Source of the DNA: Alkalisalibacterium limincola
GTDB taxonomy: Bacteria > Pseudomonadota > Gammaproteobacteria > Xanthomonadales > Xanthomonadaceae
Assembly: GCF_008017755.1 (NCBI RefSeq)
Contig: NZ_VRTS01000007.1
Coordinates: 140,501 to 204,500, forward strand
Direction of reading: 5' to 3'
Length of the DNA: 64,000 bases
Shown here: piece by piece, positions 1 to 64,000 of the stretch
Layout of the letters: each line of letters opens with the position of its first letter
Numbering within the stretch: position 1 is the first letter of the stretch
Notes under the pieces: generated by a model
The model's input: the letters and a program-made list of their open reading frames with translations, nothing else
Databases searched by the model: none
What the model was told of the DNA's origin: nothing
Translations under genes and position numbers: made by a program

Positions 1-174
1 GTCCATGCCGGCGCCGGGGCTGTCAATCGTCGATCTCGCCGCCCGTTCGGCAGCCGGGCCTGGGTCGGTTCGTGGCTCGCCCCGATTTCACGGAGGTGAA
101 CCGGCCCGGACCGCTGCCTTGTCGGCCTGTAGCCCGCGTGGCACTCTGATCCCAGTGATTCTTGGAGTGGTCCG

Positions 175-741
175 GTGATCGATCCTGATGGATACCGGCC
201 CAATGTGGGCATCGTGCTGATGCGTCCGGACGGCCATGTGTTCTGGGCGCGCCGGGTGAACCGCGATGGCTGGCAGTTCCCGCAGGGCGGCATGAACAGC
301 GACGAGACGCCGCAAGAGGCGATGTATCGCGAGCTGCGCGAGGAAACCGGCCTGCTGCCCGAACACGTTGAACTCCTCGGGGCCACGCCGGGCTGGTTGC
401 GCTACCGTCTGCCACGCCGGTGCGTGCGCCACGGGCAGCGCCCGCTGTGCATCGGCCAGAAGCAGGTGTGGTTCCTGCTGCGCTTCGATGCCGAGGAGCA
501 CGCGCTGCGCCTGGACCTGACCGACAAGCCCGAGTTCGACCAGTTCCGCTGGGTCGATTTCTGGTACCCGGCCGAACATGTGGTCACCTTCAAGCGCCGG
601 GTCTACCGGCAGGCGCTCAGCCACCTCGCCCCGGCAGCCCAGGAGCTGGCACGCGGGGCGGCGATCATGAGCCGCATGCCCGAGCCCGATGCGGGCTGGC
701 GCCGTCCGCCGCCCGCTGCGACGGCGCGACGCACCGGCTGA
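175..741 (+). CDS. rppH: RNA pyrophosphohydrolase (Nudix hydrolase)
   Basis: GTG start with GGAG 8 nt upstream; Nudix box ([22 protein letters not shown]); N-terminus [15 protein letters not shown] is typical of RppH/NudH. Confidence 0.85.
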
Positions 742-762
742 ACGGTTCCCTCGGATGCGCGC

Positions 763-800
763 GTTGTAGTTGACACTCATTCGCATTTGGGGTTGAATAC
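763..800 (+). promoter_or_regulatory. putative sigma70-like promoter (TTGACA-N17-TTGAAT) with overlapping AT-hexamer element resembling a Fur box, upstream of bfd
   Basis: TTGACA at 763-768; AATACGAATCGTT hexamer-repeat pattern; bfd-bfr are classically Fur-regulated. Confidence 0.2.
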
Positions 801-830
801 GAATCGTTCCTGTTCAGGGCGAGGTGCCCC

Positions 831-1040
831 ATGTACGTATGCGTCTGCAATGGTGTGTCCGACCGCGACGTGGCCCAGGCCAAGGCGCAGGGTTGTCGCA
901 GCATCGATGACCTGGCGATGCGTACCGGCTGTGGCACCACCTGCGGCTGTTGCCGCGACTTCGCCCAGCAGCTTCTCGAAGAGGGCTGTGGCAGTTCTGC
1001 GCCGGCACCGTTCGGCCTGCAGATGGCTGTCGCCGCCTGA
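831..1040 (+). CDS. bfd: bacterioferritin-associated ferredoxin (BFD-like [2Fe-2S] domain)
   Basis: MYVCVCNGVSD...CGTTCGCC cysteine pattern characteristic of Bfd. Confidence 0.85.
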   Translation: MYVCVCNGVSDRDVAQAKAQGCRSIDDLAMRTGCGTTCGCCRDFAQQLLEEGCGSSAPAPFGLQMAVAA

Positions 1041-1186
1041 ACCCCCGGGCCCTTGAGGGCCACCGATCTCCGCGTCGTCGCCCTCGGTTGCTGCAAGTGC
1101 AACTGAGGGCGATTTGCGTTTCGTCTTCCGAAATCCTGTTCGCGTAAGCTGGCCGGACGAATGAAAAGCAACGCACGGAGCAACCG

Positions 1187-1660
1187 ATGAAGGGCGACAA
1201 GAAGGTCATCGAGCACCTCAACAAGGTGCTCTACAACGAACTCACCGCGATCAACCAGTACTTCCTGCATGCGCGCATGCTCAAGGACTGGGGGCTGCTG
1301 GCGCTCGGCGAGCACGAGTACGAAGAGTCGATCGACGAGATGAAGCACGCCGACCAGCTCATCGAGCGCATCCTGTTCCTGGAAGGCCTGCCGAACCTGC
1401 AGAACCTCGGCAAGCTGATGATCGGCGAGAGCCCGAAGGAAATCTTCGAGTGCGACCTCAAGCTCGAGCTAAACGGCCACGGCGACCTCAAGACGGCCGT
1501 TGCGTACTGCGAGGAAGTGGGCGACTACGCCAGCCGCGAGCTGTTCGTGTCGATCCTGGAGTCCGAGGAAGAGCACATCGACTGGCTGGAAACCCAGCTG
1601 TCGCTGATCGAGCGCCTGGGTCTGCAGACCTACCTCAACTCGACGATGCAGAAGCCCTGA
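1187..1660 (+). CDS. bfr: bacterioferritin
   Basis: 157 aa; [31 protein letters not shown]... ferritin-like four-helix pattern; immediately downstream of bfd. Confidence 0.9.
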
Positions 1661-1786
1661 GGCTTCCCCGCGCGCCCGCCCGGTTCCGGGTGGGCGCGGT
1701 GGCCGCGCGCTAGCCGGCCACCTTCCTGCGTCGGGCCTCCGACAGCAGTGCACGCAGTTCCTTTTCCACCCGTCCGAAGGAGTCCT

Positions 1787-3999
<2,213 letters not shown>

Positions 4000-4002
<3 letters not shown>

Positions 4003-4266
4003 TCGCCGCTCGGCCACCTGCTTGGCCTCGGTGAGTTCCGCCTCCAGCCGCTTGTGGGTTTCGAGTTCCCGCTTCAGCGCATCGTAGGCGGCCTGCTTGG
4101 CGGCGCTGTCGACGGCGTACACGGAGGCCTCGGCGGCCAGCTGGGCGGCGCGGCGGTGGTTTGCCCGGCCCATTCCGGCGATCGCCACGGCCGCCAGCAG
4201 GGCCAGGATCAGGGTGACGCTGGCCCAGGGGCCGGCGACCTGGAAATGGTCGATGGCCGCGACCAC
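4000..4266 (-). CDS. N-terminal transmembrane anchor plus coiled-coil fragment, probably the true N-terminus of the downstream hybrid kinase separated by a 1-nt frameshift near 3999-4003
   Basis: 88-aa ORF with TM helix (VTLILALLAAVAIAG) then coiled coil ending ...TEAKQVAERR; stop overlaps the MMAKGEF... ATG of the kinase in an adjacent frame. Confidence 0.4.
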
Positions 4267-4374
4267 GGCCGCGCGCCGGCGGCGGCCAGGGCGATCCAGC
4301 GGATGGCGGTAGTGTCGGGTGTCTTGCTGGCCACGCGTGCTCCCCGGCGCGCTGGTGACTCCAGGACCGTGCCG

Positions 4375-7098
4375 TTACAGCACGGCGGACTGGAAATCGA
4401 AGGTGGTGGCGGCATCGGCGCGCTGCACCAGGTTCCCCTGGATGAAATCGATTCCGCTCATCCACAAGGTGGCGGCAGACTGGGCATCTTCGACCCGGTG
4501 TCCGATCACCTGCAGGTTGTGGCGGTGGGCCTCGTCGATCAGCACGCGCAGTTCGTCCCGCACGTCCTGTGCCGAGTTCGCCTCAAGGTATTTCGAGCCC
4601 AGTTTCACATAAGCCAGCGGCAGGCGCTCGAGCAGGGTCCGGGTCTGCTCGCCCAGCTCGAAGCGGGCCAGGCACAGGCCCACGCCGGCGTCGGAAAGGG
4701 TGTGGCACAGCGCATCGATCGACTGCTGGTGCACCACCACGTCGTCGGCGCGCAGCTCCAGGACCAGCGCGCTGCCGGGCACGCCGGCGGCCGCGAGCCG
4801 GTCGACCAGCCAGGCGGCCTGGCCGTCTTCACGCAGCGTGTCGATGGCCTGCGGGACGAACAGGCGGGTCTGGCGGTTGGCGTGGGCGGCGTCGCGCAGC
4901 ATCTCCAGCGCGGTGTCCACCACCCAGCGGTCGACCGCCAGCATCAGGTTCGCGCGCATCGCCACCGGGATCAGCTCGCCGGCGGGCATCAGGCGACCGT
5001 CGGGCTCGCGCATGCGCAGCAGTGTCTGGTACTGGGCGTCATCGCCGCCCTGCACGGCCACGATCGGCTGGAACACCAGTTCGAAGCCCTGGCCGTCGAT
5101 GCCGTCGCGGATGCGCTGCAGCAGCGCCGCCTCGCGTGCCGCGTCGGGGTTCTGCTCGGGCTGGAAGACCTCCACGCCGCGCTCGCTGCCGCGCGCCTTG
5201 CGGCAGCAGCGCTCGGCGGCGTTGAGCAGTTCGCCGGCATCGTCGAATTCGTGCGCCAGGCTGGCCGCGCCGACCGAGAAGCGCAGTCGCAGCGGGCGGT
5301 CGTTGGCCTCGAAGGCGTAGGCGCTCAGCGCGTGGCGCACCGCCTGCCCGGTCTGCAGCAGCGCGTCGTCGGTTCCGTCCGGGGCCAGCGCCAGGAAGCT
5401 GGCGTCGCCGAAGCGGCAGATCAGCGCCTTTGGGCCCAGCCGGGTCTCGATGACGATGGCGGCCTGCGACAGCAACTGCTCCAGCGTGGACAGGCCGAGG
5501 CGATCGCGCAGCTGGGCGCCGCCTTCGACCTCCAGGAACAGCATGCCGCCGGCGTTGGCCGGCTGCGTGCGCGCCGCCTCCAGCCGCGACTGGGCCTGTG
5601 CCATCAGGTTGCCCCTGTCGGTCAGGCCGGTGGTTGGTGCGCCCGGGGCCGGTGCGGGGATCGTGCCGGTGTGCTCGCGCTGTGCCAGGGCCCGCGCGCG
5701 GCGCACGCGGTTCTGCACCGCCGAGATCAGGTGCCGCGGGCGCACCGGCTTGGCGATGAAGTCGTCACCGCCGGCGTCGAGCGCCTCGAACTGCACGTCC
5801 TGGTCGGCTTCGCCGGACAGGAACACGATCGGCAGGTTCAGGAAGCGCTCGTCGTCACGGATCAGCGAGGTCAGCTCCATCCCGTTGCAGCCGGGCATGT
5901 GCAGGTCCATCAGCACCATGTCGGGGGCGAAACGCTCCAGCGCCGGCAGCACGTCGAAGGGGTCGTCGACGACCTCGGTCTCCATGCTGGCGTTGCGCAG
6001 GATGCTCTCGGCGAACAGCGCCTGGGAGGCGTCGTCCTCGACGATCAGCACCCGGAACGGCGACTCCGAGGAGGGCGCGAGCAGCGCGCGCAGGGCCTCG
6101 AGCACCGGTTCGACGCCGGGCGGGTCGATGAGCAGCGAATCCACGCCGGCCCGGCGCGCGGACAGGCGGGTGGTGAGCTCGTCGACCTCGACGATCGCGG
6201 CCAGCGGGATGCGCACGCCGGTGCGCTGGCGGGTGGCGCGCAGTACCGCGCCGATCTCCTCCAGGCCCTCCACGAAGGCGGCGTCGATGACCACCAGGTT
6301 CGGCGGCAACGCGGCCAGGAGCTCCTGAAGCTCCTCGGCATCGGCCAGCACCTCGATCTCCCAGCCGGCACCCTCCATGGCCTGGTCGATCTCGCAGCCC
6401 AGGCCGGAGCCGTCGGTGAGGTGGTAGACGCGCGGCGTGTCGACGGGCTCGGCCGCGGCGCGATTGCCGTTGTCGGAGGGGGGGGGTGGCCGGTGGCGCG
6501 GCATCGCCGCCGTCGCCCGCGGGACCGTCCTCGGCGGGGCCGGGGTTCGATGGGGCGGTCTGTGCACGGGGCGGGGCATCGTCCGCCGCGTCCATCGCGT
6601 CGCCCGGATCGGCCGGCTCCAGCACCGCCTGTGCGTGGGCCTTGGGCGCACGTGGCACAAGCGGCTGCGCCGGGGGGGCATCGCCGGCCCAGCGCCGCCA
6701 GTAGCTGCTGGGGGGTGATTCGATGCGGTTGGCGTCGCCGATGGCCGGGGTGCCGAGCAATTCGGGTCCGGCCTCGGGGGTGGCCTGGGCCAGGCGCTCG
6801 GCCGCCTGCGCCAGGGCCTCGCTGTCCCCGTCGTCGGGCAGGCGCGGGGTGCCGACGCAGGGGCCTGTGACCGCACGGATGGCTTCCAGGTCGCCAGCAG
6901 GCTGGCCTCCAGCCCATGCTGGCCCCCCAGCTCGCCCAGGCGACGTGCGTCCTGGTCGAGCAGGCACAATCCGTTGATATCCCATCCGTGGGCGCGCAAG
7001 GCGTCGATGCGCCGGCCGACCAGGCCCAACTGGGCGGGCAGGGCACGACGGAACGCATCGTGGCCATGCGATGGGACCTGCATCGGACCGTCAGCCAT
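4375..7098 (-). CDS. response regulator with pseudo-receiver, receiver, GGDEF-like and EAL domains (c-di-GMP turnover); reading frame interrupted at least twice
   Basis: REC (RVLIVEDD...MVLMDLHMPGCNG), degenerate GGDEF region, EAL domain (ELVFQPIV...); acidic Ala/Pro/Asp-rich linker readable only in another frame; frame change exactly at G9 run 6480-6488 and another near 6860-6900. Confidence 0.7.
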   Translation of the reverse strand: MADGPMQVPSHGHDAFRRALPAQLGLVGRRIDALRAHGWDINGLCLLDQDARRLGELGGQHGLEASLLATWKPSVRSQAPASAPRACPTTGTARPWRRRPSAWPRPPPRPDPNCSAPRPSATPTASNHPPAATGGAGPAMPPRRSRLCHVRPRPTHRRCWSRPIRATRWTRRTMPRPVHRPPHRTPAPPRTVPRATAAMPRHRPPPPSDNGNRAAAEPVDTPRVYHLTDGSGLGCEIDQAMEGAGWEIEVLADAEELQELLAALPPNLVVIDAAFVEGLEEIGAVLRATRQRTGVRIPLAAIVEVDELTTRLSARRAGVDSLLIDPPGVEPVLEALRALLAPSSESPFRVLIVEDDASQALFAESILRNASMETEVVDDPFDVLPALERFAPDMVLMDLHMPGCNGMELTSLIRDDERFLNLPIVFLSGEADQDVQFEALDAGGDDFIAKPVRPRHLISAVQNRVRRARALAQREHTGTIPAPAPGAPTTGLTDRGNLMAQAQSRLEAARTQPANAGGMLFLEVEGGAQLRDRLGLSTLEQLLSQAAIVIETRLGPKALICRFGDASFLALAPDGTDDALLQTGQAVRHALSAYAFEANDRPLRLRFSVGAASLAHEFDDAGELLNAAERCCRKARGSERGVEVFQPEQNPDAAREAALLQRIRDGIDGQGFELVFQPIVAVQGGDDAQYQTLLRMREPDGRLMPAGELIPVAMRANLMLAVDRWVVDTALEMLRDAAHANRQTRLFVPQAIDTLREDGQAAWLVDRLAAAGVPGSALVLELRADDVVVHQQSIDALCHTLSDAGVGLCLARFELGEQTRTLLERLPLAYVKLGSKYLEANSAQDVRDELRVLIDEAHRHNLQVIGHRVEDAQSAATLWMSGIDFIQGNLVQRADAATTFDFQSAVL

Positions 7099-7169
7099 GA
7101 AACCCCCCCCTGGACATTCCTCGCATTATGCGTGCCAGCGGGCGTAGTGTCAGCGCACCCCCCTTTTTT

Positions 7170-7205
7170 GGTTGACGTCCATTGGTACGGGGGCTATACC
7201 GGCGG
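7170..7205 (+). promoter_or_regulatory. putative sigma70 promoter TTGACG-N17-TATACC for the coiled-coil/bactofilin operon
   Basis: TTGACGtccattggtacgggggcTATACC immediately upstream of ATG at 7210 in the divergent intergenic region. Confidence 0.3.
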
Positions 7206-7209
7206 CCTG

Positions 7210-7947
7210 ATGTCCTCTTCCAACCACAATCGACGTTTCATCATCGTTCCGGCCCGGCGCCAGCTCCGCGCGATCTCGATCGGGCTGGTGGCGCTGTGGA
7301 TCATCAGCCTGCTGCTGGTGGCGTGGTGGTCGGCACGCCGCGCCGCGCCGGAGCTCTCACAGCTGCGTGAGACGCACCGCGCCGAGTTCGAGGAACTCCA
7401 GGCCGCGCGCACGGAGCTGTCCGCGCTGCGCCAGCGCGTCGCCACGCTGTCGCGCAGCGACGAGATCAGTCGCCGCGCCAACGTGGAGCTGCAGCAGGGC
7501 CTGACCGAGCGCGAGGAGGAGATCGCCCAGCTGCGCGCGGACGTGGCCTTCTATGAACGCCTGGTCGGAAGCACCGGCGAGCGGCGTGGCCTGAGCGTGC
7601 ACAGCGTGCGCATGCAGCCGGGCGGCGAGGGCGTGTGGGACTACTCGGTGACGGTGACGCAGAACCTCAATCGTGGTGCGATGACCAGCGGCACGATGCG
7701 GCTGCAGGTGGAGGGTGTCCGCAACGGCCGGCTGGTGACGCTGGGCTGGGACGAACTGGCACCGTCGGGCGGCGAGGCAGCGGCGTTTTCGTTCCGCTAT
7801 TTCCAGCAGCTCGAGGGCAGCGTACTGTTGCCGGGAGACTTCGCACCGCAGCGGGTTCGTGTGGAACTGCGTTCGGATGCGGGCAATGCACAGCAGGCCT
7901 TCCCCTGGGAGGCCACGATCGTTTCGGCTACGGCCGTCGGGGAGTAA
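7210..7947 (+). CDS. membrane-anchored coiled-coil protein (N-terminal TM helix, long coiled coil, C-terminal beta-rich domain)
   Basis: MSSSNHNRRF..., TM (ISIGLVALWIISLLLVAWW), heptad-rich segment (ELSQLRETHRAEFEELQAARTELSALRQRV...); directly precedes bactofilin. Confidence 0.6.
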   Translation: MSSSNHNRRFIIVPARRQLRAISIGLVALWIISLLLVAWWSARRAAPELSQLRETHRAEFEELQAARTELSALRQRVATLSRSDEISRRANVELQQGLTEREEEIAQLRADVAFYERLVGSTGERRGLSVHSVRMQPGGEGVWDYSVTVTQNLNRGAMTSGTMRLQVEGVRNGRLVTLGWDELAPSGGEAAAFSFRYFQQLEGSVLLPGDFAPQRVRVELRSDAGNAQQAFPWEATIVSATAVGE

Positions 7948-7950
7948 GTG

Positions 7951-8369
7951 ATGTTTGGCAATGACAAGGGGCGCGGATCCAAGCCCAGTGGTTCTTCCAT
8001 GGACACCCTGATCGGACCCCACGTGGTGATCCGGGGTGACGTCCATTTCAGTGGCGGCCTGTACATCGAGGGCAAGGTGCACGGTTCGGTTGTCGCCGAT
8101 GACGACTCCGACGCGGTGCTGACCGTGTCGGAGAACGGTGTCATCGAGGGCGAGGTGCGCGCACCGGTGGTGGTCGTGAGCGGCCAGCTGCTGGGCGACG
8201 TCACGCGCGCGAGCGCATCGAGCTGGCGGCCAAGGCGCGCGTGGAGGGCAACATCTACTACCGCGTGGTGGAAATGGCCGCCGGGGCGATGATCACCGGC
8301 CGCCTGATCCATGGCGAGGCTCCGCCGAAGCAGCTCTCGGGCCCGAAGAAGCTGGCCGAGGCGTCCTGA
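7951..8369 (+). CDS. bactofilin (polymer-forming cytoskeletal protein), with apparent 1-nt deletion frameshift near 8200-8210
   Basis: Bactofilin beta-helix repeats (VIRGDVHFSGGLYIEGKVHGSVVADD...VIEGEVRAPVVVVSGQLLGDV); C-terminus (HARERIELAAKARVEGNIYYRVVEMAAGAMITGRLIHGEAPPKQL...) continues in the +1 frame. Confidence 0.75.
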
Positions 8370-8411
8370 GGCGCACTTGACCCGGGGGCCTCGCGCCCCC
8401 ATACAGGCTCC

Positions 8412-8771
8412 ATGGAAACCAGCCCGAACTACCAGCAGATCGACGCGCCCCTGGCCTTCACGCCGGCGGCCGCCACGAAAGTGCGCCGCCTGATCTCCGA
8501 GGAGGGCAACGAGGCGCTGAAGCTGCGCGTGTACATTTCCGGCGGTGGCTGCTCGGGCTTCCAGTACGGCTTCGAGTTCGACGAAGAGCAGGCCGGGGAC
8601 GACGTGGCGGTCGTGACCGACGGCGTCACCCTGCTGGTCGACCCGCTGAGCCTGCAGTACCTGATGGGCGCCGAGGTCGACTACACCGAGTCGCTGACCG
8701 GTGCGCAGTTCGTGATCCGCAATCCGAACGCGAAGACCACCTGCGGCTGCGGCAGCTCCTTCGCGGTCTGA
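8412..8771 (+). CDS. erpA: iron-sulfur cluster insertion protein ErpA (A-type carrier)
   Basis: 119 aa; ...[16 protein letters not shown]... and C-terminal CGCGSSF motif of IscA/ErpA family. Confidence 0.85.
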
Positions 8772-8847
8772 GCCGCGGCCGCAAGCCGCAGGCTTCCCCG
8801 TCATTCCGGGCTATCATCGGCGCGTTCCCAAACGCGTCCGGTAGCCC

Positions 8848-9728
8848 ATGTCCGCCACACTGCTCGCCGTCGTCATCGCGCTCGTACTCGGTCACACCTG
8901 GCAGGGCGTGAGGCAGCTGCGCAACGTCGACTGGTACCTGGCGTGGAACGACTGGCTGCTGCAGCACCGCAGCCGCGGCGCGGGTTGGACGTTCGCGCTG
9001 GTGCTGCTGCCGCCGCTGGTGCTGGTGGCCCTGGTGCAGGCGTGGCTGGGCCTGCTGCTGTTCGGCCTGCCCGCCTTCCTCTTCGCGCTGCTGGTGCTGC
9101 TCTACAGCTGGGGCCCGGGCGACCTGGACGGAGACGTCGAGGCGGCGATCGATGCAGAGGACCCGGTCGCGCGCGAGGCGGCGCTGGCGCGCCTGGGCGT
9201 CGCCGCGCCGGCCGGTGTGGGCGAGCCAGCGAAGCTGGTCGATGCGGTGTTCCAGGGCGCGTTGCGTCGCTGGTTCGGGGTGCTGTTCTGGTTCCTGGTG
9301 CTGGGCCCGGTGGGTGCGCTGGCCTACCGCCTGCTCGTGGTGAGCGCCGAAGGGCCCGCGCGCGTGTTCCTGGAAGGGCGCGAGCATGATGTCGCGGCCA
9401 CCGTGTTGCGCGTGGCCGATTGGCCGGTGGCGCAGCTGATGACGCTGGGCCTGGCGCTGGCGGGCAACTTCGACCGGGTGCTGGCCACCTGGCGCGACTG
9501 GCACGCCGGCGGCGCCAGCCTGGATCCGGGCTTCGTGCTGGCCGCGGGCCGCGCCTGCGTGGACGCGCAGGTGGACGAGGAGCCGCTGGAGATGCTCGAC
9601 GATGGCGTGCGACCGACTTCGCGCCCGGCGTGAACGCCCTGCGCGACGCGATGAGCCTGGTGTGGCGCATCCTGCTGCTGTGGCTGGCCGTGCTGGCGCT
9701 GTTCGTGCTGGCCGGCTTCGTCAACTAG
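8848..9728 (+). CDS. AmpE-like inner-membrane protein (frameshift near 9600-9615)
   Basis: Multi-TM protein; C-terminus ...NALRDAMSLVWRILLLWLAVLALFVLAGFVN is found in the +1 frame (ORF 9420-9728) and resembles AmpE C-termini. Confidence 0.5.
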
Positions 9729-11608
9729 GCCGCGTCGCCGCGCAGTCCACGCACGCGCGCCTCCAGCGTCGCGGCGGTCACCTCCGAAGGCGACATCGGT
9801 TCGTCGGCCACCAGTTCCACGCGTGCACGGAAGCGGCGCGGCAGGCGCATGCGGCCCACGCCGCTGCCACGCCGGCTCCACATGCTTTCCCACATGCCAC
9901 GCAGAGCCATCGGCACCACCGGCACCGGTCGTGCGGCGATGATGCGCTCGATGCCGCTGCGGAACGCGGCGATCTCGCCGTCGCGCGTGAGTGCGCCTTC
10001 GGGGAACAGGCCGATGAGTTCGCCGTTCGCCAGGGCGGCTTCGATCTCGGCGAACGCGCGCTCCATCAGCTCCGGGTCTTCCTTCGCCGGTGCGATTGGG
10101 ATGCAGCGCGCGGTGCGGAAGATCCAGCTCATCACCGGGATCTTGAAGATGCGGTGGTACATGACGAAGCGCACCGGCCGCTTCACGCAGCCCATGACGA
10201 TCAGCGCGTCCATGTAGCTCACGTGGTTGCACACCACCACCGCCGGGCCCTCGTCGGGCACGCGGTCGGTGCCCTGCACGCGGATGCGGTACAGCGCGCT
10301 GACCAGCAGCCAGCTGATGAAGCGCATGAGGAACTCGGGCACCAGCGAGAAGATGTAGGTGGCCACCAGCGCATTGAGGATGGCGGTGACCAGCAGCACC
10401 TGCGGAATCGTCAGACCGGCGGCGAACAGCACCAGCGCCAGCACCGCGGCGGTCACCATGAACACCGCATTGAGGATGTTGTTCGCGGCGATGATCCGGC
10501 TGAGGCGATCACGTGGTGCGCGGGTCTGGATCAGCGACAGCAGCGGCACGATGTAGAAGCCGCCAAACAGGCCGATCAGCAGCAGGTCGGCGACGATGCG
10601 CAGGCTGCCCGGCGCGCGCAGGAACTCCATCGCGGTCAGCCCGGTCACGGTGGCTGCCTCGGGGCGGGCGAAGTAAAGGTCCAGTCCGAACACGGTCAGG
10701 CCGATCGCGCCCAGCGGCACCAGGCCGATTTCGACCCGGCGCCCGGACAGCTTCTCGCACAGCATCGAGCCCAGGCCGATGCCGATCGAAAACAGCGCCA
10801 GCACCAGCGGCGCCACCTGCGCGCCGCCGCCGAGGTATTCGCGCGTGTAGTTGGGCAGCTGGGCCAGGAACATCGAACCGAAGAACCAGAACCAGCTCAC
10901 GCCCAGCACCGAGTTGAGCACCGCGCGGTTGCCGCGCAGGAAGCCGAGGATGCGCACCGTCTCGGTGAACGGGTTCCAGTTGAGCTTGAGGTCGGGATTG
11001 GACGCCGGTGCGAGCGGGATGTGCCGCGAGGCCAGGTAGCCGGACACTGCGATGACGAGGACCGCCACCGACACCCACGTCGTGCCCAGGCCCGGGTGCG
11101 CCATCAGCGCGCCGCCCAGCAGCGTGCCCAGCAGGATCATCAGGAAGGTGCCGCCGCTGACCAGGCCGTTGCCACCGACCAGTTCCTCGGGCTTGAGCTG
11201 CTGCGGCAGGATCGAATACTTGATCGGCCCGAACAATGCGCTTTGCGTGCCCATCAGGAACAGCACGCCGACCAGCACCGGCAGCGACTTGAAGTAGAAA
11301 CCGATCGCCGCCGCGCACATGATCGCGATCTCGAGCAGCTTGATGTAGCGGATCGAACGCGACTTCTCGAACTTCTCCGCCCACTGCCCGGCATTCGCCG
11401 AGAACAGGAAGAAGGGCAGGATGAACAGGCCGGCGGCGACATTCGACCAGGTGTTGATCTGCTGGCTCGACAGCCCCGCCACGCCGAAGGCGATCAGGAT
11501 GACCAGCGCATTGCGGAACACGTTGTCGTTGAATGCGCCCAGCGCCTGGGTCGCGAAGAACGGCGCGAAGCGGCGCTTGGACAGCAGCGAGAACTGGTTG
11601 TCGGCCAT
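9725..11608 (-). CDS. fused MFS lysophospholipid transporter (LplT-like) and acyltransferase (Aas/PlsC-like)
   Basis: N-terminal 12-TM MFS region; C-terminal acyltransferase with HXXXXD motif (VVCNHVSYMDALI) and FPEGALTRDG motif. Confidence 0.8.
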   Translation of the reverse strand: MADNQFSLLSKRRFAPFFATQALGAFNDNVFRNALVILIAFGVAGLSSQQINTWSNVAAGLFILPFFLFSANAGQWAEKFEKSRSIRYIKLLEIAIMCAAAIGFYFKSLPVLVGVLFLMGTQSALFGPIKYSILPQQLKPEELVGGNGLVSGGTFLMILLGTLLGGALMAHPGLGTTWVSVAVLVIAVSGYLASRHIPLAPASNPDLKLNWNPFTETVRILGFLRGNRAVLNSVLGVSWFWFFGSMFLAQLPNYTREYLGGGAQVAPLVLALFSIGIGLGSMLCEKLSGRRVEIGLVPLGAIGLTVFGLDLYFARPEAATVTGLTAMEFLRAPGSLRIVADLLLIGLFGGFYIVPLLSLIQTRAPRDRLSRIIAANNILNAVFMVTAAVLALVLFAAGLTIPQVLLVTAILNALVATYIFSLVPEFLMRFISWLLVSALYRIRVQGTDRVPDEGPAVVVCNHVSYMDALIVMGCVKRPVRFVMYHRIFKIPVMSWIFRTARCIPIAPAKEDPELMERAFAEIEAALANGELIGLFPEGALTRDGEIAAFRSGIERIIAARPVPVVPMALRGMWESMWSRRGSGVGRMRLPRRFRARVELVADEPMSPSEVTAATLEARVRGLRGDAA

Positions 11609-11669
11609 GCGGCGGGCTCTGGGAAGGCTGCCGGCAGCCTAGCAGAGCCCGGTGGCCGCGCGGCGGCGC

Positions 11670-12944
11670 TTACTTCAGGGCGCGCCAGCCGATGTCGCTG
11701 CGGTGGAATTCGCCGTCCCAGCGGATCTTCGCCGCCAGCGCGTACGCACGCTGCTGGGCCTGGCGGATGTCCTCGCCCAGCGCGCAGGCGCACAGCACGC
11801 GGCCGCCGGCGGTCACCACCTGGCCATCGACGTCCTTCGTGCCAGCGTGGAACACCTTCGCGTCCTCGGCCACCGCGGCATCCAGGCCGCTGATCGCATC
11901 GCCGCTGCGCGGCGTGCCGGGATAGTTGTGCGCGGCCATGACCACGCCGAGGCTGGGGCGCGGGTCCCACTGCGCCACCTGGCCGGCCAGCGTGCCATCG
12001 ACCGCGGCCTCGACGAGCTCGACCAGGTCCGAGACCAGCCGCAGCATGACAGGCTGCGTCTCCGGATCGCCGAAGCGCACGTTGTACTCGATGACCTTGG
12101 GTGCACCGTCGCGATCGATCATCAGGCCGGCATAGAGGAAGCCGGTGAAGGCGATGCCGTCGGCGGCCATGCCGGCCACGGTCGGGTGCACGACTTCACG
12201 CAGGATCCGCTCGTGGATCTCCCGGGTCACCACCGGTGCCGGCGAATAGGCGCCCATGCCGCCGGTGTTCGGCCCGGTGTCGCCGTCGCCGACGCGCTTG
12301 TGGTCCTGGCTGGTGGCCATCGGCAGGGCGGTGGTGCCATCGACGATCGAGATGAAGCTGGCCTCCTCGCCGTCGAGGAACTCCTCGATGACCACGCGCG
12401 CACCGGCCGAGCCGAACGCGTTGCCGGCCAGCATGTCGCGCACCGCCGCCTCGGCCTCGTCCAGGGTCATCGCCACGATCACGCCTTTTCCGGCGGCCAG
12501 GCCATCGGCCTTGATGACGATCGGCGCGCCCTTCTCGGCGATATGCGCCAGCGCGGGGTCGAGCTCGGTGAAGACCGCGTAGTGCGCGGTGGGAATGCCG
12601 TGCCGGGCCATGAAGTCCTTGGCGAAGGCCTTGGAACCCTCCAGCTGGGCGGCGGCCGCGCTGGGCCCGAAGATGCGCAGGCCGGCCTTGCGGAAGCGGT
12701 CGACCACGCCGGCGACCAGCGGGGCCTCGGGGCCGACCACGGTCAGGCCCACGTCCTCGCCCTGGGCCAGCGCCAGCAGGTTGCCGATGTCGGTGGCCGG
12801 TACGGCGACGTTGCGGCACTTGGGCTCGCGCGCGGTGCCGGCATTGCCGGGGGCCACGAGGACTTCATCCACGCGTGGCGACTGGGCGAGCTTCCAGGCC
12901 AGCGCATGTTCGCGGCCGCCGTTGCCGATGACGAGGACTTTCAT
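11670..12944 (-). CDS. purD: phosphoribosylamine--glycine ligase
   Basis: 424 aa; [25 protein letters not shown]... ATP-grasp. Confidence 0.95.
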
Positions 12945-12980
12945 GGGAACTCCCTGTGTGTGCCGGGCCCGGGTGCGGGA

Positions 12981-14551
12981 TCAGTGGCGGAAGTGGCGGA
13001 TGCCGGTGAACACCATCGCCATGCCGTGTTCGTCGGCGGCGGCGATGACTTCCTTGTCGCGCATCGAGCCACCCGGCTGGATGACTGCCTTGATGCCGGC
13101 CGCAGCCGCGGCGTCGATGCCGTCGCGGAACGGGAAGAACGCGTCCGAGGCCATTGCCGAACCGGGCACGACCAGGCCGGCCTCCTCGGCCTTGATGCCG
13201 GCGATCTTCGCGCTGACCACGCGGCTCATCTGGCCGGCACCCACGCCGACGGTGTAGCCGTCGCGCGCATAGACGATGGCGTTGGACTTCACGTACTTCG
13301 CCACGCGCCAGGCGAACAGCAGGTCGGCCAGCTCGGCCGCGCTCGGTGCGCGCTGGCTGACGACCTTGAGCTCCTCGGCACCGACCTCGCGGATGTCGGC
13401 GGTCTGCATCAGCAGGCCGGAGCCGACGCGCTTGATGTCGAAGTTGTTGCGCCCCTCGCCGTCGGGAATCTCCAGCACGCGCACGTTGGCCTTCTTCGCC
13501 GAAAGCGCCAGGGCGTCGGCATCGATGGCCGGCGCGACGATGACCTCGACGAACTGGCGCTCGATGATCGCCTGCATCGTGGCGGCGTCGAGCGGCCGGT
13601 TGAACGCGATGATGCCGCCGAAGGCGGAGGTCGGGTCGGTGGCGTAGGCGCGGTCGTAGGCCTCGCCGAGGCCGTCCGCCTCGGCGACGCCGCAGGGGTT
13701 GGCATGCTTGACGATGACGCAGGCCGGGCGCTGGAACTGGCGCACGCATTCCCAGGCCGCATCGGTGTCGGCGAGGTTGTTGAAGCTCAGTTCCTTGCCC
13801 TGGTGCTGGCGCAGCGTGGCCAGCGTGCCCGGCACCGGGTACAGGTCGCGGTAGAACGCGGCCGACTGGTGCGGGTTTTCGCCGTAGCGCAGGTCCATGA
13901 CCTTGATGAAGTTGGAATGCTGCTGCACCGGGAACAGGCCACGCTCGCCGTCGGCGGAGAGGCTGCCGAGGTAGTTGCCGATGGCCGCGTCGTACTGTGC
14001 GACGCGATTGAACGCCGCCACGGACAGCTTGAAGCGGGTCTCGGCACCCAGCGTGCCGTCATGCGCGTCGAGCTCGGCGAGCAGGGCGTCGTACTGCGCC
14101 GGGTCGTCGCGACCGCGACCCGGGCGAAGTTCTTCGCCGCCGCGCGCAGCATCGCCGGGCCACCGATGTCGATGTTCTCGACCGCCTCGTCCATCGTGCA
14201 GTCGGGCCTGGCGGTGACGTGCTCGAACGGATACAGGTTGAGCACCAGCAGGTCGATCGCCTCGATGCCGTGCTCGGCCATGACCGCATCGTCGGTGCCG
14301 GCGCGGCCCAGCAGTCCGCCGTGCACCTTCGGGTGCAGCGTCTTGACCCGCCCGTCCATGATCTCCGGGAAGCCGGTGACCTCGCTCACGTCGGTGACCT
14401 CCAGGCCCGACTCGCGGATCGCGCGGGCGGTGCCGCCGGTGGACAGCAGCGCAACGCCCCGAGCGGCCAGCGCACGCGCCAGCTCGACCAGGCCGGTCTT
14501 GTCGGAAACGGAGAGCAGCGCCCGGCGGACGGGCAGGCGGGAATCGGACAT
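12981..14551 (-). CDS. purH: bifunctional AICAR transformylase / IMP cyclohydrolase (1-nt deletion frameshift near 14100-14115)
   Basis: N-terminal MGS-like domain ([19 protein letters not shown]...) in ORF 13787-14551, AICARFT domain in ORF 12981-14021; junction ...[10 protein letters not shown]|[10 protein letters not shown] recovered by a +1 shift. Confidence 0.9.
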
Positions 14552-14653
14552 CGTGTGGGGCCCAGCGGCTGGAGGGAGCCGCGAATTATAACGGGCCGGG
14601 CGGTCCGGGGTCGGCGCGCGGCATGCGCCGGGGTGCGCAACGGCGTCGAGGCG

Positions 14654-14974
14654 TCAGCCCAGGCCGTACAGGCGCAGCTTCTTGCGCAGCGTCGCGCGGT
14701 TGATGCCCAGCGCGGCGGCGGCGCGGCTCTGGTTGCCCCCGTAGTGGCGCATCACCTCGGCGAACAGCGGCGATTCGACTTCGCGCAGCACCACGTCGTA
14801 CAGGTCGTCGGGCGCGCAGTCGTCGAGGTCGGAAAGGTAGCGGCGCACGGCACCGGTGACGCACTCGCGCAGGGAAACGGCGTTCTTGGCCGTGGCCGGA
14901 TCACTGGTCACGGCACACGTATCCGTGGCGGAAGATGCATCGAGTGTCACGCGTTCTCTACTCCGGCGGTGCAT
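14654..14974 (-). CDS. fis: DNA-binding protein Fis
   Basis: C-terminal HTH ...[27 protein letters not shown]; ~106 aa from ATG at 14974. Confidence 0.85.
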
Positions 14975-15163
14975 GAAGCATGTGTCGTGCGGCTCCCCAG
15001 CCGCGACGTCGACGCAGTACCCGGATCCATCCGGGGGTCGACGAGGGAGGGGGAGTTTAACCCCCGCGTCGATCGACTTGCCACCTTGCGCGCAAGCGCT
15101 TGAGAACAGGCTGGAAAAAATCGCGCCAGTGCCGGCCACCCCGGTGCCTGCCTGTGCGGGCGT

Positions 15164-15607
15164 TCAGTGGAAGTCGAACGCAAAGGCGACCGCGGCGCGG
15201 TCACCCTCGATGACTTCCAGCGCCAGGCGCGCCGATTGGCCCGCCTCGACCAGCGCTTCGGGCGGCATGCCGCCCAGGTAGTCCTCGGCGTGGAAGTGGC
15301 GCAGGCCGACGACGCGGCCATCGAGGTCGGACAGGGTCAGCGCGACGACCGGCCAGGGTTGCGCGAACGCGGCGTCGTTGCGGAACGTGGCGGTGATCAG
15401 AAGCGCCCCGTCGACCGACGGGTGCGGACGCACGTCGCGTGCGGTGATCGTGAATGCCGAGGGCTCGTGCCAGGCCGGCAGCGTGCAGCCCAGCCAGCCG
15501 CAGGCGCGCTCCACGCCCGGGCGCCACTGCGCCTGCATCGCCAGCGCATCGCGCTCCACCCAAAGCCACTGCATCGCCGCCAGCACGGCCAGGCCCAGCG
15601 CGGCCAA
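15164..15607 (-). CDS. DUF3426-domain membrane protein (TTG start or N-terminal frameshift)
   Basis: TM helix (LAALGLAVLAAMQWLW) followed by beta-rich DUF3426-like region; sits between prmA and fis as in related genomes; a plausible N-terminus (MNEPSDPSSEQGDLF...) lies in another frame. Confidence 0.5.
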   Translation of the reverse strand: MAALGLAVLAAMQWLWVERDALAMQAQWRPGVERACGWLGCTLPAWHEPSAFTITARDVRPHPSVDGALLITATFRNDAAFAQPWPVVALTLSDLDGRVVGLRHFHAEDYLGGMPPEALVEAGQSARLALEVIEGDRAAVAFAFDFH

Positions 15608-15763
15608 CCACCAGCCGGCGCGCCCGATGGGCCGGCTGGGCCTTGCGCACGAAGCCGGGTGCCGGCGCGGCCTGGAACAGGTCGCCCTGTTCGCTGGAAG
15701 GATCGCTGGGCTCGTTCATGCGTTGCAGTCTAGCCGCAGCTTCGCGCAGCGGGGCAGTGCCCC

Positions 15764-16680
15764 TCAGTCGCGCCGACGGCCGTCGATGCGCACCCAGTCC
15801 TCGAGACGGGTCACCTGGAGTTCGTCGAACCACTCGCCATAGCGCTCCACCAGGTCGGGCGCCTGGTCGGGCAGGATTCCCGACAGCGCGATGCGGCCAC
15901 CGGGCGCCACGCGCGCGGCGATGCGGGCAGCCAGTGCGTCGAGTGCCGAGGCGAGGATGTTCGCCAGCACCACCGGGTACTGGCGCTCGGGCGCGTCGTC
16001 GGGCAGGAAGGCCGAGAGCCGGTCGTCCACGGCGTTGCGCTGCGCGTTGTCGGTGGTGGCGGTGATCGCCTGCGGATCATTGTCGATGCCGGTGGCGCTG
16101 CGCGCACCGAGCTTGAGCGCGGCCAGCGCGAGGATGCCGGAGCCGCAGCCGTAGTCGAGCACGTCGATGCCCTCGAGCGCGCCCTGCGCGGCCAGCGTGT
16201 CCAGCCACTGCAGGCACAGCGCGGTGGTGGGGTGCGTGCCCGAGCCGAAGGCCAGGCCCGGGTCGAGGCGGATGATCGCCGCGTCGTCGCCGGCCTCGGC
16301 CGGCAGCTCATGGTTCCAGGGCACGATCCAGGTGCGCGCACCGAAGCGCATCGGCTGGAACTGGTCGAGCCACGCGCGTTCCCAGTCCTGGTCCTCGACC
16401 TCGCGGAAGCTGGCGTTGGACAGGTCGAGTCCGTCGTCGAAGGATTCGAGCATCGACAGCACGCGCTCGGCGTCGCTGCCGGCGTCGAACAGCGCGGTCA
16501 GCACCACCTCCGGCCAGATCGGGGTCTCGCCCACGCCGGGCTCCAGGATCGCCCGCTCGTCGGGCGTGTCCGCGTCGGCGTCCAACGAGGTGACGCTCAG
16601 CGCACCGATGTCCTCGAGCGCGGCTTCGTAACGCGGCTGCTCGCGGCCGGGACAGCGCAGGCTCAGTTCCAGGAACGGCA

Positions 16681-16681
<1 letters not shown>
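15764..16681 (-). CDS. prmA: ribosomal protein L11 methyltransferase
   Basis: 305 aa; SAM-binding motif [15 protein letters not shown]; ATG overlaps accC stop (ATGA). Confidence 0.9.
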
Positions 16682-18048
<1,367 letters not shown>

Positions 18049-18059
18049 GGGAATTGCCT

Positions 18060-18554
18060 TCAGCTGATGACGAACATGGGTTCGTCGAACTCGACCGGCT
18101 GGCCGTTCTCGACCAGGATCGCGCTGACGGTGCCCGAGACCTCGGCCTCGATCGGATTGAACATCTTCATCGCCTCGATGACGCCCAGCGTGTCGCCGGC
18201 CTTGACCTGCTGGCCGACCTTCACGAACGGCGGCGACTCCGGGTTCGGAGCGGCGTAGTAGGTGCCGACCATCGGCGAGCGCAGCACTTCACCGTCTGGC
18301 AGTTCGCGGCCGGAGGACTTGCCGCCGGACTCGCCGCCACCGGTGCTGCTGCTGGAGGCCTGGGGCGCGCTGGCGCTCGGGGCCGGCGCCGGGGCGCGAT
18401 GCGGCTCCATGTGCACATGGGTCACCGGCGCGGCCGGCACGTTGCCGGTCAGGCGCGAGAGGCGAACCGACTCTTCGCCTTCCTTGATCTCGATCTCGGA
18501 GAGGTTGGACTCCTCGAGCAGGTCGATGAGCTTCTTGATTTTCCTGAGGTCCAT
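18060..18554 (-). CDS. accB: acetyl-CoA carboxylase biotin carboxyl carrier protein
   Basis: 164 aa; biotinylation motif IEAMKMFN. Confidence 0.9.
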
Positions 18555-18605
18555 ATCGGGCTCTGCAGTGATGGCCGCGCCGGGGCGCGACGGTGGACGG
18601 AAGGG

Positions 18606-19046
18606 TCAGTGGGCCAGGTGCCGCAGGGCGGCATCGAGGCCGGCGTAATAGCTGTGCGCGCCGAAGCCGGCGACCACGCCCTCGGCCAGGTCGCTGAAGT
18701 AGCTGTGCTGGCGGAACGGTTCGCGGCGGTGCGGGTTGGACAGGTGCACTTCGATGAAGGGCAGGCCGGTGGCGGCCAGCGCGTCGCGGATCGCGACCGA
18801 GGTGTGGGTGAAGGCGGCCGGGTTGATCAGCACGAAGGCGGTGCCGTCGGTGCGGGCGGCCTGGATGCGGTCGACCAGCACGTGCTCGGCATTGGACTGC
18901 AGCGACTCGACCTGGTGGCCGGCCTGCTCGGCCTGCTGCGCCAGCGCGCTGTCGATCTCGGCCAGCGTGGTGCGGCCATAGATTTCGGGCTCGCGCGAGC
19001 CAAGCAGGTTGAGGTTGGGTCCGTGCAGGACGAGGATCTGCGCCAT
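18606..19046 (-). CDS. aroQ: type II 3-dehydroquinate dehydratase
   Basis: [24 protein letters not shown]... Confidence 0.9.
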
Positions 19047-19146
19047 GGGGCCTCCGGAAGCGGCCACAGTGTCAGCGATCCCCCCGACCTTGTCCAGATA
19101 GACGGACGTTCGCGGGAGTTGCCGGCGATTTAAGCGAATGTTTGAA

Positions 19147-19699
19147 TTATTGGGCGGCCTCGGCCCAGCCCTGCAGCTCGCGGCGGGTGAACACGCCGAG
19201 CTTTTCGCGCAGCACCCGGCCCTCGGCGTCGAGCAGCACCGAGTAGGGCAGCACGCCGCGGCTGTTTCCCAGCTGCACCGAGCTGTCGGTGGGGCCGGGC
19301 TGGTCCATCAGGATCGGGTAGGCCACCGGCACCTGGGCCAGGAAGTCCTGCACCGGTTCGAGGTCGTCGAGTGCGATGCCCAGCACTTGCACGCCGTCCG
19401 TTCCCTGTTCGCGGGCGAACTCGTCGAGCAGCGGCATCTCTTCGATGCACGGCCCGCACCACGAGGCCCAGAAGTTCACCAGCACCGGCTGTCCCTGCCA
19501 CTCCGACAGCGCCCGCGGCCGGCCCTCGAGGTCGGGCAGTTCGATGGCGGGTGCGAGGTCGCCCTCGCGGGCCACCTCCAGCCCGCGCGGCGCCGGCTGC
19601 TCGGGGGGGCAGCATCGCGCGCTGCCCGAGCTTCATGCCGGCATAGCCCGCCACCGCGGCCACGGCCAGCAGCCCCAGGATCGGCAGGACCCGGTTCAC
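19147..19699 (-). CDS. TlpA/ResA-like thiol:disulfide oxidoreductase with N-terminal signal anchor (frameshift in G7 run 19606-19612)
   Basis: WASWCGPC thioredoxin motif; signal anchor [20 protein letters not shown] in ORF 19130-19699 joins in frame if the G7 run were G6. Confidence 0.7.
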
Positions 19700-21929
19700 C
19701 GGCCCGCCTCCTGCAGTGCCGTGCGCACACCACCCATGCTCAGCACCGTCGGCAGCGTGCGCGGCTCGCCGCCGTTGCCGGGGTAGACCACGTACAGCGG
19801 CACGCCGACCGCATTGTGCGATTCCAGGAAGGCGGTGATCTCGGGATCGACATTGGTCCAGTCACCGACCATGTACACGCCGTTGACCGCGTCGAGGGCG
19901 CTGCGGAATTCGCTGCTGGCCAGCACCCGGCGCTCGTTGGCCTTGCAGGTGACGCACCAGTCGGCGGTCATGTTGATGAAGACCGGGCGGCCCTCCTCGC
20001 GCAGCGCGGCGAGCCGTTGCGCGGAGTAGGCGACGCGATCGCCGCTGATCGCGGCCGCGTCCGCGCCGGCCGCCGGCGCCTCGAGGTCCTTGAGCATCCA
20101 CACCGGGATGAAGGCCGCCAGCAGCACCGCGATCGCCAGCACCCTGCCCAGGCGGCCGTCGTGGAAGCGGCGCCGCTCCATCCACCACAGGCCGGCGGCC
20201 AGCACCACCGCACCCAGCAGCAGCAGGCCGACCGCGTCGCGCCGCGCTGGTTGGCCAGCACCCACACCAGCCACACCGCCACCAGGTACATCGGGAAGGC
20301 CAGCAGTTGCTTGAAGCCGTCCATCCATGCGCCGGGTCGGGGCAGGCGTGCCGCCAGTGCCGGGATGAAGCCGATCAGCAGGAACGGCAGGGCCAGGCCC
20401 AGGCCCAGCGCCAGGAACACGCCCAGTGCCAGCGCCGGCGGCGCGGCGAACGCGAACGCCAGCGCTGCGCCCATGAACGGCGCCGTGCACGGGCTGGCGA
20501 CCAGCACCGCCAGCACGCCGGTGAAGAAGTCGCCGGCGATGCCGGGCTTCTCGGTCAGGCCGTGGCCGACGCCGGCCAGGCGGCCACCGATCGAGAACAC
20601 GCCCGACAGGTTCAGGCCGATGGCCAGCATCAGGTAGGCCAGCAGCGCGATGACGATGGGCTGCTGCAGCTGGAAGCCCCAGCCCAGGGCCAGGCCGGCC
20701 GCACGCAGGCCCAGCACCAGCAGGCCGATCACGCCGAAGCTCACCAGCACGCCGGCGGTGTACCAGATCGCGCTGCGGCGGGCGTGCGCATGGCTGTGCC
20801 CGCCGCTGGCCAGGCTCAGGGCCTTCAGCGACAGGATCGGCAGCACGCAGGGCATCAGGTTGAGCAACACGCCACCGCCCAGCGCCAGCAGCAGTGCCAG
20901 CCACAGCGTGGTGCCGCTGCCGCGCGTGGCAGCGTCGATGGCCGTCGCGGTGCCGCCGGCCGGCAGGTCGATGGTGAAGACGCGCTGCATCGGCGGATAG
21001 CAGATGCCGCCGTCCTGGCAACCCTGGATGCCCAGCTGCAGCGTGATCGCGGTGGCCTCGGTGTGGCTGCGCAGCAGCTTCACCGGCACGTCGATCTGCT
21101 CGAAGTACACCGCCGACTCGCCGAAGAACTCGTCCTCGTGCTGCACCGCCTCCGGCCAACGCACCTCGGCCACGGTGACGCGACCGCGCTCGGCGTCGAT
21201 CGCGAAGGTGGTGTTGTCGCGGTAGAGGTAGTAGCCCGGGGCCGGCGTGAGCCGCAGCAGCAGCCCCTCCGGGCCGTCGGCGATCGCTTCGGCACGGAAC
21301 GCGCGCGCTTCCGGCAGGGGCAGCGCGTCGGTCTGGCCGGGGCCGGCGAAGCCGCCGAACAGGTCGCCGCCGCCACCGCCGCCCAGGCCGAGATCGAACT
21401 CGCCGGTGCGCGGCGGTGCGGCCGGCGACGCCGTGGTGGGTGCGGCGGCGGCCGGGGCCGCCGCGATCACCAGGGTCTGGCGGTGGGGCGGGTAGCAGAT
21501 GCCGATGTCGGCGCAACCCTGGTAGGTGACCTCCAGGGTGACTTCGCGCGCGCCTGCATCAAGCCGCCCGGGCAGGGAGGCTGCGAGCACCTGGCGGTAG
21601 GTTTCCACGTCGCCGAAGAACTCGTCGGTGTAGGCCTCGCCCGGCGGGAGCTCCAGCTCGCCACTGGCCTGGAAGCCCTGCACGTCGAGCACGCGGATGC
21701 GGTGGCGGTAGAGGTAGTAGCCCTCGGCGATGGCCCAGCGCAGGTCGATGCGCTCCCCGTCCACCACGCGGGCGTCCAGCGCGAACGCCTCCTCGATGGG
21801 CAGCAGGTCGGACTGGTCGATCGCCAGCGCGGGGCGAGGCAGCAGGGCCAGGGCGCACAGGGCCAGCAGGGCGAGCAGGGCGCCGGCGATCGACCCGGGT
21901 CGGGCTCCGGGGTGGCTACGGGCAACGGG
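19696..21929 (-). CDS. dsbD: thiol:disulfide interchange protein DsbD (frameshift near 20235-20250; start uncertain)
   Basis: Two periplasmic Cys-containing domains, central multi-TM domain, C-terminal thioredoxin (WCVTCK) in the adjacent frame; cutA immediately upstream. Confidence 0.85.
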
Positions 21930-21934
21930 TGGAT

Positions 21935-22285
21935 TCAAACCGGTGGATCCTTTGGCGTGGCCGCTGGCGGGGTCGTGGTTTCGCTGGCGACCCATTCGAG
22001 GTAACCGGGCAGGCCGGCGACGATTTCGACAGCGATGATCTCGGGAAGTTCGTACGGGTGCGCCTCGCGCAGCAGCTCGCGCAGTGCCGGCCAGGCCGCC
22101 TGCGTCGTCTTGAGCAGCAGCACGACTTCGTCGGCCGTCTCGATCTCGCCTTCCCAGCGGTAGGTCGACACGGCACCCGGCAGGGCCGTGGCACACGCGG
22201 CCAGGCGGGCCTGGACCGCACTCTTCGCGAGGCGCGTGGCGGTGTCGGAATCGGGGCAGCTGCAGTGGACGAGGTAGGCGGGCAT
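21935..22285 (-). CDS. cutA: divalent-cation tolerance protein CutA
   Basis: 116 aa; MPAYLVHCSCPDSDTATRLAKSAVQARLAAC...; cutA-dsbD operon arrangement. Confidence 0.85.
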   Translation of the reverse strand: MPAYLVHCSCPDSDTATRLAKSAVQARLAACATALPGAVSTYRWEGEIETADEVVLLLKTTQAAWPALRELLREAHPYELPEIIAVEIVAGLPGYLEWVASETTTPPAATPKDPPV

Positions 22286-22371
22286 CGGGCGTGGGGTCCT
22301 GCGCGGTGCGGCTTGTCTGGCGGCGGCGCCGCGCCCAAGATGAAGGCCTGTCCAGCCTGCGAGCGCCACAC

Positions 22372-23754
22372 CGGATGCACACACAGCCACTCTTGGAACA
22401 GGCCCGCCAGGCTCGTCGGGCCGGCGCGCTGTCCGCGGCGGAGGCATGTTACCGCGAATACCTGCGGCACCGCTGCGAGGACGACGAGGTGTTGCAGGAG
22501 CTGGCCGGGGTGCTGTTCGACATGCAGCGCGTGGGCGAGGCGGAGGCGACGATCGAGCAGGCGCTGGCGCTGCGGCCGGATGCACCCGACCTGTTGTTCA
22601 ACCGCGCCATGGTGCGCCGCGCGCTGGATCGGCCCGAGCTGGCCCTGGCCGACCTCGACGCGGTGGTCGCCGCGGTGCCGTGGCAGGGAGCGGCGCGGCT
22701 GCATCGCGGCGTTCTGCGTTCCGACCTCGGGCGCCTGCAGGAGGCGCTGGAGGATTTCGAGCACCTGCAGCGCGAGGAGCCGCAGCGGCTGGAGGGACAT
22801 TTCAATGCGGGCCTGGCGCTCACGCGCCTGGACCGTCACGGCGAGGCGATCGCCAGCCTGCAGCGGGCGCGCGCGATCGCGCCGAGATCGGTGCCGGTGC
22901 TGCGCGGCCTGGGCAATGCACTGCGCGAGGGCGGTCGGGCGGCGGAGGGGCTGGAGGTGCTGCGCGAGTGCGTGGCGCTGGACGCCAACGATGCCGCCAG
23001 CCTCGGCGACCTCGGCATGTGCCAGTTGGCCGCCGGGCAGCCGGGCGAATCCGTGCAAAGCTTCCAGCGCGCGCTGGCGCTGGACCCGCGCGACCAGACC
23101 GCGCTGGCCGGCTGGTACCTGGCCAGCAACGACGCCGGTGCGAGCGAACAGGCGCGGCTGCTGTTCGACCCGGCCCTGATCGGCCACGGCCAGCTGGTCC
23201 CGGAAGATCCGGACGCATTGCGCGCCGCGGTGCTCGACCATCCGCAACTGCGCTGGGAGCCGACCGGCAAGACCACCCGCAAGGGGGAGCAGACCGCTTT
23301 CCTGGACCTGTCGCCGGGCTCGCCGTTCGCCGGCCACGGCGCGCAGGTGGCGAAGGCGGTGGCGCAACGCATCCAGGCCCTGCTCGACGACCCGACCCTG
23401 TCGGCGCATCCGTGGATGAAGGGGCGGCTGTCGCGCTGGCGCCTGCGCATGTGGGCCACCGTGCTGCGCGAGGGCGGGCACCAGGCCCCGCACATCCACC
23501 CCTCGGGCTGGATGAGCGGTGTGTTCTACCTCGACGATGGCGACGCCGACCCGCAGGCGGGGCAGGGCGGCACGATCGTGTTCGGCCGCGGTCCCGACGA
23601 GCTGGCCCTGCAGGCACCGCCGCTGGAGTGGTCGCACCAGCCCGCCACCGGCGAGCTGCTGCTGTTCCCGTCCTACTTCCACCACCACACGCTGCCCTTC
23701 GCCGGTCGCGGCGTGCGCATCAGCCTGGCCTTCGACGTGGTGCCGCGCGGCTGA
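22372..23754 (+). CDS. TPR-repeat protein with C-terminal 2OG-Fe(II) oxygenase-like domain
   Basis: Multiple TPR-like repeats; C-terminal HIHPSGWMSGVFYL...FPSYFHHHTLPF resembling PF13759-type oxygenase fold. Confidence 0.6.
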   Translation, partial: RMHTQPLLEQARQARRAGALSAAEACYREYLRHRCEDDEVLQELAGVLFDMQRVGEAEATIEQALALRPDAPDLLFNRAMVRRALDRPELALADLDAVVAAVPWQGAARLHRGVLRSDLGRLQEALEDFEHLQREEPQRLEGHFNAGLALTRLDRHGEAIASLQRARAIAPRSVPVLRGLGNALREGGRAAEGLEVLRECVALDANDAASLGDLGMCQLAAGQPGESVQSFQRALALDPRDQTALAGWYLASNDAGASEQARLLFDPALIGHGQLVPEDPDALRAAVLDHPQLRWEPTGKTTRKGEQTAFLDLSPGSPFAGHGAQVAKAVAQRIQALLDDPTLSAHPWMKGRLSRWRLRMWATVLREGGHQAPHIHPSGWMSGVFYLDDGDADPQAGQGGTIVFGRGPDELALQAPPLEWSHQPATGELLLFPSYFHHHTLPFAGRGVRISLAFDVVPRG

Positions 23755-23827
23755 GTCCGTCCGTCGGGCGCAGGCACCGGGGCGCCCGCTGCCCTGTCCC
23801 TGGGTCGCCGTTCGCCGCGTTGGCCCC

Positions 23828-23860
23828 CCTTGAATTCGTTCGCCCTGCCTCCATTGAAGG
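23828..23860 (+). promoter_or_regulatory. sigma32-type heat-shock promoter (CTTGAA-N14-CTCCATTG) for groESL
   Basis: Match to CTTGAAA-N13-15-CCCCATNT consensus upstream of CIRCE and groES. Confidence 0.35.
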
Positions 23861-23902
23861 GCCAGTCGCCGGCTTCCGGATCGGACTGTCGGCGCGCTAA
23901 AA

Positions 23903-23929
23903 TTGGCACTCAACGGGGTGGAGTGCTAA
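23903..23929. promoter_or_regulatory. CIRCE element (HrcA operator) TTGGCACTC-N9-GAGTGCTAA
   Basis: Near-perfect match to TTAGCACTC-N9-GAGTGCTAA, 48 nt upstream of groES ATG. Confidence 0.8.
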
Positions 23930-23976
23930 CAGAGCACCCCGGAATCCAATCAATTCAAATGTTTAGAGGGTTACGC

Positions 23977-24264
23977 ATGAACATCAAGCCGCTGCACGAC
24001 CGTGTCGTCATCAAGCGCATGGAAGAAGAAAAGGTCTCCGCCGGTGGCATCGTGATCCCGGACTCGGCCACCGAGAAGCCGATCCGTGGCGAAGTGGTTG
24101 CCGTGGGCACGGGCAAGGCCCTGGACAACGGCCAGACCCGCGAGCTGCAGGTCAAGGTCGGCGACAAGGTGCTGTTCGGCAAGTATTCCGGCACCGAAGT
24201 GAAGATCGACGGCACCGAGTACCTGGTGGTCCGCGAGGACGACCTGTTCGCGGTCATCGCCTGA
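23977..24264 (+). CDS. groES: co-chaperonin GroES
   Basis: [35 protein letters not shown]... Confidence 0.95.
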
Positions 24265-24371
24265 TCCATCCCTGATCGGCCAGGGCGGCGAGGCAGCCGC
24301 GGCACCGGCTCTCCCCGGTCCGCAGGCGCCCGACCGCCGCCCGGCACCCCCACATCCAATTCCTGAGGTGA

Positions 24372-26017
<1,646 letters not shown>

Positions 26018-26047
26018 GTCCCGCCTATCCCGCGACACCGTGAAACG

Positions 26048-26079
26048 AAAGGGCCCCGCAGCGATGCGGGGCCTTTTTC
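26048..26079 (+). terminator. rho-independent terminator after groEL
   Basis: GGGCCCCGCagcgatGCGGGGCC stem followed by TTTTTCG. Confidence 0.7.
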
Positions 26080-26113
26080 GTTATGGTTCCAGCGGGTCCA
26101 TAAGGATGAGGCC

Positions 26114-27334
26114 GTGATGCCGATCGAGTTTCCGATCACCGATCCGCTGCTGCAGTTCGCGGTGCTGATCAGCGCGGTGCTGCTGGTGCAGGTCGCGCTG
26201 GAGCGCGTGTTCGTTCCCGGCCTGCTGGGGCTGCTGCTGCTCGGCATGCTGCTGGGCCCGGGCGGCGCGGAGGTCCTGCCGCGCGAACCGGTGGTGGAAC
26301 TGCTTGGCCAGATCGGGCTGATCTACATCATGTTCATGGCCGGGCTGGAGATCGACCTGTCGGTGGTGCGCAAGCACCTGGGCGAAACGCTCGGGTTCGG
26401 CAGCCTCGCCTTCCTCACCTCGCTGCTGCTCGGGGCCGGCGTCGGCTTCGCGCTCGGCTTCGAGTGGCCCTCGGCGCTGCTGCTGGGCACGCTGTTGTCC
26501 TCGCATACCCTGGTGTCCTACCCGATCCTGAAGCGGTTGCAATTGCTGGGCAGGCGGCCGGTGGTGGCCGCGCTCGGGGGCACCGTGCTGACCGATACGC
26601 TGGCCTTGGTGTTGCTGGCGATCCTGCTGCAGCTCGGGGGCGGTGGCGATGACGGCCGGCCGGATCAGTGGTGGATGCCGCTGCTGTTGCTGACAGCGCT
26701 GGCGGCGCTGTCGCTGACCGGGCTGCCGAAGCTGGCCCGGGCCGTGTTCCGCCGCGAGTGGGTGACGCCGGCGGAGAAGGCGCTGTTTGCGCTGTTCGCG
26801 CTGCTGGCGCTGGCCTCGACGGCCGAGTTGATCGGCACCGAGAAGATCCTCGGCGCGTTCCTGGCCGGCCTGTGCCTGAACCGGGTGCTGGCCGAGAACG
26901 AGGACACCCGGCAGCACGTCGAGTTCGTCGGACGCATGCTGTTCGTTCCGATCTTCTTCGTGTCGACCGGGATGCTGCTCGAGCTCGAGGTGGTCTTCGG
27001 CGAGGCGCGGGTGTGGGGCATCGCCGCACTGCTGTGTGGCGTGGTCGTGGTGGGCAAGGCGATCGCGGCGTGGGTGATCGGGGCGCGCTACGGGTTCTCG
27101 CGCAACGGCAGGCTGATGATGCTGGTCCTGACGATGCCGCAGGCGGCGGCGACCCTGGCGATCACGGTCGCGGGGCAGCAGGTGGGCCTGCTGGAGGCCG
27201 AGGTGGTCGACGCGGTGATCATCGTCATCCTGCTCACCTGTTCGGCGGGGCCCTTGCTGACGCGCTGGATCGGCGACCGCATGCGCGCCCGCGCCGCGCC
27301 CGACGACGGCCCGGTCAACACGCCGACGGCCTAG
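26114..27334 (+). CDS. cation:proton antiporter (Na+/H+ exchanger family)
   Basis: ~12 TM helices; LLGPGGAEVL...IGLIYIMFMAGLEID motif region of CPA family; GTG at 26114 or ATG at 26117. Confidence 0.8.
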   Translation: MMPIEFPITDPLLQFAVLISAVLLVQVALERVFVPGLLGLLLLGMLLGPGGAEVLPREPVVELLGQIGLIYIMFMAGLEIDLSVVRKHLGETLGFGSLAFLTSLLLGAGVGFALGFEWPSALLLGTLLSSHTLVSYPILKRLQLLGRRPVVAALGGTVLTDTLALVLLAILLQLGGGGDDGRPDQWWMPLLLLTALAALSLTGLPKLARAVFRREWVTPAEKALFALFALLALASTAELIGTEKILGAFLAGLCLNRVLAENEDTRQHVEFVGRMLFVPIFFVSTGMLLELEVVFGEARVWGIAALLCGVVVVGKAIAAWVIGARYGFSRNGRLMMLVLTMPQAAATLAITVAGQQVGLLEAEVVDAVIIVILLTCSAGPLLTRWIGDRMRARAAPDDGPVNTPTA

Positions 27335-27423
27335 GTCCCGCCCGCGTCCGGGGTTGGCGTCCGTGCAGCGGGCACCCGATGGCCTTGTCAGTGTCTTGAC
27401 TGCCGCCTGCGCACGCTGTCGCC

Positions 27424-28428
27424 ATGGGAAGGAACCTCATCGAGCTGCGCCCGGAAGGCATGTACTGCCCGGCAGGCGATTTCCACATCGATCCGTGGAA
27501 GCCGGTGGCCCGTGCGGTGATCACCCACGGCCATGCCGACCATGCACGCGCGGGCAGCGGCCGCTACCACGTCACCCGCAGTGGCCTGCCGATCCTGCAG
27601 TGGCGGCTGGGCGAGAGCGACTTCCACGCCCACGGGTATGGCGAGCGCTTCGAGCTGGGCGGGGCGACCGTGTCGCTGCACCCGGCCGGCCACGTGCTGG
27701 GCTCGGCGCAGGTGCGCGTGGAGGTGGGTGGCGAAGTCTGGGTCGCGTCGGGCGATTACAAGCGCGACGCCGACCCGAGCTGCGAGCCGTTCGAGGTGGT
27801 GCGCTGCGACACCTTCATCACCGAGGCGACGTTCGGGCTGCCGGTGTACCGCTGGCAGCCGGCCGCGCAGGTGGCCGCCGAGATCGTGGCGTGGTGGGAC
27901 GAGTGCCGCGAGCTGGAGCGCACCGCCTTGCTGCTGTGCTACGCGCTGGGCAAGGCGCAGCGCCTGCTGGCGGAGTTGCACGCGCTGGTCGGTCACGACC
28001 CGTCGCGCCGCGCGCTGTTGCACGGCGCGATGCTGCAGGGCGTGGAGATCTACCGGCAGGCCGGCGTGGCGATGTTGCCGACGCAGGCGGTGGCGGAGCG
28101 CCAGCGCGGCGAGCGGTTCGCCGGCGAGCTGGTGCTGGCGCCACCCTCGGCGGTCGGTAGTCCGTGGGCAAAGCGCTTCCGCAACGCGTCCACGGGCTTC
28201 GCTTCGGGCTGGATGCGCCTGCGCGGCAACCGCCGTCGGCGTGGGCACGACCGTGGCTTCGTCGTCTCCGACCATGCCGACTGGCCCTCGCTGTTGCGCA
28301 CGATCCGGGAGACCGGGGCCTCGCGCGTGCTGGCCACGCACGGCAACACCGACGCGCTGGTCGCGCTCCTGCGCGAGCGCGGGGTCGACGCGGCGCCACT
28401 CAAGACCCCCTACGGAGACGAGTCGTGA
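27424..28428 (+). CDS. ligase-associated DNA damage response exonuclease (metallo-beta-lactamase fold)
   Basis: HGHADH motif (VITHGHADHARAG), beta-CASP-like remainder; first gene of the conserved exonuclease-ligase-helicase-PdeM cluster. Confidence 0.8.
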   Translation: MGRNLIELRPEGMYCPAGDFHIDPWKPVARAVITHGHADHARAGSGRYHVTRSGLPILQWRLGESDFHAHGYGERFELGGATVSLHPAGHVLGSAQVRVEVGGEVWVASGDYKRDADPSCEPFEVVRCDTFITEATFGLPVYRWQPAAQVAAEIVAWWDECRELERTALLLCYALGKAQRLLAELHALVGHDPSRRALLHGAMLQGVEIYRQAGVAMLPTQAVAERQRGERFAGELVLAPPSAVGSPWAKRFRNASTGFASGWMRLRGNRRRRGHDRGFVVSDHADWPSLLRTIRETGASRVLATHGNTDALVALLRERGVDAAPLKTPYGDES

Positions 28429-30014
28429 AGCGCTTCGCGGGGCTCTACCAGGCGCTCGATCGGAGCACCGGCAGCCTCGACAAGCGAGCCGCACTGGTCG
28501 CCTACTTCCGTGAAGCACCGGCCCACGATGCCGCCTGGGCGCTTTGGTTCCTGTCCGGCGGCAAGCTGCGCCGCATTGCGTCCGGGCCGGAGCTGCGTGC
28601 GTGGCTGGGCGAGGTCACCGGGCACCCGGACTGGCTGGTCGAGGACAGCTACCAGCACGTCGGCGACCTCGCCGAGACGCTGACGCTGCTGGTCCACGAA
28701 CCGACGCCGGATGCGCTCGTGGAACGGGCCCTGCACGACTGGGTCGAGCAGCACCTCCAGCCCGTCGCCGGGGGGGCGGAGGAAACCCGTCGGGCCGCGG
28801 TGGTCGAGGGTTGGCGTGGGCTGCCCGAGGGCGAACGACTGGTGTTCAACAAGCTGATCACCGGGGCACTGCGCGTGGGCGTGTCGCGGCGCAGCGTGCA
28901 GCAGGCGCTGGCCGAGCTCGGCGGCCTGGACATCGCGCTGATCGCGCAGCGCATGATGGGCGAGTGGACCCCGACGCCGGACACCCTGGCGTCGCTGCTG
29001 TCGCGGCAGCTCTCCGACGCAGACCGGCGCCAGCCCTACCCGTTCTTCCTCGCCTCGCCCCTGCAGGACGAACCTTCCGGGCTGGGCCCGCCGGGCGACT
29101 GGGTGCTGGAGTGGAAGTGGGACGGCATCCGCCTGCAGTTGCTGCGTCGCGCCGGTGACGTGGCGCTGTGGTCGCGCGGCGAGGAACGGCTGGACGGCCG
29201 TTTCCCGGAGATCGAGCGGGCGGCGATGGCGCTGCCCGACGGCTGCGTTCTCGACGGCGAGCTGGTGGCCTGGGATGACGACGCCCCGGCGCCGTTCACC
29301 CGCTTGCAGCGGCGCATCAACCGGCTCAAGCCGAGCGCACGGCTCATGGACGAGGTGCCGGTGGCGGTGCTGGTGTATGACCTGCTGGAACTCGACGGTC
29401 AGGACCTGCGCGCGCAGCCCCTGCACGAACGACGCGACGCGTTGGAGGCGTTGCTAGATGTCCACGGTGGGCCCGAACTGCGGCTGTCCCCGCTGCTGGC
29501 GCCCGGCGACTGGGTCGAGGCCGCCGCGCTGCGCGAGGACGCCCGCGAACGGGGTGTCGAGGGCTTGATGATCAAGCGTCGCAGCGGCCCCTATCGGCAG
29601 GGGCGTCCGCGCGGGGACTGGTGGAAGTGGAAGGTCGATCCGCTGACGATCGATGCGGTGCTGATCTACGCCCAGGCCGGCCACGGTCGCCGCAGCACGC
29701 TGTTCACCGATTACACGTTCGGGCTGTGGGACGGCGAGACGCTGGTACCGGTGGCCAAGGCCTACTCGGGCCTGGACGATGCCGAGATCGCGAAGCTCGA
29801 CCGCTGGATCCGCGGCAACACGATCGAGCGTTTCGGACCGGTGCGTTCGGTGCGTGCCCACCACGTGTTCGAGTTGGGCTTCGAGGCGGTCAACCGGTCC
29901 ACGCGGCACAAGTCCGGCATCGCGGTGCGCTTCCCGCGCATCCTGCGCTGGCGCAGCGACAAGCCCGCCGCCGAGGCCGACCAACTCGAGACGCTGCGGG
30001 AACTGGCCCGGTGA
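28425..30014 (+). CDS. ATP-dependent DNA ligase (LDDR cluster)
   Basis: GTG start overlapping upstream stop (GTGA); adenylation domain with KxDG-type lysine motif (EWKWDGIR), OB-fold C-terminus. Confidence 0.85.
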   Translation: MKRFAGLYQALDRSTGSLDKRAALVAYFREAPAHDAAWALWFLSGGKLRRIASGPELRAWLGEVTGHPDWLVEDSYQHVGDLAETLTLLVHEPTPDALVERALHDWVEQHLQPVAGGAEETRRAAVVEGWRGLPEGERLVFNKLITGALRVGVSRRSVQQALAELGGLDIALIAQRMMGEWTPTPDTLASLLSRQLSDADRRQPYPFFLASPLQDEPSGLGPPGDWVLEWKWDGIRLQLLRRAGDVALWSRGEERLDGRFPEIERAAMALPDGCVLDGELVAWDDDAPAPFTRLQRRINRLKPSARLMDEVPVAVLVYDLLELDGQDLRAQPLHERRDALEALLDVHGGPELRLSPLLAPGDWVEAAALREDARERGVEGLMIKRRSGPYRQGRPRGDWWKWKVDPLTIDAVLIYAQAGHGRRSTLFTDYTFGLWDGETLVPVAKAYSGLDDAEIAKLDRWIRGNTIERFGPVRSVRAHHVFELGFEAVNRSTRHKSGIAVRFPRILRWRSDKPAAEADQLETLRELAR

Positions 30015-32439
30015 AGGCGCAGCTGGAGGCCTGGTTTGCCGGGCAGGGTTGGGCGCCGCTGGCGTTCCAGCGCCGCACCTGGCGACACTACCTGGCCGGT
30101 CGCAGCGGCCTGCTGCATGCGCCGACCGGCAGCGGCAAGACACTGGCGGTGTGGGGTGGGCCCCTGCTGGCTGCGGCCGGCCACGCGCCGCGGCCGCGGA
30201 GCACGCCGAGGCTGCGGCATCTGTGGATCACCCCCCTGCGCGCACTCGCCGCCGATACGGTGCAGGCCCTGCAGGCGCCGCTGCCGGCGATGGGCCTGGA
30301 CTGGCGCGTCGGCCTGCGCACGGGCGATGCCAGCGCCCGCGACAAGCGCATCGCCCGGCGCGGCGAGGTCGACGTGCTGGTGACCACGCCGGAAAGCCTG
30401 GCGCTGCTGCTCAGCCACGACGACACCGCCCCGGTGCTGGCCGGGCTGGAGGGCGTGGTGGTGGACGAGTGGCACGAGTTCCTCGGCACCAAGCGCGGCG
30501 TGCTGCTGGAGCTGTGCCTGGCACGGCTGCGCGGCCTGCAACCGGCGCTGCGCGTGTGGGGCCTGTCGGCGACGCTGGGGAACCTGGAGCAGGCGCGCGA
30601 CGTGCTGTTGCCGCACGCGCCCGAAGCGCCACTGGTGCATGGCGTGCGCCGCCGCCGACCCGACATCGAGACGCTGCTGCCGGCCAGCGGCGAACGCTTC
30701 GCCTGGGCCGGCCACCTCGGGCTGGGGCAGCTGGGCCGGGTGGTGCAGGCGCTGGGCCAGGCGCGCACCAGCCTGCTGTTCACCAACACGCGCTCGCAGG
30801 CGGAGCTGTGGCACCAGGCCCTGGCCTCGGTGTGGATGGAGGATCCGGCCACGCTGGCGATCCACCATGGCTCGCTGGATCCGAAGATGCGCCGACAGGT
30901 CGAGCAGGCGCTGGGCGCGGGCACGCTGCGCTGCGTCGTGGCGACCTCGAGCCTGGACCTGGGCGTGGACTTTCCCGCCGTGGACCAGGTGCTGCAGATC
31001 GGAAGTCCGCGCGGCATCGCGCGCCTGCTGCAGCGCGCCGGGCGCAGCGGCCACCAGCCCGACGGGCGCAGCCGCATCCTGTGCGTGCCGACCCATGCGC
31101 TGGAACTGCTGGAGTTCGCCGCCGCGCGCGAGGCGCTGCGGCGTGGAGACATCGAATCGCGACTGCCGCTGCGCCACGCGCTGGACGTGCTGGCCCAGCA
31201 CCTGGTGACCCGGGCGCTGGGCGGCGGATTCATCGCCGCGGACATGCTGGCCGAAGCGCGTGCGACCCATGCCTTTGCCGACCTGGACGGCGACACGTTC
31301 GCCACGGTGCTGGAGTTCACCGTGCAGGGCGGCGCGGCGCTGTCGAGCTATCCCGACTTCCAGCGGCTCGAGCGCGACGAGGGCGGCATGCACGTGCTGG
31401 GCGATCGCCGCCAGGCGCTGCGCCACCGCCTGTCGATCGGCACGATCCTCAGCGACGGCAGCGTGCAGGTGCGCTTCCTCAAGGGCGGCCGGCTGGGAAC
31501 GGTGGAGGAGGGGTTCATCAGCCGCCTGGCGCCGGGTGCGCGCTTCGCGTTCGCCGGGCGCACGCTGGAGCTGGTCCGGTTTCGCGACATGACCGCCTGG
31601 GTGCGCCTGGCACCGGGAGGTCGCGCCGGACCCACCCGCTGGATGGGCGCGCGCATGCCCCTGTCGGGTGAGCTGGGAGAGGAGGTGCGGCGCATCGTCG
31701 CCGACCCCGGCATCCGCGCCCCCGAGATCCACGCCGCTGCGCCCATCCTGGCCTTGCAGGCACGGCTCAGCGTGCGCCCGGCACTGGACGAGCTGCTGGT
31801 CGAAACCCTGGTCCGGCGGCAGCAGCGCTACCTGATGCTGTATCCGTTCGCCGGGCGCCAGGTGCACGAGGGCCTGGCGGCGCTGCTGGCCCTGCGCTGG
31901 GGGCGGCGCGAGGCGAACAGTTTCAGCTACGCCGTGAACGACTACGGCCTGGTGCTGGTGACCGCGCGCGAGGTCGATGTCGACGAGGCCCTCCTCACCG
32001 CGCTGCTTGGCGGCGCGGACCTGCTGGAGGAACTGCAGGCGTGCATGAACCTGGGCGAGCTCTCGCGTCGCCAGTTCCGCGAGGTGGCCCGCATCTCCGG
32101 CCTGGTGGGGCCGACGCTGCCCGGTCGCGCCGCGAAGACGCTGCGTCAGTTGCAGGCCTCCAGCGGCCTGATCTTCGATGTGCTGCAGCAGCACGACCCC
32201 GGCCACGTGATGCTGGAGCAGGCGCGTCGCGACGTGCTGGAGTCGAGCCTGGAGGTGGCGCGGCTGCGCGCGACCCTTGAGCGCATGGCTGGCTGGCGGC
32301 TGCGTCTGCAGCGGCCGAAGTCGCTCACGCCGCTGGGCTTCCCGCTGTGGGCGGAAAGCTTCCGCGCAGCCTCAGCACCGAGGACTGGAGCACCCGCGTG
32401 GCCCGCGCGGCGGCCCAGCTGGAGCGCCGTTTCCAATGA
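30011..32439 (+). CDS. ligase-associated DEXH-box helicase (Lhr-like; frameshift near 32365-32385)
   Basis: Walker A (HAPTGSGKT), DEVH (VVVDEWHEF), helicase C motifs; true C-terminus ...STEDWSTRVARAAAQLERRFQ is in the +1 frame and its TGA overlaps pdeM ATG. Confidence 0.85.
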
Positions 32440-33104
32440 GCCAGCCGCTGTCCATTGTCGTGGCGGGCTGGCCGATGCAGGCCTGGGGACAGCGGGCGCT
32501 GTTCTGGCCCGAGGTGGGGATGCTGGTGATCGCCGACCTTCACCTGGGCAAGGGGGACGTGTTCCGGCGTGGCGGCATCCCGCTGCCCGGCGGTGGCACC
32601 GCCGGCGACCTGCAGCGGCTCGGCCAGCTGGTGGAGGCGACCGCTGCCCGGCGGCTGATGATCCTGGGTGACGTGCTGCACGGTGCCCTGAACCGGGAGG
32701 CGCCCTGGTTGTCCACGTGGGACAGCTGGCGGGCGCGGCATGCGACGCTTTCGGTGGAGGCGGTCCTGGGCAACCACGATCGTGCCCTCGACGCGGAACG
32801 CCTGGGACTGCACGTGCATGGAGAGGAGCATCGCCAGGCCGACCTGGTGTTTCGCCACGAACCCGTGGCCAGCGCCGAGGGGCATGTGCTGGCCGGTCAC
32901 GTCCATCCGGTCCGCCGCGTGCGCGCGGTGGGACTCTCCGCGCGGCTGCCCGTGTTCTGGCTGTCACCGGACTGCAGCGTGCTTCCGGCCTTCTCCGCGT
33001 TCACCGGCGGCTTCGAGGTGCGACCACGGCCGGGCGACCGCCTGCTGGCCTGCACCGGCAAGACGGTCATTGCGCTCCCGGTGGCCGGCCGGAGCAATTC
33101 CTGA
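32436..33104 (+). CDS. pdeM: ligase-associated DNA damage response metallophosphoesterase PdeM
   Basis: Calcineurin-like motifs (LVIADLHLGKG, ILGDVLHG, GNHD, GHVHP). Confidence 0.8.
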   Translation: MSQPLSIVVAGWPMQAWGQRALFWPEVGMLVIADLHLGKGDVFRRGGIPLPGGGTAGDLQRLGQLVEATAARRLMILGDVLHGALNREAPWLSTWDSWRARHATLSVEAVLGNHDRALDAERLGLHVHGEEHRQADLVFRHEPVASAEGHVLAGHVHPVRRVRAVGLSARLPVFWLSPDCSVLPAFSAFTGGFEVRPRPGDRLLACTGKTVIALPVAGRSNS

Positions 33105-33189
33105 TCCGGCGGGTACTGTTTTGCAGTGCAGCGTGACCTTTGTGAGGGTTTCGTTAACCTGACCCTTCCCGACGTGGGGGGAGGGAGCT

Positions 33190-33233
33190 GGCCCGCATCG
33201 CGCTGCAAAGCCGATGCGGGTCTTTTTTTTGTC
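33190..33233 (+). terminator. rho-independent terminator after the LDDR operon
   Basis: CCCGCATCGcgctgcaaagcCGATGCGGG stem followed by TCTTTTTTTTG. Confidence 0.6.
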
Positions 33234-33249
33234 GTGACACAATCGGCGC

Positions 33250-36078
33250 ATGGAGCCCGACACCGACGCAGCCCTCACCCGTTTGCTGGCCGAGCGCCGG
33301 GAGCGCCTGCTGCGCGAAGTGCCTTCCGCGGTGGACTCACCCGCGCTGGACCGCCTCGTGCTGGCCAGCGACTTCGCCTACGAAGCCCTCCTCGCCGACC
33401 CTGCGGCCTGGGATGCGATGCAGGGCGGAGCCATCTCCGTGCCGGAGTTGGCCCCTGGCGACGAGGCGGGGTGGCCGGGACAACTGCGACGGTTCCGTCG
33501 CCTGACGTCGTTGCGGCTGCTGTGGCGCGACCTGTCCGGCGAGGACACGATCGAGCAGACCCTGGCGGGCGCGTCGCTGCTGGCCGAGCAGTGCCTGCAG
33601 GCGGGCCTGGCCGCCTGCGAGGGTGCGATGGCGGAGAGCCACGGATGCATCCATGCCGAGGACGGCACGCCGCAGCGCATGGTGGTCTTCGCGCTGGGCA
33701 AGCTGGGCGGCGGTGAGCTGAATTTCTCCTCCGACGTCGACCTGGTGTTCGCCTATCCACGTCGCGGCACCAGTGACGGGGCTCGCCCGCTGGATGCGGA
33801 CGGCTGGTTCACCCGGCTTGGACAGCGCCTGATCCGGCTGCTCGATGACGTGACACCCGACGGTTTCTGTCACCGCGTGGACATGCGGTTGCGACCGTTT
33901 GGCGCCAGCGGCCGCCTGGCACTGCCGTTCGCGGCGATGGAGCAGTACTTCCAGCGCGAGGGCCGCGACTGGGAACGCTACGCCTGGATCAAGGCGCGGC
34001 CGGTGGCCGGGGATATCGCAGCGGGCGAGGAATTCCTCGACTCCTTGCGGCCCTTCATCTATCGCCGCTACCTGGACTACAACGCGCTCGACAGCCTGCG
34101 CGAGATGAAGGCGATGATCGCCGCGGAGGTCGCGCGCCGTGACCTGGCCGAGCACATCAAGCTGGGTCCCGGGGGCATCCGCGAGATCGAGTTCCTGGCC
34201 CAGGCCCTGCAGCTGATCCGGGGCGGTCGCGAAGCGCCGCTGCGGACCCGCGGATTGCTCTCGGCCCTGGCGGCGCTGGCCGCCGCCGGCCACCTGGAGG
34301 CCGATGTCGCCGAAGCGCTGGCGCAGGCCTACCGCTTCCTGCGGCGGCTCGAGAACCGCCTGCAGATGATGGGCGACCGCCAGGAGCATGCGTTGCCGGA
34401 CGACGCGCTGATGCGTGCGCGCATCGCCCGCGGCCTGGGGTTCGCGGACTTCGCGGCGATGCATGGGGAGCTCGCGCGCCACCGCGAAACGGTGTCGGGC
34501 GAGTTCGAGCGTTTGCTGGCGCCGCGTCGCCGCAGCGCGCAGGTGTCCGACCTGGCCTTGTACTGGCGGCATACGATCGAGGCCGATCCGGCCACGCGCT
34601 CGGACCCCTCGGCGCTGGCCGACGCCGGTTTCGAGGCGTTCGAGGAGGCCGACCAGGCGCTGCGTGAGTTCGCCGCCAGCCCGGCGCTGCGTGCGCTGTC
34701 GGCACGTGGCCGGCAGCGCCTGGACAACGTGCTGCCGGCATTGCTGCACGCCGCCGGCAGCAGCCGCCAGCCGGACGTGGCCCTGCCGCGGCTGTTGGCG
34801 ATGCTGCAGGCGATCGTGCGCCGCACCAGCTACCTGGCCCTGCTCGACGAACAGCCGGGTGCCCGCCAGCGGCTGGTCGATGTCACCGCGCGAAGCGCAT
34901 TGCTGGCCGAGCGCCTGGCCGAGCACCCGCTGTTGCTCGACGAGTTGCTCGACACCCGCGCTTCCGGTGCGGTGCCCACGCGCGAGGGGCTGGAGGAGGA
35001 GCTCGGCCAGCTGTTGGTGCCGGTGGACGTCGACGACACCGAGGAGGCGCTGCGCATCCTCAACGAGTTCCGGCAGAGCGTGGCATTCAGGATCGGGTTC
35101 GCCACTTTGGCGGGTCGCCAGCCGGCCGGCCTGGCCGCCCGTCAGCTGGCCTGGCTGGCCGAGGTGGTGGTGCTGGCCGCGCTGCCGCTGGCCGAGGCGG
35201 CCCTGGTCAAGCAGCACGGGCGGATCCCGGCAGCGGGTATCGCGATCGTGGGCTATGGCAGTTTCGGCGGCGAAGAGCTGGGCTTCTCCTCCGACCTGGA
35301 CCTGGTCTTCCTCTACTCGTGTGCACCCGACGCGCTTTCCGACGGGCAGCGGCCGATCGAGGCGGCGCGCTGGTATGGCCGCCTCGTGCAGAAGCTGCTG
35401 GGTTTGCTCGACACGATCACGCCGGCAGGTCGGCTGTACGAGGTGGACCTGCGCCTTCGACCCGATGGGGCCGGCGGGCTGCTGGTGACCAGTCTGGAAA
35501 GCTTCGCGGGCTACCAGCGCCAGCGCGCCTGGACCTGGGAGCAGCAGGCCCTGGTGCGGGCGCGGGCAATCGGCGGCCGGGGGCCGGTGGAGGAGATCTT
35601 CGAAGCCGTGCGCGCCGAGACGCTGCAGATGCCGCGCGAGAGCGAACGCCTGCGCGAGGACGTCGTGCGCATGCGCCGGCGGATGCGCGGCGAGCTCGAC
35701 CGCAGTCGACCCGGCAGCTTCGACCTCAAGCAGGGATCCGGCGGCCTGGTCGACCTGGAATTCCTGCTGCAGTACCTCGTGCTGGCCCATGCCAATGCGC
35801 ATCCCGAGCTGGCGGGCCCGCGGCGAAGCGACGACCTGGTCGAGGCGCTGGTGTCGGCCGGCGTGTTGTCGAAGAAGGAGGGCGACGCGCTGGTGGAAGC
35901 CCATTCGCTGCTGCTGTCGAAAGGGTTGGAGTGCACGCTGGACCACCGGCCACGGCTGGTGCCGGCCGAGCCGGAGATGGAATCCGCCTGTGGCGTGGTC
36001 GCCGGTGTCTGCCGGGCCCATGGCCTGGATTTCGAGGCCGCCGACGCATCCAACGCGGTGGCCGAGTCGCCGCGCTGA
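33250..36078 (+). CDS. glnE: bifunctional glutamine synthetase adenylyltransferase/adenylyl-removing enzyme
   Basis: 942 aa; two nucleotidyltransferase domains (GKLGGGELNFSSDVDLVF and GYGSFGGEELGFSSDLDLVF). Confidence 0.95.
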   Translation: MEPDTDAALTRLLAERRERLLREVPSAVDSPALDRLVLASDFAYEALLADPAAWDAMQGGAISVPELAPGDEAGWPGQLRRFRRLTSLRLLWRDLSGEDTIEQTLAGASLLAEQCLQAGLAACEGAMAESHGCIHAEDGTPQRMVVFALGKLGGGELNFSSDVDLVFAYPRRGTSDGARPLDADGWFTRLGQRLIRLLDDVTPDGFCHRVDMRLRPFGASGRLALPFAAMEQYFQREGRDWERYAWIKARPVAGDIAAGEEFLDSLRPFIYRRYLDYNALDSLREMKAMIAAEVARRDLAEHIKLGPGGIREIEFLAQALQLIRGGREAPLRTRGLLSALAALAAAGHLEADVAEALAQAYRFLRRLENRLQMMGDRQEHALPDDALMRARIARGLGFADFAAMHGELARHRETVSGEFERLLAPRRRSAQVSDLALYWRHTIEADPATRSDPSALADAGFEAFEEADQALREFAASPALRALSARGRQRLDNVLPALLHAAGSSRQPDVALPRLLAMLQAIVRRTSYLALLDEQPGARQRLVDVTARSALLAERLAEHPLLLDELLDTRASGAVPTREGLEEELGQLLVPVDVDDTEEALRILNEFRQSVAFRIGFATLAGRQPAGLAARQLAWLAEVVVLAALPLAEAALVKQHGRIPAAGIAIVGYGSFGGEELGFSSDLDLVFLYSCAPDALSDGQRPIEAARWYGRLVQKLLGLLDTITPAGRLYEVDLRLRPDGAGGLLVTSLESFAGYQRQRAWTWEQQALVRARAIGGRGPVEEIFEAVRAETLQMPRESERLREDVVRMRRRMRGELDRSRPGSFDLKQGSGGLVDLEFLLQYLVLAHANAHPELAGPRRSDDLVEALVSAGVLSKKEGDALVEAHSLLLSKGLECTLDHRPRLVPAEPEMESACGVVAGVCRAHGLDFEAADASNAVAESPR

Positions 36079-36225
36079 CCGCGTTCATACCCGGAGCCAG
36101 CCGTGCTCCCTGCCCTGTTCCAAGACATCGAGTCCCTGCTGGCGCTGTCGTGAAGCCCGAGGCCCGGGCCGTGGCGCACGCCATGGCCCGCGGCATTCCC
36201 GTACTCAATTGGAAAGGGGAATTTC

Positions 36226-38820
36226 GTGAACAGACTCCTATTGGCTGCCCTCACAGCCACCTCCGTTTTCGTGTCCGGCGCAGCGCAGGCCTCGGACTCC
36301 GTCATCCACCTCGAAGCGCTCCATGAGCCGCACGGCACGGACACCGCGATGGACCTCGTGATCGAGGCGCCGTCGTTGTGGTTCGTCGAGTTGTCGGGCA
36401 AGCCGGTCGCCGAAGGACGTTCTCAGGCTGCTGCCCGCAACGAGCAGCAGGCCTTCCGCTCGCGGGCGCGCAACGCCGGCCTGCGCTTCACCGAGCGCTA
36501 CGCCTACGACACGCTGTTCAACGGCTTCTCCATCTCGATGTCGGCCGCGGACCTTTCCCGGCTGTCGTTGATTGAGGGCGTCCGCGCCATCTACCCGGTC
36601 GAGACCATCGCGATTCCCGATGTGCAGCCCGCCTCCAGCCCGGCCATGGCCACGGCACTGGCGATGACCGGAGCGGACATCGCACAGAATGTCCTGGGCC
36701 TGGATGGAGCCGGCATCCGCGTGGCGGTCATGGACACCGGCGTCGACATCGACCATCCCGACTTCGGCGGCAGCGGCGTGCCTGGCACGACGCCATTCCC
36801 CACGGCGCGCATCGTTGCCGGATACGACTTCGTCGGCGACGCGTTCAATGCCAATCCCAACCATCCCGGATACAACCCCATTCCTGAGCCCAACGACGTT
36901 CCCGACGACTGCAATGGCCACGGTACGCACGTGGCCGGCATCGTGGGTGCCGACGGCGAGTTGACCGGCGTGGCGCCCAAGGTCAGCCTGGGCGCGTACA
37001 GGGTTTTCGGCTGCGAAGGTTCCACCACGGCGGACATCATGCTGCTGGCGATGGAGCGCGCGCTGGCCGATGACATGGACGTGCTCAACATGAGCATCGG
37101 AGCGGCCTTCCAGTGGCCCGAGTATCCGACCGCGCGGGCGGCATCGCGGCTGGTGAACCGTGGCATGGTAGTGGTCGCCTCGATCGGCAACTCCGGGGCC
37201 ACGGGCCTGTACTCGGCCGGTGCGCCGGGTGTCGGCGACAAGGTCATCGGCGTCGCGTCCTTCGACAACACCCATGTCCAGCTCAATGTGTTCACCGTGT
37301 CGCCCGACGATGCGGCCGTGGGCCATGCCCCCGCCGCGGCGTCGCCGGCGGCGCCCACGTCGGGCACGTTGCCGATGACCCGTACCGGGACGGCCTCAAG
37401 CACCGCGGACGCCTGTGCGCCGCTGGCGGCCGGCAGCCTCGCCGGCCAGGCGGCGTTGGTGCGTCGCGGCGGCTGTACGTTCCATGAGAAGGCGTTCAAC
37501 GCACAGAGTGCCGGTGCCGCTGCGGTCGTGCTGTACAACAACACGTCTGGCCGTTTCTCCGCGACGGTGGCCGGAGCCAACCCGATCGTCGTTCCCGTCG
37601 TCGCGATCTCCGACGCCGAGGGATTGATGATCAACTCGCGTCTGGCTGGCGGTCCCGTAGAGCTGACCTGGACCGAGGAATCCGCCGCCTTCATCAATCC
37701 CACCGGTGGTTTGATCTCAAGCTTCAGTTCCTATGGTCTGGCCCCGGACCTGTCGCTCAAGCCCGACATCGGAGCCCCCGGTGGGCTGATCCATTCGACC
37801 TACCCGCTCGAGGACGGTGGTTACGCCACGATCAGCGGTACCTCGATGTCGGCGCCACACGTGGCCGGTGCGGCGGCGCTGTACCTGCAGGCAGCTCCGC
37901 AAGCCAATCCCAGGCACATGCGTTCCATTCTGCAGAACAGCGCGTCGCCGAGGAACTGGTGGGGCAACCCCGGGCTGGGCTTCCTGGACAACGTCCATCG
38001 TCAGGGCGCTGGCATGCTTCGCATCGACGACGCGGTGCTGGCGACGACGCGGGTCGAACCCTCGAAGCTGTCGCTGGGCGAGAGCCAGGCTGGGCCTGCG
38101 GTGCGTACGCTGTCGATCCGCAACCTGGGCACTGCGCCGGTCACCTACACCCTGAGCCATGTGGGAGCCTTGGCCACTGGACCCGGGACTTTCTCGCCGA
38201 GCTTCTTCCTCGGCACAGCGACGGTGTCTTTCAGCGCTTCCAGCGTCGAGGTGCCCGCCGGTGGCACGTCCCAGGTCGATGTGACGATCACCGCCAATCC
38301 CGCTCTGGCCGACGGCAGCCAGTACGGCGGCTACCTGGTGGTGAGCAGCGACACCGGGCAGGTCCGCGTGCCCTACGCCGGCTTCAAGGGTGATTACCAG
38401 GCGATCGTGGCGATGCCGCCTGTCGTCCAGGGTCTCGCCAACCCGATGCTGCGTCCGAGCTTGACGCTGGGTCCCGATGCACCGATCACGATCAATCCCG
38501 ACAACGGCGAGGTGGCTTGGATCGTGCTGCACCTCTCGCACCAGTCGCGCTTGATGCGGGTGGAAGCGCGCAGCGCATCGGGCGGCCGCAATTGGGGTCG
38601 GGTGCTCAACCTGGAGTACCTGGGGCGCAACGCGGAATCGGGCGGCTTCTCCGCCTACGGGTGGGACGGCACCACGACCCGTGGCAACAGTCGCAACGTG
38701 GTGCAGGTGCCCAACGGTGACTACGTGCTGGAGCTCAAGCTGCTCAAGGCACTGGGTGATGAGTCCAACCCCGACCATTGGGAAACCTGGACATCGCCGG
38801 TGGTGACGATCGCGCGCTGA
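36226..38820 (+). CDS. secreted subtilisin-like serine protease (S8 family) with N-terminal signal peptide and propeptide
   Basis: Signal peptide MNRLLLAALTATSVFVSGAAQA; catalytic Asp (VAVMDTGVD), His (HGTHVAG), Ser (GTSMSAPHVAG) motifs; large C-terminal beta-rich extension. Confidence 0.85.
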   Translation: MNRLLLAALTATSVFVSGAAQASDSVIHLEALHEPHGTDTAMDLVIEAPSLWFVELSGKPVAEGRSQAAARNEQQAFRSRARNAGLRFTERYAYDTLFNGFSISMSAADLSRLSLIEGVRAIYPVETIAIPDVQPASSPAMATALAMTGADIAQNVLGLDGAGIRVAVMDTGVDIDHPDFGGSGVPGTTPFPTARIVAGYDFVGDAFNANPNHPGYNPIPEPNDVPDDCNGHGTHVAGIVGADGELTGVAPKVSLGAYRVFGCEGSTTADIMLLAMERALADDMDVLNMSIGAAFQWPEYPTARAASRLVNRGMVVVASIGNSGATGLYSAGAPGVGDKVIGVASFDNTHVQLNVFTVSPDDAAVGHAPAAASPAAPTSGTLPMTRTGTASSTADACAPLAAGSLAGQAALVRRGGCTFHEKAFNAQSAGAAAVVLYNNTSGRFSATVAGANPIVVPVVAISDAEGLMINSRLAGGPVELTWTEESAAFINPTGGLISSFSSYGLAPDLSLKPDIGAPGGLIHSTYPLEDGGYATISGTSMSAPHVAGAAALYLQAAPQANPRHMRSILQNSASPRNWWGNPGLGFLDNVHRQGAGMLRIDDAVLATTRVEPSKLSLGESQAGPAVRTLSIRNLGTAPVTYTLSHVGALATGPGTFSPSFFLGTATVSFSASSVEVPAGGTSQVDVTITANPALADGSQYGGYLVVSSDTGQVRVPYAGFKGDYQAIVAMPPVVQGLANPMLRPSLTLGPDAPITINPDNGEVAWIVLHLSHQSRLMRVEARSASGGRNWGRVLNLEYLGRNAESGGFSAYGWDGTTTRGNSRNVVQVPNGDYVLELKLLKALGDESNPDHWETWTSPVVTIAR

Positions 38821-38837
38821 TTGCCGGTCGGTGCGCG

Positions 38838-38875
38838 ACGGCAGGGTCCGGTGCGACGCACCGGGCCCTGCTTTC
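38838..38875. terminator. bidirectional hairpin between convergent protease and ELM1-family genes
   Basis: 15-bp stem GCAGGGTCCGGTGCG/CGCACCGGGCCCTGC (one mismatch) followed by TTTCCTTTC. Confidence 0.5.
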
Positions 38876-38878
38876 CTT

Positions 38879-39850
38879 TCAGTCCCCAAGGGGACCCAGT
38901 TGCAGGTCTAGCCGCAGGCGGGTGGAGACGCGTTCAAGCTCGCGCAGCGGCTTGGTCTGGCCGGAGGGCGCCTGGTCCGACAAGGGTCGGACGCGCCCCA
39001 GCTCCAGCAAGTTGTCGAGGAAGACCCGCTGGCGGCCGGTGCAGCGGTCGATACCGGGCACGCAGACCGGTGCCGGGGTGGCGCAAGCCTCGGAGATCAT
39101 GTTCACGGAGTCCGGCGAGGCGACGATGACGTCGGCCCAGGCCAGCATGCCGGGGAAGGGGTTGTCGCCGTCGGCCGGTCCGCACCACCGTGCGCCCTGC
39201 CAATCGGGCCAGGCGGCACGCGCCGACTCGACCAGCCATTGCGGGGTGCGTGGCGAGCAGGCCAGCATCAGGCTGCCGCCAGCCTGTGCCCGCCAGGACT
39301 GCAGATTGTCGCGGACGATCTGCCACCAGGCCGCGTCGATCGGTGCCGCGCGCACCGGGCCACCCAGCAACACCAGCACCCTCGGACCCGGCAGCCGGCC
39401 GAGTTCGGGCCATTGCATGCGTGCATCGGCCAGCCAGGCGTCGTCGACCGGGTTCAGGCTGCCCGACAAGGTGTACACATTGGCCCCGCGCAGACGGTCG
39501 TGCGCCGGCACCACCACCGCGTCCCAGTGGCGGCTGTCGATGCGCGGGTCGAGGATCTGCACGGCGCGACTGCCGCGCTCGCGCAGCAGTCGAGTGGCCA
39601 GCGCGGCCTGGCGGCCGCAACCGATGACCAGTCGCGGTGGGCTGCGCAGCGCCTGGGTGAACTCCGTGCCCCAGGCACCATCGCTCCCGGGCAGGTGGTG
39701 CGGCGCCAGCCAGCGCCACGGGGCCCGCGTGGCCAGCGTGAACTCGCGCGCCGGGGCGTCGACCAGGGCACCGGCCAGCGCCCGCGCCTGGCGCAGGTTG
39801 CCGGCGCGACCGTCGGTGAGGATCCAGCAGTTGTCCTGGGTGGCGCTCAT
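38879..39850 (-). CDS. ELM1 / DUF1022 family protein (predicted nucleotide-sugar-dependent enzyme)
   Basis: Family-like motifs PRLVIGCGRQAA and VIVASPDSVNMISEACAT; start taken at MSATQDN (39850), upstream ATG at 39892 possible. Confidence 0.6.
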   Translation of the reverse strand: MSATQDNCWILTDGRAGNLRQARALAGALVDAPAREFTLATRAPWRWLAPHHLPGSDGAWGTEFTQALRSPPRLVIGCGRQAALATRLLRERGSRAVQILDPRIDSRHWDAVVVPAHDRLRGANVYTLSGSLNPVDDAWLADARMQWPELGRLPGPRVLVLLGGPVRAAPIDAAWWQIVRDNLQSWRAQAGGSLMLACSPRTPQWLVESARAAWPDWQGARWCGPADGDNPFPGMLAWADVIVASPDSVNMISEACATPAPVCVPGIDRCTGRQRVFLDNLLELGRVRPLSDQAPSGQTKPLRELERVSTRLRLDLQLGPLGD

Positions 39851-39894
39851 CGCGCGAGTATAGGCTTCGAGCCCTCTGCGACCACTCGTCATGC

Positions 39895-39961
39895 ATCACA
39901 TGTAATTAGTCCAAGAAGTCACATGTGATGTATTGACGCTGTCACATGTGATGTGTATCTT
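39895..39961 (+). promoter_or_regulatory. operator/promoter array: three CACATGTG-type palindromes phased 23 bp apart, overlapping TTGACG-N17-TATCTT
   Basis: CACATGTa at 39897, CACATGTG at 39920 and 39943 (latter two as TCACATGTGATGT); -35 TTGACG 39933-39938, -10 TATCTT 39956-39961, ATG at 39969 (near-leaderless). Confidence 0.4.
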
Positions 39962-39968
39962 GTGTTCC

Positions 39969-41300
39969 ATGGAACGAAAGACCTCCGCCTATTACCAGCG
40001 CCGGCATCGCGAGCGCCTTCGCGAGCAGGGGCTGGTGAAGAAGGAGTTGTGGATCCTGCCGGAGTTCGGGGATGAACTCGCGGCTGTGGAGCGACGGATG
40101 CGCCAGCCGCGAGGCACGGTGCCCATTCAACAGGAGAGTGAGATGAGCGAGCCGAAGGTCTGGACCGCCAAGGCGCTTTACGAAGCGTTGAAGGCGACCG
40201 AACAGTTCCAGGGGGGCACGGCCACGGCCGAGCTGCTGGAGGGCGCCGAGCCCAGCCTGCACCTGGTGATGCACGAGTACGGCGACCTGCCGCTGTTCCT
40301 GGCGGTGGTCGGTGAGCAGATCGTGGTCGAGTCGCTGCTGTGGCCACAGTCTCAGGTGCACGACATCGCCGCGTTCAACGACGAGCTGCTGCGCACCCAC
40401 AAGATGTTCCCGCTGTCGACGGTCGGCATCGAGGACCTCGATGGCGATGCGGTCTACATCATGTTCGGTGCGCTCGATGCGCGCTCGTCGCTGTCCAACG
40501 TCGTGTTCGAGATCGACACGCTGGCCGACAACGTCATCAAGGCCACCGAAGCCTACGAAGCCCACCTGAAGGCGCTGCCTGAGGCAGCCACGAGGAGACA
40601 GAGCATGAACATCTGGAGCAAGTTGATCACGGCGCTGCGCGGCGGGGCCAACGAGGTGGGCGAGGCGGTGGTCGATGGCCAGGCGCTGCGCATCCTCGAC
40701 CAGGAGATCCGCGACGCCGACGCCGAGCTGCGCCGGTCCAAGGAGGCGCTGGCCGAGATCATGGCCAAGCTGAAGCTGGCCGAGGTGCGCCTGGCCGAAT
40801 CCGAGAAGAAGGTCGGCGAGTACGAGGCCTACGCGATGAAGGCGCTGGACTCCGGTGACGAGAACCTGGCCCGCGAAGTGGCGGGCAAGATCGCCACGAT
40901 GGAGCAGTCGCGCGACGGCGAACGCCAGCAGGTCGAGGCGTTTACCGCCAGCGTGGCCGACCTGCGCCGCGCGGTCAGCCAGGCCGAGGGCAACATCCGC
41001 CGGCTCAAGCAGCAGGTGGACACGGTCAAGGCGACCGAGAGCGTGCAGCGCGCGCAGGCGACGGTGGCGCACCGCTACAGCGGTTCGCAGTCGAAGCTGA
41101 CCACGGCGCTGGACTCGCTGGAGCGGGTGAAGAAGAAGCAGGCCGAGCGCGGCGCGCGCATGGAGGCGGCGGCCGAGCTGGCGCGTGACGAGGGCACCGA
41201 CGCGGTCGACACCAAGCTGCGCGATGCCGGCATCCTGGCCGACGCGGCCAGCACCGAGTCGGTCCTGGACCGCCTCAAGAGCAAGCGCGCGACGGGCTGA
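39969..41300 (+). CDS. single stop-free ORF containing three modules: DUF3018-like RHH basic domain, YjfI-like DUF2170 domain, PspA/IM30 (YjfJ-like) coiled-coil domain
   Basis: MERKTSAYYQRRHRERLREQGLVKKELWILPEF (DUF3018-like); MSEPKVW...FLAVVGEQIVVESLLWP...MFGALDARSSL (YjfI-like); MNIWSKLITALRGG...ILDQEIRDADAELRRSKEALAEIMAKLK... (PspA-like); internal AGGAG-ATG signals before the second and third modules but no stop codons. Confidence 0.7.
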   Translation: MERKTSAYYQRRHRERLREQGLVKKELWILPEFGDELAAVERRMRQPRGTVPIQQESEMSEPKVWTAKALYEALKATEQFQGGTATAELLEGAEPSLHLVMHEYGDLPLFLAVVGEQIVVESLLWPQSQVHDIAAFNDELLRTHKMFPLSTVGIEDLDGDAVYIMFGALDARSSLSNVVFEIDTLADNVIKATEAYEAHLKALPEAATRRQSMNIWSKLITALRGGANEVGEAVVDGQALRILDQEIRDADAELRRSKEALAEIMAKLKLAEVRLAESEKKVGEYEAYAMKALDSGDENLAREVAGKIATMEQSRDGERQQVEAFTASVADLRRAVSQAEGNIRRLKQQVDTVKATESVQRAQATVAHRYSGSQSKLTTALDSLERVKKKQAERGARMEAAAELARDEGTDAVDTKLRDAGILADAASTESVLDRLKSKRATG

Positions 41301-41386
41301 GCCTGTCGCGAGGGGGGTGGTCCGGCAGGGGTGCCGGGCCGCCGGGGAGGAACGGGCGCAAGCCCGTCGGCTGAGGGGAGGTCGCC

Positions 41387-42025
41387 ATGGAAGAGTTCCT
41401 GCGCATCGCGCTGTCGTTCCCGACACTGGTGTTCAGCATCCTGCTGGCGGTGTCGGTGGCGTACTGGGCGCTTGCCGCCACTGGAATGCTGCACATCGAT
41501 GCACTGGACGGGTGGGTGGCGCCGGACATCGATGGCATCGAAGTGGACGGCCTGGCCGGCCTGCTGATGCGTTTCGGGCTCGGCGGCCTGCCGCTGATGC
41601 TGATCCTGACCGTGCTGTTCTTCGTGGCGTGGCTGCTGACCTATTTCGCCGACTACCTGCTGCTCAGGCACATGGACATCCCGGTGCTGAGCTGGCTGCT
41701 GGGCCTGGCGGTCATGCTGGGCGCGCTGGTCGCCGGCGTCGTGGTGACCAGCGTGGTGCTGCGGCCTTTGCGGGGGCTGATGGCACGGCTGGCGCCACCG
41801 GCGATGCGTTCGGTGATCGGCCAGCTGGCAGTGGTGCGCACCCCCACGGTGAGCGCAACACACGGCCAGGTCAGCGTCGAGGATGGCGGCGCCGGTCTCA
41901 TCCTGAATGTGCGTTGCGACCAGGGCCGGGACTTCCAGCGCGGCGACCGGGTCGTGTTGATCGAATACCTGGAGGCGGAAAACGCCTACCGGGTCATGGC
42001 TGAAGACGAATTCCACGGGCGTTGA
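41387..42025 (+). CDS. NfeD/YqiJ-like membrane protein with C-terminal OB/beta-barrel domain
   Basis: Several TM helices then ...TVSATHGQVSVEDGGAGLILNVRCDQGRDFQRGDRVVLIEYLEAENAYRV; positioned directly upstream of flotillin as in yqiJK/nfeD-floT pairs. Confidence 0.6.
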   Translation: MEEFLRIALSFPTLVFSILLAVSVAYWALAATGMLHIDALDGWVAPDIDGIEVDGLAGLLMRFGLGGLPLMLILTVLFFVAWLLTYFADYLLLRHMDIPVLSWLLGLAVMLGALVAGVVVTSVVLRPLRGLMARLAPPAMRSVIGQLAVVRTPTVSATHGQVSVEDGGAGLILNVRCDQGRDFQRGDRVVLIEYLEAENAYRVMAEDEFHGR

Positions 42026-42067
42026 GCGCGCGCGGACTGAACACGTGTTTCATACGGAGATGGAAAG

Positions 42068-43996
42068 ATGAATTTCGACCTCGCGCTGCTGCTGCCCTTC
42101 CTGATCGGGTTTGTCGTACTGGTCATCCTGGTCATGGGCCTGTTCGGCCTGTTCAAGGCCTTCTACATCAAGGTGCCCCAGGGCACCGCGCTGATCGTGA
42201 ACGACCTGTCGCCGCAACCCAAGGTGCACTTCACCGGTGCCCTGGTCTACCCGGTGATCTACAAGAAGGAGTTCATGAAGATCTCGCTGATCACCCTCGA
42301 GGTGGACCGGCGGGGCAAGGACGGATTGATCTGCCGCGACAACATGCGCGCCGACATCACCGTCGCCTTCTACCTGCGCGTCAATGAGACCGCGCAGGAC
42401 GTGCTGAAGGTGGCCAAGGCCATCGGCGTGGACCGGGCCTCGGAGAAGGGCGCGGTCAACGAGCTGTTCAACGCCAAGTTCTCCGAGGCGCTCAAGACCG
42501 TCGGCAAGCAGATCGACTTCGTGAAGCTGTTCGAGAACCGCCAGGAGTTCCGCGACTCGATCGTCGAGGTGATCGGCAACGACCTCAACGGCTACGTGCT
42601 CGAGGACGTCGCGATCGACTACATCGAGCAGACCCCGCGCAGCTCGCTGGATCCGTCCAACATCCTCGACGCCGAGGGCATCCGCAAGATCACCGAGCTC
42701 ACCGCGGCGCAGAACGTAATCACCAACGAGCTCGAGCGCAACGAAGAGCTGGCGATCACCAAGAAGAACGTCGAGACGCGAGAGGCGATGCTGGCGCTGG
42801 AGCGGCAGCAGGCCGATGCCGAGGCGCGGCAGAAGCGCGAGATCCAGACGATCAAGGCCCGCGAGGAGGCCGAGACGGAGAAGGTGCGCGAGGAGGAGCG
42901 CCTGAAGGCCGAGAACGCGCGCATCCAGACCCAGGAGCAGATCGACATCCGCGAGGAGAACCGCCAGCGCGAGGTCGAGGTGGCGCAGCAGAACCGCCAG
43001 CGCGCGGTGGTCATCGAGGTCGAGAAGGTGACCCGCGCCCGCGACCTGGAAGTCGTCTCGCGCGAGCGTGAGGTCGAGCTGCAGCGCATCGAGAAGGAAA
43101 AGGCGATCGAGGAGCAGCGCAAGGAGATCGCCAACGTGATCCGCGAGCGCATCGTGGTCGAGAAGTCGGTGGCGCAGGAGGAGGAGCGCATCAAGGAGGT
43201 GCGCGAGGTCTCCGAGGCCGACCGCCTCAAGCAGGTGGCGATCCTCAATGCCGAGGCCCAGGCCGAGGAGGAACTGGTGCGCCAGGTCAAGCAGGCCGAG
43301 GCCGAGGAGACCGCCTCGAAGCACAAGGCGGTCGAGATCACCACGATCGCGCAGGCCGAGCTGGAGGCCGCCGGCAAGAAGGCCGAGTCGCAGAAGAAGC
43401 TGGCCGAGGGCATCGAGGCCGAGCGCGCCGCGCCGGGCCTGGCCGACGCACGGGTGCGCGAGATCACCGCCGCGGCACTGGAGAAGGAAGGCCTGGCCGA
43501 GGCGCGCGTGATCGCCGAGAAGATGGGCGCCGAGGCCAAGGGCGAGTCCTCGCTGGCCGAGGCCCGTGCCAAGGCGACGCGCGACGTCGGCCTGGCCGAG
43601 GCCGAGGTGCTGCGCGAGCGCTTCCGCTCCGAGGCCGAGGGACTCACCGAGAAGTTCGGCGCCCTCGAGCAGCTGGGCGACAGCGCACGCAGCCACGAGG
43701 AGTTCCGCATGCAGCTGGAGAAGAACTTCGAGCAGGCCATGGCGTCGATCGAGGCCGGCAAGGACATCGCCCGCGAGCAGGCCGAGGTGCTGTCGGCGGC
43801 GCTGTCGAAGGCCAAGATCGACATCGTCGGCGGCGAGGGCGAGTTCTTCAATTCCTTCGCCAAGGCGCTGTCGGTCGGCAAGGCCATCGAAGGCGTGGCC
43901 GGCAAGAGCCCGGTCGTGCAGGACATGCTCAAGCGGCTGATGCCGCAGATGGGTTCTTCCGCCGAGGGCGAGGCCAAGCCACCGGCCGACGCCTGA
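42068..43996 (+). CDS. flotillin (SPFH/Band-7 family, YqiK-like)
   Basis: N-terminal TM anchor, SPFH domain, very long Glu/Ala/Arg/Lys-rich coiled-coil; 642 aa. Confidence 0.85.
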   Translation: MNFDLALLLPFLIGFVVLVILVMGLFGLFKAFYIKVPQGTALIVNDLSPQPKVHFTGALVYPVIYKKEFMKISLITLEVDRRGKDGLICRDNMRADITVAFYLRVNETAQDVLKVAKAIGVDRASEKGAVNELFNAKFSEALKTVGKQIDFVKLFENRQEFRDSIVEVIGNDLNGYVLEDVAIDYIEQTPRSSLDPSNILDAEGIRKITELTAAQNVITNELERNEELAITKKNVETREAMLALERQQADAEARQKREIQTIKAREEAETEKVREEERLKAENARIQTQEQIDIREENRQREVEVAQQNRQRAVVIEVEKVTRARDLEVVSREREVELQRIEKEKAIEEQRKEIANVIRERIVVEKSVAQEEERIKEVREVSEADRLKQVAILNAEAQAEEELVRQVKQAEAEETASKHKAVEITTIAQAELEAAGKKAESQKKLAEGIEAERAAPGLADARVREITAAALEKEGLAEARVIAEKMGAEAKGESSLAEARAKATRDVGLAEAEVLRERFRSEAEGLTEKFGALEQLGDSARSHEEFRMQLEKNFEQAMASIEAGKDIAREQAEVLSAALSKAKIDIVGGEGEFFNSFAKALSVGKAIEGVAGKSPVVQDMLKRLMPQMGSSAEGEAKPPADA

Positions 43997-44137
43997 GCCC
44001 GGCCACCCCCCGGCCGAGCCTGGCCGGGGGTGGGACGATACGCCGGGTGAGCCCGGCACACCATGGATGCAGGTCGCGCGGCGGAAGCTTCCGTCGCCGT
44101 GGCCGGATCGGCCCGGCACCGGGCAGGACGGAGAGGC

Positions 44138-47100
44138 ATGGCTGAGAAGACCCCCGACACCGATACCGCCGCCGAGTCCGGCGTGGTCGACCGCGCGGTC
44201 GCCGAGGGCGGCGCCTACGAGGTGCTGCAGCGGCGCTTGCTGGACCAGGGCGCGCGCCTGCGCGGGCTGGCCGAGTCGCTCAATGCCAAGCGCCTGGAGC
44301 AGTTCGGCAGCAGCCGCATGGAGGTGGCCGGCCGGGTTCGGGTGCGCACCGAGCACAACTGCGTGGCCCGCGACATCGTCCAGGTCGGCTCGATGCTGCT
44401 GTTCGGCTACAACGTCTTCATCGGTTTGAAGAAGGAAACCCGGGTCGAGGACGTCTTCTCGCTGTACCGCCTCGACGAGCGCGAGCAGGGTTACGAGGTG
44501 GTGCCGGTCGACCTGGCCGACAGCTTCCTGGCCGATCCGGGCTTCGTGCGCGACTTCAACGAGCTCTACGCCTACTACAAGAGCGCCCGCCTGCTGCAGC
44601 TCTCCAGCCGCGACGACCGGGTGTTCGCGGTGTTCCAGATCGGCGAGCGCATCAGCGACGTGCGCGTGTTCCGCTGGAACACCACGGGTGGCCAGGTGCG
44701 CTATGTCGACAACCGCGGCGAGCGCGATGTCGAACTGCCGGCCGCGTTCGACTTCGAGTGGACGCCGACCACCCGCGAGATGGTGGTCAACGGCCCGCAC
44801 CCGCACGTCAACATCCTCGACACCGTGTTCGTCGAGACGATCGGCGGGCAGCTGACGGTCAAGATCGAGAACAACACCCGCGACGGCCGCGGCATCTTCA
44901 GCGAGCCCGTCGACGACCAGACCCAGTCGCTCGACGACGCGCAGATCCAGTTCGCCCGCATCGGCGACCTGGTGCTGCTGAAGATCCGCCCCTACCGCGA
45001 GGAGCGCTGGCGCTACCTGGTCTACAACACGCTCACCCGCAGCGTGCAGCGCATCGACGCGATCGGTCAGGCCTGCATCCAGCTGCCCGAGGACCACGGC
45101 ATCATCTTCCCGGGCGGCTACTACCTGCCCAACGGCGACACCCGCGCGTTCGAGCAGTCGATGGAAGGCATGCGCTTCAAGCGCATGATCCGCTCGCCCA
45201 ACGGCGAGGACGTGCTCTACATCTTCTACGAGCCCGAGGGCGGGCGCACCGCGCTGTTCACCTACAACATGATCGAGCGCAGGCTGACCACGCCGATCTT
45301 CGGCCACGGCTGTGCGCGCCTGGACGACGGGCGCATGGTGATCTTCTCCAATGCGTCCGACGAGCCGACCCGCATCCACCCGATGCAGGTGTGGATCACG
45401 CCGTTCACCAGCGAGGAGTACGCGGCGGCGCAGCCGGCCGGCGAGGGCTTCATCGCGCGCATCGGCAACGCCGAGCTGGTGCGTGGCGTGTCCGACCTGC
45501 TCAGCCTGGCGCGCGAGATCGACGCCGAGGCGGTGTCGGTGCAGCGCTACGAGCTGCTGGTGCAGAACACGCGCCGGCTGTTCGACCTGCACCACTGGGT
45601 CGAGGACCGCGAGAGCAGCGACGTCGGCAAGCTGCTGCACGAGATCGCCGCGACCGGCGAGTCGGTGCTCGACGAGTTCGAGAAGGTCGAGGGCATTCGC
45701 GCCGAGTCGGCGCAGGCGATGGCGTCGGCCGAGGAACGGCACCGTGACCTGATGGCGCGTGCACAGCCCCGCGACTGGAAGTCGGTGGGCGAATTCGTCG
45801 CGATGCTCGATGAGCTCGCCGCACTGCGCGGCCACCTGCTGACGATCCGCGACTACCGCTATGTCGACGTCGAGCGCATCGACGCGATGGAGGCCGAGCT
45901 GCTCGAGGCGCACGAGCGCGTGGGCGTGGCCACCGGCGACTTCCTCGCCGGGCCCGACGCGCTGGCACCGTTCGGCGAGCGCCTGCAGGCACTCGACGAG
46001 GCCGCTTCCGAAGCCGACACCGCGGCACAGCTGCGCGAGCCGCTGGCCGGCATGGAGGCGATGTCGGGCGAGCTCGACACGCTGTCGGACTCATGGCCTC
46101 GCTGCGGGTGGAGGACGCGACGCAGCGCACCGCCATCGTCGAGGCGATCTCGGCGATCTACGCGCGGCTCAACCAGGCCAAGGCGCGGCTGGAGCAGCGT
46201 CGCCGCGGCATGGGCTCGGCCGAGCGCGTGGCCCAGTTCGGTGCCCAGTTCACGCTGTTCGGGCAAAGCATCACCGGGGCGCTGGCGATGGCCACCGACC
46301 CGGAGCGCTGCGACGAGCAGCTCTCGCGGTTGCTGGTGCAGCTCGAGGAGCTGGAAAGCCAGTTCGGCGAATACGAGCAGTTCCTCGGCGACATCCTGGC
46401 CAAGCGCGAGGAGCTGCTGGAGACCTTCGACGCGCACCGCCAGGCGCTGGTCGACGACCGCCAGCGCCGAGCCCACGCCGTGGGCGACGCGGCGATGCGC
46501 ATCCTGGAAGGCCTGGGCCGGCGTACCGCGCGGCTGCAGGATCCCGACGCGCTCAACGCGTTCTTTGCCGGCGACCCGCTGATCGTCAAGCTGCGCGAGC
46601 TGGCCGGCCGGCTGCGCGAGCTGCACGACAACGTGCGTGCCGACGATGTCGAGGCGCGTCTCAAGGCGGCCCGTGATTCCGCGGTGCGCGGCCAGCGCGA
46701 CCGCAGCGAGCTGTTCGAGGACGGTGGCAACATCATCCGCCTGGGTCCCCGCCACCGCTTCACGGTCAACACCCAGGAACTCGACCTGACCATCCTGCCG
46801 CGTGGCGACGGGCTGAGCGTGCACCTGACCGGCACCGACTACTTCGAACCGATCCGCGACGAGGCACTGGAGTCGCTTCGCCCCTATTGGCAGGTTTCGC
46901 TGGAGTCCGAATCACCGCAGATCTATCGCGCCGAATACCTGGCCGCGCGCATGCTGGAGGCGGCACGCGCGAATCGCGACGAGCTCGACATGGATCGCCT
47001 GCGCGAACTGGTCAAGCAGCCCGAGGCACTGGACCGGGCGATCCGCGACTTCGCCGCGCCGCGCTACCGCGAAGGCTACGAGCGCGGCATCCACGACCAC

Positions 47101-49428
47101 GACGCCGCGCGCATCCTGCAGGCGCTGGTGCCGATGCACGAGAGTGCGGGGACCCTGGCGCATGCGCCACAGGTGCGCGCACTGGCGGTGCTGTTCTGGT
47201 CGGAGCGGGCCGAGCAGGCACCGGCCGCGGGCTGGCCGGGGAGGGCGCGCACCGCCAGCGACATCCAGCGCCTGTTGGGAAGCGGAGCGGGGCTGGAATC
47301 GCTGCGCATCGAGGTGGCCGCGACCCTCGAGGACTTCATCGCGATGCACGCGCTGCCGCTGGAGCCCACGCTGGCGCCGCGGGCGGCGACCTACCTGGTG
47401 GCCGAGCTGGCCGCCGAGCACGCCCGCTTCGCATCGAGCCAGTACGCGCGACGGCTGCTCGATGGCTTGCGCGGGAAGCTGGAGGCGGCACATGCCTGGG
47501 ACGGCTTCATCGCCTCGCTCGATGCCCTTGGCGACCGACTGGCCGCGCGCTGGCAGCTCGCCCACGACTGGCTGGGCGCGCTGGTGGCCGAGCCGGATTT
47601 CCAGGCGCTGGCCGACTACGTGCCCGAAGCCGCGGCACGGCTGGTGGCCCGGGGCGACTTCCCCTGGCGCGACGAGTCCGCCGACCTGCGCGTGCAGGTC
47701 GAAGGATTGCTGGGCGACCACGCGCGCATCGCCGGGGGCGGCCTCGTCATCGGCGTGGACGAGTTCGCCGAGCGCATGGCCGCGCACGAGGTCTTCGTCG
47801 AGGGCGTGCGCGCGTTCCAGGCGCTGCGCCAGCAGGTGGTGGCGCGCGAGCGCGAGGCGATGCGGCTGGAGGAGTTCAAGCCGCGCCCGCTGACCTCGTT
47901 CGTGCGCAACAAGCTGATCAACGACGCCTACCTGCCGGTGATCGGCGACAACCTGGCCAAGCAGATGGGCGCCGCCGGCGACGACCGCCGCAGCGACCTG
48001 TCGGGCCTGCTGATGATGATCTCGCCGCCGGGCTACGGAAAGACCACGTTGATGGAGTACGTGGCGCACCGGCTCGGCCTGATCTTCATGAAGATCAACG
48101 GCCCCTCGCTGGGCCACGAGGTGCGTTCGCTCGACCCGGCCCAGGCGCCGGACGCGACCTCGCGCCAGGAACTGGAGAAGCTCAACCTGGCCCTGGAGAT
48201 GGGCAACAACGTGATGCTGTACGTGGATGACATCCAGCACACGCACCCGGAATTCCTGCAGAAGTTCATTTCCCTGTGCGACGGCACCCGCCGCATCGAG
48301 GGCGTGTGGCGCGGGCGCACCCGCACCTACGACATGCGCGGCAAGAAGTTCTGCGTGGTCATGGCCGGCAACCCGTACACCGAGTCCGGAGAGGTGTTCA
48401 AGATTCCCGACATGCTGGCCAACCGCGCCGATGTCTACAACCTCGGCGACGTGCTCGGCGGCATGGAGGAGGCGTTCACGCTGAGCTACATCGAGAACAG
48501 CCTGACCTCTAACCCGGTGCTGGCGCCGCTGGCCACGCGCGACCTGGGCGACGTCTATCGCTTCGTCGACAAGGCGCGCGGGCGCGAGGTGTCGGCCAAT
48601 GCGTTCAGCCACGCCTACAGCGCGGCGGAGACCGCCGAGATCGTCGGCACGCTCAAGCGCGTGATCCAGCTGCGCGACGTGGTCTACCGGGTCAACCAGC
48701 AGTACATCGCCAGCGCCGCCCAGGCCGAGGCCTACCGCACCGAGCCGCCGTTCCGGCTGCAGGGCAGCTACCGCAACATGAACCGCCTGGCCGAAAAGGC
48801 CTCGCCGGTGATGAACGACCAGGAGATGCAGCAGCTCCTCCACGACCACTACATCGGCGAGGCGCAGATGCTGACCGCCGGCGCCGAGGAGAACCTGTTG
48901 AAGCTGGCCGAGCTGCGCGGCGTCATGACGACCGAGCAGCAGGCTCGATGGGACTCGATCAAGCGCGACTTCATGCGCAACCGGGCCATGGGCGGCGCCG
49001 ACAGCGATGTCGGTGGGCGCGTGGTGGGCCAGTTGAGCGATCTGGTGGAAGGCGTGCGCGCGCTCAAGGAGTTGCGGGGTGGCACGGAGGCGGCCGACCC
49101 CGGGGCGACGGTGGCGCCGCTGGTGGCGGCCCTGGAGGCGATTGCCCAGCGCATGCAGCCGGCCGCGGAAGAGAGCGGGGCGGCGAAGGCGGCCTCGATC
49201 GTCGCGCGCGGCGTGCACTCCGGGATCCGTGAGGCGCTCTCGCCGCTGGCCACCTCGCTCGACGACCGCCTGGAGGTGTACGAGCTGATGACGAAGGTCG
49301 TCGCCAACCTGCGCGAAACCCCTGCGCGCGGCGGTGCCCGCCGGAGCCAGCGGGAAATCGAGCTCGACGAGGCGCTGGAGGCGTTCTCCAAGCGGCTGCG
49401 CGAGCGCTCCGGCCCCGGCGGGTCCTGA
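44138..49428 (+). CDS. very large uncharacterized protein with AAA_5/MoxR-type ATPase domain (two ORFs joined by a probable frameshift near 46085-46095; ~1,760 aa)
   Basis: Walker A (ISPPGYGKTTLMEY), Walker B (VMLYVDDIQH), sensor-1-like (VVMAGNPYT) in second ORF; first ORF (to ~46090) ends in Arg/Ser-rich nonsense while the +1 frame starts MASLRVEDATQRTAIVEAI... 2 nt later. Confidence 0.65.
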
Positions 49429-49571
49429 GGGGCGGATCCTCACGCCGCATTGTTGCGGCAGATGGGACGATCCGTTGTTGTAGGCCCGGATGAATCGAGC
49501 GGTGCAACGACGTAGACTGCCCGCCTCGATGCGCCGTCCGGGCGCCCAATGCACACGAGGGAGTTGCAACG

Positions 49572-50171
49572 ATGTCCAAGTTCGACAAGCCGCTCGATGG
49601 CGCCGCGTTCGACCAGATCTTCCGCCAGGCGCGCACGTACAACCAGTTCGCCGACCGCCCGGTCGAGGATTCCGTGCTGCGCGAGCTCTACGACCTGATG
49701 AAGTGGGGTCCGACCAGCGCCAACATGTCGCCGACACGGCTGGTGTTCGTGAAGTCGGCCGAGGCCAAGAAGAAGCTGGAGCCGGTCCTGGACGAGGGCA
49801 ATCGCGAGAAGACGATGAAGGCCCCGGTGACGGCGATCGTCGGCTACGACATGGAGTTCTACGAGAAGCTGCCGTTCCTGTTCCCGCACACCGACGCGCG
49901 CAGCTGGTTCGCCGGCAAGTCCGACGAGCAGCTCGAGCCCGCGGCGCTGCGCAACAGCTCGCTGCAGGGCGCCTACCTGATCATCGCCGCGCGCGCGCTG
50001 GGCCTGGATTGCGGCCCGATGTCGGGCTTCGACAACGCCAAGCTCGACGAAGCCTTCTTCGCCGGCACCCGCGTGCGTTCGAACTTCATCATCAACCTCG
50101 GCTACGGCCAGGAGGACCTGTTCCCGCGCAGCCCGCGGCTGGCCTTCGACGAAGCCGCCCGCATCGCCTGA
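49572..50171 (+). CDS. nitroreductase-family protein (RutE/YdjA-like putative malonic semialdehyde reductase)
   Basis: 199 aa; ...[21 protein letters not shown]... Confidence 0.75.
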
Positions 50172-50198
50172 CCCACCCCCGCACAAGGAGCCACCCGA

Positions 50199-50779
50199 TG
50201 AAGCACGTTGCCCTCGCCAGCGCACTGGCCCTGGCCGCCTCCGCCCTCGCCCCGGCCCATGCGGCCGAGAAGTGGGAGTTCGACAAGGCCCACACCCAGG
50301 TGCTGTTCGTCGTGAACCACCTCGGCTTCACCGACCTGACCGGCCAGTTCCGCGTGGTCGATGGCGAGCTGATGCTTGATCGCGAGAACCTGGCGAACTC
50401 CTCGGTCACCGCGACGTTGAAGGCCGAAAGCGTCGACATGAACCACGACGGCATCGACCGCCACCTGAAGAACGAGGATTTCTTCTACGTGGAGCAGTAC
50501 CCGGAGCTGACCTTCCGCAGCACCTCGGTGACCGTGGTCGACGAGGGCACGTTGAAGATGGACGGCGAGCTGGAGATGATCGGCCAGACCCTGCCGGTGT
50601 CGCTGGACGTGACCATCAACAACATCGGCGCACATCCGATGAGCGGCAAACCGCATGCGGGCTTCACCGCCACCGGCTCGCTCAAGCGCACCGACTGGGG
50701 CATGGACTACGCCGCCCCGGCCGTGGGCGACGAGGTGTCGATCCGCATCAACCTCGAGGCCCGGCCCGCCTCGGATTAA
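50199..50779 (+). CDS. YceI-family periplasmic protein
   Basis: Signal peptide MKHVALASALALAASALAPAHA; KAHTQVLFVVNHLGFTDLTGQF... YceI signature; AAGGA RBS. Confidence 0.85.
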
Positions 50780-50845
50780 AATGGCGACCAGCGCCGCCGC
50801 CGATCCGGCGGTGCCCGGCCCGCGCCTGCACCGGAAGCTGCAACG

Positions 50846-51550
50846 ATGATCCAGATTCGCCGCTCGAGCGAGCGTGGCCGGGTCCGCCTGGGCTGGCTCG
50901 ACTCGCGCCACACGTTCTCCTTCGGCCACTACTACGACCCGGCCTGGATGGGCTTCGGGCCGCTGCGGGTGATAAACCAGGACCGGGTCGACCCCGGCGC
51001 GGGCTTCCCGACCCACGGCCACGCCAACATGGAGATCCTCTCGATCGTACTGTCCGGCGCGCTGGAGCACCGCGACTCCACCGGCGGTGGTGGGGTGATC
51101 CGGCCCGGCGAGCTGCAGCTGATGTCGGCCGGCCATGGTGTCGAACACAGCGAGTACAACGCCTCGAAGGACGAGCCGGTCGAGTTCCTGCAGGTGTGGA
51201 TCCAGCCCGACCGGGTGAACGCGCCGCCGCGCTATGCCCAGGCCGCCTTCGGTGCCGGGCAACGCGAGGGACGCCTGTGCCTGATCGCTTCGCCCGACGG
51301 CGCGGAGGGTTCGTTGCTGCTGCGGCAGCAGGCGCGGGTGTTGCGTGGCCACCTGCGCCCGGGCGAACCGGTCACCCACGCGCTGGCGGCCGGGCGGCGC
51401 GCCTGGATCCAGCTCATCGGTGGCGAACTGGACCTGGCCGGCGAGCAGCTCGAGGCCGGCGACGGGGCCGGCATCAGTGGCGTGGAATCCTTCGATCTGC
51501 TGGCACGGGGCGACGCCCAGGCCGACGTCCTGGTGTTCGACCTGCCCTGA
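50846..51550 (+). CDS. pirin-family protein
   Basis: GFPTHGHANMEILSIVLSGALEH...SAGHGVEHSEYN cupin motifs. Confidence 0.85.
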   Translation: MIQIRRSSERGRVRLGWLDSRHTFSFGHYYDPAWMGFGPLRVINQDRVDPGAGFPTHGHANMEILSIVLSGALEHRDSTGGGGVIRPGELQLMSAGHGVEHSEYNASKDEPVEFLQVWIQPDRVNAPPRYAQAAFGAGQREGRLCLIASPDGAEGSLLLRQQARVLRGHLRPGEPVTHALAAGRRAWIQLIGGELDLAGEQLEAGDGAGISGVESFDLLARGDAQADVLVFDLP

Positions 51551-51636
51551 TCGTGCCGGTGGCCGCAGCGCGTGAATCGCGCCTGGACTGCGGCCCGGAT
51601 ACACTAGCCACCCCCCTCGACACCGCAGCGCCTGCC

Positions 51637-51850
51637 ATGACCGAGCCCACGCCGCAGACCACCCCCCCCGGCCACGCCGGCCAGCGCCGCGCGTCGCCAC
51701 GAGGTGCGACGGGCCGACCTGCCGCTGAGTTGTCCGCAGCCTTCGATGGCGCTGTGGAACTCGCACCCGCGTGTCTACCTGCCGATCGTGGATGAGGGCG
51801 GCCAGAGCGACTGCCCCTACTGCGGTGCCCAGTACGTGCTGGTCGATTGA
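51637..51850 (+). CDS. small zinc-finger (zf-CHCC-like) protein; frame interrupted in C8 run 51662-51669
   Basis: C-terminal ...DLPLSCPQPSMALWNSHPRVYLPIVDEGGQSDCPYCGAQYVLVD; ATG 51637 (MTEPTPQTTPP) joins this frame if the C8 run is off by one. Confidence 0.55.
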
Positions 51851-51887
51851 ACCGCAGCGGCCCGACGTGAGCCGTCCGGCCAACGCC

Positions 51888-53021
51888 ATGCCCGACGCCG
51901 CGTCGACCGGTCGCCGCCTGTGCGTGGTCCAGCTCCTGCCCGCGCTGGAGTCCGGCGGGGTGGAGCGATCGACGATCGAGATCGCGCAGGCGCTGGTGCA
52001 GGCCGGCCACCGGGCGATCGTGGTGTCGGCGGGTGGCCGGCTGCTGCCGCTGTTGCGCGAGGCCGGGGCCGAGCACGTGGCGCTCGACATCGGCCGCAAG
52101 TCGCTGCTCACCCTTCGCCATGCACTTGCGTTGCGGCGGCTTTTCGAACGCGAGCGACCCGACATCGTCCATGCCCGCTCCCGGCTGCCGGCCTGGCTGG
52201 GCGCCTGGGCCCTGCGGCGCATGCCACCGCCGCGTCCCCGCTGGGTGACCACCGCGCACGGCCTCAACTCGCCCGGGCGCTACAGCCGCATCATGGCCAG
52301 CGGAGAGCGCGTGGTCTGCGTCTCCGGGACGGTGCGGGACTATCTGCTCGCGCACTACCCCGACCTGGATCCGGCGCGGTTGGTGGTGGTGCCCCGCGGC
52401 ATCGATCCGGCCGTTTTCCATCCCGACCCGCGACCTGCCACCGAGGTCCGACAGGCCCTGGCCACGGAGTATCCCGGGCTGGCCGGGGCAGGGCCGCTGC
52501 TGCTGATGCCCGGCCGGGGCACGCGCATCAAGGGGCACGCCGACGGCATCGACCTGTTGGCGAGCCTGCACGCGGCGGGCTGTCCCGCCCGCCTGTGGCT
52601 GCTGGGTGCACAAGCTGCCGGGCGCGAGGCCTACCTGGGCGAACTGCGCCAGCGCGCCGCTGCCGCGGGAGTGGCCGATGCCCTGCTGGTCACGCCACCG
52701 CGCAACGACATCCGCAGCGCCTATGCCGCCGCCGACCTGGTGCTGCAGCTCTCGCGCAAGCCCGAGGCTTTCGGTCGCACGGTGCTCGAGGCACTGGCGA
52801 TGGGGCGTCCGGTGCTGGGCTGGGACCACGGCGGGGTCGGTGAACTCCTGGCCCGCCTGTACCCGGCCGGCCGGGTCGCGCTGGGTGACATGGCTGCGCT
52901 GGCGGGAACCGCCCGGGCCCTGCTCGACGCGCCATCGCCGACACTTCCGGCAATTCCGTTTACCCTGAGGGCCATGCAGGACGCGACGCTTTCACTTTAT
53001 GACCAGCTCATCCACGCCTGA
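51888..53021 (+). CDS. glycosyltransferase family 4 (LPS core biosynthesis candidate)
   Basis: GT-B N-terminal (LESGGVERSTIEIAQAL) and C-terminal (EAFGRTVLEALAMGRPVLGWDHGGVGEL) motifs. Confidence 0.75.
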   Translation: MPDAASTGRRLCVVQLLPALESGGVERSTIEIAQALVQAGHRAIVVSAGGRLLPLLREAGAEHVALDIGRKSLLTLRHALALRRLFERERPDIVHARSRLPAWLGAWALRRMPPPRPRWVTTAHGLNSPGRYSRIMASGERVVCVSGTVRDYLLAHYPDLDPARLVVVPRGIDPAVFHPDPRPATEVRQALATEYPGLAGAGPLLLMPGRGTRIKGHADGIDLLASLHAAGCPARLWLLGAQAAGREAYLGELRQRAAAAGVADALLVTPPRNDIRSAYAAADLVLQLSRKPEAFGRTVLEALAMGRPVLGWDHGGVGELLARLYPAGRVALGDMAALAGTARALLDAPSPTLPAIPFTLRAMQDATLSLYDQLIHA

Positions 53022-54329
53022 GGCCGCGGTGGCGGCACCGACCCTCACGACATTCCGCTGGGCCCCGTGGTGGGTGTTGCTGCAGGTGGCCTTGTGGCCG
53101 GCGCCCGGCATCGCCGAAGGCGTGCTCACGCTGGGCGCGCTGGTGGCGATCTTCATGCTGCTCAAGCAGCGCTTCCGCGGGGGTGGCCGCCTGCTGACCG
53201 CCGAGGCCTGGGCGTTGAGCACGGCGATGTTCCTGGCCTACTGGCTGCCGCAGCTGTTCTCGACCTGGGATGCGGTGAACCTGCCGCGCACGATGCGCGA
53301 AGTGGTCGTCGACCTGCGATACCTGCCGTTCCTGTGGCTGGTGGCAATGGCGGTGGCCGACCCGCGCGGCCGCCGCCTGACCTTCGGCGGCATCGGCGTG
53401 ATCATCCTGCTGTGGCTGGCCGACGGGCTGGTGCAGGCGGCCACCGGCTGGAGCCTCGGCGGGGCCTCCCACGCCGATCGCCTGTCGGGCATCTTCGGGG
53501 ATTCCAACCTCAAGCTCGGACTGGTCATGGCCAGCCTGTCGCCGTTCGCCCTGGTGCTCGCCGCGCGCCGCTTCGGCGTGCTCGGCTGGGCCATGGTGGC
53601 CGCGGGGCTGGTCATCGTCGTACTGCTGGCCGGGGCGCGGGCGTCCTGGCTGACGCTGGCGCTGTCGCTGCTGTTCACCGGGGTCTGGGTGATGGGGGTG
53701 AAGCGGGCGCTGCTGGTGGTGGCCCTGGGCAGCGTCGTGCTGGTGGGTACGGCGACCCTGCTCTCGGACCGGATGGGGCAGCGCGTGGAGCGCACCCAGG
53801 CGGCCTTGTCGGGGGATGCCGAGGGCGTGGATTTCGCCCTGTCCGGGCGCCTGCCGATCTGGCGCACGGCCTGGGCGATGGCGCAGGACAACTGGTTGAC
53901 CGGGGTCGGCTCGCGCGGCTTCCGCGACGCCTATGGCGACTACGCCGAAGCCGACGACCCGTGGATGCAGGGCGAGTGGGAGGGGGCCTTCCATGCGCAC
54001 CAGCTGGTGCTGGAACTGCTCAGTGAAACCGGCGTCATAGGACTGTTGTTGTGGCTGGTCGCTGCGGCGATGGTGCTGCGTGCCTGGCGCTGGGCCGGGC
54101 CCGAGGCGCGCATGGCCAGTCGGTGCCGGCCCTGGCGCTGGCCATCACGCTGTTTCCGATCAACACCCACCTGGCCTTCTATTCGACCTTCTGGGGCGGT
54201 CTGGCCCTGTTGCTGGCCGCGCTGTGCGTGGGCAGCCTGGGGGCGGCCAAGCACGAGCGCAACGAGGAAACGCTGGCGGACCCGGCCGGGGAAGCCGAAG
54301 CGCCCGGCGAGGTCGGGCCGCGTCAGTAG
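52999..54329 (+). CDS. O-antigen ligase (WaaL/Wzy_C) family membrane protein (frameshift near 54100-54120)
   Basis: Polytopic membrane protein with large periplasmic loop (…RLPIWRTAWAMAQDNWLTGVGSRGF…); C-terminal TM segments in ORF 54051-54329. Confidence 0.7.
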
Positions 54330-55253
54330 ATCGGAGGTTCGCCGGGTGGGCGGCGCTTGAAGCGTCGGTGGATCCACAGGTACTGCGACGGGGTCTCGCG
54401 CACCATCGCCTCGATCGCCGCGTTGACCCGGCGGCTGTCCTCGACCGGGTCGGCCGAGGGGAAATCCTCCAGCGGAGCACCCAGCCGCAGCACGTAACGG
54501 CCGCCCTCGCGGCGGTGGAAGAACGGCACGACCGCGCAGCCGGTCATGCGGGCCAGCTGGTGGGTGGCGGTGATGGTCGAGGCGGGGATGCCGAAGAACG
54601 GCGCGAACACCGTGTCCTTGCCGCGCATGTCCTGGTCGGGCGCGTACCACAGCACGCCGCCGGCGCGCAGGTGCTTGACCGTGGCGCGCACCTCCTCCTG
54701 ACGGAACATCGCGTGGGCGTAGCGCAGGCGCCCGGCGCGCACCGCCCATTCCATCACCTCGCCGTCGTGGCGCCGGTACAGGCCGGCCACGGGCAGATGG
54801 CGGCACAGCATGCGGCCGCAGACCTCGAGCGTGGTGAAGTGGCCGGAGACCAGCAGCACGCCGCGGCCGGAGGCGACCAGTTCGCGTATCGCCTCGACGC
54901 CCTCGATGCGCACCCCGCGCTCCAGCGGGGGCGATCGATCCCCACCAGGCGCGCATGAATTCGAATGCGCCGATCCCAAGCGCCTGGAAGTGCTCGAGCA
55001 ACAGCGATTCACGGGCCGCCTCGTCGAGTTCCGGCAGGCACAGGGCGAGGTTGCGACGCGCAGCCCGACGGCGCGACCGCGCGGCCCGGATGAGCACGTG
55101 CCCCAGGCCGCGGCCGATCGCGCGCTGCAGGGGCCAGGGAATGCGGGCCAGCAGCCACAGCAGCCCGACCCCGAGCCAGCCTGGCCAGGTCCTGGGGTGG
55201 GTCGGTGCGCGAAGCGGGGCGCCCTGGGGTATCGAGGTGTCTGCCATCGCCAC
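54323..55253 (-). CDS. lpxL: lipid A biosynthesis lauroyl/myristoyl acyltransferase (frameshift near 54935-54955)
   Basis: N-terminal TM and LpxL motifs in ORF 53940-55253 (…LEHFQALGIGAFEFMRAWWGS), remainder (GVLLVSGHFTTLE...) in ORF 54323-55012. Confidence 0.8.
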
Positions 55254-55281
55254 GATTCTAGCGGGCGGTTATGCTTTGGAC

Positions 55282-56619
55282 ATGCCTGCCTTCTCCGCGG
55301 CGCGCGTCCAGCGTGGCCTCTATTCCCTCGCGATGCGCCTCGGATTGCCGTTGCTGCTCTACCACATGGTGTGGCGCGGGCTGCGCTATCCGGAATACTT
55401 CCGGCGCTGGGACGAGCGACTGGGCGTGTTCACGCCCTTGCCGGTCAAGCCGCGCATCTGGCTGCATGCGGTCTCGGTGGGCGAGGTGAATGCGGCCGCG
55501 CCGCTGGTCGAGGCCCTGCAGCGGCGCTACCCCGACCATGCACTGCTGGTCACCACGATCACCCCGACCGGTTCGGAGCGCGCCCGGACCCTGTGGGGTG
55601 GGGACATCGAGCACGTCTACCTGCCCTGGGACCTGCCCGGCGCGGTGGACCGCTTCTTCGACGCCTCGCGGCCGGACGTCGGCCTGATCATGGAAACCGA
55701 GATCTGGCCGAACCTCTACTTCGGCGCGCGCGCGCGCGGCATTCCGATGCTGATCGCGAACGCGCGGCTGTCGGCGCGTTCGCTGCGTGGCTACGCGCCG
55801 CTGCGCGCGCTGATCGCGCGGGCGGTGTCGGGCGTGTCCGTGGCGGCGCAGTCGAAACTCGACGCCGACCGGCTGATCGAACTGGGCGCCGACCCGGCCC
55901 GCGTGCAGGTGGCGGGCAACCTCAAGTACCACCTGCGCATCGCCGAGGGCCTGCCCGAGGCGGCGGCCGCCTGGCGCGCCACGTGGGGCACGCAGCGTCC
56001 GGTCTGGCTGGCCGCCAGCACGCATCCCGACGAGGAGCCGCAGGTGCTGTCGGTGCACCAGGCGCTGCTGCGCCACCGCCCCGACGCGCTCCTGCTGTGG
56101 GCCCCGCGCCATCCCGAGCGCTTCGAGGCGGTCATCGACGCGTCGCGCGACGCCGGCCTGCGCACCGCCACCCGCCGTGTCGAGGCGCTGCCCTCGCCGG
56201 GAACGCAATGTTTCGTCATCGACACGCTTGGCGAGCTGCTGCAGTTCCTGCCGGCGGTCGACGCCTGCTTCGTCGGCGGCAGCCTGCAGGCGATCGGCGG
56301 GCACAACGTGCTCGAGCCCGCGGCGCTCGGCGTGCCGGTCCTGGTGGGACCACACACCTTCAACTTCGTCGAGGCGACGCGGATCCTGGACGAGGCCGGT
56401 GCGCTGGTGCGCGTGCGCGATGCCCAGGCGCTGGGCCGGGAACTGCTGTCCTTGCTGGCCGACCCGGATCGTCGCGATGCGATGGGGCAGGCCGGTCGCG
56501 AACTGGTGGAGCGCCAGCGAGGCGCACTCGAACGCGTGATGGCCGCGATTGAACAGGTCTACCGACCCGACCGGCGCCACGACGCCGACGCGATCCTGCA
56601 AAGGAAACGGGGGCACTGA
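55282..56619 (+). CDS. waaA: 3-deoxy-D-manno-octulosonic acid transferase
   Basis: WLHAVSVGEVNAAAPLVEAL...; GT-B C-terminal domain. Confidence 0.9.
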   Translation: MPAFSAARVQRGLYSLAMRLGLPLLLYHMVWRGLRYPEYFRRWDERLGVFTPLPVKPRIWLHAVSVGEVNAAAPLVEALQRRYPDHALLVTTITPTGSERARTLWGGDIEHVYLPWDLPGAVDRFFDASRPDVGLIMETEIWPNLYFGARARGIPMLIANARLSARSLRGYAPLRALIARAVSGVSVAAQSKLDADRLIELGADPARVQVAGNLKYHLRIAEGLPEAAAAWRATWGTQRPVWLAASTHPDEEPQVLSVHQALLRHRPDALLLWAPRHPERFEAVIDASRDAGLRTATRRVEALPSPGTQCFVIDTLGELLQFLPAVDACFVGGSLQAIGGHNVLEPAALGVPVLVGPHTFNFVEATRILDEAGALVRVRDAQALGRELLSLLADPDRRDAMGQAGRELVERQRGALERVMAAIEQVYRPDRRHDADAILQRKRGH

Positions 56620-56655
56620 ACCCCCGTTCGCATTCCGAAGCGTTTCGCCGCGGTC

Positions 56656-58080
56656 TCAGCGCAGCGTCGGCGACGGTGTGCTGCGCTCCTCGTCCAGCGC
56701 GGCTTCGGCATCGGCCACGAGGAAGCGGTTCACCGCCTGCAGGTCACCGACCTCGACCACGCCGGCGGCCTGGCGCAGCCGCAACTGGTTGAGCAGGAAA
56801 TCGTGGCGCGAGCGGGCGTACTCGACCTCGGCGCCGAACAGTTGCTGCTGCGCGATCAGCGTATCGACGATCGTGCGGGTGCCGACCTCGAAGCCGGCCT
56901 CGGTCGCTTCCAGGGCGCTCTGTGCCGACACCACCGCCTGGCGGCGGGCCTCGACCTCGCTGACGCCAGCGGCCAGCGAGCGGTAGGCACCCCGGGTCTG
57001 GCGGGTGATCGCACGGTTCTCGGCCTCGAGCTGGTCGGCCAGCGCATCGCGCGAGTAGATCTGCTGGCGCACCCGCGACTGGGTCAGGCCGCCGGTGAAG
57101 ATCGGAACGCTCAGCGTCAGGCCCACGTTGTAGCCGTCCGAGGCGCTGCCGATCGGGCGGGTGACGTCCTGCAGGCCGCCACGCACCGTGGCGTCGCCCC
57201 AGGACGTGGTGTCGTTCCAGCCGCCGCTGGCGCTCAGGCGCGGCAGGTGCGCGGCGCGGGTGGTGGCGACGTCGTGCTCGGCGGCCTGCAGTTGCAGCGT
57301 GCGGGCGCGCAGGGTCGGGTTGTTCGACAGGGCCGTCTCGACCCAGCGCTCCAGGCCCTCCTCGTCCAGCGTCGGCTGGAAGTCGGCACCCAGGCCGCGC
57401 AGGCCGTGCAACGGGCGGCCGGTGATTTCGGCCAGCGCCTCGCGGGCGTCGTCGAGCGCGTTCTCGGCCGCGATCGCGTTGGCGCGCGAGCTGTCGTACT
57501 GCGCGCGGGCCTCGTAGACGTCGGTGATCGGCGACAGGCCCACCTCCAGGCGCACGTCGGCCTGGTCGAGCTGGCGCTTGACCGCGCGTTCCTGGGCGCG
57601 CGCGGAGGACACCGCCTGGATCGCGGTCAGCACGTTGAAGTAGGCCTCGGACACGCGGACCAGGAGCGCCTGCTGGGCGGCGACGTACTCGGCATCGGCG
57701 GCATCCGCCCGCGAGCGGCTGGCGCGCAGCTGGGTGTGGTTGGCGTGGTCGTAGACCGACTGCTGCACATTGATGCCGTAGCGGCGCTGGGTGACGTCCT
57801 GGCGCCGGTCGACCGGGAAGACCTGGTCGCCGAAGATCTCCTCGCCGTCGCTGTCGGTGCGGCTGCGCGAGATCGCGGCCTCGCCCGAAATCTGCGGCAG
57901 CAGCGCGGAGCGGCTTTGCGGCACGCCTTCGCCGGTGGCCAGGCGCTGGCTGTGCGCCGCGGCCACCTGGGGGTCGTTCAGGCGCGCCAGCTCGTAGGCG
58001 TCCATCAGGTCGGCGGCGCTGGCGCTGGCGGAAAAGCCCAGGGCCAGGGCGAGTGCGAGGGTGACGGGGCGAAGGCTCAT
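56656..58080 (-). CDS. tolC: TolC-family outer-membrane efflux protein
   Basis: Signal peptide MSLRPVTLALALALGFSASASA; two TolC repeats. Confidence 0.85.
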   Translation of the reverse strand: MSLRPVTLALALALGFSASASAADLMDAYELARLNDPQVAAAHSQRLATGEGVPQSRSALLPQISGEAAISRSRTDSDGEEIFGDQVFPVDRRQDVTQRRYGINVQQSVYDHANHTQLRASRSRADAADAEYVAAQQALLVRVSEAYFNVLTAIQAVSSARAQERAVKRQLDQADVRLEVGLSPITDVYEARAQYDSSRANAIAAENALDDAREALAEITGRPLHGLRGLGADFQPTLDEEGLERWVETALSNNPTLRARTLQLQAAEHDVATTRAAHLPRLSASGGWNDTTSWGDATVRGGLQDVTRPIGSASDGYNVGLTLSVPIFTGGLTQSRVRQQIYSRDALADQLEAENRAITRQTRGAYRSLAAGVSEVEARRQAVVSAQSALEATEAGFEVGTRTIVDTLIAQQQLFGAEVEYARSRHDFLLNQLRLRQAAGVVEVGDLQAVNRFLVADAEAALDEERSTPSPTLR

Positions 58081-58101
58081 GCGGACATCCTGTGGGGTGG
58101 G

Positions 58102-58767
58102 TTACAGCGCGAAGCGCTGGACCGGCTCGGCGCCGGCGAGATGGGTCAATTCTGTCTCGAACAGGCTTTGTTCCTCCCAGCCCGAGTCGGTGCGCAGCAG
58201 GCGCACCGCTTCCTGCACCGGTGCCGGGCCGCGGATGATGAACAGACGTCCGCCGGGCTTGACCCAGGACAGGAAGCGCTCGGGCACGTCCGCCACGGCG
58301 CCGGTCACGCACACCGCGTCGAACTGCTTGCCGGGCTCGAAGGCGAAGGCGTCCGCGGTTTCCAGGCGGACGTTGTTCATGCCCAGCTCGGCCAGGCGGG
58401 CCCGGCACCGCTCGGTGAACTCGCCCTGGATGTCGATGCTGACCACCGCGCGCGCAAGGTCCGCCAGGCAGGCAGTGATGTAGCCGCTGCCGGTGCCGAT
58501 CTCCAGCACCTCGTCGCTGTCGGCGAGCTCGAGCGACTGCAGCATGCGTCCCTCGACCACCGGCTTCATCATCTGCTGCCCATGGTCCAGCGGCAGCGCG
58601 ACGTCGACATAGGCCAGCTTGCGCTGCTTGAGCGGCACGAAGTCCTCGCGCTGCAGCCGGCCGATCGTGTCGAGCACGGCCGGGTCCAGCACCTCCCAGG
58701 GCCTGACCTGCTGCTCGATCATCAGGAAGCGGGCGGCTTCGAAGTCGATGGGGGGCATGTGACGCAA
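58102..58767 (-). CDS. pcm: protein-L-isoaspartate O-methyltransferase
   Basis: SAM motif VLEIGTGSGY; PCMT-like overall; adjacent to tolC. Confidence 0.8.
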   Translation of the reverse strand: MRHMPPIDFEAARFLMIEQQVRPWEVLDPAVLDTIGRLQREDFVPLKQRKLAYVDVALPLDHGQQMMKPVVEGRMLQSLELADSDEVLEIGTGSGYITACLADLARAVVSIDIQGEFTERCRARLAELGMNNVRLETADAFAFEPGKQFDAVCVTGAVADVPERFLSWVKPGGRLFIIRGPAPVQEAVRLLRTDSGWEEQSLFETELTHLAGAEPVQRFAL

Positions 58768-58890
58768 ATCCTTGAAGCAAAAAGGGCTTGAAGTTTAATG
58801 CCGGCGCCGTTGCCGGGGAAGCGCAAGCGTCGCCGATGCGGGTGGCGGCGCAGCAGTGCCGGTGGTCACTGCGACCTTCGGCACGGTGGC

Positions 58891-59544
58891 TCAGCGGGCT
58901 CCCGGTTCCGGCCCATAGGCACTCAGGAACAGGGCCACCACCGAATCCACGTGGCGAACGGCCTGTTCCATCGTCAGCGGGGGCCGCGCCCCGATGAGCA
59001 CCTGCATGTGCGCCAGGCCCTTGACCAGGCAGAAGAAGTGCTCGGCGGCCTGGGCCGGGTCCTCGACCCGCAGCAGGCCGGTCGCGTCCGCGCGGGCCAG
59101 CAGCGCCTCGAACTCGCCCAGCAGGCGGCGTGGGCCGGCCTCGAAGAACAGCTTGGCCAGGCGGGCGTCGTGCTGGGCCTGCGCTGCCATCATCCGGTGC
59201 AGCTGGATCGCCTCCTCGCTGGTCACCAGCGCGTGGCAGCGCAGCGCGATCTCGCGCAGGCGCTCCGCGATCGGGCCGCTGTCGGGCCCGAGCTCGAAGG
59301 CCGCGTGCGGCAGCTGCTCCTCGCAGCGCTCGGTGACGGCGGCCGAGAACAGCGATTCCTTGTCGTTGAAATGACTGTAGACGGTGAGTTTGGACACGCC
59401 GGCCTCGGCCGCGATCGCGTCCATCGAGGTGGCGTCGTAGCCCTGCCGGGGAAACAGCTTCTTGGCCGCCTCCAGGATGGCCAGGCGCTTGCCGGGATCC
59501 TTCGGACGCCCCGGGCCGGGACTGGGCTGTGGCACGGCGGTCAT
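58891..59544 (-). CDS. TetR-family transcriptional regulator, divergent from RND efflux operon
   Basis: N-terminal HTH (KRLAILEAAKKLFPRQGYDATSMDAIAAEAGVSKLTVYSHF). Confidence 0.8.
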   Translation of the reverse strand: MTAVPQPSPGPGRPKDPGKRLAILEAAKKLFPRQGYDATSMDAIAAEAGVSKLTVYSHFNDKESLFSAAVTERCEEQLPHAAFELGPDSGPIAERLREIALRCHALVTSEEAIQLHRMMAAQAQHDARLAKLFFEAGPRRLLGEFEALLARADATGLLRVEDPAQAAEHFFCLVKGLAHMQVLIGARPPLTMEQAVRHVDSVVALFLSAYGPEPGAR

Positions 59545-59654
59545 CGGGGTACTACCTTTTAGTGAACTTGTGAGTTTAAATATTGGCCGACGGCGCCGCA
59601 AGGCGCGCGCGTGCTGGCACGGGCCATTGTGCGCCCAGGATGGGGAAGCTGACG

Positions 59655-60769
59655 ATGCGACGAGCGATCCGTTCCAAGGTGGGGCTTGCGGTGCTGCTGG
59701 GCAGCCTCGTGCTGTCGGCATGTGGCGCGCAGCCCTCCGGCAACGACCAGGGCCGTCCGGTCATGGTGGTGCAGCCCGAGCTTGCCGAGGCCGGGGCCAG
59801 CGTGTTCCCCGGCGAGGTCCGTGCGCGCCATGAAGTGGCCCTGGCGTTCCGGGTCGGGGGCGAGGTGGTGCGCCGGGTGGCCGAGGTCGGCGACGCCGTG
59901 GAGGAGGGTCAGGTGCTGGCCGAGCTCGACCCCAGCGACACCGGGTTGCAGGTCGATGCGGCGCGTGCCCGGCTGGCGTCGGCCGAGGCCGACCGGGTCG
60001 TGGCGCGCGCCGAGCGCGATCGCTTCGCGTCGCTGGCGGAGCGGCAGCTGGTGAGCCGGTCGATCCTGGACAACGCCGAGAATGCGCTTGCCGGTGCGCA
60101 GGCGAGGCTGGACCAGGCGCGTGCCGACCTGGAGGTGAGCCGGAACCAGTCCGGCTACACGACGCTGCGGGCGCCGGTGCCGGCGTCGTGGCCGAGCGGC
60201 AGGTCGAGACCGGCCAGGTGGTGGCGGCAGGACAGCCTGTATACGTGCTGGCGATGGACGGAGAGCGCGAAGTGGTCATCGCGGTGCCCGAACAGCGGCG
60301 CGAGGCCTTCGAGCCAGGCCGGACGGTGATGGTGGAGCTGTGGTCGCAGCCCGGCGAGCCGGTGCCGGGCGAAGTGCGCGAGCGTGCCCCCTCGGCCGAT
60401 CCCGGTGCGCGCACCTATGCGGTGCGCGTCGCGTTCGACGCCGACGTGCTGGGGGCACAGCTGGGCCAGAGCGCGCGCGTCCATGCCCGCGAGAACGGCG
60501 GCGCCAAGCTGGCCCTGCCCCTCTCGGCGGTCAGTGCGGAGGAGGGCCAGGCCTTCGTCTGGCGACTCGATCCCGCGACTTCCACCGTGCAGCGCCAGCC
60601 GGTCGAGGTGGCCGCGTTCGGCGACACCCGGGTGCGTCTCGCCGCGGGGCTGGAACCCGGTGACTGGGTGGTGCTGGCCGGCGTCCACCTGCTGCGCGAG
60701 GGCCAGCGCGTGAGCGCGGTGGATCGCGGGAACCGACCGGTGCAGGCCAGCCCAGCGCAGGCACCGTGA
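59655..60769 (+). CDS. RND efflux periplasmic adaptor (membrane fusion protein) lipoprotein (frameshift near 60180-60195)
   Basis: Lipobox LVLSAC; HlyD-like coiled coil; C-terminal beta-barrel part in ORF 60188-60769. Confidence 0.8.
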
Positions 60770-63700
60770 TGGGCTTCAACCTGTCGGAATGGTCGCTGCA
60801 CAACCGCGGGCTGGTGCTTTACGCGATGCTGTTGCTGGCGGCGCTGGGCACCTGGTCGTACTTCCAGCTCGGGCAGTCCGAGGACCCGCCGTTCACCTTC
60901 AAGGCGATGGTGATCCGCGCCTACTGGCCCGGCGCGACCGCCGAGGAGGTCTCGCGCCAGGTGACCGAGCGCCTCGAGAAGGCGGTCATGGAGACCGGGC
61001 AGTACGAGTTCGTGCGTGCCTATTCGCGCCCGGGGGAATCGCAGGTCATCTTCATGACCAAGGATGCGATGGCCTCGCGCGACATCCCCGATGTCTGGTA
61101 CCAGATCCGCAAGAAGGTCGGCGACATCGCCCACACGCTGCCACAGGGCGTGCAGGGCCCGTTCTTCAACGACGAGTTCGGCGACACCTTCGGCAACATC
61201 TACGTGCTGACCGGCGATTTCGATTATGCGGTGCTCAAGGACTACGCCGAACGCCTGCAGCTGCAGCTGCAACGCGTGCGCGACGTCGGCAAGGTCGAGC
61301 TGATCGGACTGCAGGAGGAAAAGATCTGGATCGAGCTGTCGAATACCCGGCTGGCCACGCTGGGCATCCCGCTGACCGCCGTGCAGCAGGCGCTCGACGA
61401 ACAGAACGCGATGGTGCCGTCGGGCTTCTTCGAGACCGGCAGCGACCGGATCCAGCTGCGGGTGAGCGGCGAGTTCACCGCCGTCGGGCAGATCCGTGAT
61501 TTCCCGATCCAGGCCGGGGACCGCACCTTCCGGATCGGCGACATCGCCGAGGTCAGCCGCGGCTTCTCCGATCCGCCGGCGCCGAAGATGCGCTACCAGG
61601 GCGAGGAGGGCATAGGCATCGCCGTGGCGATGCGCGAGGGCGGCAACATCATCGACCTGGGACGTCGGCTGGAGCAGGAGTTCGGGCGCCTGCAGGACCA
61701 GCTGCCGGTGGGCATGGAGCTGCAGAAGGTGGCCGACCAGCCCGCCGCGGTGCGCGCTTCGGTGGGCGAGTTCGTCAAGGTGCTGGCCGAAGCGGTCATC
61801 GTCGTGCTGCTGGTGAGCTTCTTCTCGCTGGGCTTCCGCACCGGGCTGGTGGTCGCGCTGGCGATCCCGCTGGTGCTGGCGATGACCTTCGCGCTGATGC
61901 ACTACTTCGGCATCGGCCTGCACAAGATCTCGCTGGGCGCGCTGGTGGTGGCGCTGGGCCTGCTGGTGGACGACGCGATCATCGCCGTGGAGATGATGGC
62001 GGTGAAGATGGAACAGGGCTGGAACCGCCTCAAGGCCGCCGCGTTCATGTGGAAGGCCACCGCATTCCCGATGCTGACCGGCACGCTGATCACCGCCGCG
62101 GGCTTCCTTCCGATCGCCACGGCGGCGTCGAGCACCGGCGAGTACACCCGCTCTATCTTCCAGGTGGTGACGATCGCGCTGCTGGTGAGCTGGGTGGTCG
62201 CCGTGGTGTTCGTGCCCTACCTGGGCGACAAGCTGCTGCCCGACCTGGCCCGCAAGCACGGCGCCAGCGAGACGGCGCCGCACGACCCCTACCAGACGCG
62301 CTTCTACCGGCGCTTCCGCGCACTGGTGGAGTGGTGCGTGAGGCACAACCGGCTGGTGATCGGCCTGACCGTCCTGGCGTTCGTGCTGGCGCTGGGCCTG
62401 TTCCGGTTCGTGCCGCAGCAGTTCTTCCCCGCCTCGACCCGGCTGGAGCTGCTGGTCGACCTGAAGCTGGCCGAGGGCAGTTCGCTTCGTGCGACCGAGG
62501 CGGTGGCCGCCCGCCTGGAGCAGCGCCTGGACGGGCGCGAGGGCGTGGACAACTACGTGGCCTACGTCGGCACCGGCTCGCCGCGTTTCTACCTCCCGCT
62601 GGACCAGCAGCTGCCACAGGCCAGCTTCGCCCAGTTCGTGCTGCGCGCCACCGACATCGAGGCACGCGAGGACCTGAGGCGCTGGCTGATCCAGACGCTG
62701 GAAACCGAGTTCACCGACGTGCAGGCGCGCGTGACACGGCTGGAGAACGGGCCGCCGGTGGGCTACCCGATCCAGTACCGGGTCTCGGGCGAGCATCCCG
62801 ACGCGGTACGACGCCTGGCCCTGCAGGTGGCCGACGCGGTGCGGGCCAACCCGCACCTGTCCAACGTCAACCTCGACTGGGGCGAACCCAGCAAGGTGGT
62901 GCGCCTGCAGATCGACCAGGACCGCGCGCGCGTGCTGGGGGTCAGCTCCTCGGGCCTGGCGACGTTCCTGCAGGGTTCGCTGTCGGGCACGCCGGTCAGC
63001 GTGTACCGGGAGGGGCGCGAGCTGATCGAGATCCTGCTGCGCGGCCCGGAGGACGAGCGCGAGCGGCTGTCGCTGCTGGGCAGCCTGGCGGTGCCGACCG
63101 AGCGCGGCGACACGGTGCCGGTGGAGCAGGTGGCGACGCTGGAGTACGGCTTCGAGGACGGCATCATCTGGCATCGCAACCGGCTACCGACTGTGACCGT
63201 GCGCGCGGACATCTACGGCCGCGAGCAGCCGGCGACCGTCGTTTCGCAGCTGCGTGGCGAGATGGACGCGATCCGGGCGCAGCTGCCACCGGGCTACCTG
63301 TTGGAGACCGGGGGCACGGTCGAGGACGCCGGGCGTGGCTCGGCTTCGGTGGCTGCTGGCGTGCCTCTGCTGCTGATCGTGGTGCTGAGCCTGTTGATGG
63401 TGCAGTTGCGCAGCTTCTCGCGTTCGCTGATGGTGCTGTTGACCGCGCCGCTGGGGTTGATCGGGGTGGTGTGGTTCCTGTTGATGCTTCGGGTGCCGTT
63501 CGGTTTCGTGGCGATGCTGGGCACGATCGCGCTGAGCGGGATGATCATGCGCAATTCGCTGATCCTGATCGATCAGATAGAGCAGGACATCGCGGCGGGT
63601 TCCACGCAGTGGCAGGCGGTCATCGATGCGACGGTGCGGCGCTTCCGGCCGATCGTGCTGACGGCGCTGGCGGCGGTGCTGGCGATGATTCCGCTCTCGC

Positions 63701-63831
63701 GCAGTGTGTTCTTCGGGCCGATGGCGATTTCGATCATGGGCGGGTTGCTGGTCGCTACTGCTCTGACTCTGCTTTTCCTGCCGGCGTTGTATTCGGCGTG
63801 GTTCCGGGTGCGGGCGCCGGGTTCTGCCTGA
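60766..63831 (+). CDS. RND efflux permease (AcrB/HAE1 family)
   Basis: 1021 aa, 12 TM with two large periplasmic loops; start overlaps MFP stop (GTGATG). Confidence 0.9.
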   Translation: MMGFNLSEWSLHNRGLVLYAMLLLAALGTWSYFQLGQSEDPPFTFKAMVIRAYWPGATAEEVSRQVTERLEKAVMETGQYEFVRAYSRPGESQVIFMTKDAMASRDIPDVWYQIRKKVGDIAHTLPQGVQGPFFNDEFGDTFGNIYVLTGDFDYAVLKDYAERLQLQLQRVRDVGKVELIGLQEEKIWIELSNTRLATLGIPLTAVQQALDEQNAMVPSGFFETGSDRIQLRVSGEFTAVGQIRDFPIQAGDRTFRIGDIAEVSRGFSDPPAPKMRYQGEEGIGIAVAMREGGNIIDLGRRLEQEFGRLQDQLPVGMELQKVADQPAAVRASVGEFVKVLAEAVIVVLLVSFFSLGFRTGLVVALAIPLVLAMTFALMHYFGIGLHKISLGALVVALGLLVDDAIIAVEMMAVKMEQGWNRLKAAAFMWKATAFPMLTGTLITAAGFLPIATAASSTGEYTRSIFQVVTIALLVSWVVAVVFVPYLGDKLLPDLARKHGASETAPHDPYQTRFYRRFRALVEWCVRHNRLVIGLTVLAFVLALGLFRFVPQQFFPASTRLELLVDLKLAEGSSLRATEAVAARLEQRLDGREGVDNYVAYVGTGSPRFYLPLDQQLPQASFAQFVLRATDIEAREDLRRWLIQTLETEFTDVQARVTRLENGPPVGYPIQYRVSGEHPDAVRRLALQVADAVRANPHLSNVNLDWGEPSKVVRLQIDQDRARVLGVSSSGLATFLQGSLSGTPVSVYREGRELIEILLRGPEDERERLSLLGSLAVPTERGDTVPVEQVATLEYGFEDGIIWHRNRLPTVTVRADIYGREQPATVVSQLRGEMDAIRAQLPPGYLLETGGTVEDAGRGSASVAAGVPLLLIVVLSLLMVQLRSFSRSLMVLLTAPLGLIGVVWFLLMLRVPFGFVAMLGTIALSGMIMRNSLILIDQIEQDIAAGSTQWQAVIDATVRRFRPIVLTALAAVLAMIPLSRSVFFGPMAISIMGGLLVATALTLLFLPALYSAWFRVRAPGSA

Positions 63832-63855
63832 CTTGGGTGGCTCCGATGGGGGGCC

Positions 63856-63945
63856 GCGGCGCGCCGGGTACTCCTCCCCGAATCGAAAAACCACTGCGTG
63901 GTTTCTCTTTAAAGATTCTTGGGAGGAGTACCCGGCACGCCGCGG
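63856..63945. repeat. nested inverted repeat / hairpin structure downstream of RND gene
   Basis: Outer 25-bp arms CCGCGGCGCGCCGGGTACTCCTCCCC / GGGAGGAGTACCCGGCACGCCGCGG enclosing inner palindromes GAATC..GATTC and AAACCACtgcGTGGTTT followed by CTCTTT. Confidence 0.5.
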
Positions 63946-64000
63946 CTCGGTGGGGGCAGGGGTGTCCGGTCATGGGCTTTGCAACCCGCGGGGGTGGTGG

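Follow-up and report, generated by a model that had tools for sequence, protein, structure and literature searches.

In the window (the whole 64 kb stretch of DNA analysed, from one of the Lysobacteraceae, with 70% G+C), the region around an apparent BacA–BacB fusion is most probably (probability of about 0.8) the start of an ordinary bacABCDE operon, in which BacA would repress its own transcription at three palindromes and in which the join between BacA and BacB is a one-base sequencing or assembly error. The operon encodes a CesT/Tir-like (DUF2170) plus PspA-like system, a 'biofilm-associated cluster', as in Pseudomonas aeruginosa. The bac gene order (bacA, PspA-like bacB, bacC, bacD and bacE) is found in the window (Table 1) and is the same in the related loci L019–L022.

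The bac operon of P. aeruginosa (bacA–bacF; PA3732–PA3729 and downstream; PA14_16140–16200) has the same gene order as the window and encodes BacA (N-terminal module and DUF2170), BacB (PspA/IM30), a membrane protein of ~213 aa, a protein of ~690 aa at the flotillin position and a DUF3686/DUF7902/AAA protein of ~1750 aa. Pfam searches returned no match for the bacC-like and bacD-like proteins of the window. The former, from its position and from the operon class described previously (PMC11237479), with no sequence match, is a putative YqiJ/YuaF-type transmembrane protein; the latter matches in position the 663–688 aa genes of L020–L022, and its assignment to a family, made by synteny, is likewise putative. 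The bacE gene of the window is followed by nitroreductase and YceI genes and, unlike in P. aeruginosa, by no bacF-type gene. The two operons also differ by the one-base deletions that affect bacA and bacE in the window.

Table 1. Coordinates, in the window, of the bac genes and of their predicted signals
Feature	Position	Strand	Description
Operator O3 (predicted)	39896..39905	.	TCACATGTAA; 10 bp, one base away from perfect symmetry; centre at about -68 relative to the bacA ATG
Operator O2 (predicted)	39919..39928	.	TCACATGTGA; perfect 10-bp palindrome; centred -45; ends 4 nt upstream of the -35
Operator O1 (predicted)	39942..39951	.	TCACATGTGA; inside the promoter spacer; centred -22
Sigma-70-type promoter	39933..39961	+	TTGACG 39933-39938, 17-nt spacer, TATCTT 39956-39961
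bacA	39969..40582	+	204 aa with the missing base added back after 40574
BacA layout			Basic N-terminal module, residues 1-48 (39969-40112); variable linker; DUF2170, residues 65-200
Internal start candidate (Met59)	40132..40145	+	AGGAG-N6-ATG; start of the DUF2170 domain
One-base deletion site merging bacA with bacB	40574..40575	+	Window GCG|CTGCCTGA; relatives GCG GCC GCC TGA
Ancestral bacA stop	40580..40582	+	TGA retained, one base out of frame
bacB	40593..41300	+	Including the Shine-Dalgarno AGGAG 40593-40597; coding 40605-41300; 231 aa; PspA/IM30, YjfJ/BacB type
bacC-like membrane protein	41387..42025	+	212 aa; counterparts of 212-215 aa at the equal position in L019-L022
bacD-like	42068..43996	+	642 aa; N-terminal transmembrane segment, coiled-coil-rich region; flotillin-type position
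bacE-like AAA+ protein	44063..49428	+	DUF3686, DUF7902, AAA_5; frame broken near 46087
Other one-base frameshift sites	about 8200, 14107, 20235, 46087

The original prediction described a stop-free frame made of three modules that normally occur as separate genes. A single frame of 443 codons does begin with the ATG 39969 and stays open until the stop codon at 41298–41300, and Pfam recognizes within it DUF2170 (residues 65–200) and PspA_IM30 (residues 214–440). The initiation signals announced before the second and third modules are also present inside the ORF, with N6 (AGGAG 40132–40136, ATG 40143) and N7 (AGGAG 40593–40597, ATG 40605) spacers, and the start signals of bacB are intact. The boundary placed at 211/212 has to be moved to 212/213, as the methionine of BacB is residue 213. 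The first two modules are not normally separate genes: judging from a protein family profile and from the homologs, they are one protein, a normal BacA of 204–217 aa. NCBIfam NF050185 (BacA) matches residues 1–202 over its positions 1–204 of 206 (343.1 bits for a cutoff of 300, E = 4e-103), and the closest of the 1458 BacA homologs are 204–217 aa long and start at residue 1. The DUF2170 domain (PF09938; YjfI, CesT/Tir-like) reaches 174.4 bits for a cutoff of 27, and the P. aeruginosa BacA structure (PDB 8q8o) matches residues 61–202 (E = 4e-47).

Stop codons in orthologous loci, named in advance as evidence against a fusion, were found at the BacA–BacB junction in all 26 related loci that were read across, and the claim of a tripartite fusion fails: what remains is BacA, joined to the third module by one missing base. 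An evolved tripartite fusion, or a design with nested starts selected to give three products from one frame, could be invoked because both internal starts keep AGGAG-N6–7-ATG and because other genera have also retained the first one. Such an origin is nevertheless scarcely credible, as every relative has the junction stop, as bacB lies in most of them in a frame different from that of bacA and as modules 1 and 2 amount to an ordinary BacA. Furthermore, when 1.84 billion representatives were searched exhaustively, no full-length fused homolog appeared among the best 150 of 1217 matches, which cover either residues 1–202 or residues 213–440 and never the full fusion. The only two proteins found with both domains, P0002 and P0294, were rejected as conserved fusions: both are single-member, single-contig Logan proteins devoid of the BacA N-terminal module, their junction differs from that of the window and, by reading of the sequences, they also lack the N-terminal helix of BacB. 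Likewise, P0008, a 378-aa 'P. aeruginosa' protein, was discarded as an odd gene call, since bacA ends with a normal stop in the corresponding DNA (L022).

The window reads GCGCTGCCTGA at 40572–40582. Adding one G after 40574 restores GCG GCT GCC TGA (...KAAA*; base-restored form from 40572, GCGGCTGCCTGA), and L019, L020, L021 and L001–L004 all end with ...AA* at this junction. The lengths obtained after restoration, 204 aa for BacA and 231 aa for BacB, equal those of the closest relatives. The absence of one G after 40574 would thus put the TGA out of frame and, by chance, bacB in frame. The join of BacA and BacB is thus best explained by one missing base, a deletion that is found in no relative. 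Genome and metagenome scans for DNA of the same species gave nothing closer than ~79% identity, and protein searches gave at most 83%.

Whether this deletion is biological or technical can be weighed against the rest of the window, where four further genes, encoding bactofilin, PurH, DsbD and BacE, show a one-base frameshift; three of these four were reconstructed by eye and read as single-base deletions. The bactofilin profile is split into positions 1–64 and 60–97, the break in purH falls at residue 152 of 3zzm_A, and the thioredoxin domain of dsbD lies in another frame. In bacE, DUF7902 is divided across two ORFs (profile positions 1–45 and 46–84), and tblastn with the BacE proteins of L020, L021 and L022 passes from frame 2 to frame 1 at 46087–46090. 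Two other candidates raised by a GC3 frame scan, accC/prmA (15764–18288) and Lhr/metallophosphoesterase (29381–33104), are separate genes; a histidine-kinase pair (1787–4582/4000–4374), whose short ORF has no Pfam match, was not counted as a frameshift. As four other one-base frameshifts occur in 64 kb, the deletion between bacA and bacB is taken as a sequencing or assembly error, which is its likeliest explanation.

A real and recent mutation of the strain would instead yield a 443-aa BacA–BacB fusion, in which the repressor is permanently tethered to its predicted partner, plus free BacB initiated at the AGGAG–ATG of 40593–40607. The frame is open as sequenced, the Shine-Dalgarno sequence and ATG of bacB are intact, the predicted interaction of the two proteins means that a tethered form could be tolerated, and the second frameshift in the same operon (bacE) could indicate operon decay. 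However, one-base frameshifts also strike unrelated genes (purH, dsbD and bactofilin), no relative shares the deletion, and GCT GCC TGA is still spelled after it, which implies that the event is extremely recent or not real. A strain mutation thus appears unlikely, and the technical error is retained in what follows.

BacB matches PF04012 (PspA/IM30) over positions 1–218 of 220 with 174.6 bits (cutoff 33.9). Its homologs begin at residue 213 of the query, and its length of 231 aa is that found in L019 and L021. The canonical PspA equivalog TIGR02977 gives 12.6 bits for a cutoff of 242.95; according to these profiles, BacB is a YjfJ/BacB-type paralog and not PspA proper.

The N-terminal module of BacA includes 19 invariant residues and is rich in Arg and Lys (R14, R18, K24 and K25 invariant, R16 nearly so). 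Against Lysobacteraceae relatives, synonymous changes in bacA far outnumber non-synonymous ones, and the module is, by these comparisons, under purifying selection. It was originally described as DUF3018-like and RHH-like. The first description is weakly supported: PF11455 (MazE-like, formerly DUF3018) matches 24 of 36 homologous N-terminal modules (best E = 2.2e-5), but the module of the window itself obtains 15.8–16.5 bits for a cutoff of 22 (E ~0.01), over positions 5–23 of 65 only. In this part of the profile aligns the basic segment R-x-R-x-R-L-R-x-x-G-L-x-K-x-x-W-I. Both MazE-like antitoxins and the BacA module are small modules found in autoregulatory contexts, but the alignment is limited to the first third of the profile, no toxin partner is present and the BacA module is fused to DUF2170. 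The RHH assignment found no support, because Foldseek against the PDB gave a single meaningless match (E = 5) and a profile search of PDB sequences retrieved only designed coiled coils; a literature search on DUF3018 added nothing on fold or function. Residues 1–48 are a likely DNA-binding module, one that the crystallised 146-aa construct lacks. BacA was published as a "possible regulator", with no DNA-binding domain or target site described for it.

Upstream of bacA, an 11-nt repeat occurs three times, from 39896, 39919 and 39942, hence with a spacing of exactly 23 bp, and the copies overlap a promoter, as had been proposed. The octamer on which this proposal was based is exact (CACATGTG) at 39920 and 39943, whereas the copy at 39897 is CACATGTA. 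Exact CACATGTG was not retained as the motif, and YYACATGTRR was preferred, because the former has only two copies and is not significant alone (two or more copies in 27 of 100 shuffles). YYACATGTRR has three matches in 64 kb, all of them in this stretch, for 0.28 expected, and three matches were reached in none of 100 shuffles. ACATGT is enriched ~200-fold over the 110 nt that precede bacA, at the fixed positions -22, -45 and -68, and this layout is shared by 24 non-redundant bacA loci, which come from Lysobacteraceae, P. aeruginosa and Bacterioplanes. A site is found at -22 or -23 in 22 of these 24 loci, and L013 and L014 carry a one-mismatch variant (TTTCATGTAA) at the O1 position. The O2 position (-44 to -46) is conserved in Lysobacter, Luteimonas, Marilutibacter, Montanilutibacter, P. 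aeruginosa and Bacterioplanes loci, and the O3 position (-66 to -68) is also occupied in L005, L019, L020 and L021. The predicted operator can be written TYACATGTRA (palindrome duplex TTACATGTAA); loci have between one and three copies of it, at -22, -45 and -68.

The promoter TTGACG-N17-TATCTT was recovered as predicted and is the only sigma-70-like match in 39700–41500 (0.1 in shuffles); its -10, said to end 8 nt before the ATG, is in fact separated from it by 7 nt (39962–39968). Read by eye, relatives show the same arrangement: a -35, a 17–18 nt spacer that holds a palindrome, a -10, then 6–9 nt and the ATG. The palindrome is thus unexpected by chance, and different species keep it at the same place with respect to the -35 and -10. 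In P. aeruginosa, which has two operators where the window has three, the same TTACATGTGA palindromes lie at -44 and -22 around TTGAAA-N17-TAGTGT, 6 nt before the ATG. Such palindromes are absent upstream of 10 DUF2170-only loci that lack the N-terminal module. The DUF2170-only loci L016–L018 and L030–L038 show a usual Shine-Dalgarno sequence and lack ACATGT; their palindrome, GCCATAATATGGC, is a different one. E. coli YjfI is a DUF2170-only protein. The yjfI–yjfJ pair of this species is the same dyad of CesT/Tir-like DUF2170 and PspA-family proteins (PMC11237479).

Comparison of these loci supports the proposal that the N-terminal module is the autoregulator acting on the palindromes, and BacA autorepression appears as the best model. 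It fits the published derepression of the P. aeruginosa ΔbacA mutant, which over-produces BacB to BacF 6- to 13-fold according to proteomics (PMC10948618). In P. aeruginosa, BacA is a negative regulator; in the window, we infer its control from the operators that overlap the promoter. The following model can be drawn. Putative BacA dimers would bind O3, O2 and O1, which are spaced by about two helical turns. Binding at O1, in the spacer between -35 and -10, and at O2, just upstream of the -35, would repress BacA's own sigma-70 promoter. The DUF2170 domain would be the dimerisation and partner-binding part of the protein, an interaction of BacA with BacB having been predicted by AlphaFold (PMC13092808).

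The palindromes could also be real operators for another regulator encoded elsewhere, BacA being only a chaperone-like partner of BacB. The published structure and its discussion treat BacA as T3SS-chaperone-like, the fold searches with the N-terminal module gave nothing, and DNA binding by this module is a prediction. This explanation is quite improbable, as module and motif strictly co-occur (both present in 24 loci, both absent from 10 DUF2170-only loci), as the module is Arg/Lys-rich and resembles MazE-like antitoxins, and as loss of bacA derepresses the operon. BacA autorepression at a sigma-70 promoter is also at odds with Wallart et al., according to whom bacA would be transcribed from a sigma-54 promoter.

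No Shine-Dalgarno sequence precedes the bacA ATG at 39969; with a -10 that ends 7 nt before this ATG, the long BacA would probably be translated from a leaderless mRNA. The nested internal start proposed before the second module receives some support. GGAG is kept 6–8 nt before the internal ATG in L001, L002, L005 and L019–L022, i.e., in the DNA of several genera, despite differing amino acids in the linker, and Met59 reaches a conservation of 90% or more in alignment A2, but internal Met and Shine-Dalgarno sequence are both absent from the Pseudoxanthomonas locus L006. The crystallised P. aeruginosa BacA begins at the position of this internal Met, and the published work on this species used the corresponding 146-aa BacA. 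The internal GGAG–ATG may give an additional, DUF2170-only, short BacA. A tentative and rather doubtful extension of the model is that BacA is a two-form autoregulator: the leaderless long form, with its MazE-like DNA-binding module, would repress at TYACATGTRA, and the short form devoid of the module, which is the crystallised one, could bind BacB or heterodimerise with the long form.

In PspF/PspA and in ExsC-type partner switching, the activity of a regulator could be set in the same way by a PspA-family or chaperone-bound partner, and the DUF2170 fold of BacA resembles ExsC. PspF is a sigma-54 activator, whereas BacA would act as a repressor and carry a DNA-binding module of its own; PspF, PspB and PspC are absent here. 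A partner-switch step between BacA and BacB is thus purely conjectural, by analogy with these systems.

For annotators of this assembly, it matters that the three-module protein should not be propagated, its best explanation being a one-base deletion in a 64 kb sequence that appears to contain at least five of them. The operator, the N-terminal module, the predicted leaderless sigma-70 layout and the candidate internal start all recur in P. aeruginosa, for which genetic tools are available. If true, the two-form model would revise the published view of this species (a sigma-54 promoter and a 146-aa BacA) and would supply the missing regulator of the widespread PspA–flotillin–AAA+ system; through the interactions of the short form, transcription of the operon would respond to how much of the membrane-stress protein BacB is available. 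For the regulation of this system, these comparative data supply a concrete and testable model.

An open frame of 443 codons begins with the ATG at 39969 and ends with the stop at 41298–41300; it had been described as running through three modules that normally occur as separate genes. For the first two modules this division is wrong, as residues 1–202 match the NCBIfam equivalog 'biofilm formation regulator BacA' (206 positions) with 343 bits, above the cutoff of 300, and homologues and conservation also show a single known protein. A database search with residues 1–211 as query retrieved 1458 homologues; the closest, from Marilutibacter, Luteimonas and Montanilutibacter, share 80–83% identity, are 204–210 aa long and start at residue 1. 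Among the fetched proteins, the N-terminal module is present in 153 of 162 DUF2170 homologues and never occurs without DUF2170. Residues 1–48 are the most conserved portion of BacA; 19 positions are invariant there, among them R11, R14, R18, G21, K24, K25 and W28. Relative to Lysobacteraceae, changes in the module are mostly third-position and synonymous (e.g. 19 synonymous and 2 non-synonymous codons for the locus L020); relative to the loci of P. aeruginosa and Bacterioplanes, which are more distant, the two kinds of change occur about equally often. Clearly, this segment is translated.

The MazE-like antitoxin family PF11455 (formerly DUF3018) is matched by 24 of 36 homologous N-terminal modules (best E = 2e-5), and the module of the window scores 16 bits for a cutoff of 22. 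AlphaFold (65 sequences) predicts a helix at 6–19, an extended segment at 20–30 (LVKKELWIL) and a helix at 31–44, with a mean pLDDT of about 76 when only the module is modelled, then a disordered linker (residues 49–61) and a confident DUF2170 domain. As this order is not the strand-helix-helix of classical RHH proteins, the module is not filed with them, as had been proposed; as far as the evidence goes, it is MazE-like and putatively DNA-binding.

The hypothesis of a tripartite fusion, with BacA joined to the PspA/IM30 protein BacB, is refuted by stops in orthologous loci. Of the related loci, 26 were read across the junction, and in every one a stop ends BacA; between it and the bacB ATG lie 20–50 nt that include a purine-rich, Shine-Dalgarno-like stretch. 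In two of the closest relatives, the junctions read ...CTG AAG GCG GCC GCC TGA (L021; ...HLKAAA, then stop) and ...AGG GCG GCC GCC TGA (L019), whereas that of the window reads CTG AAG GCG CTG CCT GAG and keeps the same TGA at 40580–40582, one base out of frame. Insertion of one G after 40574 gives GCG GCT GCC TGA and the same ...HLKAAA end. The repaired BacA has 204 aa, like the homologues P0121–P0124, and BacB (40605–41300) has 231 aa, like those of L019 and L021. The apparent linker consists of eight spacer codons without a stop, which is unremarkable at 70% G+C. When 1.84 billion representatives were searched exhaustively with HMMER, 1217 matches resulted; none of the best 150 spans the full-length fusion, and each of these corresponds essentially to either the BacA half or the BacB half of the query. 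Both domains were found in only two proteins (P0002 and P0294), which come from one-member, one-contig assemblies and have different, truncated junctions. A one-base assembly error explains the join best, and we put the probability that it is an artefact at about 0.8. A genuine recent mutation that deleted this base is unlikely; genome and metagenome scans found no conspecific sequence to settle the matter. The window is not alone in showing spurious joins at this operon: public P. aeruginosa assemblies hold odd products at the bac locus (L022 6001–7331, PAMH19), of which P0008 is a 378-aa gene call across bacA-bacB, P0022 is BacB read through into BacC, and P0021 is BacB running into an unrelated ABC-type sequence.

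A codon-position G+C scan, followed by domain and homologue checks, revealed four other genes split by one-base frameshifts within the 64 kb (see the table). The bacE-like gene is broken by a one-base deletion into two overlapping ORFs (44063–46582 and 46093–49428), with DUF7902 divided between them (profile positions 1–45 and 46–84). M. tuberculosis PurH (3zzm_A) is matched by both parts of purH, which meet at its residue 152. By eye, the dsbD frames would be rejoined by one G (GCGAC to GCGGAC). All five sites are repairable by one base added beside an identical base (GG or CC), as judged from alignment to relatives for bacA and bacE and from by-eye three-frame translations for purH, dsbD and bactofilin. 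That 64 kb should contain five like frameshifts, with a core gene of purine biosynthesis among those hit, points to systematic assembly error rather than to five independent pseudogenes. A possible sixth lies at 59580–60769 (plus strand), where an HlyD-family membrane-fusion domain (profile 116–202 of 214) is found in ORF 59834–60769 and upstream of it a different frame carries the coding signal (ORF 59580–60329, no Pfam match there).

Coordinates of the features (window positions unless a related locus or a protein frame is named)
Feature	Position	Strand	Remark
Operator O3	39896–39905		
Operator O2	39919–39928		4 nt separate it from the −35 hexamer
Operator O1	39942–39951		within the promoter spacer
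80–81 aa ORF	L019 2588–2833; L020 5582–5827; L021 5673–5915	bacA strand	
DUF2170	residues 65–200 of the 443-codon frame		Pfam
PspA_IM30	residues 214–440 of the 443-codon frame		Pfam
Membrane protein, 212 aa	downstream of bacB		
642-aa protein	downstream of bacB		TM segment and coiled-coil-rich region
bacE-like DUF3686/DUF7902/AAA protein, ~1790 aa	downstream of bacB		frameshifted
bacE-like AAA+ gene	44063–49428, shift ~46087	plus	homologues switch from frame 2 to frame 1
purH	12981–14653, shift ~14107	minus	MGS/IMP-cyclohydrolase and AICARFT in different frames
dsbD	19696–22448, shift ~20235	minus	DsbD_N and DsbD_TM in one frame, C-terminal thioredoxin domain in another
Bactofilin gene	7948–8369, shift ~8200	plus	profile 1–64 and 60–97 in overlapping ORFs, different frames

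Within 76 bp upstream of bacA lie three repeats of 11 nt, at intervals of exactly 23 bp (starts at 39896, 39919 and 39942). In the original prediction they were three copies of one palindrome overlapping a promoter; the three sites, their spacing and the overlap stand, whereas the exact octamer CACATGTG occurs only twice, the copy at 39897 being CACATGTA. Two or more octamers were obtained in 27 of 100 shuffles, so that this count is not significant alone. The 10-bp palindrome YYACATGTRR has three matches in the window, which are the three operator sites (0.28 expected; no shuffle reached three). TTGACG-N17-TATCTT (39933–39961) is the sole sigma-70-like promoter match in 39700–41500; between its −10 and the bacA ATG lie seven nucleotides that hold no Shine-Dalgarno sequence. 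The three closest relatives have, directly upstream of bacA and in the same orientation, a conserved 80–81 aa ORF without Pfam match; its place is occupied in the window by a divergent ELM1-like (PF06258) ORF (38879–39892, minus strand). As the Pfam match begins at residue 30, the probable start of this ORF is its second Met (39850) rather than 39892, which would leave an intergenic region of about 118 bp, with O3 not abutting the start codon.

A comparison of the DNA upstream of bacA in 24 non-redundant cases (Lysobacter, Luteimonas, Marilutibacter, Montanilutibacter, Pseudoxanthomonas, P. aeruginosa, Bacterioplanes and metagenomes) found T[TC]ACATGT[GA]A in 22, with its centre at −22 or −23 relative to the ATG, and a one-mismatch variant, TTTCATGTAA, at this position in L013 and L014. 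By eye, this site sits between a TTGAC-type −35 and the −10. Most non-Pseudoxanthomonas lineages have a second site at −44 to −46, and the window, L019–L021 and Bacterioplanes a third at −66 to −68. ACATGT is about 200-fold commoner in these 110-nt upstream stretches than elsewhere in the loci. It is found upstream of none of ten DUF2170 genes without the N-terminal module, which have an ordinary AGGAG Shine-Dalgarno and, in nine cases, a different palindrome, GCCATAATATGGC, that would be the operator of a different regulator. The latter occurs twice, beside a TTGACT box and about 40–90 nt upstream of the DUF2170 gene, in L016–L018 and L030–L033; L035 keeps one truncated copy, and one related copy, GTCATAATATGGC, is present in L036 and in L038. 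Conservation across the 24 loci and co-occurrence with the N-terminal module thus support and extend the operator hypothesis: judged from these comparisons, the operators are real and go with the module. This co-occurrence, the basic module and its weak but recurrent MazE-like similarity make BacA the obvious candidate binder of the palindromes. In agreement in direction with this model, BacB, C, D, E and F accumulate 6- to 13-fold in a P. aeruginosa bacA mutant (PMC10948618). That study found a CesT/ExsC-like fold for BacA and suggested a sigma-54 promoter; it used a 146-aa BacA starting from an internal Met (PDB 8q8o) and mentions neither a DNA-binding domain nor the palindromes.

In the related upstream sequences, read by eye, the −10 ends 6–9 nt before an ATG start codon and no Shine-Dalgarno is seen, which fits a leaderless mRNA for the long BacA form. 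GGAG precedes by 6–8 nt an internal ATG (Met59, 40143; element 40132–40145 in the window) in the window, L001, L002, L005 and L019–L022. This GGAG-N6–8-ATG is kept at the nucleotide level across genera while the linker residues differ (QQESE, REKG, KESG, GEMM, KEEED), and Met59 is at least 90% conserved in the alignment of BacA homologues; the one Pseudoxanthomonas locus examined (L006) has neither GGAG nor Met. The internal start coincides with that of the annotated, crystallised 146-aa P. aeruginosa BacA, which suggests a second, DUF2170-only isoform. Of the nested starts proposed for modules 2 and 3, only that of module 2 gains support, as a hypothesis.

Taken as a whole, the original prediction is partly confirmed, for its operators and not for its tripartite fusion. 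The downstream gene set matches the P. aeruginosa bac operon and the 'CesT/Tir-PspA dyad + band-7/flotillin + AAA+ + YqiJ/YuaF' class of Ravi et al. (PMC11237479). BacB belongs to the PspA/IM30 family and not to the PspA equivalog (12.6 bits, where the cutoff is 243). The locus is a further member of a known operon family. As an AlphaFold screen predicted BacA-BacB binding (PMC13092808), a partner-switch linking BacB to the putative repressor activity of BacA is plausible. The residual interest of the locus lies in a testable regulatory model for BacA.

Follow-up and report, generated by a model that had tools for sequence, protein, structure and literature searches.

The bac Operon of Alkalisalibacterium limincola and Its Flotillin-Linked AAA+ ATPase

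Identity and Layout of the Operon

We identified positions 39896–49428 of the window, the 64-kb stretch of Alkalisalibacterium limincola DNA that was analyzed, as this organism's copy of the bac operon, which combines CesT/PspA, YqiJ, flotillin and propeller-AAA+ proteins (Table 1). Profile and homologue searches showed its five genes to be orthologous to bacA–bacE of P. aeruginosa (PA3732–PA3728), in the order bacA (DUF2170), pspA/bacB, bacC (YqiJ-like), bacD (flotillin) and bacE ("DNA repair ATPase"). The locus adds another member to an already described type of membrane-stress operon and is no discovery. With moderate confidence, we read BacE as a motor acting on the flotillin/NfeD assembly, PspA and BacA as add-ons, and the frame breaks found in the operon copy as assembly errors. 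The first-pass annotation had located the genes correctly, although several of its gene models needed correction, and the window annotation should read bacA, pspA, yqiJ-like gene, flotillin gene and a single bacE.

Pfam and NCBIfam place a DUF2170 (CesT-like) gene directly upstream of the PspA_IM30 gene. The bacA product matched Pfam DUF2170 (E 1e-51) and the NCBIfam BacA model (343 bits, cut-off 300), and its residues 61–200 match PDB 8q8o; the pspA product matched Pfam PspA_IM30 (E 3e-51). For the 212-aa and 642-aa proteins, direct sequence searches of Pfam, NCBIfam and PDB were empty, and we therefore set their YqiJ/YqiK identity by hhalign to the E. coli proteins; their profiles also found nothing in PDB. 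The bacC family profile aligned with YqiJ (92.4%, E 5e-7), and Pfam YqiJ_N gave weak direct support, matching 3 of 34 family members with a best E of 0.018. The bacD family profile aligned with YqiK over 406 columns (99.9%, E 2e-33). Band_7 of Pfam matched 4 of 36 bacD orthologues, the window flotillin being too divergent for a direct match; its KD profile shows one N-terminal membrane anchor and a long charged, Ala-rich helical region. The alignments, together with the three hydrophobic segments of BacC, uphold the initial assignment of the two ORFs as a YqiJ/NfeD-like membrane protein and a flotillin with a charged helical region. The bacC orthologue PA14_16160 has been termed a "short NfeD" (PMC13086221).

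No bacF (PLD, HKD) gene follows bacE in the window, and genes for a nitroreductase, YceI and pirin are found in its place. The flanks of the operon are housekeeping in character (glnE, LPS core genes, nitroreductase).

Table 1. Features of the bac operon copy, in window coordinates
Feature	Position	Strand	Remarks
Palindrome T[TC]ACATGT[AG]A, three copies (TCACATGTGA repeats)	39896..39951 (at 39896, 39919, 39942)	.	Candidate operator
Sigma-70-like promoter, TTGACG-17-TATCTT	39933..39961	+	Consensus scan, pattern match only; interleaved with the palindromes
bacA	39969..40577	+	Basic conserved N-terminal motif of ~50 aa plus DUF2170/CesT-like domain
pspA/bacB (PspA_IM30)	40605..41300	+	Own AGGAG ribosome-binding site and ATG
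bacC, YqiJ/YuaF-type "short NfeD"	41387..42025	+	212 aa; three hydrophobic segments (3-TM)
bacD, YqiK-type flotillin (SPFH domain)	42068..43996	+	642 aa
GC hairpin, 12 bp	44003..44033	+	Inside structured 141-nt bacD–bacE spacer
bacE, soluble AAA+ ATPase	44138..49428	+	One 1,763-aa gene, 1-nt deletion at ~46090
Beta-propeller-like domain within DUF3686	44321..45397	+	Residues 62–420; helical repeats then to residue 650
bacE frame break	46088..46093	+	Homologues read ...LS[ES]LMA...; simplest change GAGCTC to GACTC
AAA+ core motifs	48031..48432	+	Invariant in homologue alignments
Walker A, GYGKTT	48031–48048	+	BacE AAA+ core
Walker B, VDDIQH	48223–48240	+	BacE AAA+ core
Sensor 1, GNPYT	48367–48381	+	BacE AAA+ core
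ANRAD arginine	48418–48432	+	BacE AAA+ core

Linkage of the ATPase Gene to Flotillin and YqiJ-Like Genes

We compared 81 related loci from Gamma-, Beta-, Zeta- and Delta-proteobacteria/Myxococcota and one MAG labeled Clostridia, limiting the flotillin and YqiJ counts to loci with enough upstream DNA. A flotillin gene lies directly upstream of the ATPase gene in all 78 such loci and a YqiJ-like gene upstream of it in all 74, whereas the fetched flanks contain a PspA gene at 43 of 81 loci and none at 38. The loci missing PspA include those of Stenotrophomonas, Luteimonas and Xanthomonas chitinilytica, of the same order as the window, and 29 PspA-less loci showed no alternative conserved upstream partner. 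The four-gene co-occurrence suggested at first thus holds for flotillin and the YqiJ-like gene and fails for PspA in nearly half of the loci, and we conclude that the ATPase tracks the flotillin/NfeD scaffold and not PspA. A PLD gene accompanies the ATPase locus in 19 of 81 cases. In some lineages the 3' genes are translationally coupled and encode membrane enzymes, matching Rhomboid (E 1.7e-18) or PLDc_2 (E 7e-30), and a gene for a TelA-like protein is a further coupled partner. The view of the four or five genes as one functional module, put forward in the first-pass annotation, is strengthened by this linkage, by co-transcription in P. aeruginosa and by the membrane-enzyme partners. The family is large and counts at least 564 relatives among GTDB representative genomes and, at 50% identity, 870 clusters.

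Domain Architecture of BacE

With the frames joined, a single bacE polypeptide unites PF12458, PF25472 and a P-loop AAA+ module. Its product matched Pfam DUF3686 (E 5e-205), DUF7902 and AAA_5. Members of the DUF3686 "DNA repair ATPase" family were taken to be polypeptides of about 1,600–1,900 aa; homologues of 1,750–1,800 aa bearing that name cover 99–100% of the product, which is 66% identical to P. aeruginosa PA3728 along its full length. The ATPase, once described as unannotatable, is therefore annotated by both a strong family match and named full-length homologues.

The predicted layout comprises an N-terminal beta-propeller, a spectrin-like helical stalk, a helical middle domain and a divergent AAA+ module, with a helix preceding the propeller in the AF2 models. 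No TM segments were predicted in BacE; its partner proteins are membrane-anchored. The motifs GYGKTT, VDDIQH and GNPYT, rightly noticed at the outset in the second ORF, are invariant in two alignments of 32 and 67 homologues. As Walker B reads DD and not DE, ATP hydrolysis may be slow or regulatory.

The AAA+ module scored 26.1 bits with AAA_5 (cut-off 22) and nearly the same, 25.5 bits, with AAA (PF00004), the latter match being marginal and partial (profile positions 2–69 of 131). By hhalign, the similarity to RavA reached only E 0.01 and that to FtsH was confined to the P-loop; searching PDB with the sequences of the two ATPase halves turned up P-loop matches only. The best Foldseek matches of the C-terminal half in PDB, all weak, were AAA+ proteins of the NorQ/RuvB/Clp/Lon type (top NorQ, E 0.044), and the AF2 model has a beta-hairpin, of low pLDDT, before sensor 1.

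These features bear on the proposal that PspA is an ESCRT-III protein and the ATPase its recycler. A Vps4-like BacE dedicated to recycling ESCRT-III-superfamily PspA, with flotillin and NfeD as accessories, would suit the presence of PspA/BacB in the same operon in the window and in P. aeruginosa, and Ravi et al. (PMC11237479) draw a like analogy for PspA-linked AAA+ proteins. We nevertheless consider such a role unlikely: PspA is dispensed with near 38 of the 81 loci and flotillin and YqiJ near none, Pfam found no MIT domain and the BacE N terminus is a propeller, the PF00004 match covers part of the profile, and the hairpin before sensor 1 and the top folds, weak structural evidence throughout, may point away from the Vps4/p97 clade.

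Frame Breaks in the Window

The "giant ORF pair" reported at 44138–46090 and 46093–49428 does encode an ATPase of the claimed size of ~1,760 aa, but it is a single gene with no stop at 46090. Pfam DUF7902 is split at the break, its positions 1–45 ending the first piece and 47–84 starting the second, and homologue residues 665 and 666 meet at nucleotide 46090 in two frames. The codon at 46088–46090 is GAC, and the frame-2 ORF continues as junk to 46582. Of 82 loci, 81 have the gene in one frame, and the window has the only two-frame copy. We rejected a programmed frameshift, as there is no slippery site and the shift is absent from every other locus.

A second frame break, near 40560 and ~7 codons before the bacA stop, leads to read-through into pspA, and an ancestral bacA ending "...EGAA*" is legible in another frame. 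The upstream "PspA-domain ORF" of 39933–41300 accordingly contains PspA as claimed, but is a read-through of bacA and pspA. The two are fused in 1 of 37 loci, the window alone, and are separate genes in the other 36.

As groEL (at about 25540), purH (about 14000) and dsbD (about 20250) are likewise frame-broken in the 64-kb window, the bacE split and the bacA–pspA read-through are most likely indel errors of the assembly, which should be treated as indel-prone. Were the breaks real, bacE would be a recent pseudogene or encode two polypeptides, the second from the ATG at 46093, and BacA–PspA would be a true fusion. The location of the 46090 break outside any homopolymer, the ATG immediately after it and the strong codon bias kept in both bacE halves speak for this. 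On the other hand, breaks of the same type within 64 kb affect essential or near-essential genes (groEL, purH, dsbD), and neither a split ATPase (0/81 other loci) nor a fused bacA–pspA (0/36 other loci) recurs, which makes real breaks rather improbable.

Promoter Region and Spacer

The three T[TC]ACATGT[AG]A copies upstream of bacA are spaced 23 nt and are the only matches in the window. Of 41 BacA+ loci, 26 have a pair of them at about −50/−28 relative to the bacA start, and none was found near the operon in 40 BacA− loci. From sequence comparison, this conserved pair of candidate operators may be a new finding. Matches to sigma-54 −24/−12 elements were fewer in the window than expected by chance, with none 5' of bacA. 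No terminator pattern was found on the + strand across 39500–50000. The GC hairpin after the flotillin gene, noted earlier and confirmed here, lacks a downstream T-run and is not a canonical terminator; other loci, P. aeruginosa included, have bacD–bacE spacers comparable in size and stability. The bac genes of the window would form one transcription unit, read from a promoter 5' of bacA that the palindromes guard.

Defense and DNA Repair

Large ATPases are common in defense systems, and the variable enzyme-like downstream partners (PLD, rhomboid, TelA-like) recall effector swapping. The cluster could on these grounds be a membrane-associated antiphage or conflict system whose sensor or motor would be the ATPase and whose effectors would be PLD or rhomboid proteins, an alternative raised with the original module proposal. 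We regard it as very improbable: no PADLOC model matches the products of bacC, bacD or the two bacE pieces, the search of PADLOC-DB 2.0 giving coiled-coil noise only, for PspA; the flanking genes are those of housekeeping functions; no effector gene accompanies the operon in the window; and at ≥90% identity 3,222 sequences cluster with the P. aeruginosa orthologue, a core-gene pattern. That BacE is a real DNA repair ATPase with incidental flotillin adjacency, as the Pfam DUF3686 description, the NCBI names and recJ three genes downstream in P. aeruginosa would have it, is scarcely credible, since Pfam and NCBIfam found no DNA-binding or nuclease domain in BacE, the only RuvB or Rad50 matches stay below cut-off as P-loop or coiled-coil noise, flotillin/NfeD linkage occurs in every sampled locus of diverse phyla, and the literature searched held no DNA-repair evidence for the DUF3686 ATPase family, whose name appears historical.

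Proposed Mechanism

In the reading that we favor, the conserved functional core would be the triad of short-NfeD protein (YqiJ-like), flotillin (YqiK-like) and BacE. BacE would oligomerize via its AAA+ domain, dock with its propeller or stalk on the flotillin/NfeD assembly from the cytoplasmic side, and spend ATP to assemble, remodel or dismantle the scaffold or its clients. PspA and BacA would be an add-on dyad for stress sensing and regulation, present in about half of the lineages. Gene linkage and the analogy of HflK/C with FtsH make this the most likely mechanism for BacE.

Flotillins and PspA are central to bacterial membrane organization and repair. For PspA homologues that have no AAA ATPase, Ravi et al. 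(PMC11237479) regard the control of assembly as unknown. The ~1,750-residue ATPase beside flotillin/NfeD in every sampled locus is an obvious candidate for the energy-dependent step of assembly or recycling. A more far-reaching version, which we offer tentatively and think possible but doubtful, has BacE as the dedicated AAA+ motor of flotillin/NfeD, PspA as an optional sealing module and BacA as an operator switch. The MazE-like N terminus of BacA would bind the T[TC]ACATGT[AG]A operators, switching the whole unit, with PspA titrating the CesT-like domain of BacA. If true, this would constitute a new SPFH–AAA+ pairing beside HflKC–FtsH, and the BacA circuit would be a repressor-based counterpart of the PspA–PspF circuit.

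Comparison with Known Systems

SPFH scaffolds pair with AAA+ machines in HflK/C–FtsH, whose structure is cited in PMC13086221, and in prohibitin with the m-AAA protease. These offer an analogy of principle for BacE, an SPFH membrane scaffold coupled genetically or physically to an AAA+ protein; unlike the FtsH-type partners, BacE has neither protease domain nor TM segment and is FtsH-like at the P-loop only. Vps4/CdvC with ESCRT-III likewise sets an AAA+ gene beside an ESCRT-III-superfamily gene, as bacE stands near pspA, but BacE has no MIT domain, is probably of another AAA+ flavor and is linked to PspA facultatively. As to the MoxR family (RavA, NorQ; AAA_5), the AAA_5 profile is above cut-off in BacE, and its "GNP..E....IP....NR" stretch resembles the MoxR sensor-1-to-arginine region. 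BacE is 4 to 6 times larger than MoxR-family AAA+ proteins, and a VWA partner gene, a MoxR-type feature, was found neither in the operon nor among its neighbors in the window.

The E. coli yqiJ–yqiK and B. subtilis yuaF–floT operons encode an SPFH2 flotillin and a short NfeD (Hinderhofer 2009, PMC2636767), a pair homologous to that of the window and alike in order and membrane topology. In E. coli K-12, sib/ibs loci and no ATPase gene follow yqiK, where the window has bacE. The E. coli yqiJK pair thus functions with no ATPase of this kind, so that flotillin needs none, which counts against the proposed mechanism. The small size of the biofilm effect of flotillin deletion in P. aeruginosa (PMC13086221) counts against it as well.

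The P. aeruginosa bac operon, one of the closest known systems, has the same order and orthologues as the window, with proteins of similar length (BacC 213 vs. 212 aa in the window, BacD 688 vs. 642, BacE 1,746 vs. 1,763) and the same palindrome pair 5' of bacA. It differs in having bacF (PLD), which the window lacks, and in its intact frames, bacA–pspA and bacE being disturbed in the window. A sigma-54 site has been proposed there; the window has a sigma-70-like pattern and no good −24/−12 match near the operon. Downstream of its ATPase gene P. aeruginosa has PLD, YaeQ, RecJ and M4 peptidase genes, presumably PA3727–PA3724. The operon, bacABCDEF, corresponds to PA3732–PA3727 (Macé 2008, PMC2587700; Wallart 2024, PMC10948618), and RT-PCR showed it to be co-transcribed (Wallart 2024, PMC10948618). 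BacB–F rise together, 6–13-fold, in a bacA mutant (PMC10948618). A literature search for PA3728, PA14_16190 and bacE, its matches dominated by BACE-1, returned the Wallart paper only, with PA3728 unmentioned among the matches listed.

Ravi et al. (2024, PMC11237479) published the same operon type, with an AAA+/ESCRT-like analogy in membrane dynamics, as a neighborhood of CesT/Tir–PspA, band-7/flotillin, YqiJ/YuaF and beta-propeller AAA+ proteins. They describe PLD as optional ("some Proteobacteria") and report abbreviated operons of flotillin and YqiJ, with or without the ATPase, that lack PspA (PMC11237479). Their domain set is identical to that of the window, nothing essential differs, and our counts agree with theirs. 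To their description we add the numbers for flotillin (78/78), YqiJ-like (74/74), PspA (43/81) and PLD (19/81) genes, and the rhomboid and TelA-like partners.

A Copy of the bac Operon

The locus is very probably a copy of the bac operon, and it is a further member of the operon type published earlier by Ravi et al., who described the PLD gene as optional, reported shortened operons without PspA and offered an explicit ESCRT-like/AAA+ interpretation in terms of membrane dynamics (PMC11237479). The window has a G+C content of ~70%, and the ORFs of the locus show a strong third-position G+C bias (Table). The BacA protein scored 343 bits against the NCBIfam model "biofilm formation regulator BacA" (cut-off 300). 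The 212-aa protein (BacC) had no direct match in Pfam, NCBIfam or PDB; a profile of 34 orthologues matched E. coli YqiJ (hhalign, 92.4%, E 5e-7, 138 columns), and the protein contains three hydrophobic segments. YqiJ and YuaF are recognised as homologues of NfeD and have a beta-barrel at the C-terminus (PMC2636767), and the P. aeruginosa orthologue has been termed "short NfeD" (PMC13086221). The 642-aa protein (BacD), with a single N-terminal anchor, likewise lacked a Pfam match; its family profile matched the E. coli flotillin YqiK (hhalign, 99.9%, E 2e-33, 406 columns) and Band_7 was found in 4 of 36 orthologues (best E 5e-11). These matches support the first-pass annotation, which had called the two genes, at exactly the right coordinates, a YqiJ/NfeD-like membrane protein and a flotillin.

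In P. aeruginosa, the orthologues form a biofilm-associated cluster (PMC2587700). RT-PCR showed bacABCDEF to be one transcript, and BacB-F rose 6- to 13-fold in a bacA transposon mutant (PMC10948618), while deletion of the flotillin PaFlo3 lowered biofilm by ~20% (PMC13086221). The function of BacE is addressed in no publication that we found, and the Wallart paper makes no mention of BacE as an ATPase (PMC10948618). The role of BacE and an operator-like arrangement at bacA are the points worth pursuing.

Features of the bac locus, with examples from comparison loci
Feature	Position	Strand	Remarks
T[TC]ACATGT[AG]A palindromes	39896, 39919, 39942 (span 39896-39951)		three copies, ~23 nt apart
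ORF	39933-41300	+	strong third-position G+C bias
BacA	39969-40577	+	DUF2170, E 1e-51
PspA	40605-41300	+	PspA_IM30, E 3e-51
ORF	41387-42025	+	strong third-position G+C bias; 212 aa
ORF	42068-43996	+	strong third-position G+C bias; 642 aa
12-bp GC stem	44003-44033	+	within the bacD-bacE spacer
ORF, first bacE piece	44063/44138-46582	+	strong third-position G+C bias
ORF, second bacE piece	46093-49428	+	strong third-position G+C bias
Genes overlapping the ATPase stop, examples	L002:15217-15783, L009:15333-16091, L001:15260-15952

Frame Breaks in bacE and Other Genes

The ATPase gene lies in two frames. The first piece had been thought to end at 46090, but there is no stop at that position (codon 46088-46090 is GAC) and the frame stays open over a further 490 nt of low-complexity junk sequence. 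Pfam placed DUF3686 in the first piece (E 5e-205) and divided DUF7902 between the two, with profile positions 1-45 ending piece 1 and 47-84 beginning piece 2. In tblastn with three full-length homologues, residues 665 and 666 flanked nt 46090 in two frames and the homologues read ...LS(E/S)LMA... across the site; one missing base therefore accounts for the split, GAGCTC to GACTC being the simplest change. Over 93-100% of its own length (mostly 97-100%), the joined product of 1,763 aa is 62-75% identical to proteins of 1,733-1,859 aa. Among the window and 81 related loci, the ATPase is split in the window alone, and no slippery motif was found at the break; a conserved or programmed frameshift is therefore excluded.

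Four further genes show similar breaks. In groEL, broken near 25540, Cpn60 profile positions 1-332 of 490 fall in 24378-25544 and the tail in a different frame at 25541-26017; on the minus strand, the MGS and AICARFT domains of purH are in different frames (break near 14000), as is the thioredoxin domain of dsbD with its WCVTCK motif (near 20250). The bacA frame breaks ~7 codons ahead of the stop, near 40560, and reads through into pspA, while the ancestral ending "...EGAA*" remains readable in another frame. Taken as real, these breaks would make bacE a true pseudogene and bacA-pspA a fusion, which is unlikely. The two are separate genes in all 36 other loci carrying both, and pspA retains its own AGGAG-ATG start. 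Because five genes in 64 kb, including the essential groEL, have domains or ends split between frames, the divided ATPase and the fused bacA-pspA are most likely assembly indel artefacts. The assembly seems indel-prone, and ORF-level oddities elsewhere in the window should be distrusted.

Gene Neighborhood

At least 564 relatives are present in GTDB representative genomes. We fetched 80 loci and added that of P. aeruginosa, the 81 spanning Gamma-, Beta-, Zeta- and Delta-proteobacteria/Myxococcota and one MAG labelled Clostridia. The flotillin gene was directly upstream of the ATPase gene in 78 loci, the other three being contigs whose start falls within the ATPase gene or just ahead of it; a YqiJ-like gene was upstream in 74, and in four of the others the contig ends too early on the upstream side. 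PspA was found in 43 of the 81, BacA in 40 and PLD in 19. Within the order to which the window belongs, Lysobacter-type genomes have the full set with PLD; Pseudoxanthomonas, Thermomonas and Solilutibacter have the PspA dyad without PLD; and Stenotrophomonas, Luteimonas and Xanthomonas chitinilytica are without the dyad. No conserved substitute partner was found upstream in the PspA-less loci. The proposed joint membrane module of PspA, NfeD, flotillin and ATPase thus stands in its flotillin/NfeD-ATPase linkage across the sampled loci but not in its PspA part, which is facultative. In four loci from Cellvibrionaceae and Marinobacter (L055, L057, L066, L080), PspA is upstream of yqiJ on the opposite strand, divergently transcribed, accompanied by BacA in all except L080, where none was detected; this arrangement suggests that the PspA dyad is a separable module.

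Which gene overlaps the ATPase stop depends on the lineage: 12 loci encode a rhomboid intramembrane protease there (Pfam E 1.7e-18), 19 encode a PLDc_2 protein, and 16 Xanthomonadales loci have a gene for a weakly TelA-like protein of 250 aa. None of these follows bacE in the window, where nitroreductase, YceI and pirin come next. In E. coli K-12, no such ATPase accompanies yqiJK. There (L082, 3192208-3199641), as in the window (33250-36078), glnE is no more than a few kb away from the yqiJ/flotillin pair, perhaps a trace of ancestral synteny in the Gammaproteobacteria. Further upstream, at 28164-33104 (+), genes for an ATP-dependent DNA ligase with three ligase domains, a large helicase of the Lhr type and a metallophosphoesterase follow one another and look like a DNA-repair set unrelated to the operon. 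Transcribed divergently from the operon is a 337-aa protein gene (38879-39892, minus strand) with a full-length match to Pfam "mitochondrial fission ELM1" (E 4e-76).

Candidate Regulatory Elements

The three palindromes upstream of bacA are the only matches to their pattern in the 64 kb; they are interleaved with a -35/-10 pattern of sigma-70 type and flank a -35-like TTGAC. The same palindrome pair is found at about -50/-28 from bacA in 26 of 41 loci with bacA, with degenerate forms in some others. Across all loci, 44 of 46 occurrences sit at bacA, and none is near the operon in the 40 loci lacking it. The N-terminal ~50 residues of BacA form a conserved basic motif, K[ST]SA.YQR..R.RLREQGLVKKE.WI.PE, with a weak MazE-like Pfam match (E 0.013, under the cut-off); the motif is missing from the crystallised P. 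aeruginosa fragment 8q8o, which matches just residues 61-200. On this motif, BacA is a plausible autorepressor and candidate binder of the palindromes, a reading that fits the de-repression of BacB-F in the bacA mutant. Wallart et al. proposed a sigma-54 promoter and make no reference to palindromes (PMC10948618).

The GC hairpin noted after the flotillin gene is present as a 12-bp stem in the 141-nt bacD-bacE spacer (43997-44137; -83.5 kcal/mol, z -2.3). The stem has no T-tract after it, and no plus-strand terminator pattern was found between 39500 and 50000. Flotillin-ATPase spacers in other loci have a median of 110 nt and similar stability, often folding very stably at -0.4 to -0.6 kcal/mol per nt; they include that of P. 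aeruginosa (131 nt, -76.8 kcal/mol), which is transcribed through (PMC10948618). Judged from sequence, the spacer may serve for processing or attenuation and in this way set the ratio in which flotillin and ATPase are expressed.

BacE and Its Possible Role

The AF2 model of BacE residues 1-651 (pLDDT 86, pTM 0.73) comprises a helix (26-56), a beta-propeller-like domain (62-420) and helical repeats (426-650). That of residues 653-1763 (pLDDT 76, pTM 0.47) contains long helices over ~200 residues, a mostly helical domain predicted with confidence, a single AAA+ module of lower confidence and a helical tail. No TM segment was found (maximum KD value 1.41). The Walker A (GYGKTT), Walker B (VDDIQH) and sensor-1 (GNPYT) motifs of the first-pass annotation are invariant among homologues, as is the ANRAD arginine, whereas its description of the ATPase as unannotatable fails given the DUF3686 match and the named homologues. 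The DUF3686 half alone yields 870 cluster representatives at 50% identity, with the architecture retained down to 28% identity. A PDB sequence search found no solved structure related to BacE beyond the P-loop. The top Foldseek matches were weak and to AAA+ proteins only (NorQ, E 0.044, then RuvB, ClpC/A and Lon), and hhalign matched E. coli RavA at E 0.01 and FtsH in the P-loop alone, neither comparison placing the AAA+ module in a clade.

The analysis establishes that the genes are orthologous to bac, how the domains are arranged and that the flotillin/NfeD linkage holds in every sampled locus; BacE is soluble and its partners are membrane-anchored. We tentatively propose, as a possible mechanism, that BacE would oligomerise through its AAA+ module, dock by its propeller or stalk on the cytoplasmic face of the flotillin/NfeD assembly, and use ATP to assemble, remodel or clear this scaffold or its clients, with PspA/BacA added as a dyad for stress response and regulation. 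The dedicated ESCRT-III-type ATPase for PspA suggested earlier, with BacE as a Vps4-like partner, is unlikely, given that PspA is linked in just 43 of 81 loci, that BacE has no MIT domain and that its AAA+ module looks non-classical. That the cluster is a defence system, the other early suggestion, is very unlikely: the YqiJ-like protein, the flotillin and the ATPase gave zero PADLOC matches, the gene context is housekeeping and the P. aeruginosa cluster of 3,222 sequences shows a core-gene pattern. A role in DNA repair is highly improbable, its sole basis being the database name "DNA repair ATPase" carried by the homologues. The proposed pairing of BacE with flotillin can be likened to SPFH-AAA+ pairs, of which HflK/C-FtsH is an example.

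Follow-up and report, generated by a model that had tools for sequence, protein, structure and literature searches.

The window analysed here, a 64-kb stretch of Alkalisalibacterium limincola DNA, contains a conserved bacA-pspA-bacC-bacD-bacE cluster, the last gene of which encodes a large bacE-like ATPase (Table 1). One gene occupies 44138–49428, although the window shows it as two ORFs; it encodes a 1,763-residue AAA+ ATPase homologous to P. aeruginosa PA3728/PA14_16190 (BacE). Downstream of it lie a nitroreductase and a YceI gene. The four upstream genes are found in the same order (DUF2170, PspA, small protein, 642-aa protein) in 67 of 80 related loci from other species. At E ≤ 1, no Pfam family was matched by the 642-aa bacD-like protein, the 212-aa bacC-like protein, or the ampE-like protein encoded elsewhere in the window. 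The bacD-like gene is the positional equivalent of the Pseudomonas aeruginosa flotillin-like PaFlo3 (PA14_16180), the likeness being one of position.

Table 1. Features of the bacE-like gene and its cluster, and further lesions in the 64-kb window.
Feature	Position	Strand	Remarks
bacA-like gene (DUF2170 / CesT-Tir-like)	39969..40582	+	NF050185 BacA 343 bits; PF09938
pspA/IM30-family gene (bacB-like)	40605..41300	+	PF04012, E 3e-51; own AGGAGA ribosome-binding site
bacC-like gene, 212 aa	41387..42025	+	position conserved in 75/80 loci
bacD-like gene, 642 aa	42068..43996	+	directly precedes the ATPase in 77/80 loci
5' part of bacE-like gene	44138..46089	+	frame 2; codons 1-650 plus GA of codon 651
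DUF7902 helical domain (PF25472)	45956..46206	+	bisected by the frame switch
Missing-base site	46089..46090	+	window TCGGA/CTCATG; conspecific contig L088 TCGGAGCTCATG (Ser-Glu-Leu-Met)
3' part of bacE-like gene	46090..49428	+	frame 1; Leu652 CTC 46090-46092, Met653 ATG 46093, stop TGA 49426-49428
Out-of-frame, non-coding tail of ORF 1	46091..46582	+	164 codons, Arg/Ser/Pro-rich; TGA 46580-46582
AAA+ ATPase module	47998..48582	+	Pfam AAA_5, AAA, AAA_22 at aa 638-767 of the C-terminal half
Walker A GYGKTT	48031-48048	+	AAA+ module
Walker B LYVDD	48217-48231	+	AAA+ module
Sensor-1 MAGNPY	48361-48378	+	AAA+ module
ANRAD motif	48418-48432	+	AAA+ module
GGDEF/EAL gene	6892		single-base indel; intact in contigs of other runs
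Bactofilin	8201		single-base indel; intact in contigs of other runs
ampE-like gene	9609		single-base indel; intact in contigs of other runs
bacA stop	40573		single-base indel; intact in contigs of other runs
Wzy_C (Wzy ligase)	54121		single-base indel; intact in contigs of other runs
Lipid-A acyltransferase (lpxL-like)	54927		single-base indel; intact in contigs of other runs
RND adaptor	60180		split

The original prediction saw no recognisable domain in the N-terminal half of the ATPase. Pfam DUF3686 (PF12458) spans residues 41–486 of that half (window 44258–45595; E 4.8e-205), matching the full model (positions 2–448 of 448). In DUF7902, model positions 1–45 align to residues 607–651 of the N-terminal half and positions 47–84 to residues 1–38 of the C-terminal half; the two parts abut with one model position absent, an interruption due only to the missing base, and the match is continuous and full on the 1,763-aa product of the conspecific contig L088. 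The AAA+ module scores 26.1 bits against AAA_5 (gathering score 22), with AAA and AAA_22 about equal, and its GYGKTT, LYVDD, and MAGNPY motifs are invariant across 51 homologues. Sequence searches of the PDB returned no match for the N-terminal half and P-loop-level matches only for the C-terminal half. The best Foldseek matches were NorQ (9qh4), RuvB, Cdc48, and CbbQ, all of them weak, with E ≥ 0.012 (0.012–0.4 for NorQ and CbbQ) and a TM score of ~0.3 on the target. The predicted layout, with beta-rich N-terminal and helical C-terminal parts and an AAA+ module, is seen in AF2 models, in which an N-terminal helix is followed by a beta-rich region (residues 62–420), long helical bundles, and the AAA+ module.

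The coding frame changes in the middle of this gene. From the ATG at 44138, the frame-2 translation is sensible up to ...GELDTLS and Arg/Ser/Pro-rich beyond it, and frame 1 turns sensible at L-MASLRVEDATQRT, whose ATG is at 46093, both as first described. Between 46000 and 46150 the high GC3 passes from frame 2 (~0.9) to frame 1 (~0.96), and by a GC-periodicity HMM the switch falls at 46090/46091 (segments 44144–46090 and 46091–49405); the coding frame does change, at 46089/46090. In the frame of the ORF 1 tail, GC3 is ~0.7–0.8, versus frame 1 rising to 0.96. Two details of the earlier description have to be revised. The ORFs, reported as 2 nt apart, overlap by 490 nt, the mechanical ORF 44063..46582 extending to the TGA at its end, and no stop exists at 46090, where the frame-2 codons are GAC TCA TGG. 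Its central proposal, a single-base indel at 46085–46095 splitting one ~1,760-aa gene, was correct: one G of a GAG codon is absent at 46089/46090, and the fused product is 1,763 aa. Its absence from codon 651 (GAG, Glu) shifts the reading from frame 2 to frame 1 and so presents gene finders with two ORFs.

Gene callers indeed give two products here, of 814 and 931 aa, and these calls, together with the ATG at 46093, would fit a family naturally divided between two genuinely separate genes, one for a DUF3686 protein and one for an AAA+ protein. Such an arrangement is extremely improbable. The junction has no stop, the overlap between the ORFs is non-coding-like text, and DUF7902 crosses the junction. 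The independent ribosome-binding site and start that would mark a second gene come down to GGA as the sole possible Shine-Dalgarno sequence and an ATG for a Met that is conserved inside the proteins of the family. The split version was found in 0 of 80 loci, and none of the top 120 protein matches, all of 1,733–1,859 aa and named ‘DNA repair ATPase’, is split.

The gene is intact in a conspecific contig. This contig, L088 (from another run, SRR32387813; 98.56% nucleotide identity), has one 1,763-aa ORF at the bacE locus, and its codons TCG GAG CTC ATG stand against TCG GA- CTC ATG in the window. Once the G is put back, all codons of the window and L088 pair up across 5,292 nt and no further indel is seen; their codons differ at 75 synonymous and 20 nonsynonymous positions (pN/pS ~0.09 in both halves). 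In all 80 loci of other species, one uninterrupted ORF holds both halves in the same frame, and exactly one codon stands between ..LS-x and an invariant Leu-Met, where the window has two bases. Taking the family as DUF3686-DUF7902-AAA+ in a single polypeptide of about 1,740–1,830 residues, the window as written has two ORFs, and the 80 relatives, the top 120 protein matches, and L088 have a single polypeptide, as does the window after restoration of one base. The region is one gene lacking exactly one base, of defined position and identity, and this gene is intact in the conspecific and in 80 species. A scan of metagenome contigs for both forms of the junction, the one lacking the base and the one containing it, gave no match.

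The two ORFs could also be joined in vivo by programmed −1 ribosomal frameshifting or transcriptional slippage, given that the change is a −1 and that a slip of −1 near 46089 restores the full length. However, CTG TCG GAC TCA TGG contains neither an X XXY YYZ heptamer nor a homopolymer, the frameshift occurs in none of the 80 relatives and is absent from the conspecific L088 (its conservation is nil), and ten other genes of the window would require an equal rescue. We assign this mechanism a negligible probability.

The missing G has many counterparts. About a dozen (~11) gene-breaking single-base indels lie in the same 64 kb, affecting ~1 gene in 5, and ten are deletions in short G/C runs; nonsense codons, premature stops, and larger deletions are absent among the lesions. 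The further frameshifts were located by a 7-state periodicity HMM combined with a stop-codon filter, which replaced a GC3-tail heuristic made noisy by antisense frames. For instance, purH, dsbD, and the gene for a ligase-associated DEXH helicase each match an NCBIfam equivalog end to end after one added base. The bacA lesion lies within the cluster itself: a G is absent at 40573, the TGA stop (40580–40582) is out of frame, and the ORF continues into pspA. The two are separate genes in 67 of 67 relatives. In the conspecific contig L090 the site reads AAGGCGGCTGCCTGA, and the genes, of 204 aa and 231 aa, are again separate; the bacA-pspA ‘fusion’ in the window is very probably the same artefact as the ATPase split. 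Further sites of the set lie at 14109, 20239, and 32366. The indel sites are mostly GG-to-G or CC-to-C beside C or G, and several precede GAC, a pattern too unspecific to single out any error model or methylation motif. The ATPase site, GGAG to GGA, has no long homopolymer and is atypical for some error models, which counts against an error.

A second assembly of the same sample, the Logan contigs of run SRR10038466, was compared with the window over ~53.5 kb. The two differ by 7 single-base indels and by no substitution; at 6 of these indels it is the window that lacks the base. The Logan contigs have the intact reading at 8201 and 9609/9610, and share the deletions at 46089, in purH, dsbD, and the helicase gene, and at the bacA stop. 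Their carrying the 46089 deletion, a point against a sequencing error, implies that at least a majority of the k-mers of that read set support it. The identical junction was considered as independent support for a mutation and rejected, in view of the indel-only disagreement and the intact genes in other runs. Because assemblies of one sample disagree by single-base indels only, the underlying data are indel-prone. Given the ~11 sister indels of the window, absent from conspecific contigs, we infer a sequencing error as the cause; the missing G is very probably an error of the consensus, called from indel-prone data, rather than a mutation.

A real, very recent 1-nt deletion in the isolate is the main rival reading but unlikely. 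It would make bacE a fresh pseudogene: the 5' ORF would encode 650 residues with DUF3686 followed by 164 nonsense residues, and the ATPase half would be untranslated or weakly initiated internally. In its favour, both assemblies of SRR10038466 contain the deletion, bacE is last in its cluster and non-essential in P. aeruginosa studies, and the remainder of the gene is intact, as a very recent event would have it. Against this, a real deletion needs ~11 simultaneous recent frameshifts in 64 kb, with purH and the lipid-A acyltransferase gene among the targets and no nonsense mutation alongside them, the same-sample assemblies differ by single-base indels only, and the low pN/pS shows no relaxation. 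We think it very unlikely that the deletions as a set are real, i.e., that the isolate lineage of SRR10038466 bears ~1 frameshift per 6 kb, hitting purH, dsbD, the lipid-A acyltransferase gene, and bacE. Were SRR10038466 a run of accurate short reads, the deletions would be real; the organism would then survive as a heavily decayed or mutagenised strain, or by unusually efficient frameshift suppression, and BacE would exist as separate beta-rich and ATPase fragments or be absent.

On the preferred reading, a consensus error, the split is no property of the gene and is biologically minor, in a family that is known and widespread. Pseudogenes, fusions, and ‘split’ genes should not be sought in this assembly. 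The unusual ATPase implied by the original prediction is a member of a very large conserved family, with >5,000 homologues and a strong Pfam match in the N-terminal half. The label ‘DNA repair ATPase’ is inherited from the Pfam description, and a role in DNA repair has no support in this analysis or in the publications consulted. The gene context of the bacE-like ATPase points to envelope stress.

The gene for BacE (PA14_16190/PA3728) stands fifth in the bacABCDEF operon, the ‘biofilm-associated cluster’ of P. aeruginosa (Wallart et al. 2024, PMC10948618; Mace et al. 2008, PMC2587700). PA3728–PA3732 are co-induced by phage infection and other stresses, and BacB–F accumulate in a bacA mutant. 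The 1,746-aa P. aeruginosa protein (P0042), equated with PA3728 by synteny and by the description in these papers, shares ~66% identity with the window protein over 97% of the length, and the Pseudomonas loci have the same order, DUF2170-PspA-small protein-642-aa protein-giant ATPase. Unlike the P. aeruginosa operon, the window cluster has no bacF equivalent. No sigma-54 −24/−12 site stands out upstream of bacA in the window, where matches are no commoner than in shuffled sequence and none is suitably placed.

Like the MoxR AAA+ ATPases (AAA_5; NorQ, CbbQ) and RuvB/Cdc48, the bacE family has GYGKT, YVDD, and a sensor-1 Asn, but the ATPase module makes up <15% of the 1,763-residue protein. A VWA domain, the MoxR partner, was absent among the Pfam matches of the listed neighbour genes. 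An analogy, in function only, can be drawn with Vps4 acting on ESCRT-III polymers, since each system links an AAA+ ATPase genetically with a protein of the ESCRT-III superfamily (PspA/IM30); PspA-AAA+ associations have been discussed by Ravi et al. The bacE-like protein lacks an MIT domain and is unrelated to Vps4 in sequence, and any disassembly of PspA is suggested by analogy. The intact BacE-like protein is probably an ATP-driven remodeller or chaperone at the inner membrane during envelope stress, which would act alongside ESCRT-III-like PspA and the flotillin-like protein. The 1,750-residue AAA+ proteins of the BacE/PA3728 family have never been biochemically characterised in any organism. 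Tight linkage to PspA and a flotillin-like protein marks the family, which is co-induced under envelope stress and in phage infection. A system described in mSystems in 2024 (PMC11237479) matches the window locus in operon composition and domain order.

The bacE-like gene (44138-49428, plus strand), a homologue of Pseudomonas aeruginosa PA3728/BacE, changes reading frame at 46089/46090. The frame-2 ORF (ORF 1) extends mechanically from 44063 to 46582, with a likely start at ATG 44138, and its translation is meaningful as far as ...MEAMSGELDTLS, beyond which it turns into Arg/Ser/Pro-rich text. The frame-1 ORF (ORF 2) spans 46093-49428, and the translation in this frame is Arg-rich nonsense before ...L-MASLRVEDATQRTAIVEAISAIY. 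G+C is ~70% across the window. As far as 46000, frame 2 has a GC3 of ~0.9; past 46100, it is frame 1 that is GC3-rich (~0.96), and a seven-state codon-periodicity HMM sets the switch point at 46090/46091. The translations, GC3, and HMM agree that the frame switch is real and lies at the position of the original prediction. The two ORFs, described there as 2 nt apart, instead overlap because ORF 1 runs on out of frame for another 490 nt, as far as a TGA at 46580-46582; no stop is found at 46090, where one had been considered, the codons being GAC TCA TGG.

A scan with one genome per species yielded 80 loci from Lysobacteraceae, Pseudomonas, Thauera, Xenorhabdus, and others, and both halves share a frame in one unbroken ORF in 80/80. 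The junction consensus of these loci is (D/E/N)LD(M/T)LS-x-L-MA(S/T)L, in which the Leu codon ahead of Met never varies; the window's two bases at this point are exactly one codon in the 80 loci. Conspecific DNA of other sequencing runs was located by exact-protein look-ups. One such contig, L088 (SRR32387813), is 98.56% identical to window positions 43555-55365 and encodes the bacE-like gene as a single 1,763-aa ORF, reading CTGTCGGAGCTCATGGCC at the junction versus CTGTCGGA-CTCATGGCC in the window. With the G restored, the window and L088 genes are each 5,292 nt long, without further indel, and their proteins are 98.9% identical; the 75 synonymous and 20 nonsynonymous codon differences (pN/pS ~0.09) indicate constraint that is alike in both halves. 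The unbroken ORF in all 80 loci and L088 excludes two natural genes. Programmed recoding is likewise excluded, since inspection of the junction sequence found neither a slippery heptamer nor a homopolymer.

The N-terminal half, initially thought to have no recognizable domain, matches the entire Pfam model DUF3686 at residues 41-486 (E 4.8e-205). The junction severs a second Pfam domain, DUF7902 (85 positions): its positions 1-45 match the 45 residues at the end of ORF 1, and 47-84 match the first 38 of ORF 2. An AAA+ P-loop module follows in ORF 2, with Pfam matches to AAA_5, AAA, and AAA_22 at residues 638-767. A protein search with the fused conceptual protein returned >5,000 homologues, including a P. 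aeruginosa cluster with 3,222 members; each of the best 120 is a single protein, 1,733-1,859 residues long, with a query coverage of 93-100%. The 51 homologues compared all share the same Walker A (GYGKTT), Walker B (LYVDD), and sensor-1 (MAGNPY) motifs. The bacE-like gene is unexceptional within a very large family that was already known and whose commonest name among the best 120 homologues, 'DNA repair ATPase', is a database label that nothing supports.

Further same-strand frame switches were flagged by a periodicity HMM and a missing-stop-codon filter, and confirmed by three-frame reading. The bacE-like lesion is one of ~11 gene-breaking indels in the 64 kb. Ten of them remove a single base, for the most part as GG-to-G or CC-to-C; premature stop codons and larger deletions number zero among the gene-breaking lesions in the window.

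Single-base lesions elsewhere in the window (L083 and L084, own sample; L085, L086, and L088, other sequencing runs)
Feature	Position	Strand	Lesion	Intact or comparison form
Unassigned	756, 4273, 6671		single bases absent	Logan contigs of same and/or other samples (L084-L086)
GGDEF/EAL response-regulator gene	6892		1-nt deletion, part frame-shifted	extra G in L085/L086
Bactofilin	8201		1-nt deletion, gene broken	139 aa in L085/L086
ampE-like gene	9609		1-nt deletion, truncated	293 aa in L085/L086
purH	~14109 (gene 12981-14551)	minus	missing G, GCGACG/GACCCG; one G serves two codons (GCG ACG/GAC)	
dsbD	~20239 (gene 19696-22382)	minus	1-nt deletion, missing G, GCGCG/GACGCG	
Ligase-associated DEXH-box helicase	~32366 (gene end ~32437)	plus	1-nt deletion, CGC/GC/AGC	
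bacA stop codon	40573		1-nt deletion, joins bacA to pspA	
Wzy_C O-antigen ligase	54121		1-nt deletion, missing G	433 aa in L088
Lipid-A acyltransferase	54927		+1, extra G in G run	307 aa in L088
RND/HlyD adaptor	~60180		1-nt deletion	called as 224-aa + 165-aa pieces in L083

When repaired, purH matches its NCBIfam equivalog in a single stretch (positions 3-510/510), dsbD spans its junction (NCBIfam DsbD positions 31-550/574), and the helicase, which loses its final 23 residues through the -1 frame switch, covers TIGR04121 positions 2-803/804. Downstream of the helicase, pdeM lies at ~32433. C-run lengths differ at 51610 and 51662, where a zf-CHCC gene is called as 34 aa in the window and 70 aa in L088.

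The Logan contigs L081-L084, a separate assembly of the window's own sample (SRR10038466), carry the same deletion at 46089, as well as those of purH and dsbD (both splits in L082), the helicase, and the bacA stop; for this reason, a real strain-specific mutation at 46089 retains a small share of the probability. However, over ~53.5 kb the two assemblies of this sample disagree solely through single-base indels (seven, with 0 substitutions), the base being absent from the window in 6/7, and the Logan assembly reads intact at 8201 and 9609/9610. Accurate reads do not give two assemblies with this pattern of disagreement, so the data behind both are indel-prone. Contigs from other runs also have bactofilin, the ampE-like gene, Wzy_C, the acyltransferase, bacA, and pspA intact. 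The bacE-like split is thus very probably an artefact of an indel-prone consensus and no real feature of the gene. Intergenic homopolymers differ between the window and own-sample Logan contigs as well (T8 versus T9 at 33222; C6 versus C5 at 44006), with L088 siding with Logan (C5) at 44006.

In the window, bacA (DUF2170) and pspA read as one 443-455-aa ORF (39969-41300). With one G absent from the window (AAGGC-GCTGCCTGA), TGA 40580-40582 falls out of frame. The two genes are separate in 67/67 related loci and in the conspecific contig L090, which reads AAGGCGGCTGCCTGA and encodes a 204-aa bacA and a 231-aa pspA. Their joining is no natural fusion but an artefact of the class to which the bacE split belongs. 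Caution is warranted with this assembly, in which the broken purH, dsbD, and lpxL-like genes and the bacA-pspA 'fusion' represent the same artefact.

The gene cluster is the one known in P. aeruginosa as bac. The DUF2170 gene is assigned to BacA by NF050185 (343 bits), and the order DUF2170 (BacA)-PspA/IM30-212-aa protein-642-aa protein-giant ATPase is conserved in 67/80 loci. The 642-aa neighbour accompanies the ATPase in 77/80, and the 642-aa and 212-aa genes are each conserved beside it in at least 75/80. In P. aeruginosa, bacA-bacD, PA14_16190 (bacE), and PA14_16200 (bacF) form one operon, and a bacA mutant accumulates BacB-F (Wallart et al., PMC10948618). The flotillin-like member of that cluster is PaFlo3/PA14_16180, and PA3728-PA3732 are co-induced on phage infection, likewise in another proteomic study. 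The 642-aa protein (42068-43996) sits where the flotillin/SPFH-like BacD (PaFlo3) does; it has no Pfam match at E <= 1, Band_7 and Flotillin included, and no Pfam family was found at that threshold for the 212-aa BacC-like protein (41387-42025).

The AF2 model of the N-terminal half (mean pLDDT 82) comprises a helix (10-56), ~25 strands (62-420), and helical bundles (426-651). In that of the C-terminal half (mean pLDDT 75.5), residues 9-205 form a long helical region and 279-590 a confidently predicted helical domain; the AAA+ core (~636-830) and a helical tail follow. A PDB sequence search found no solved structure for either half, and structure searches yielded nothing beyond weak AAA+ matches (NorQ, RuvB, Cdc48, CbbQ) and generic helical bundles. 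Gene linkage and co-regulation, by themselves, suggest that the intact protein is probably an ATP-driven remodeller or chaperone, which under envelope stress would partner the ESCRT-III-like PspA and the flotillin-like scaffold at the inner membrane.

In contrast to P. aeruginosa bacA, for which a sigma-54 site has been proposed, bacA in the window shows no sigma-54 -24/-12 element in its 5' region (39890-39968), which has a sigma-70-like element, TTGACG-N17-TATCTT. Overlapping the sigma-70-like element, TCACATGTGATGT occurs twice, with the palindromic core CACATGTG; this pair may be an autoregulatory operator.
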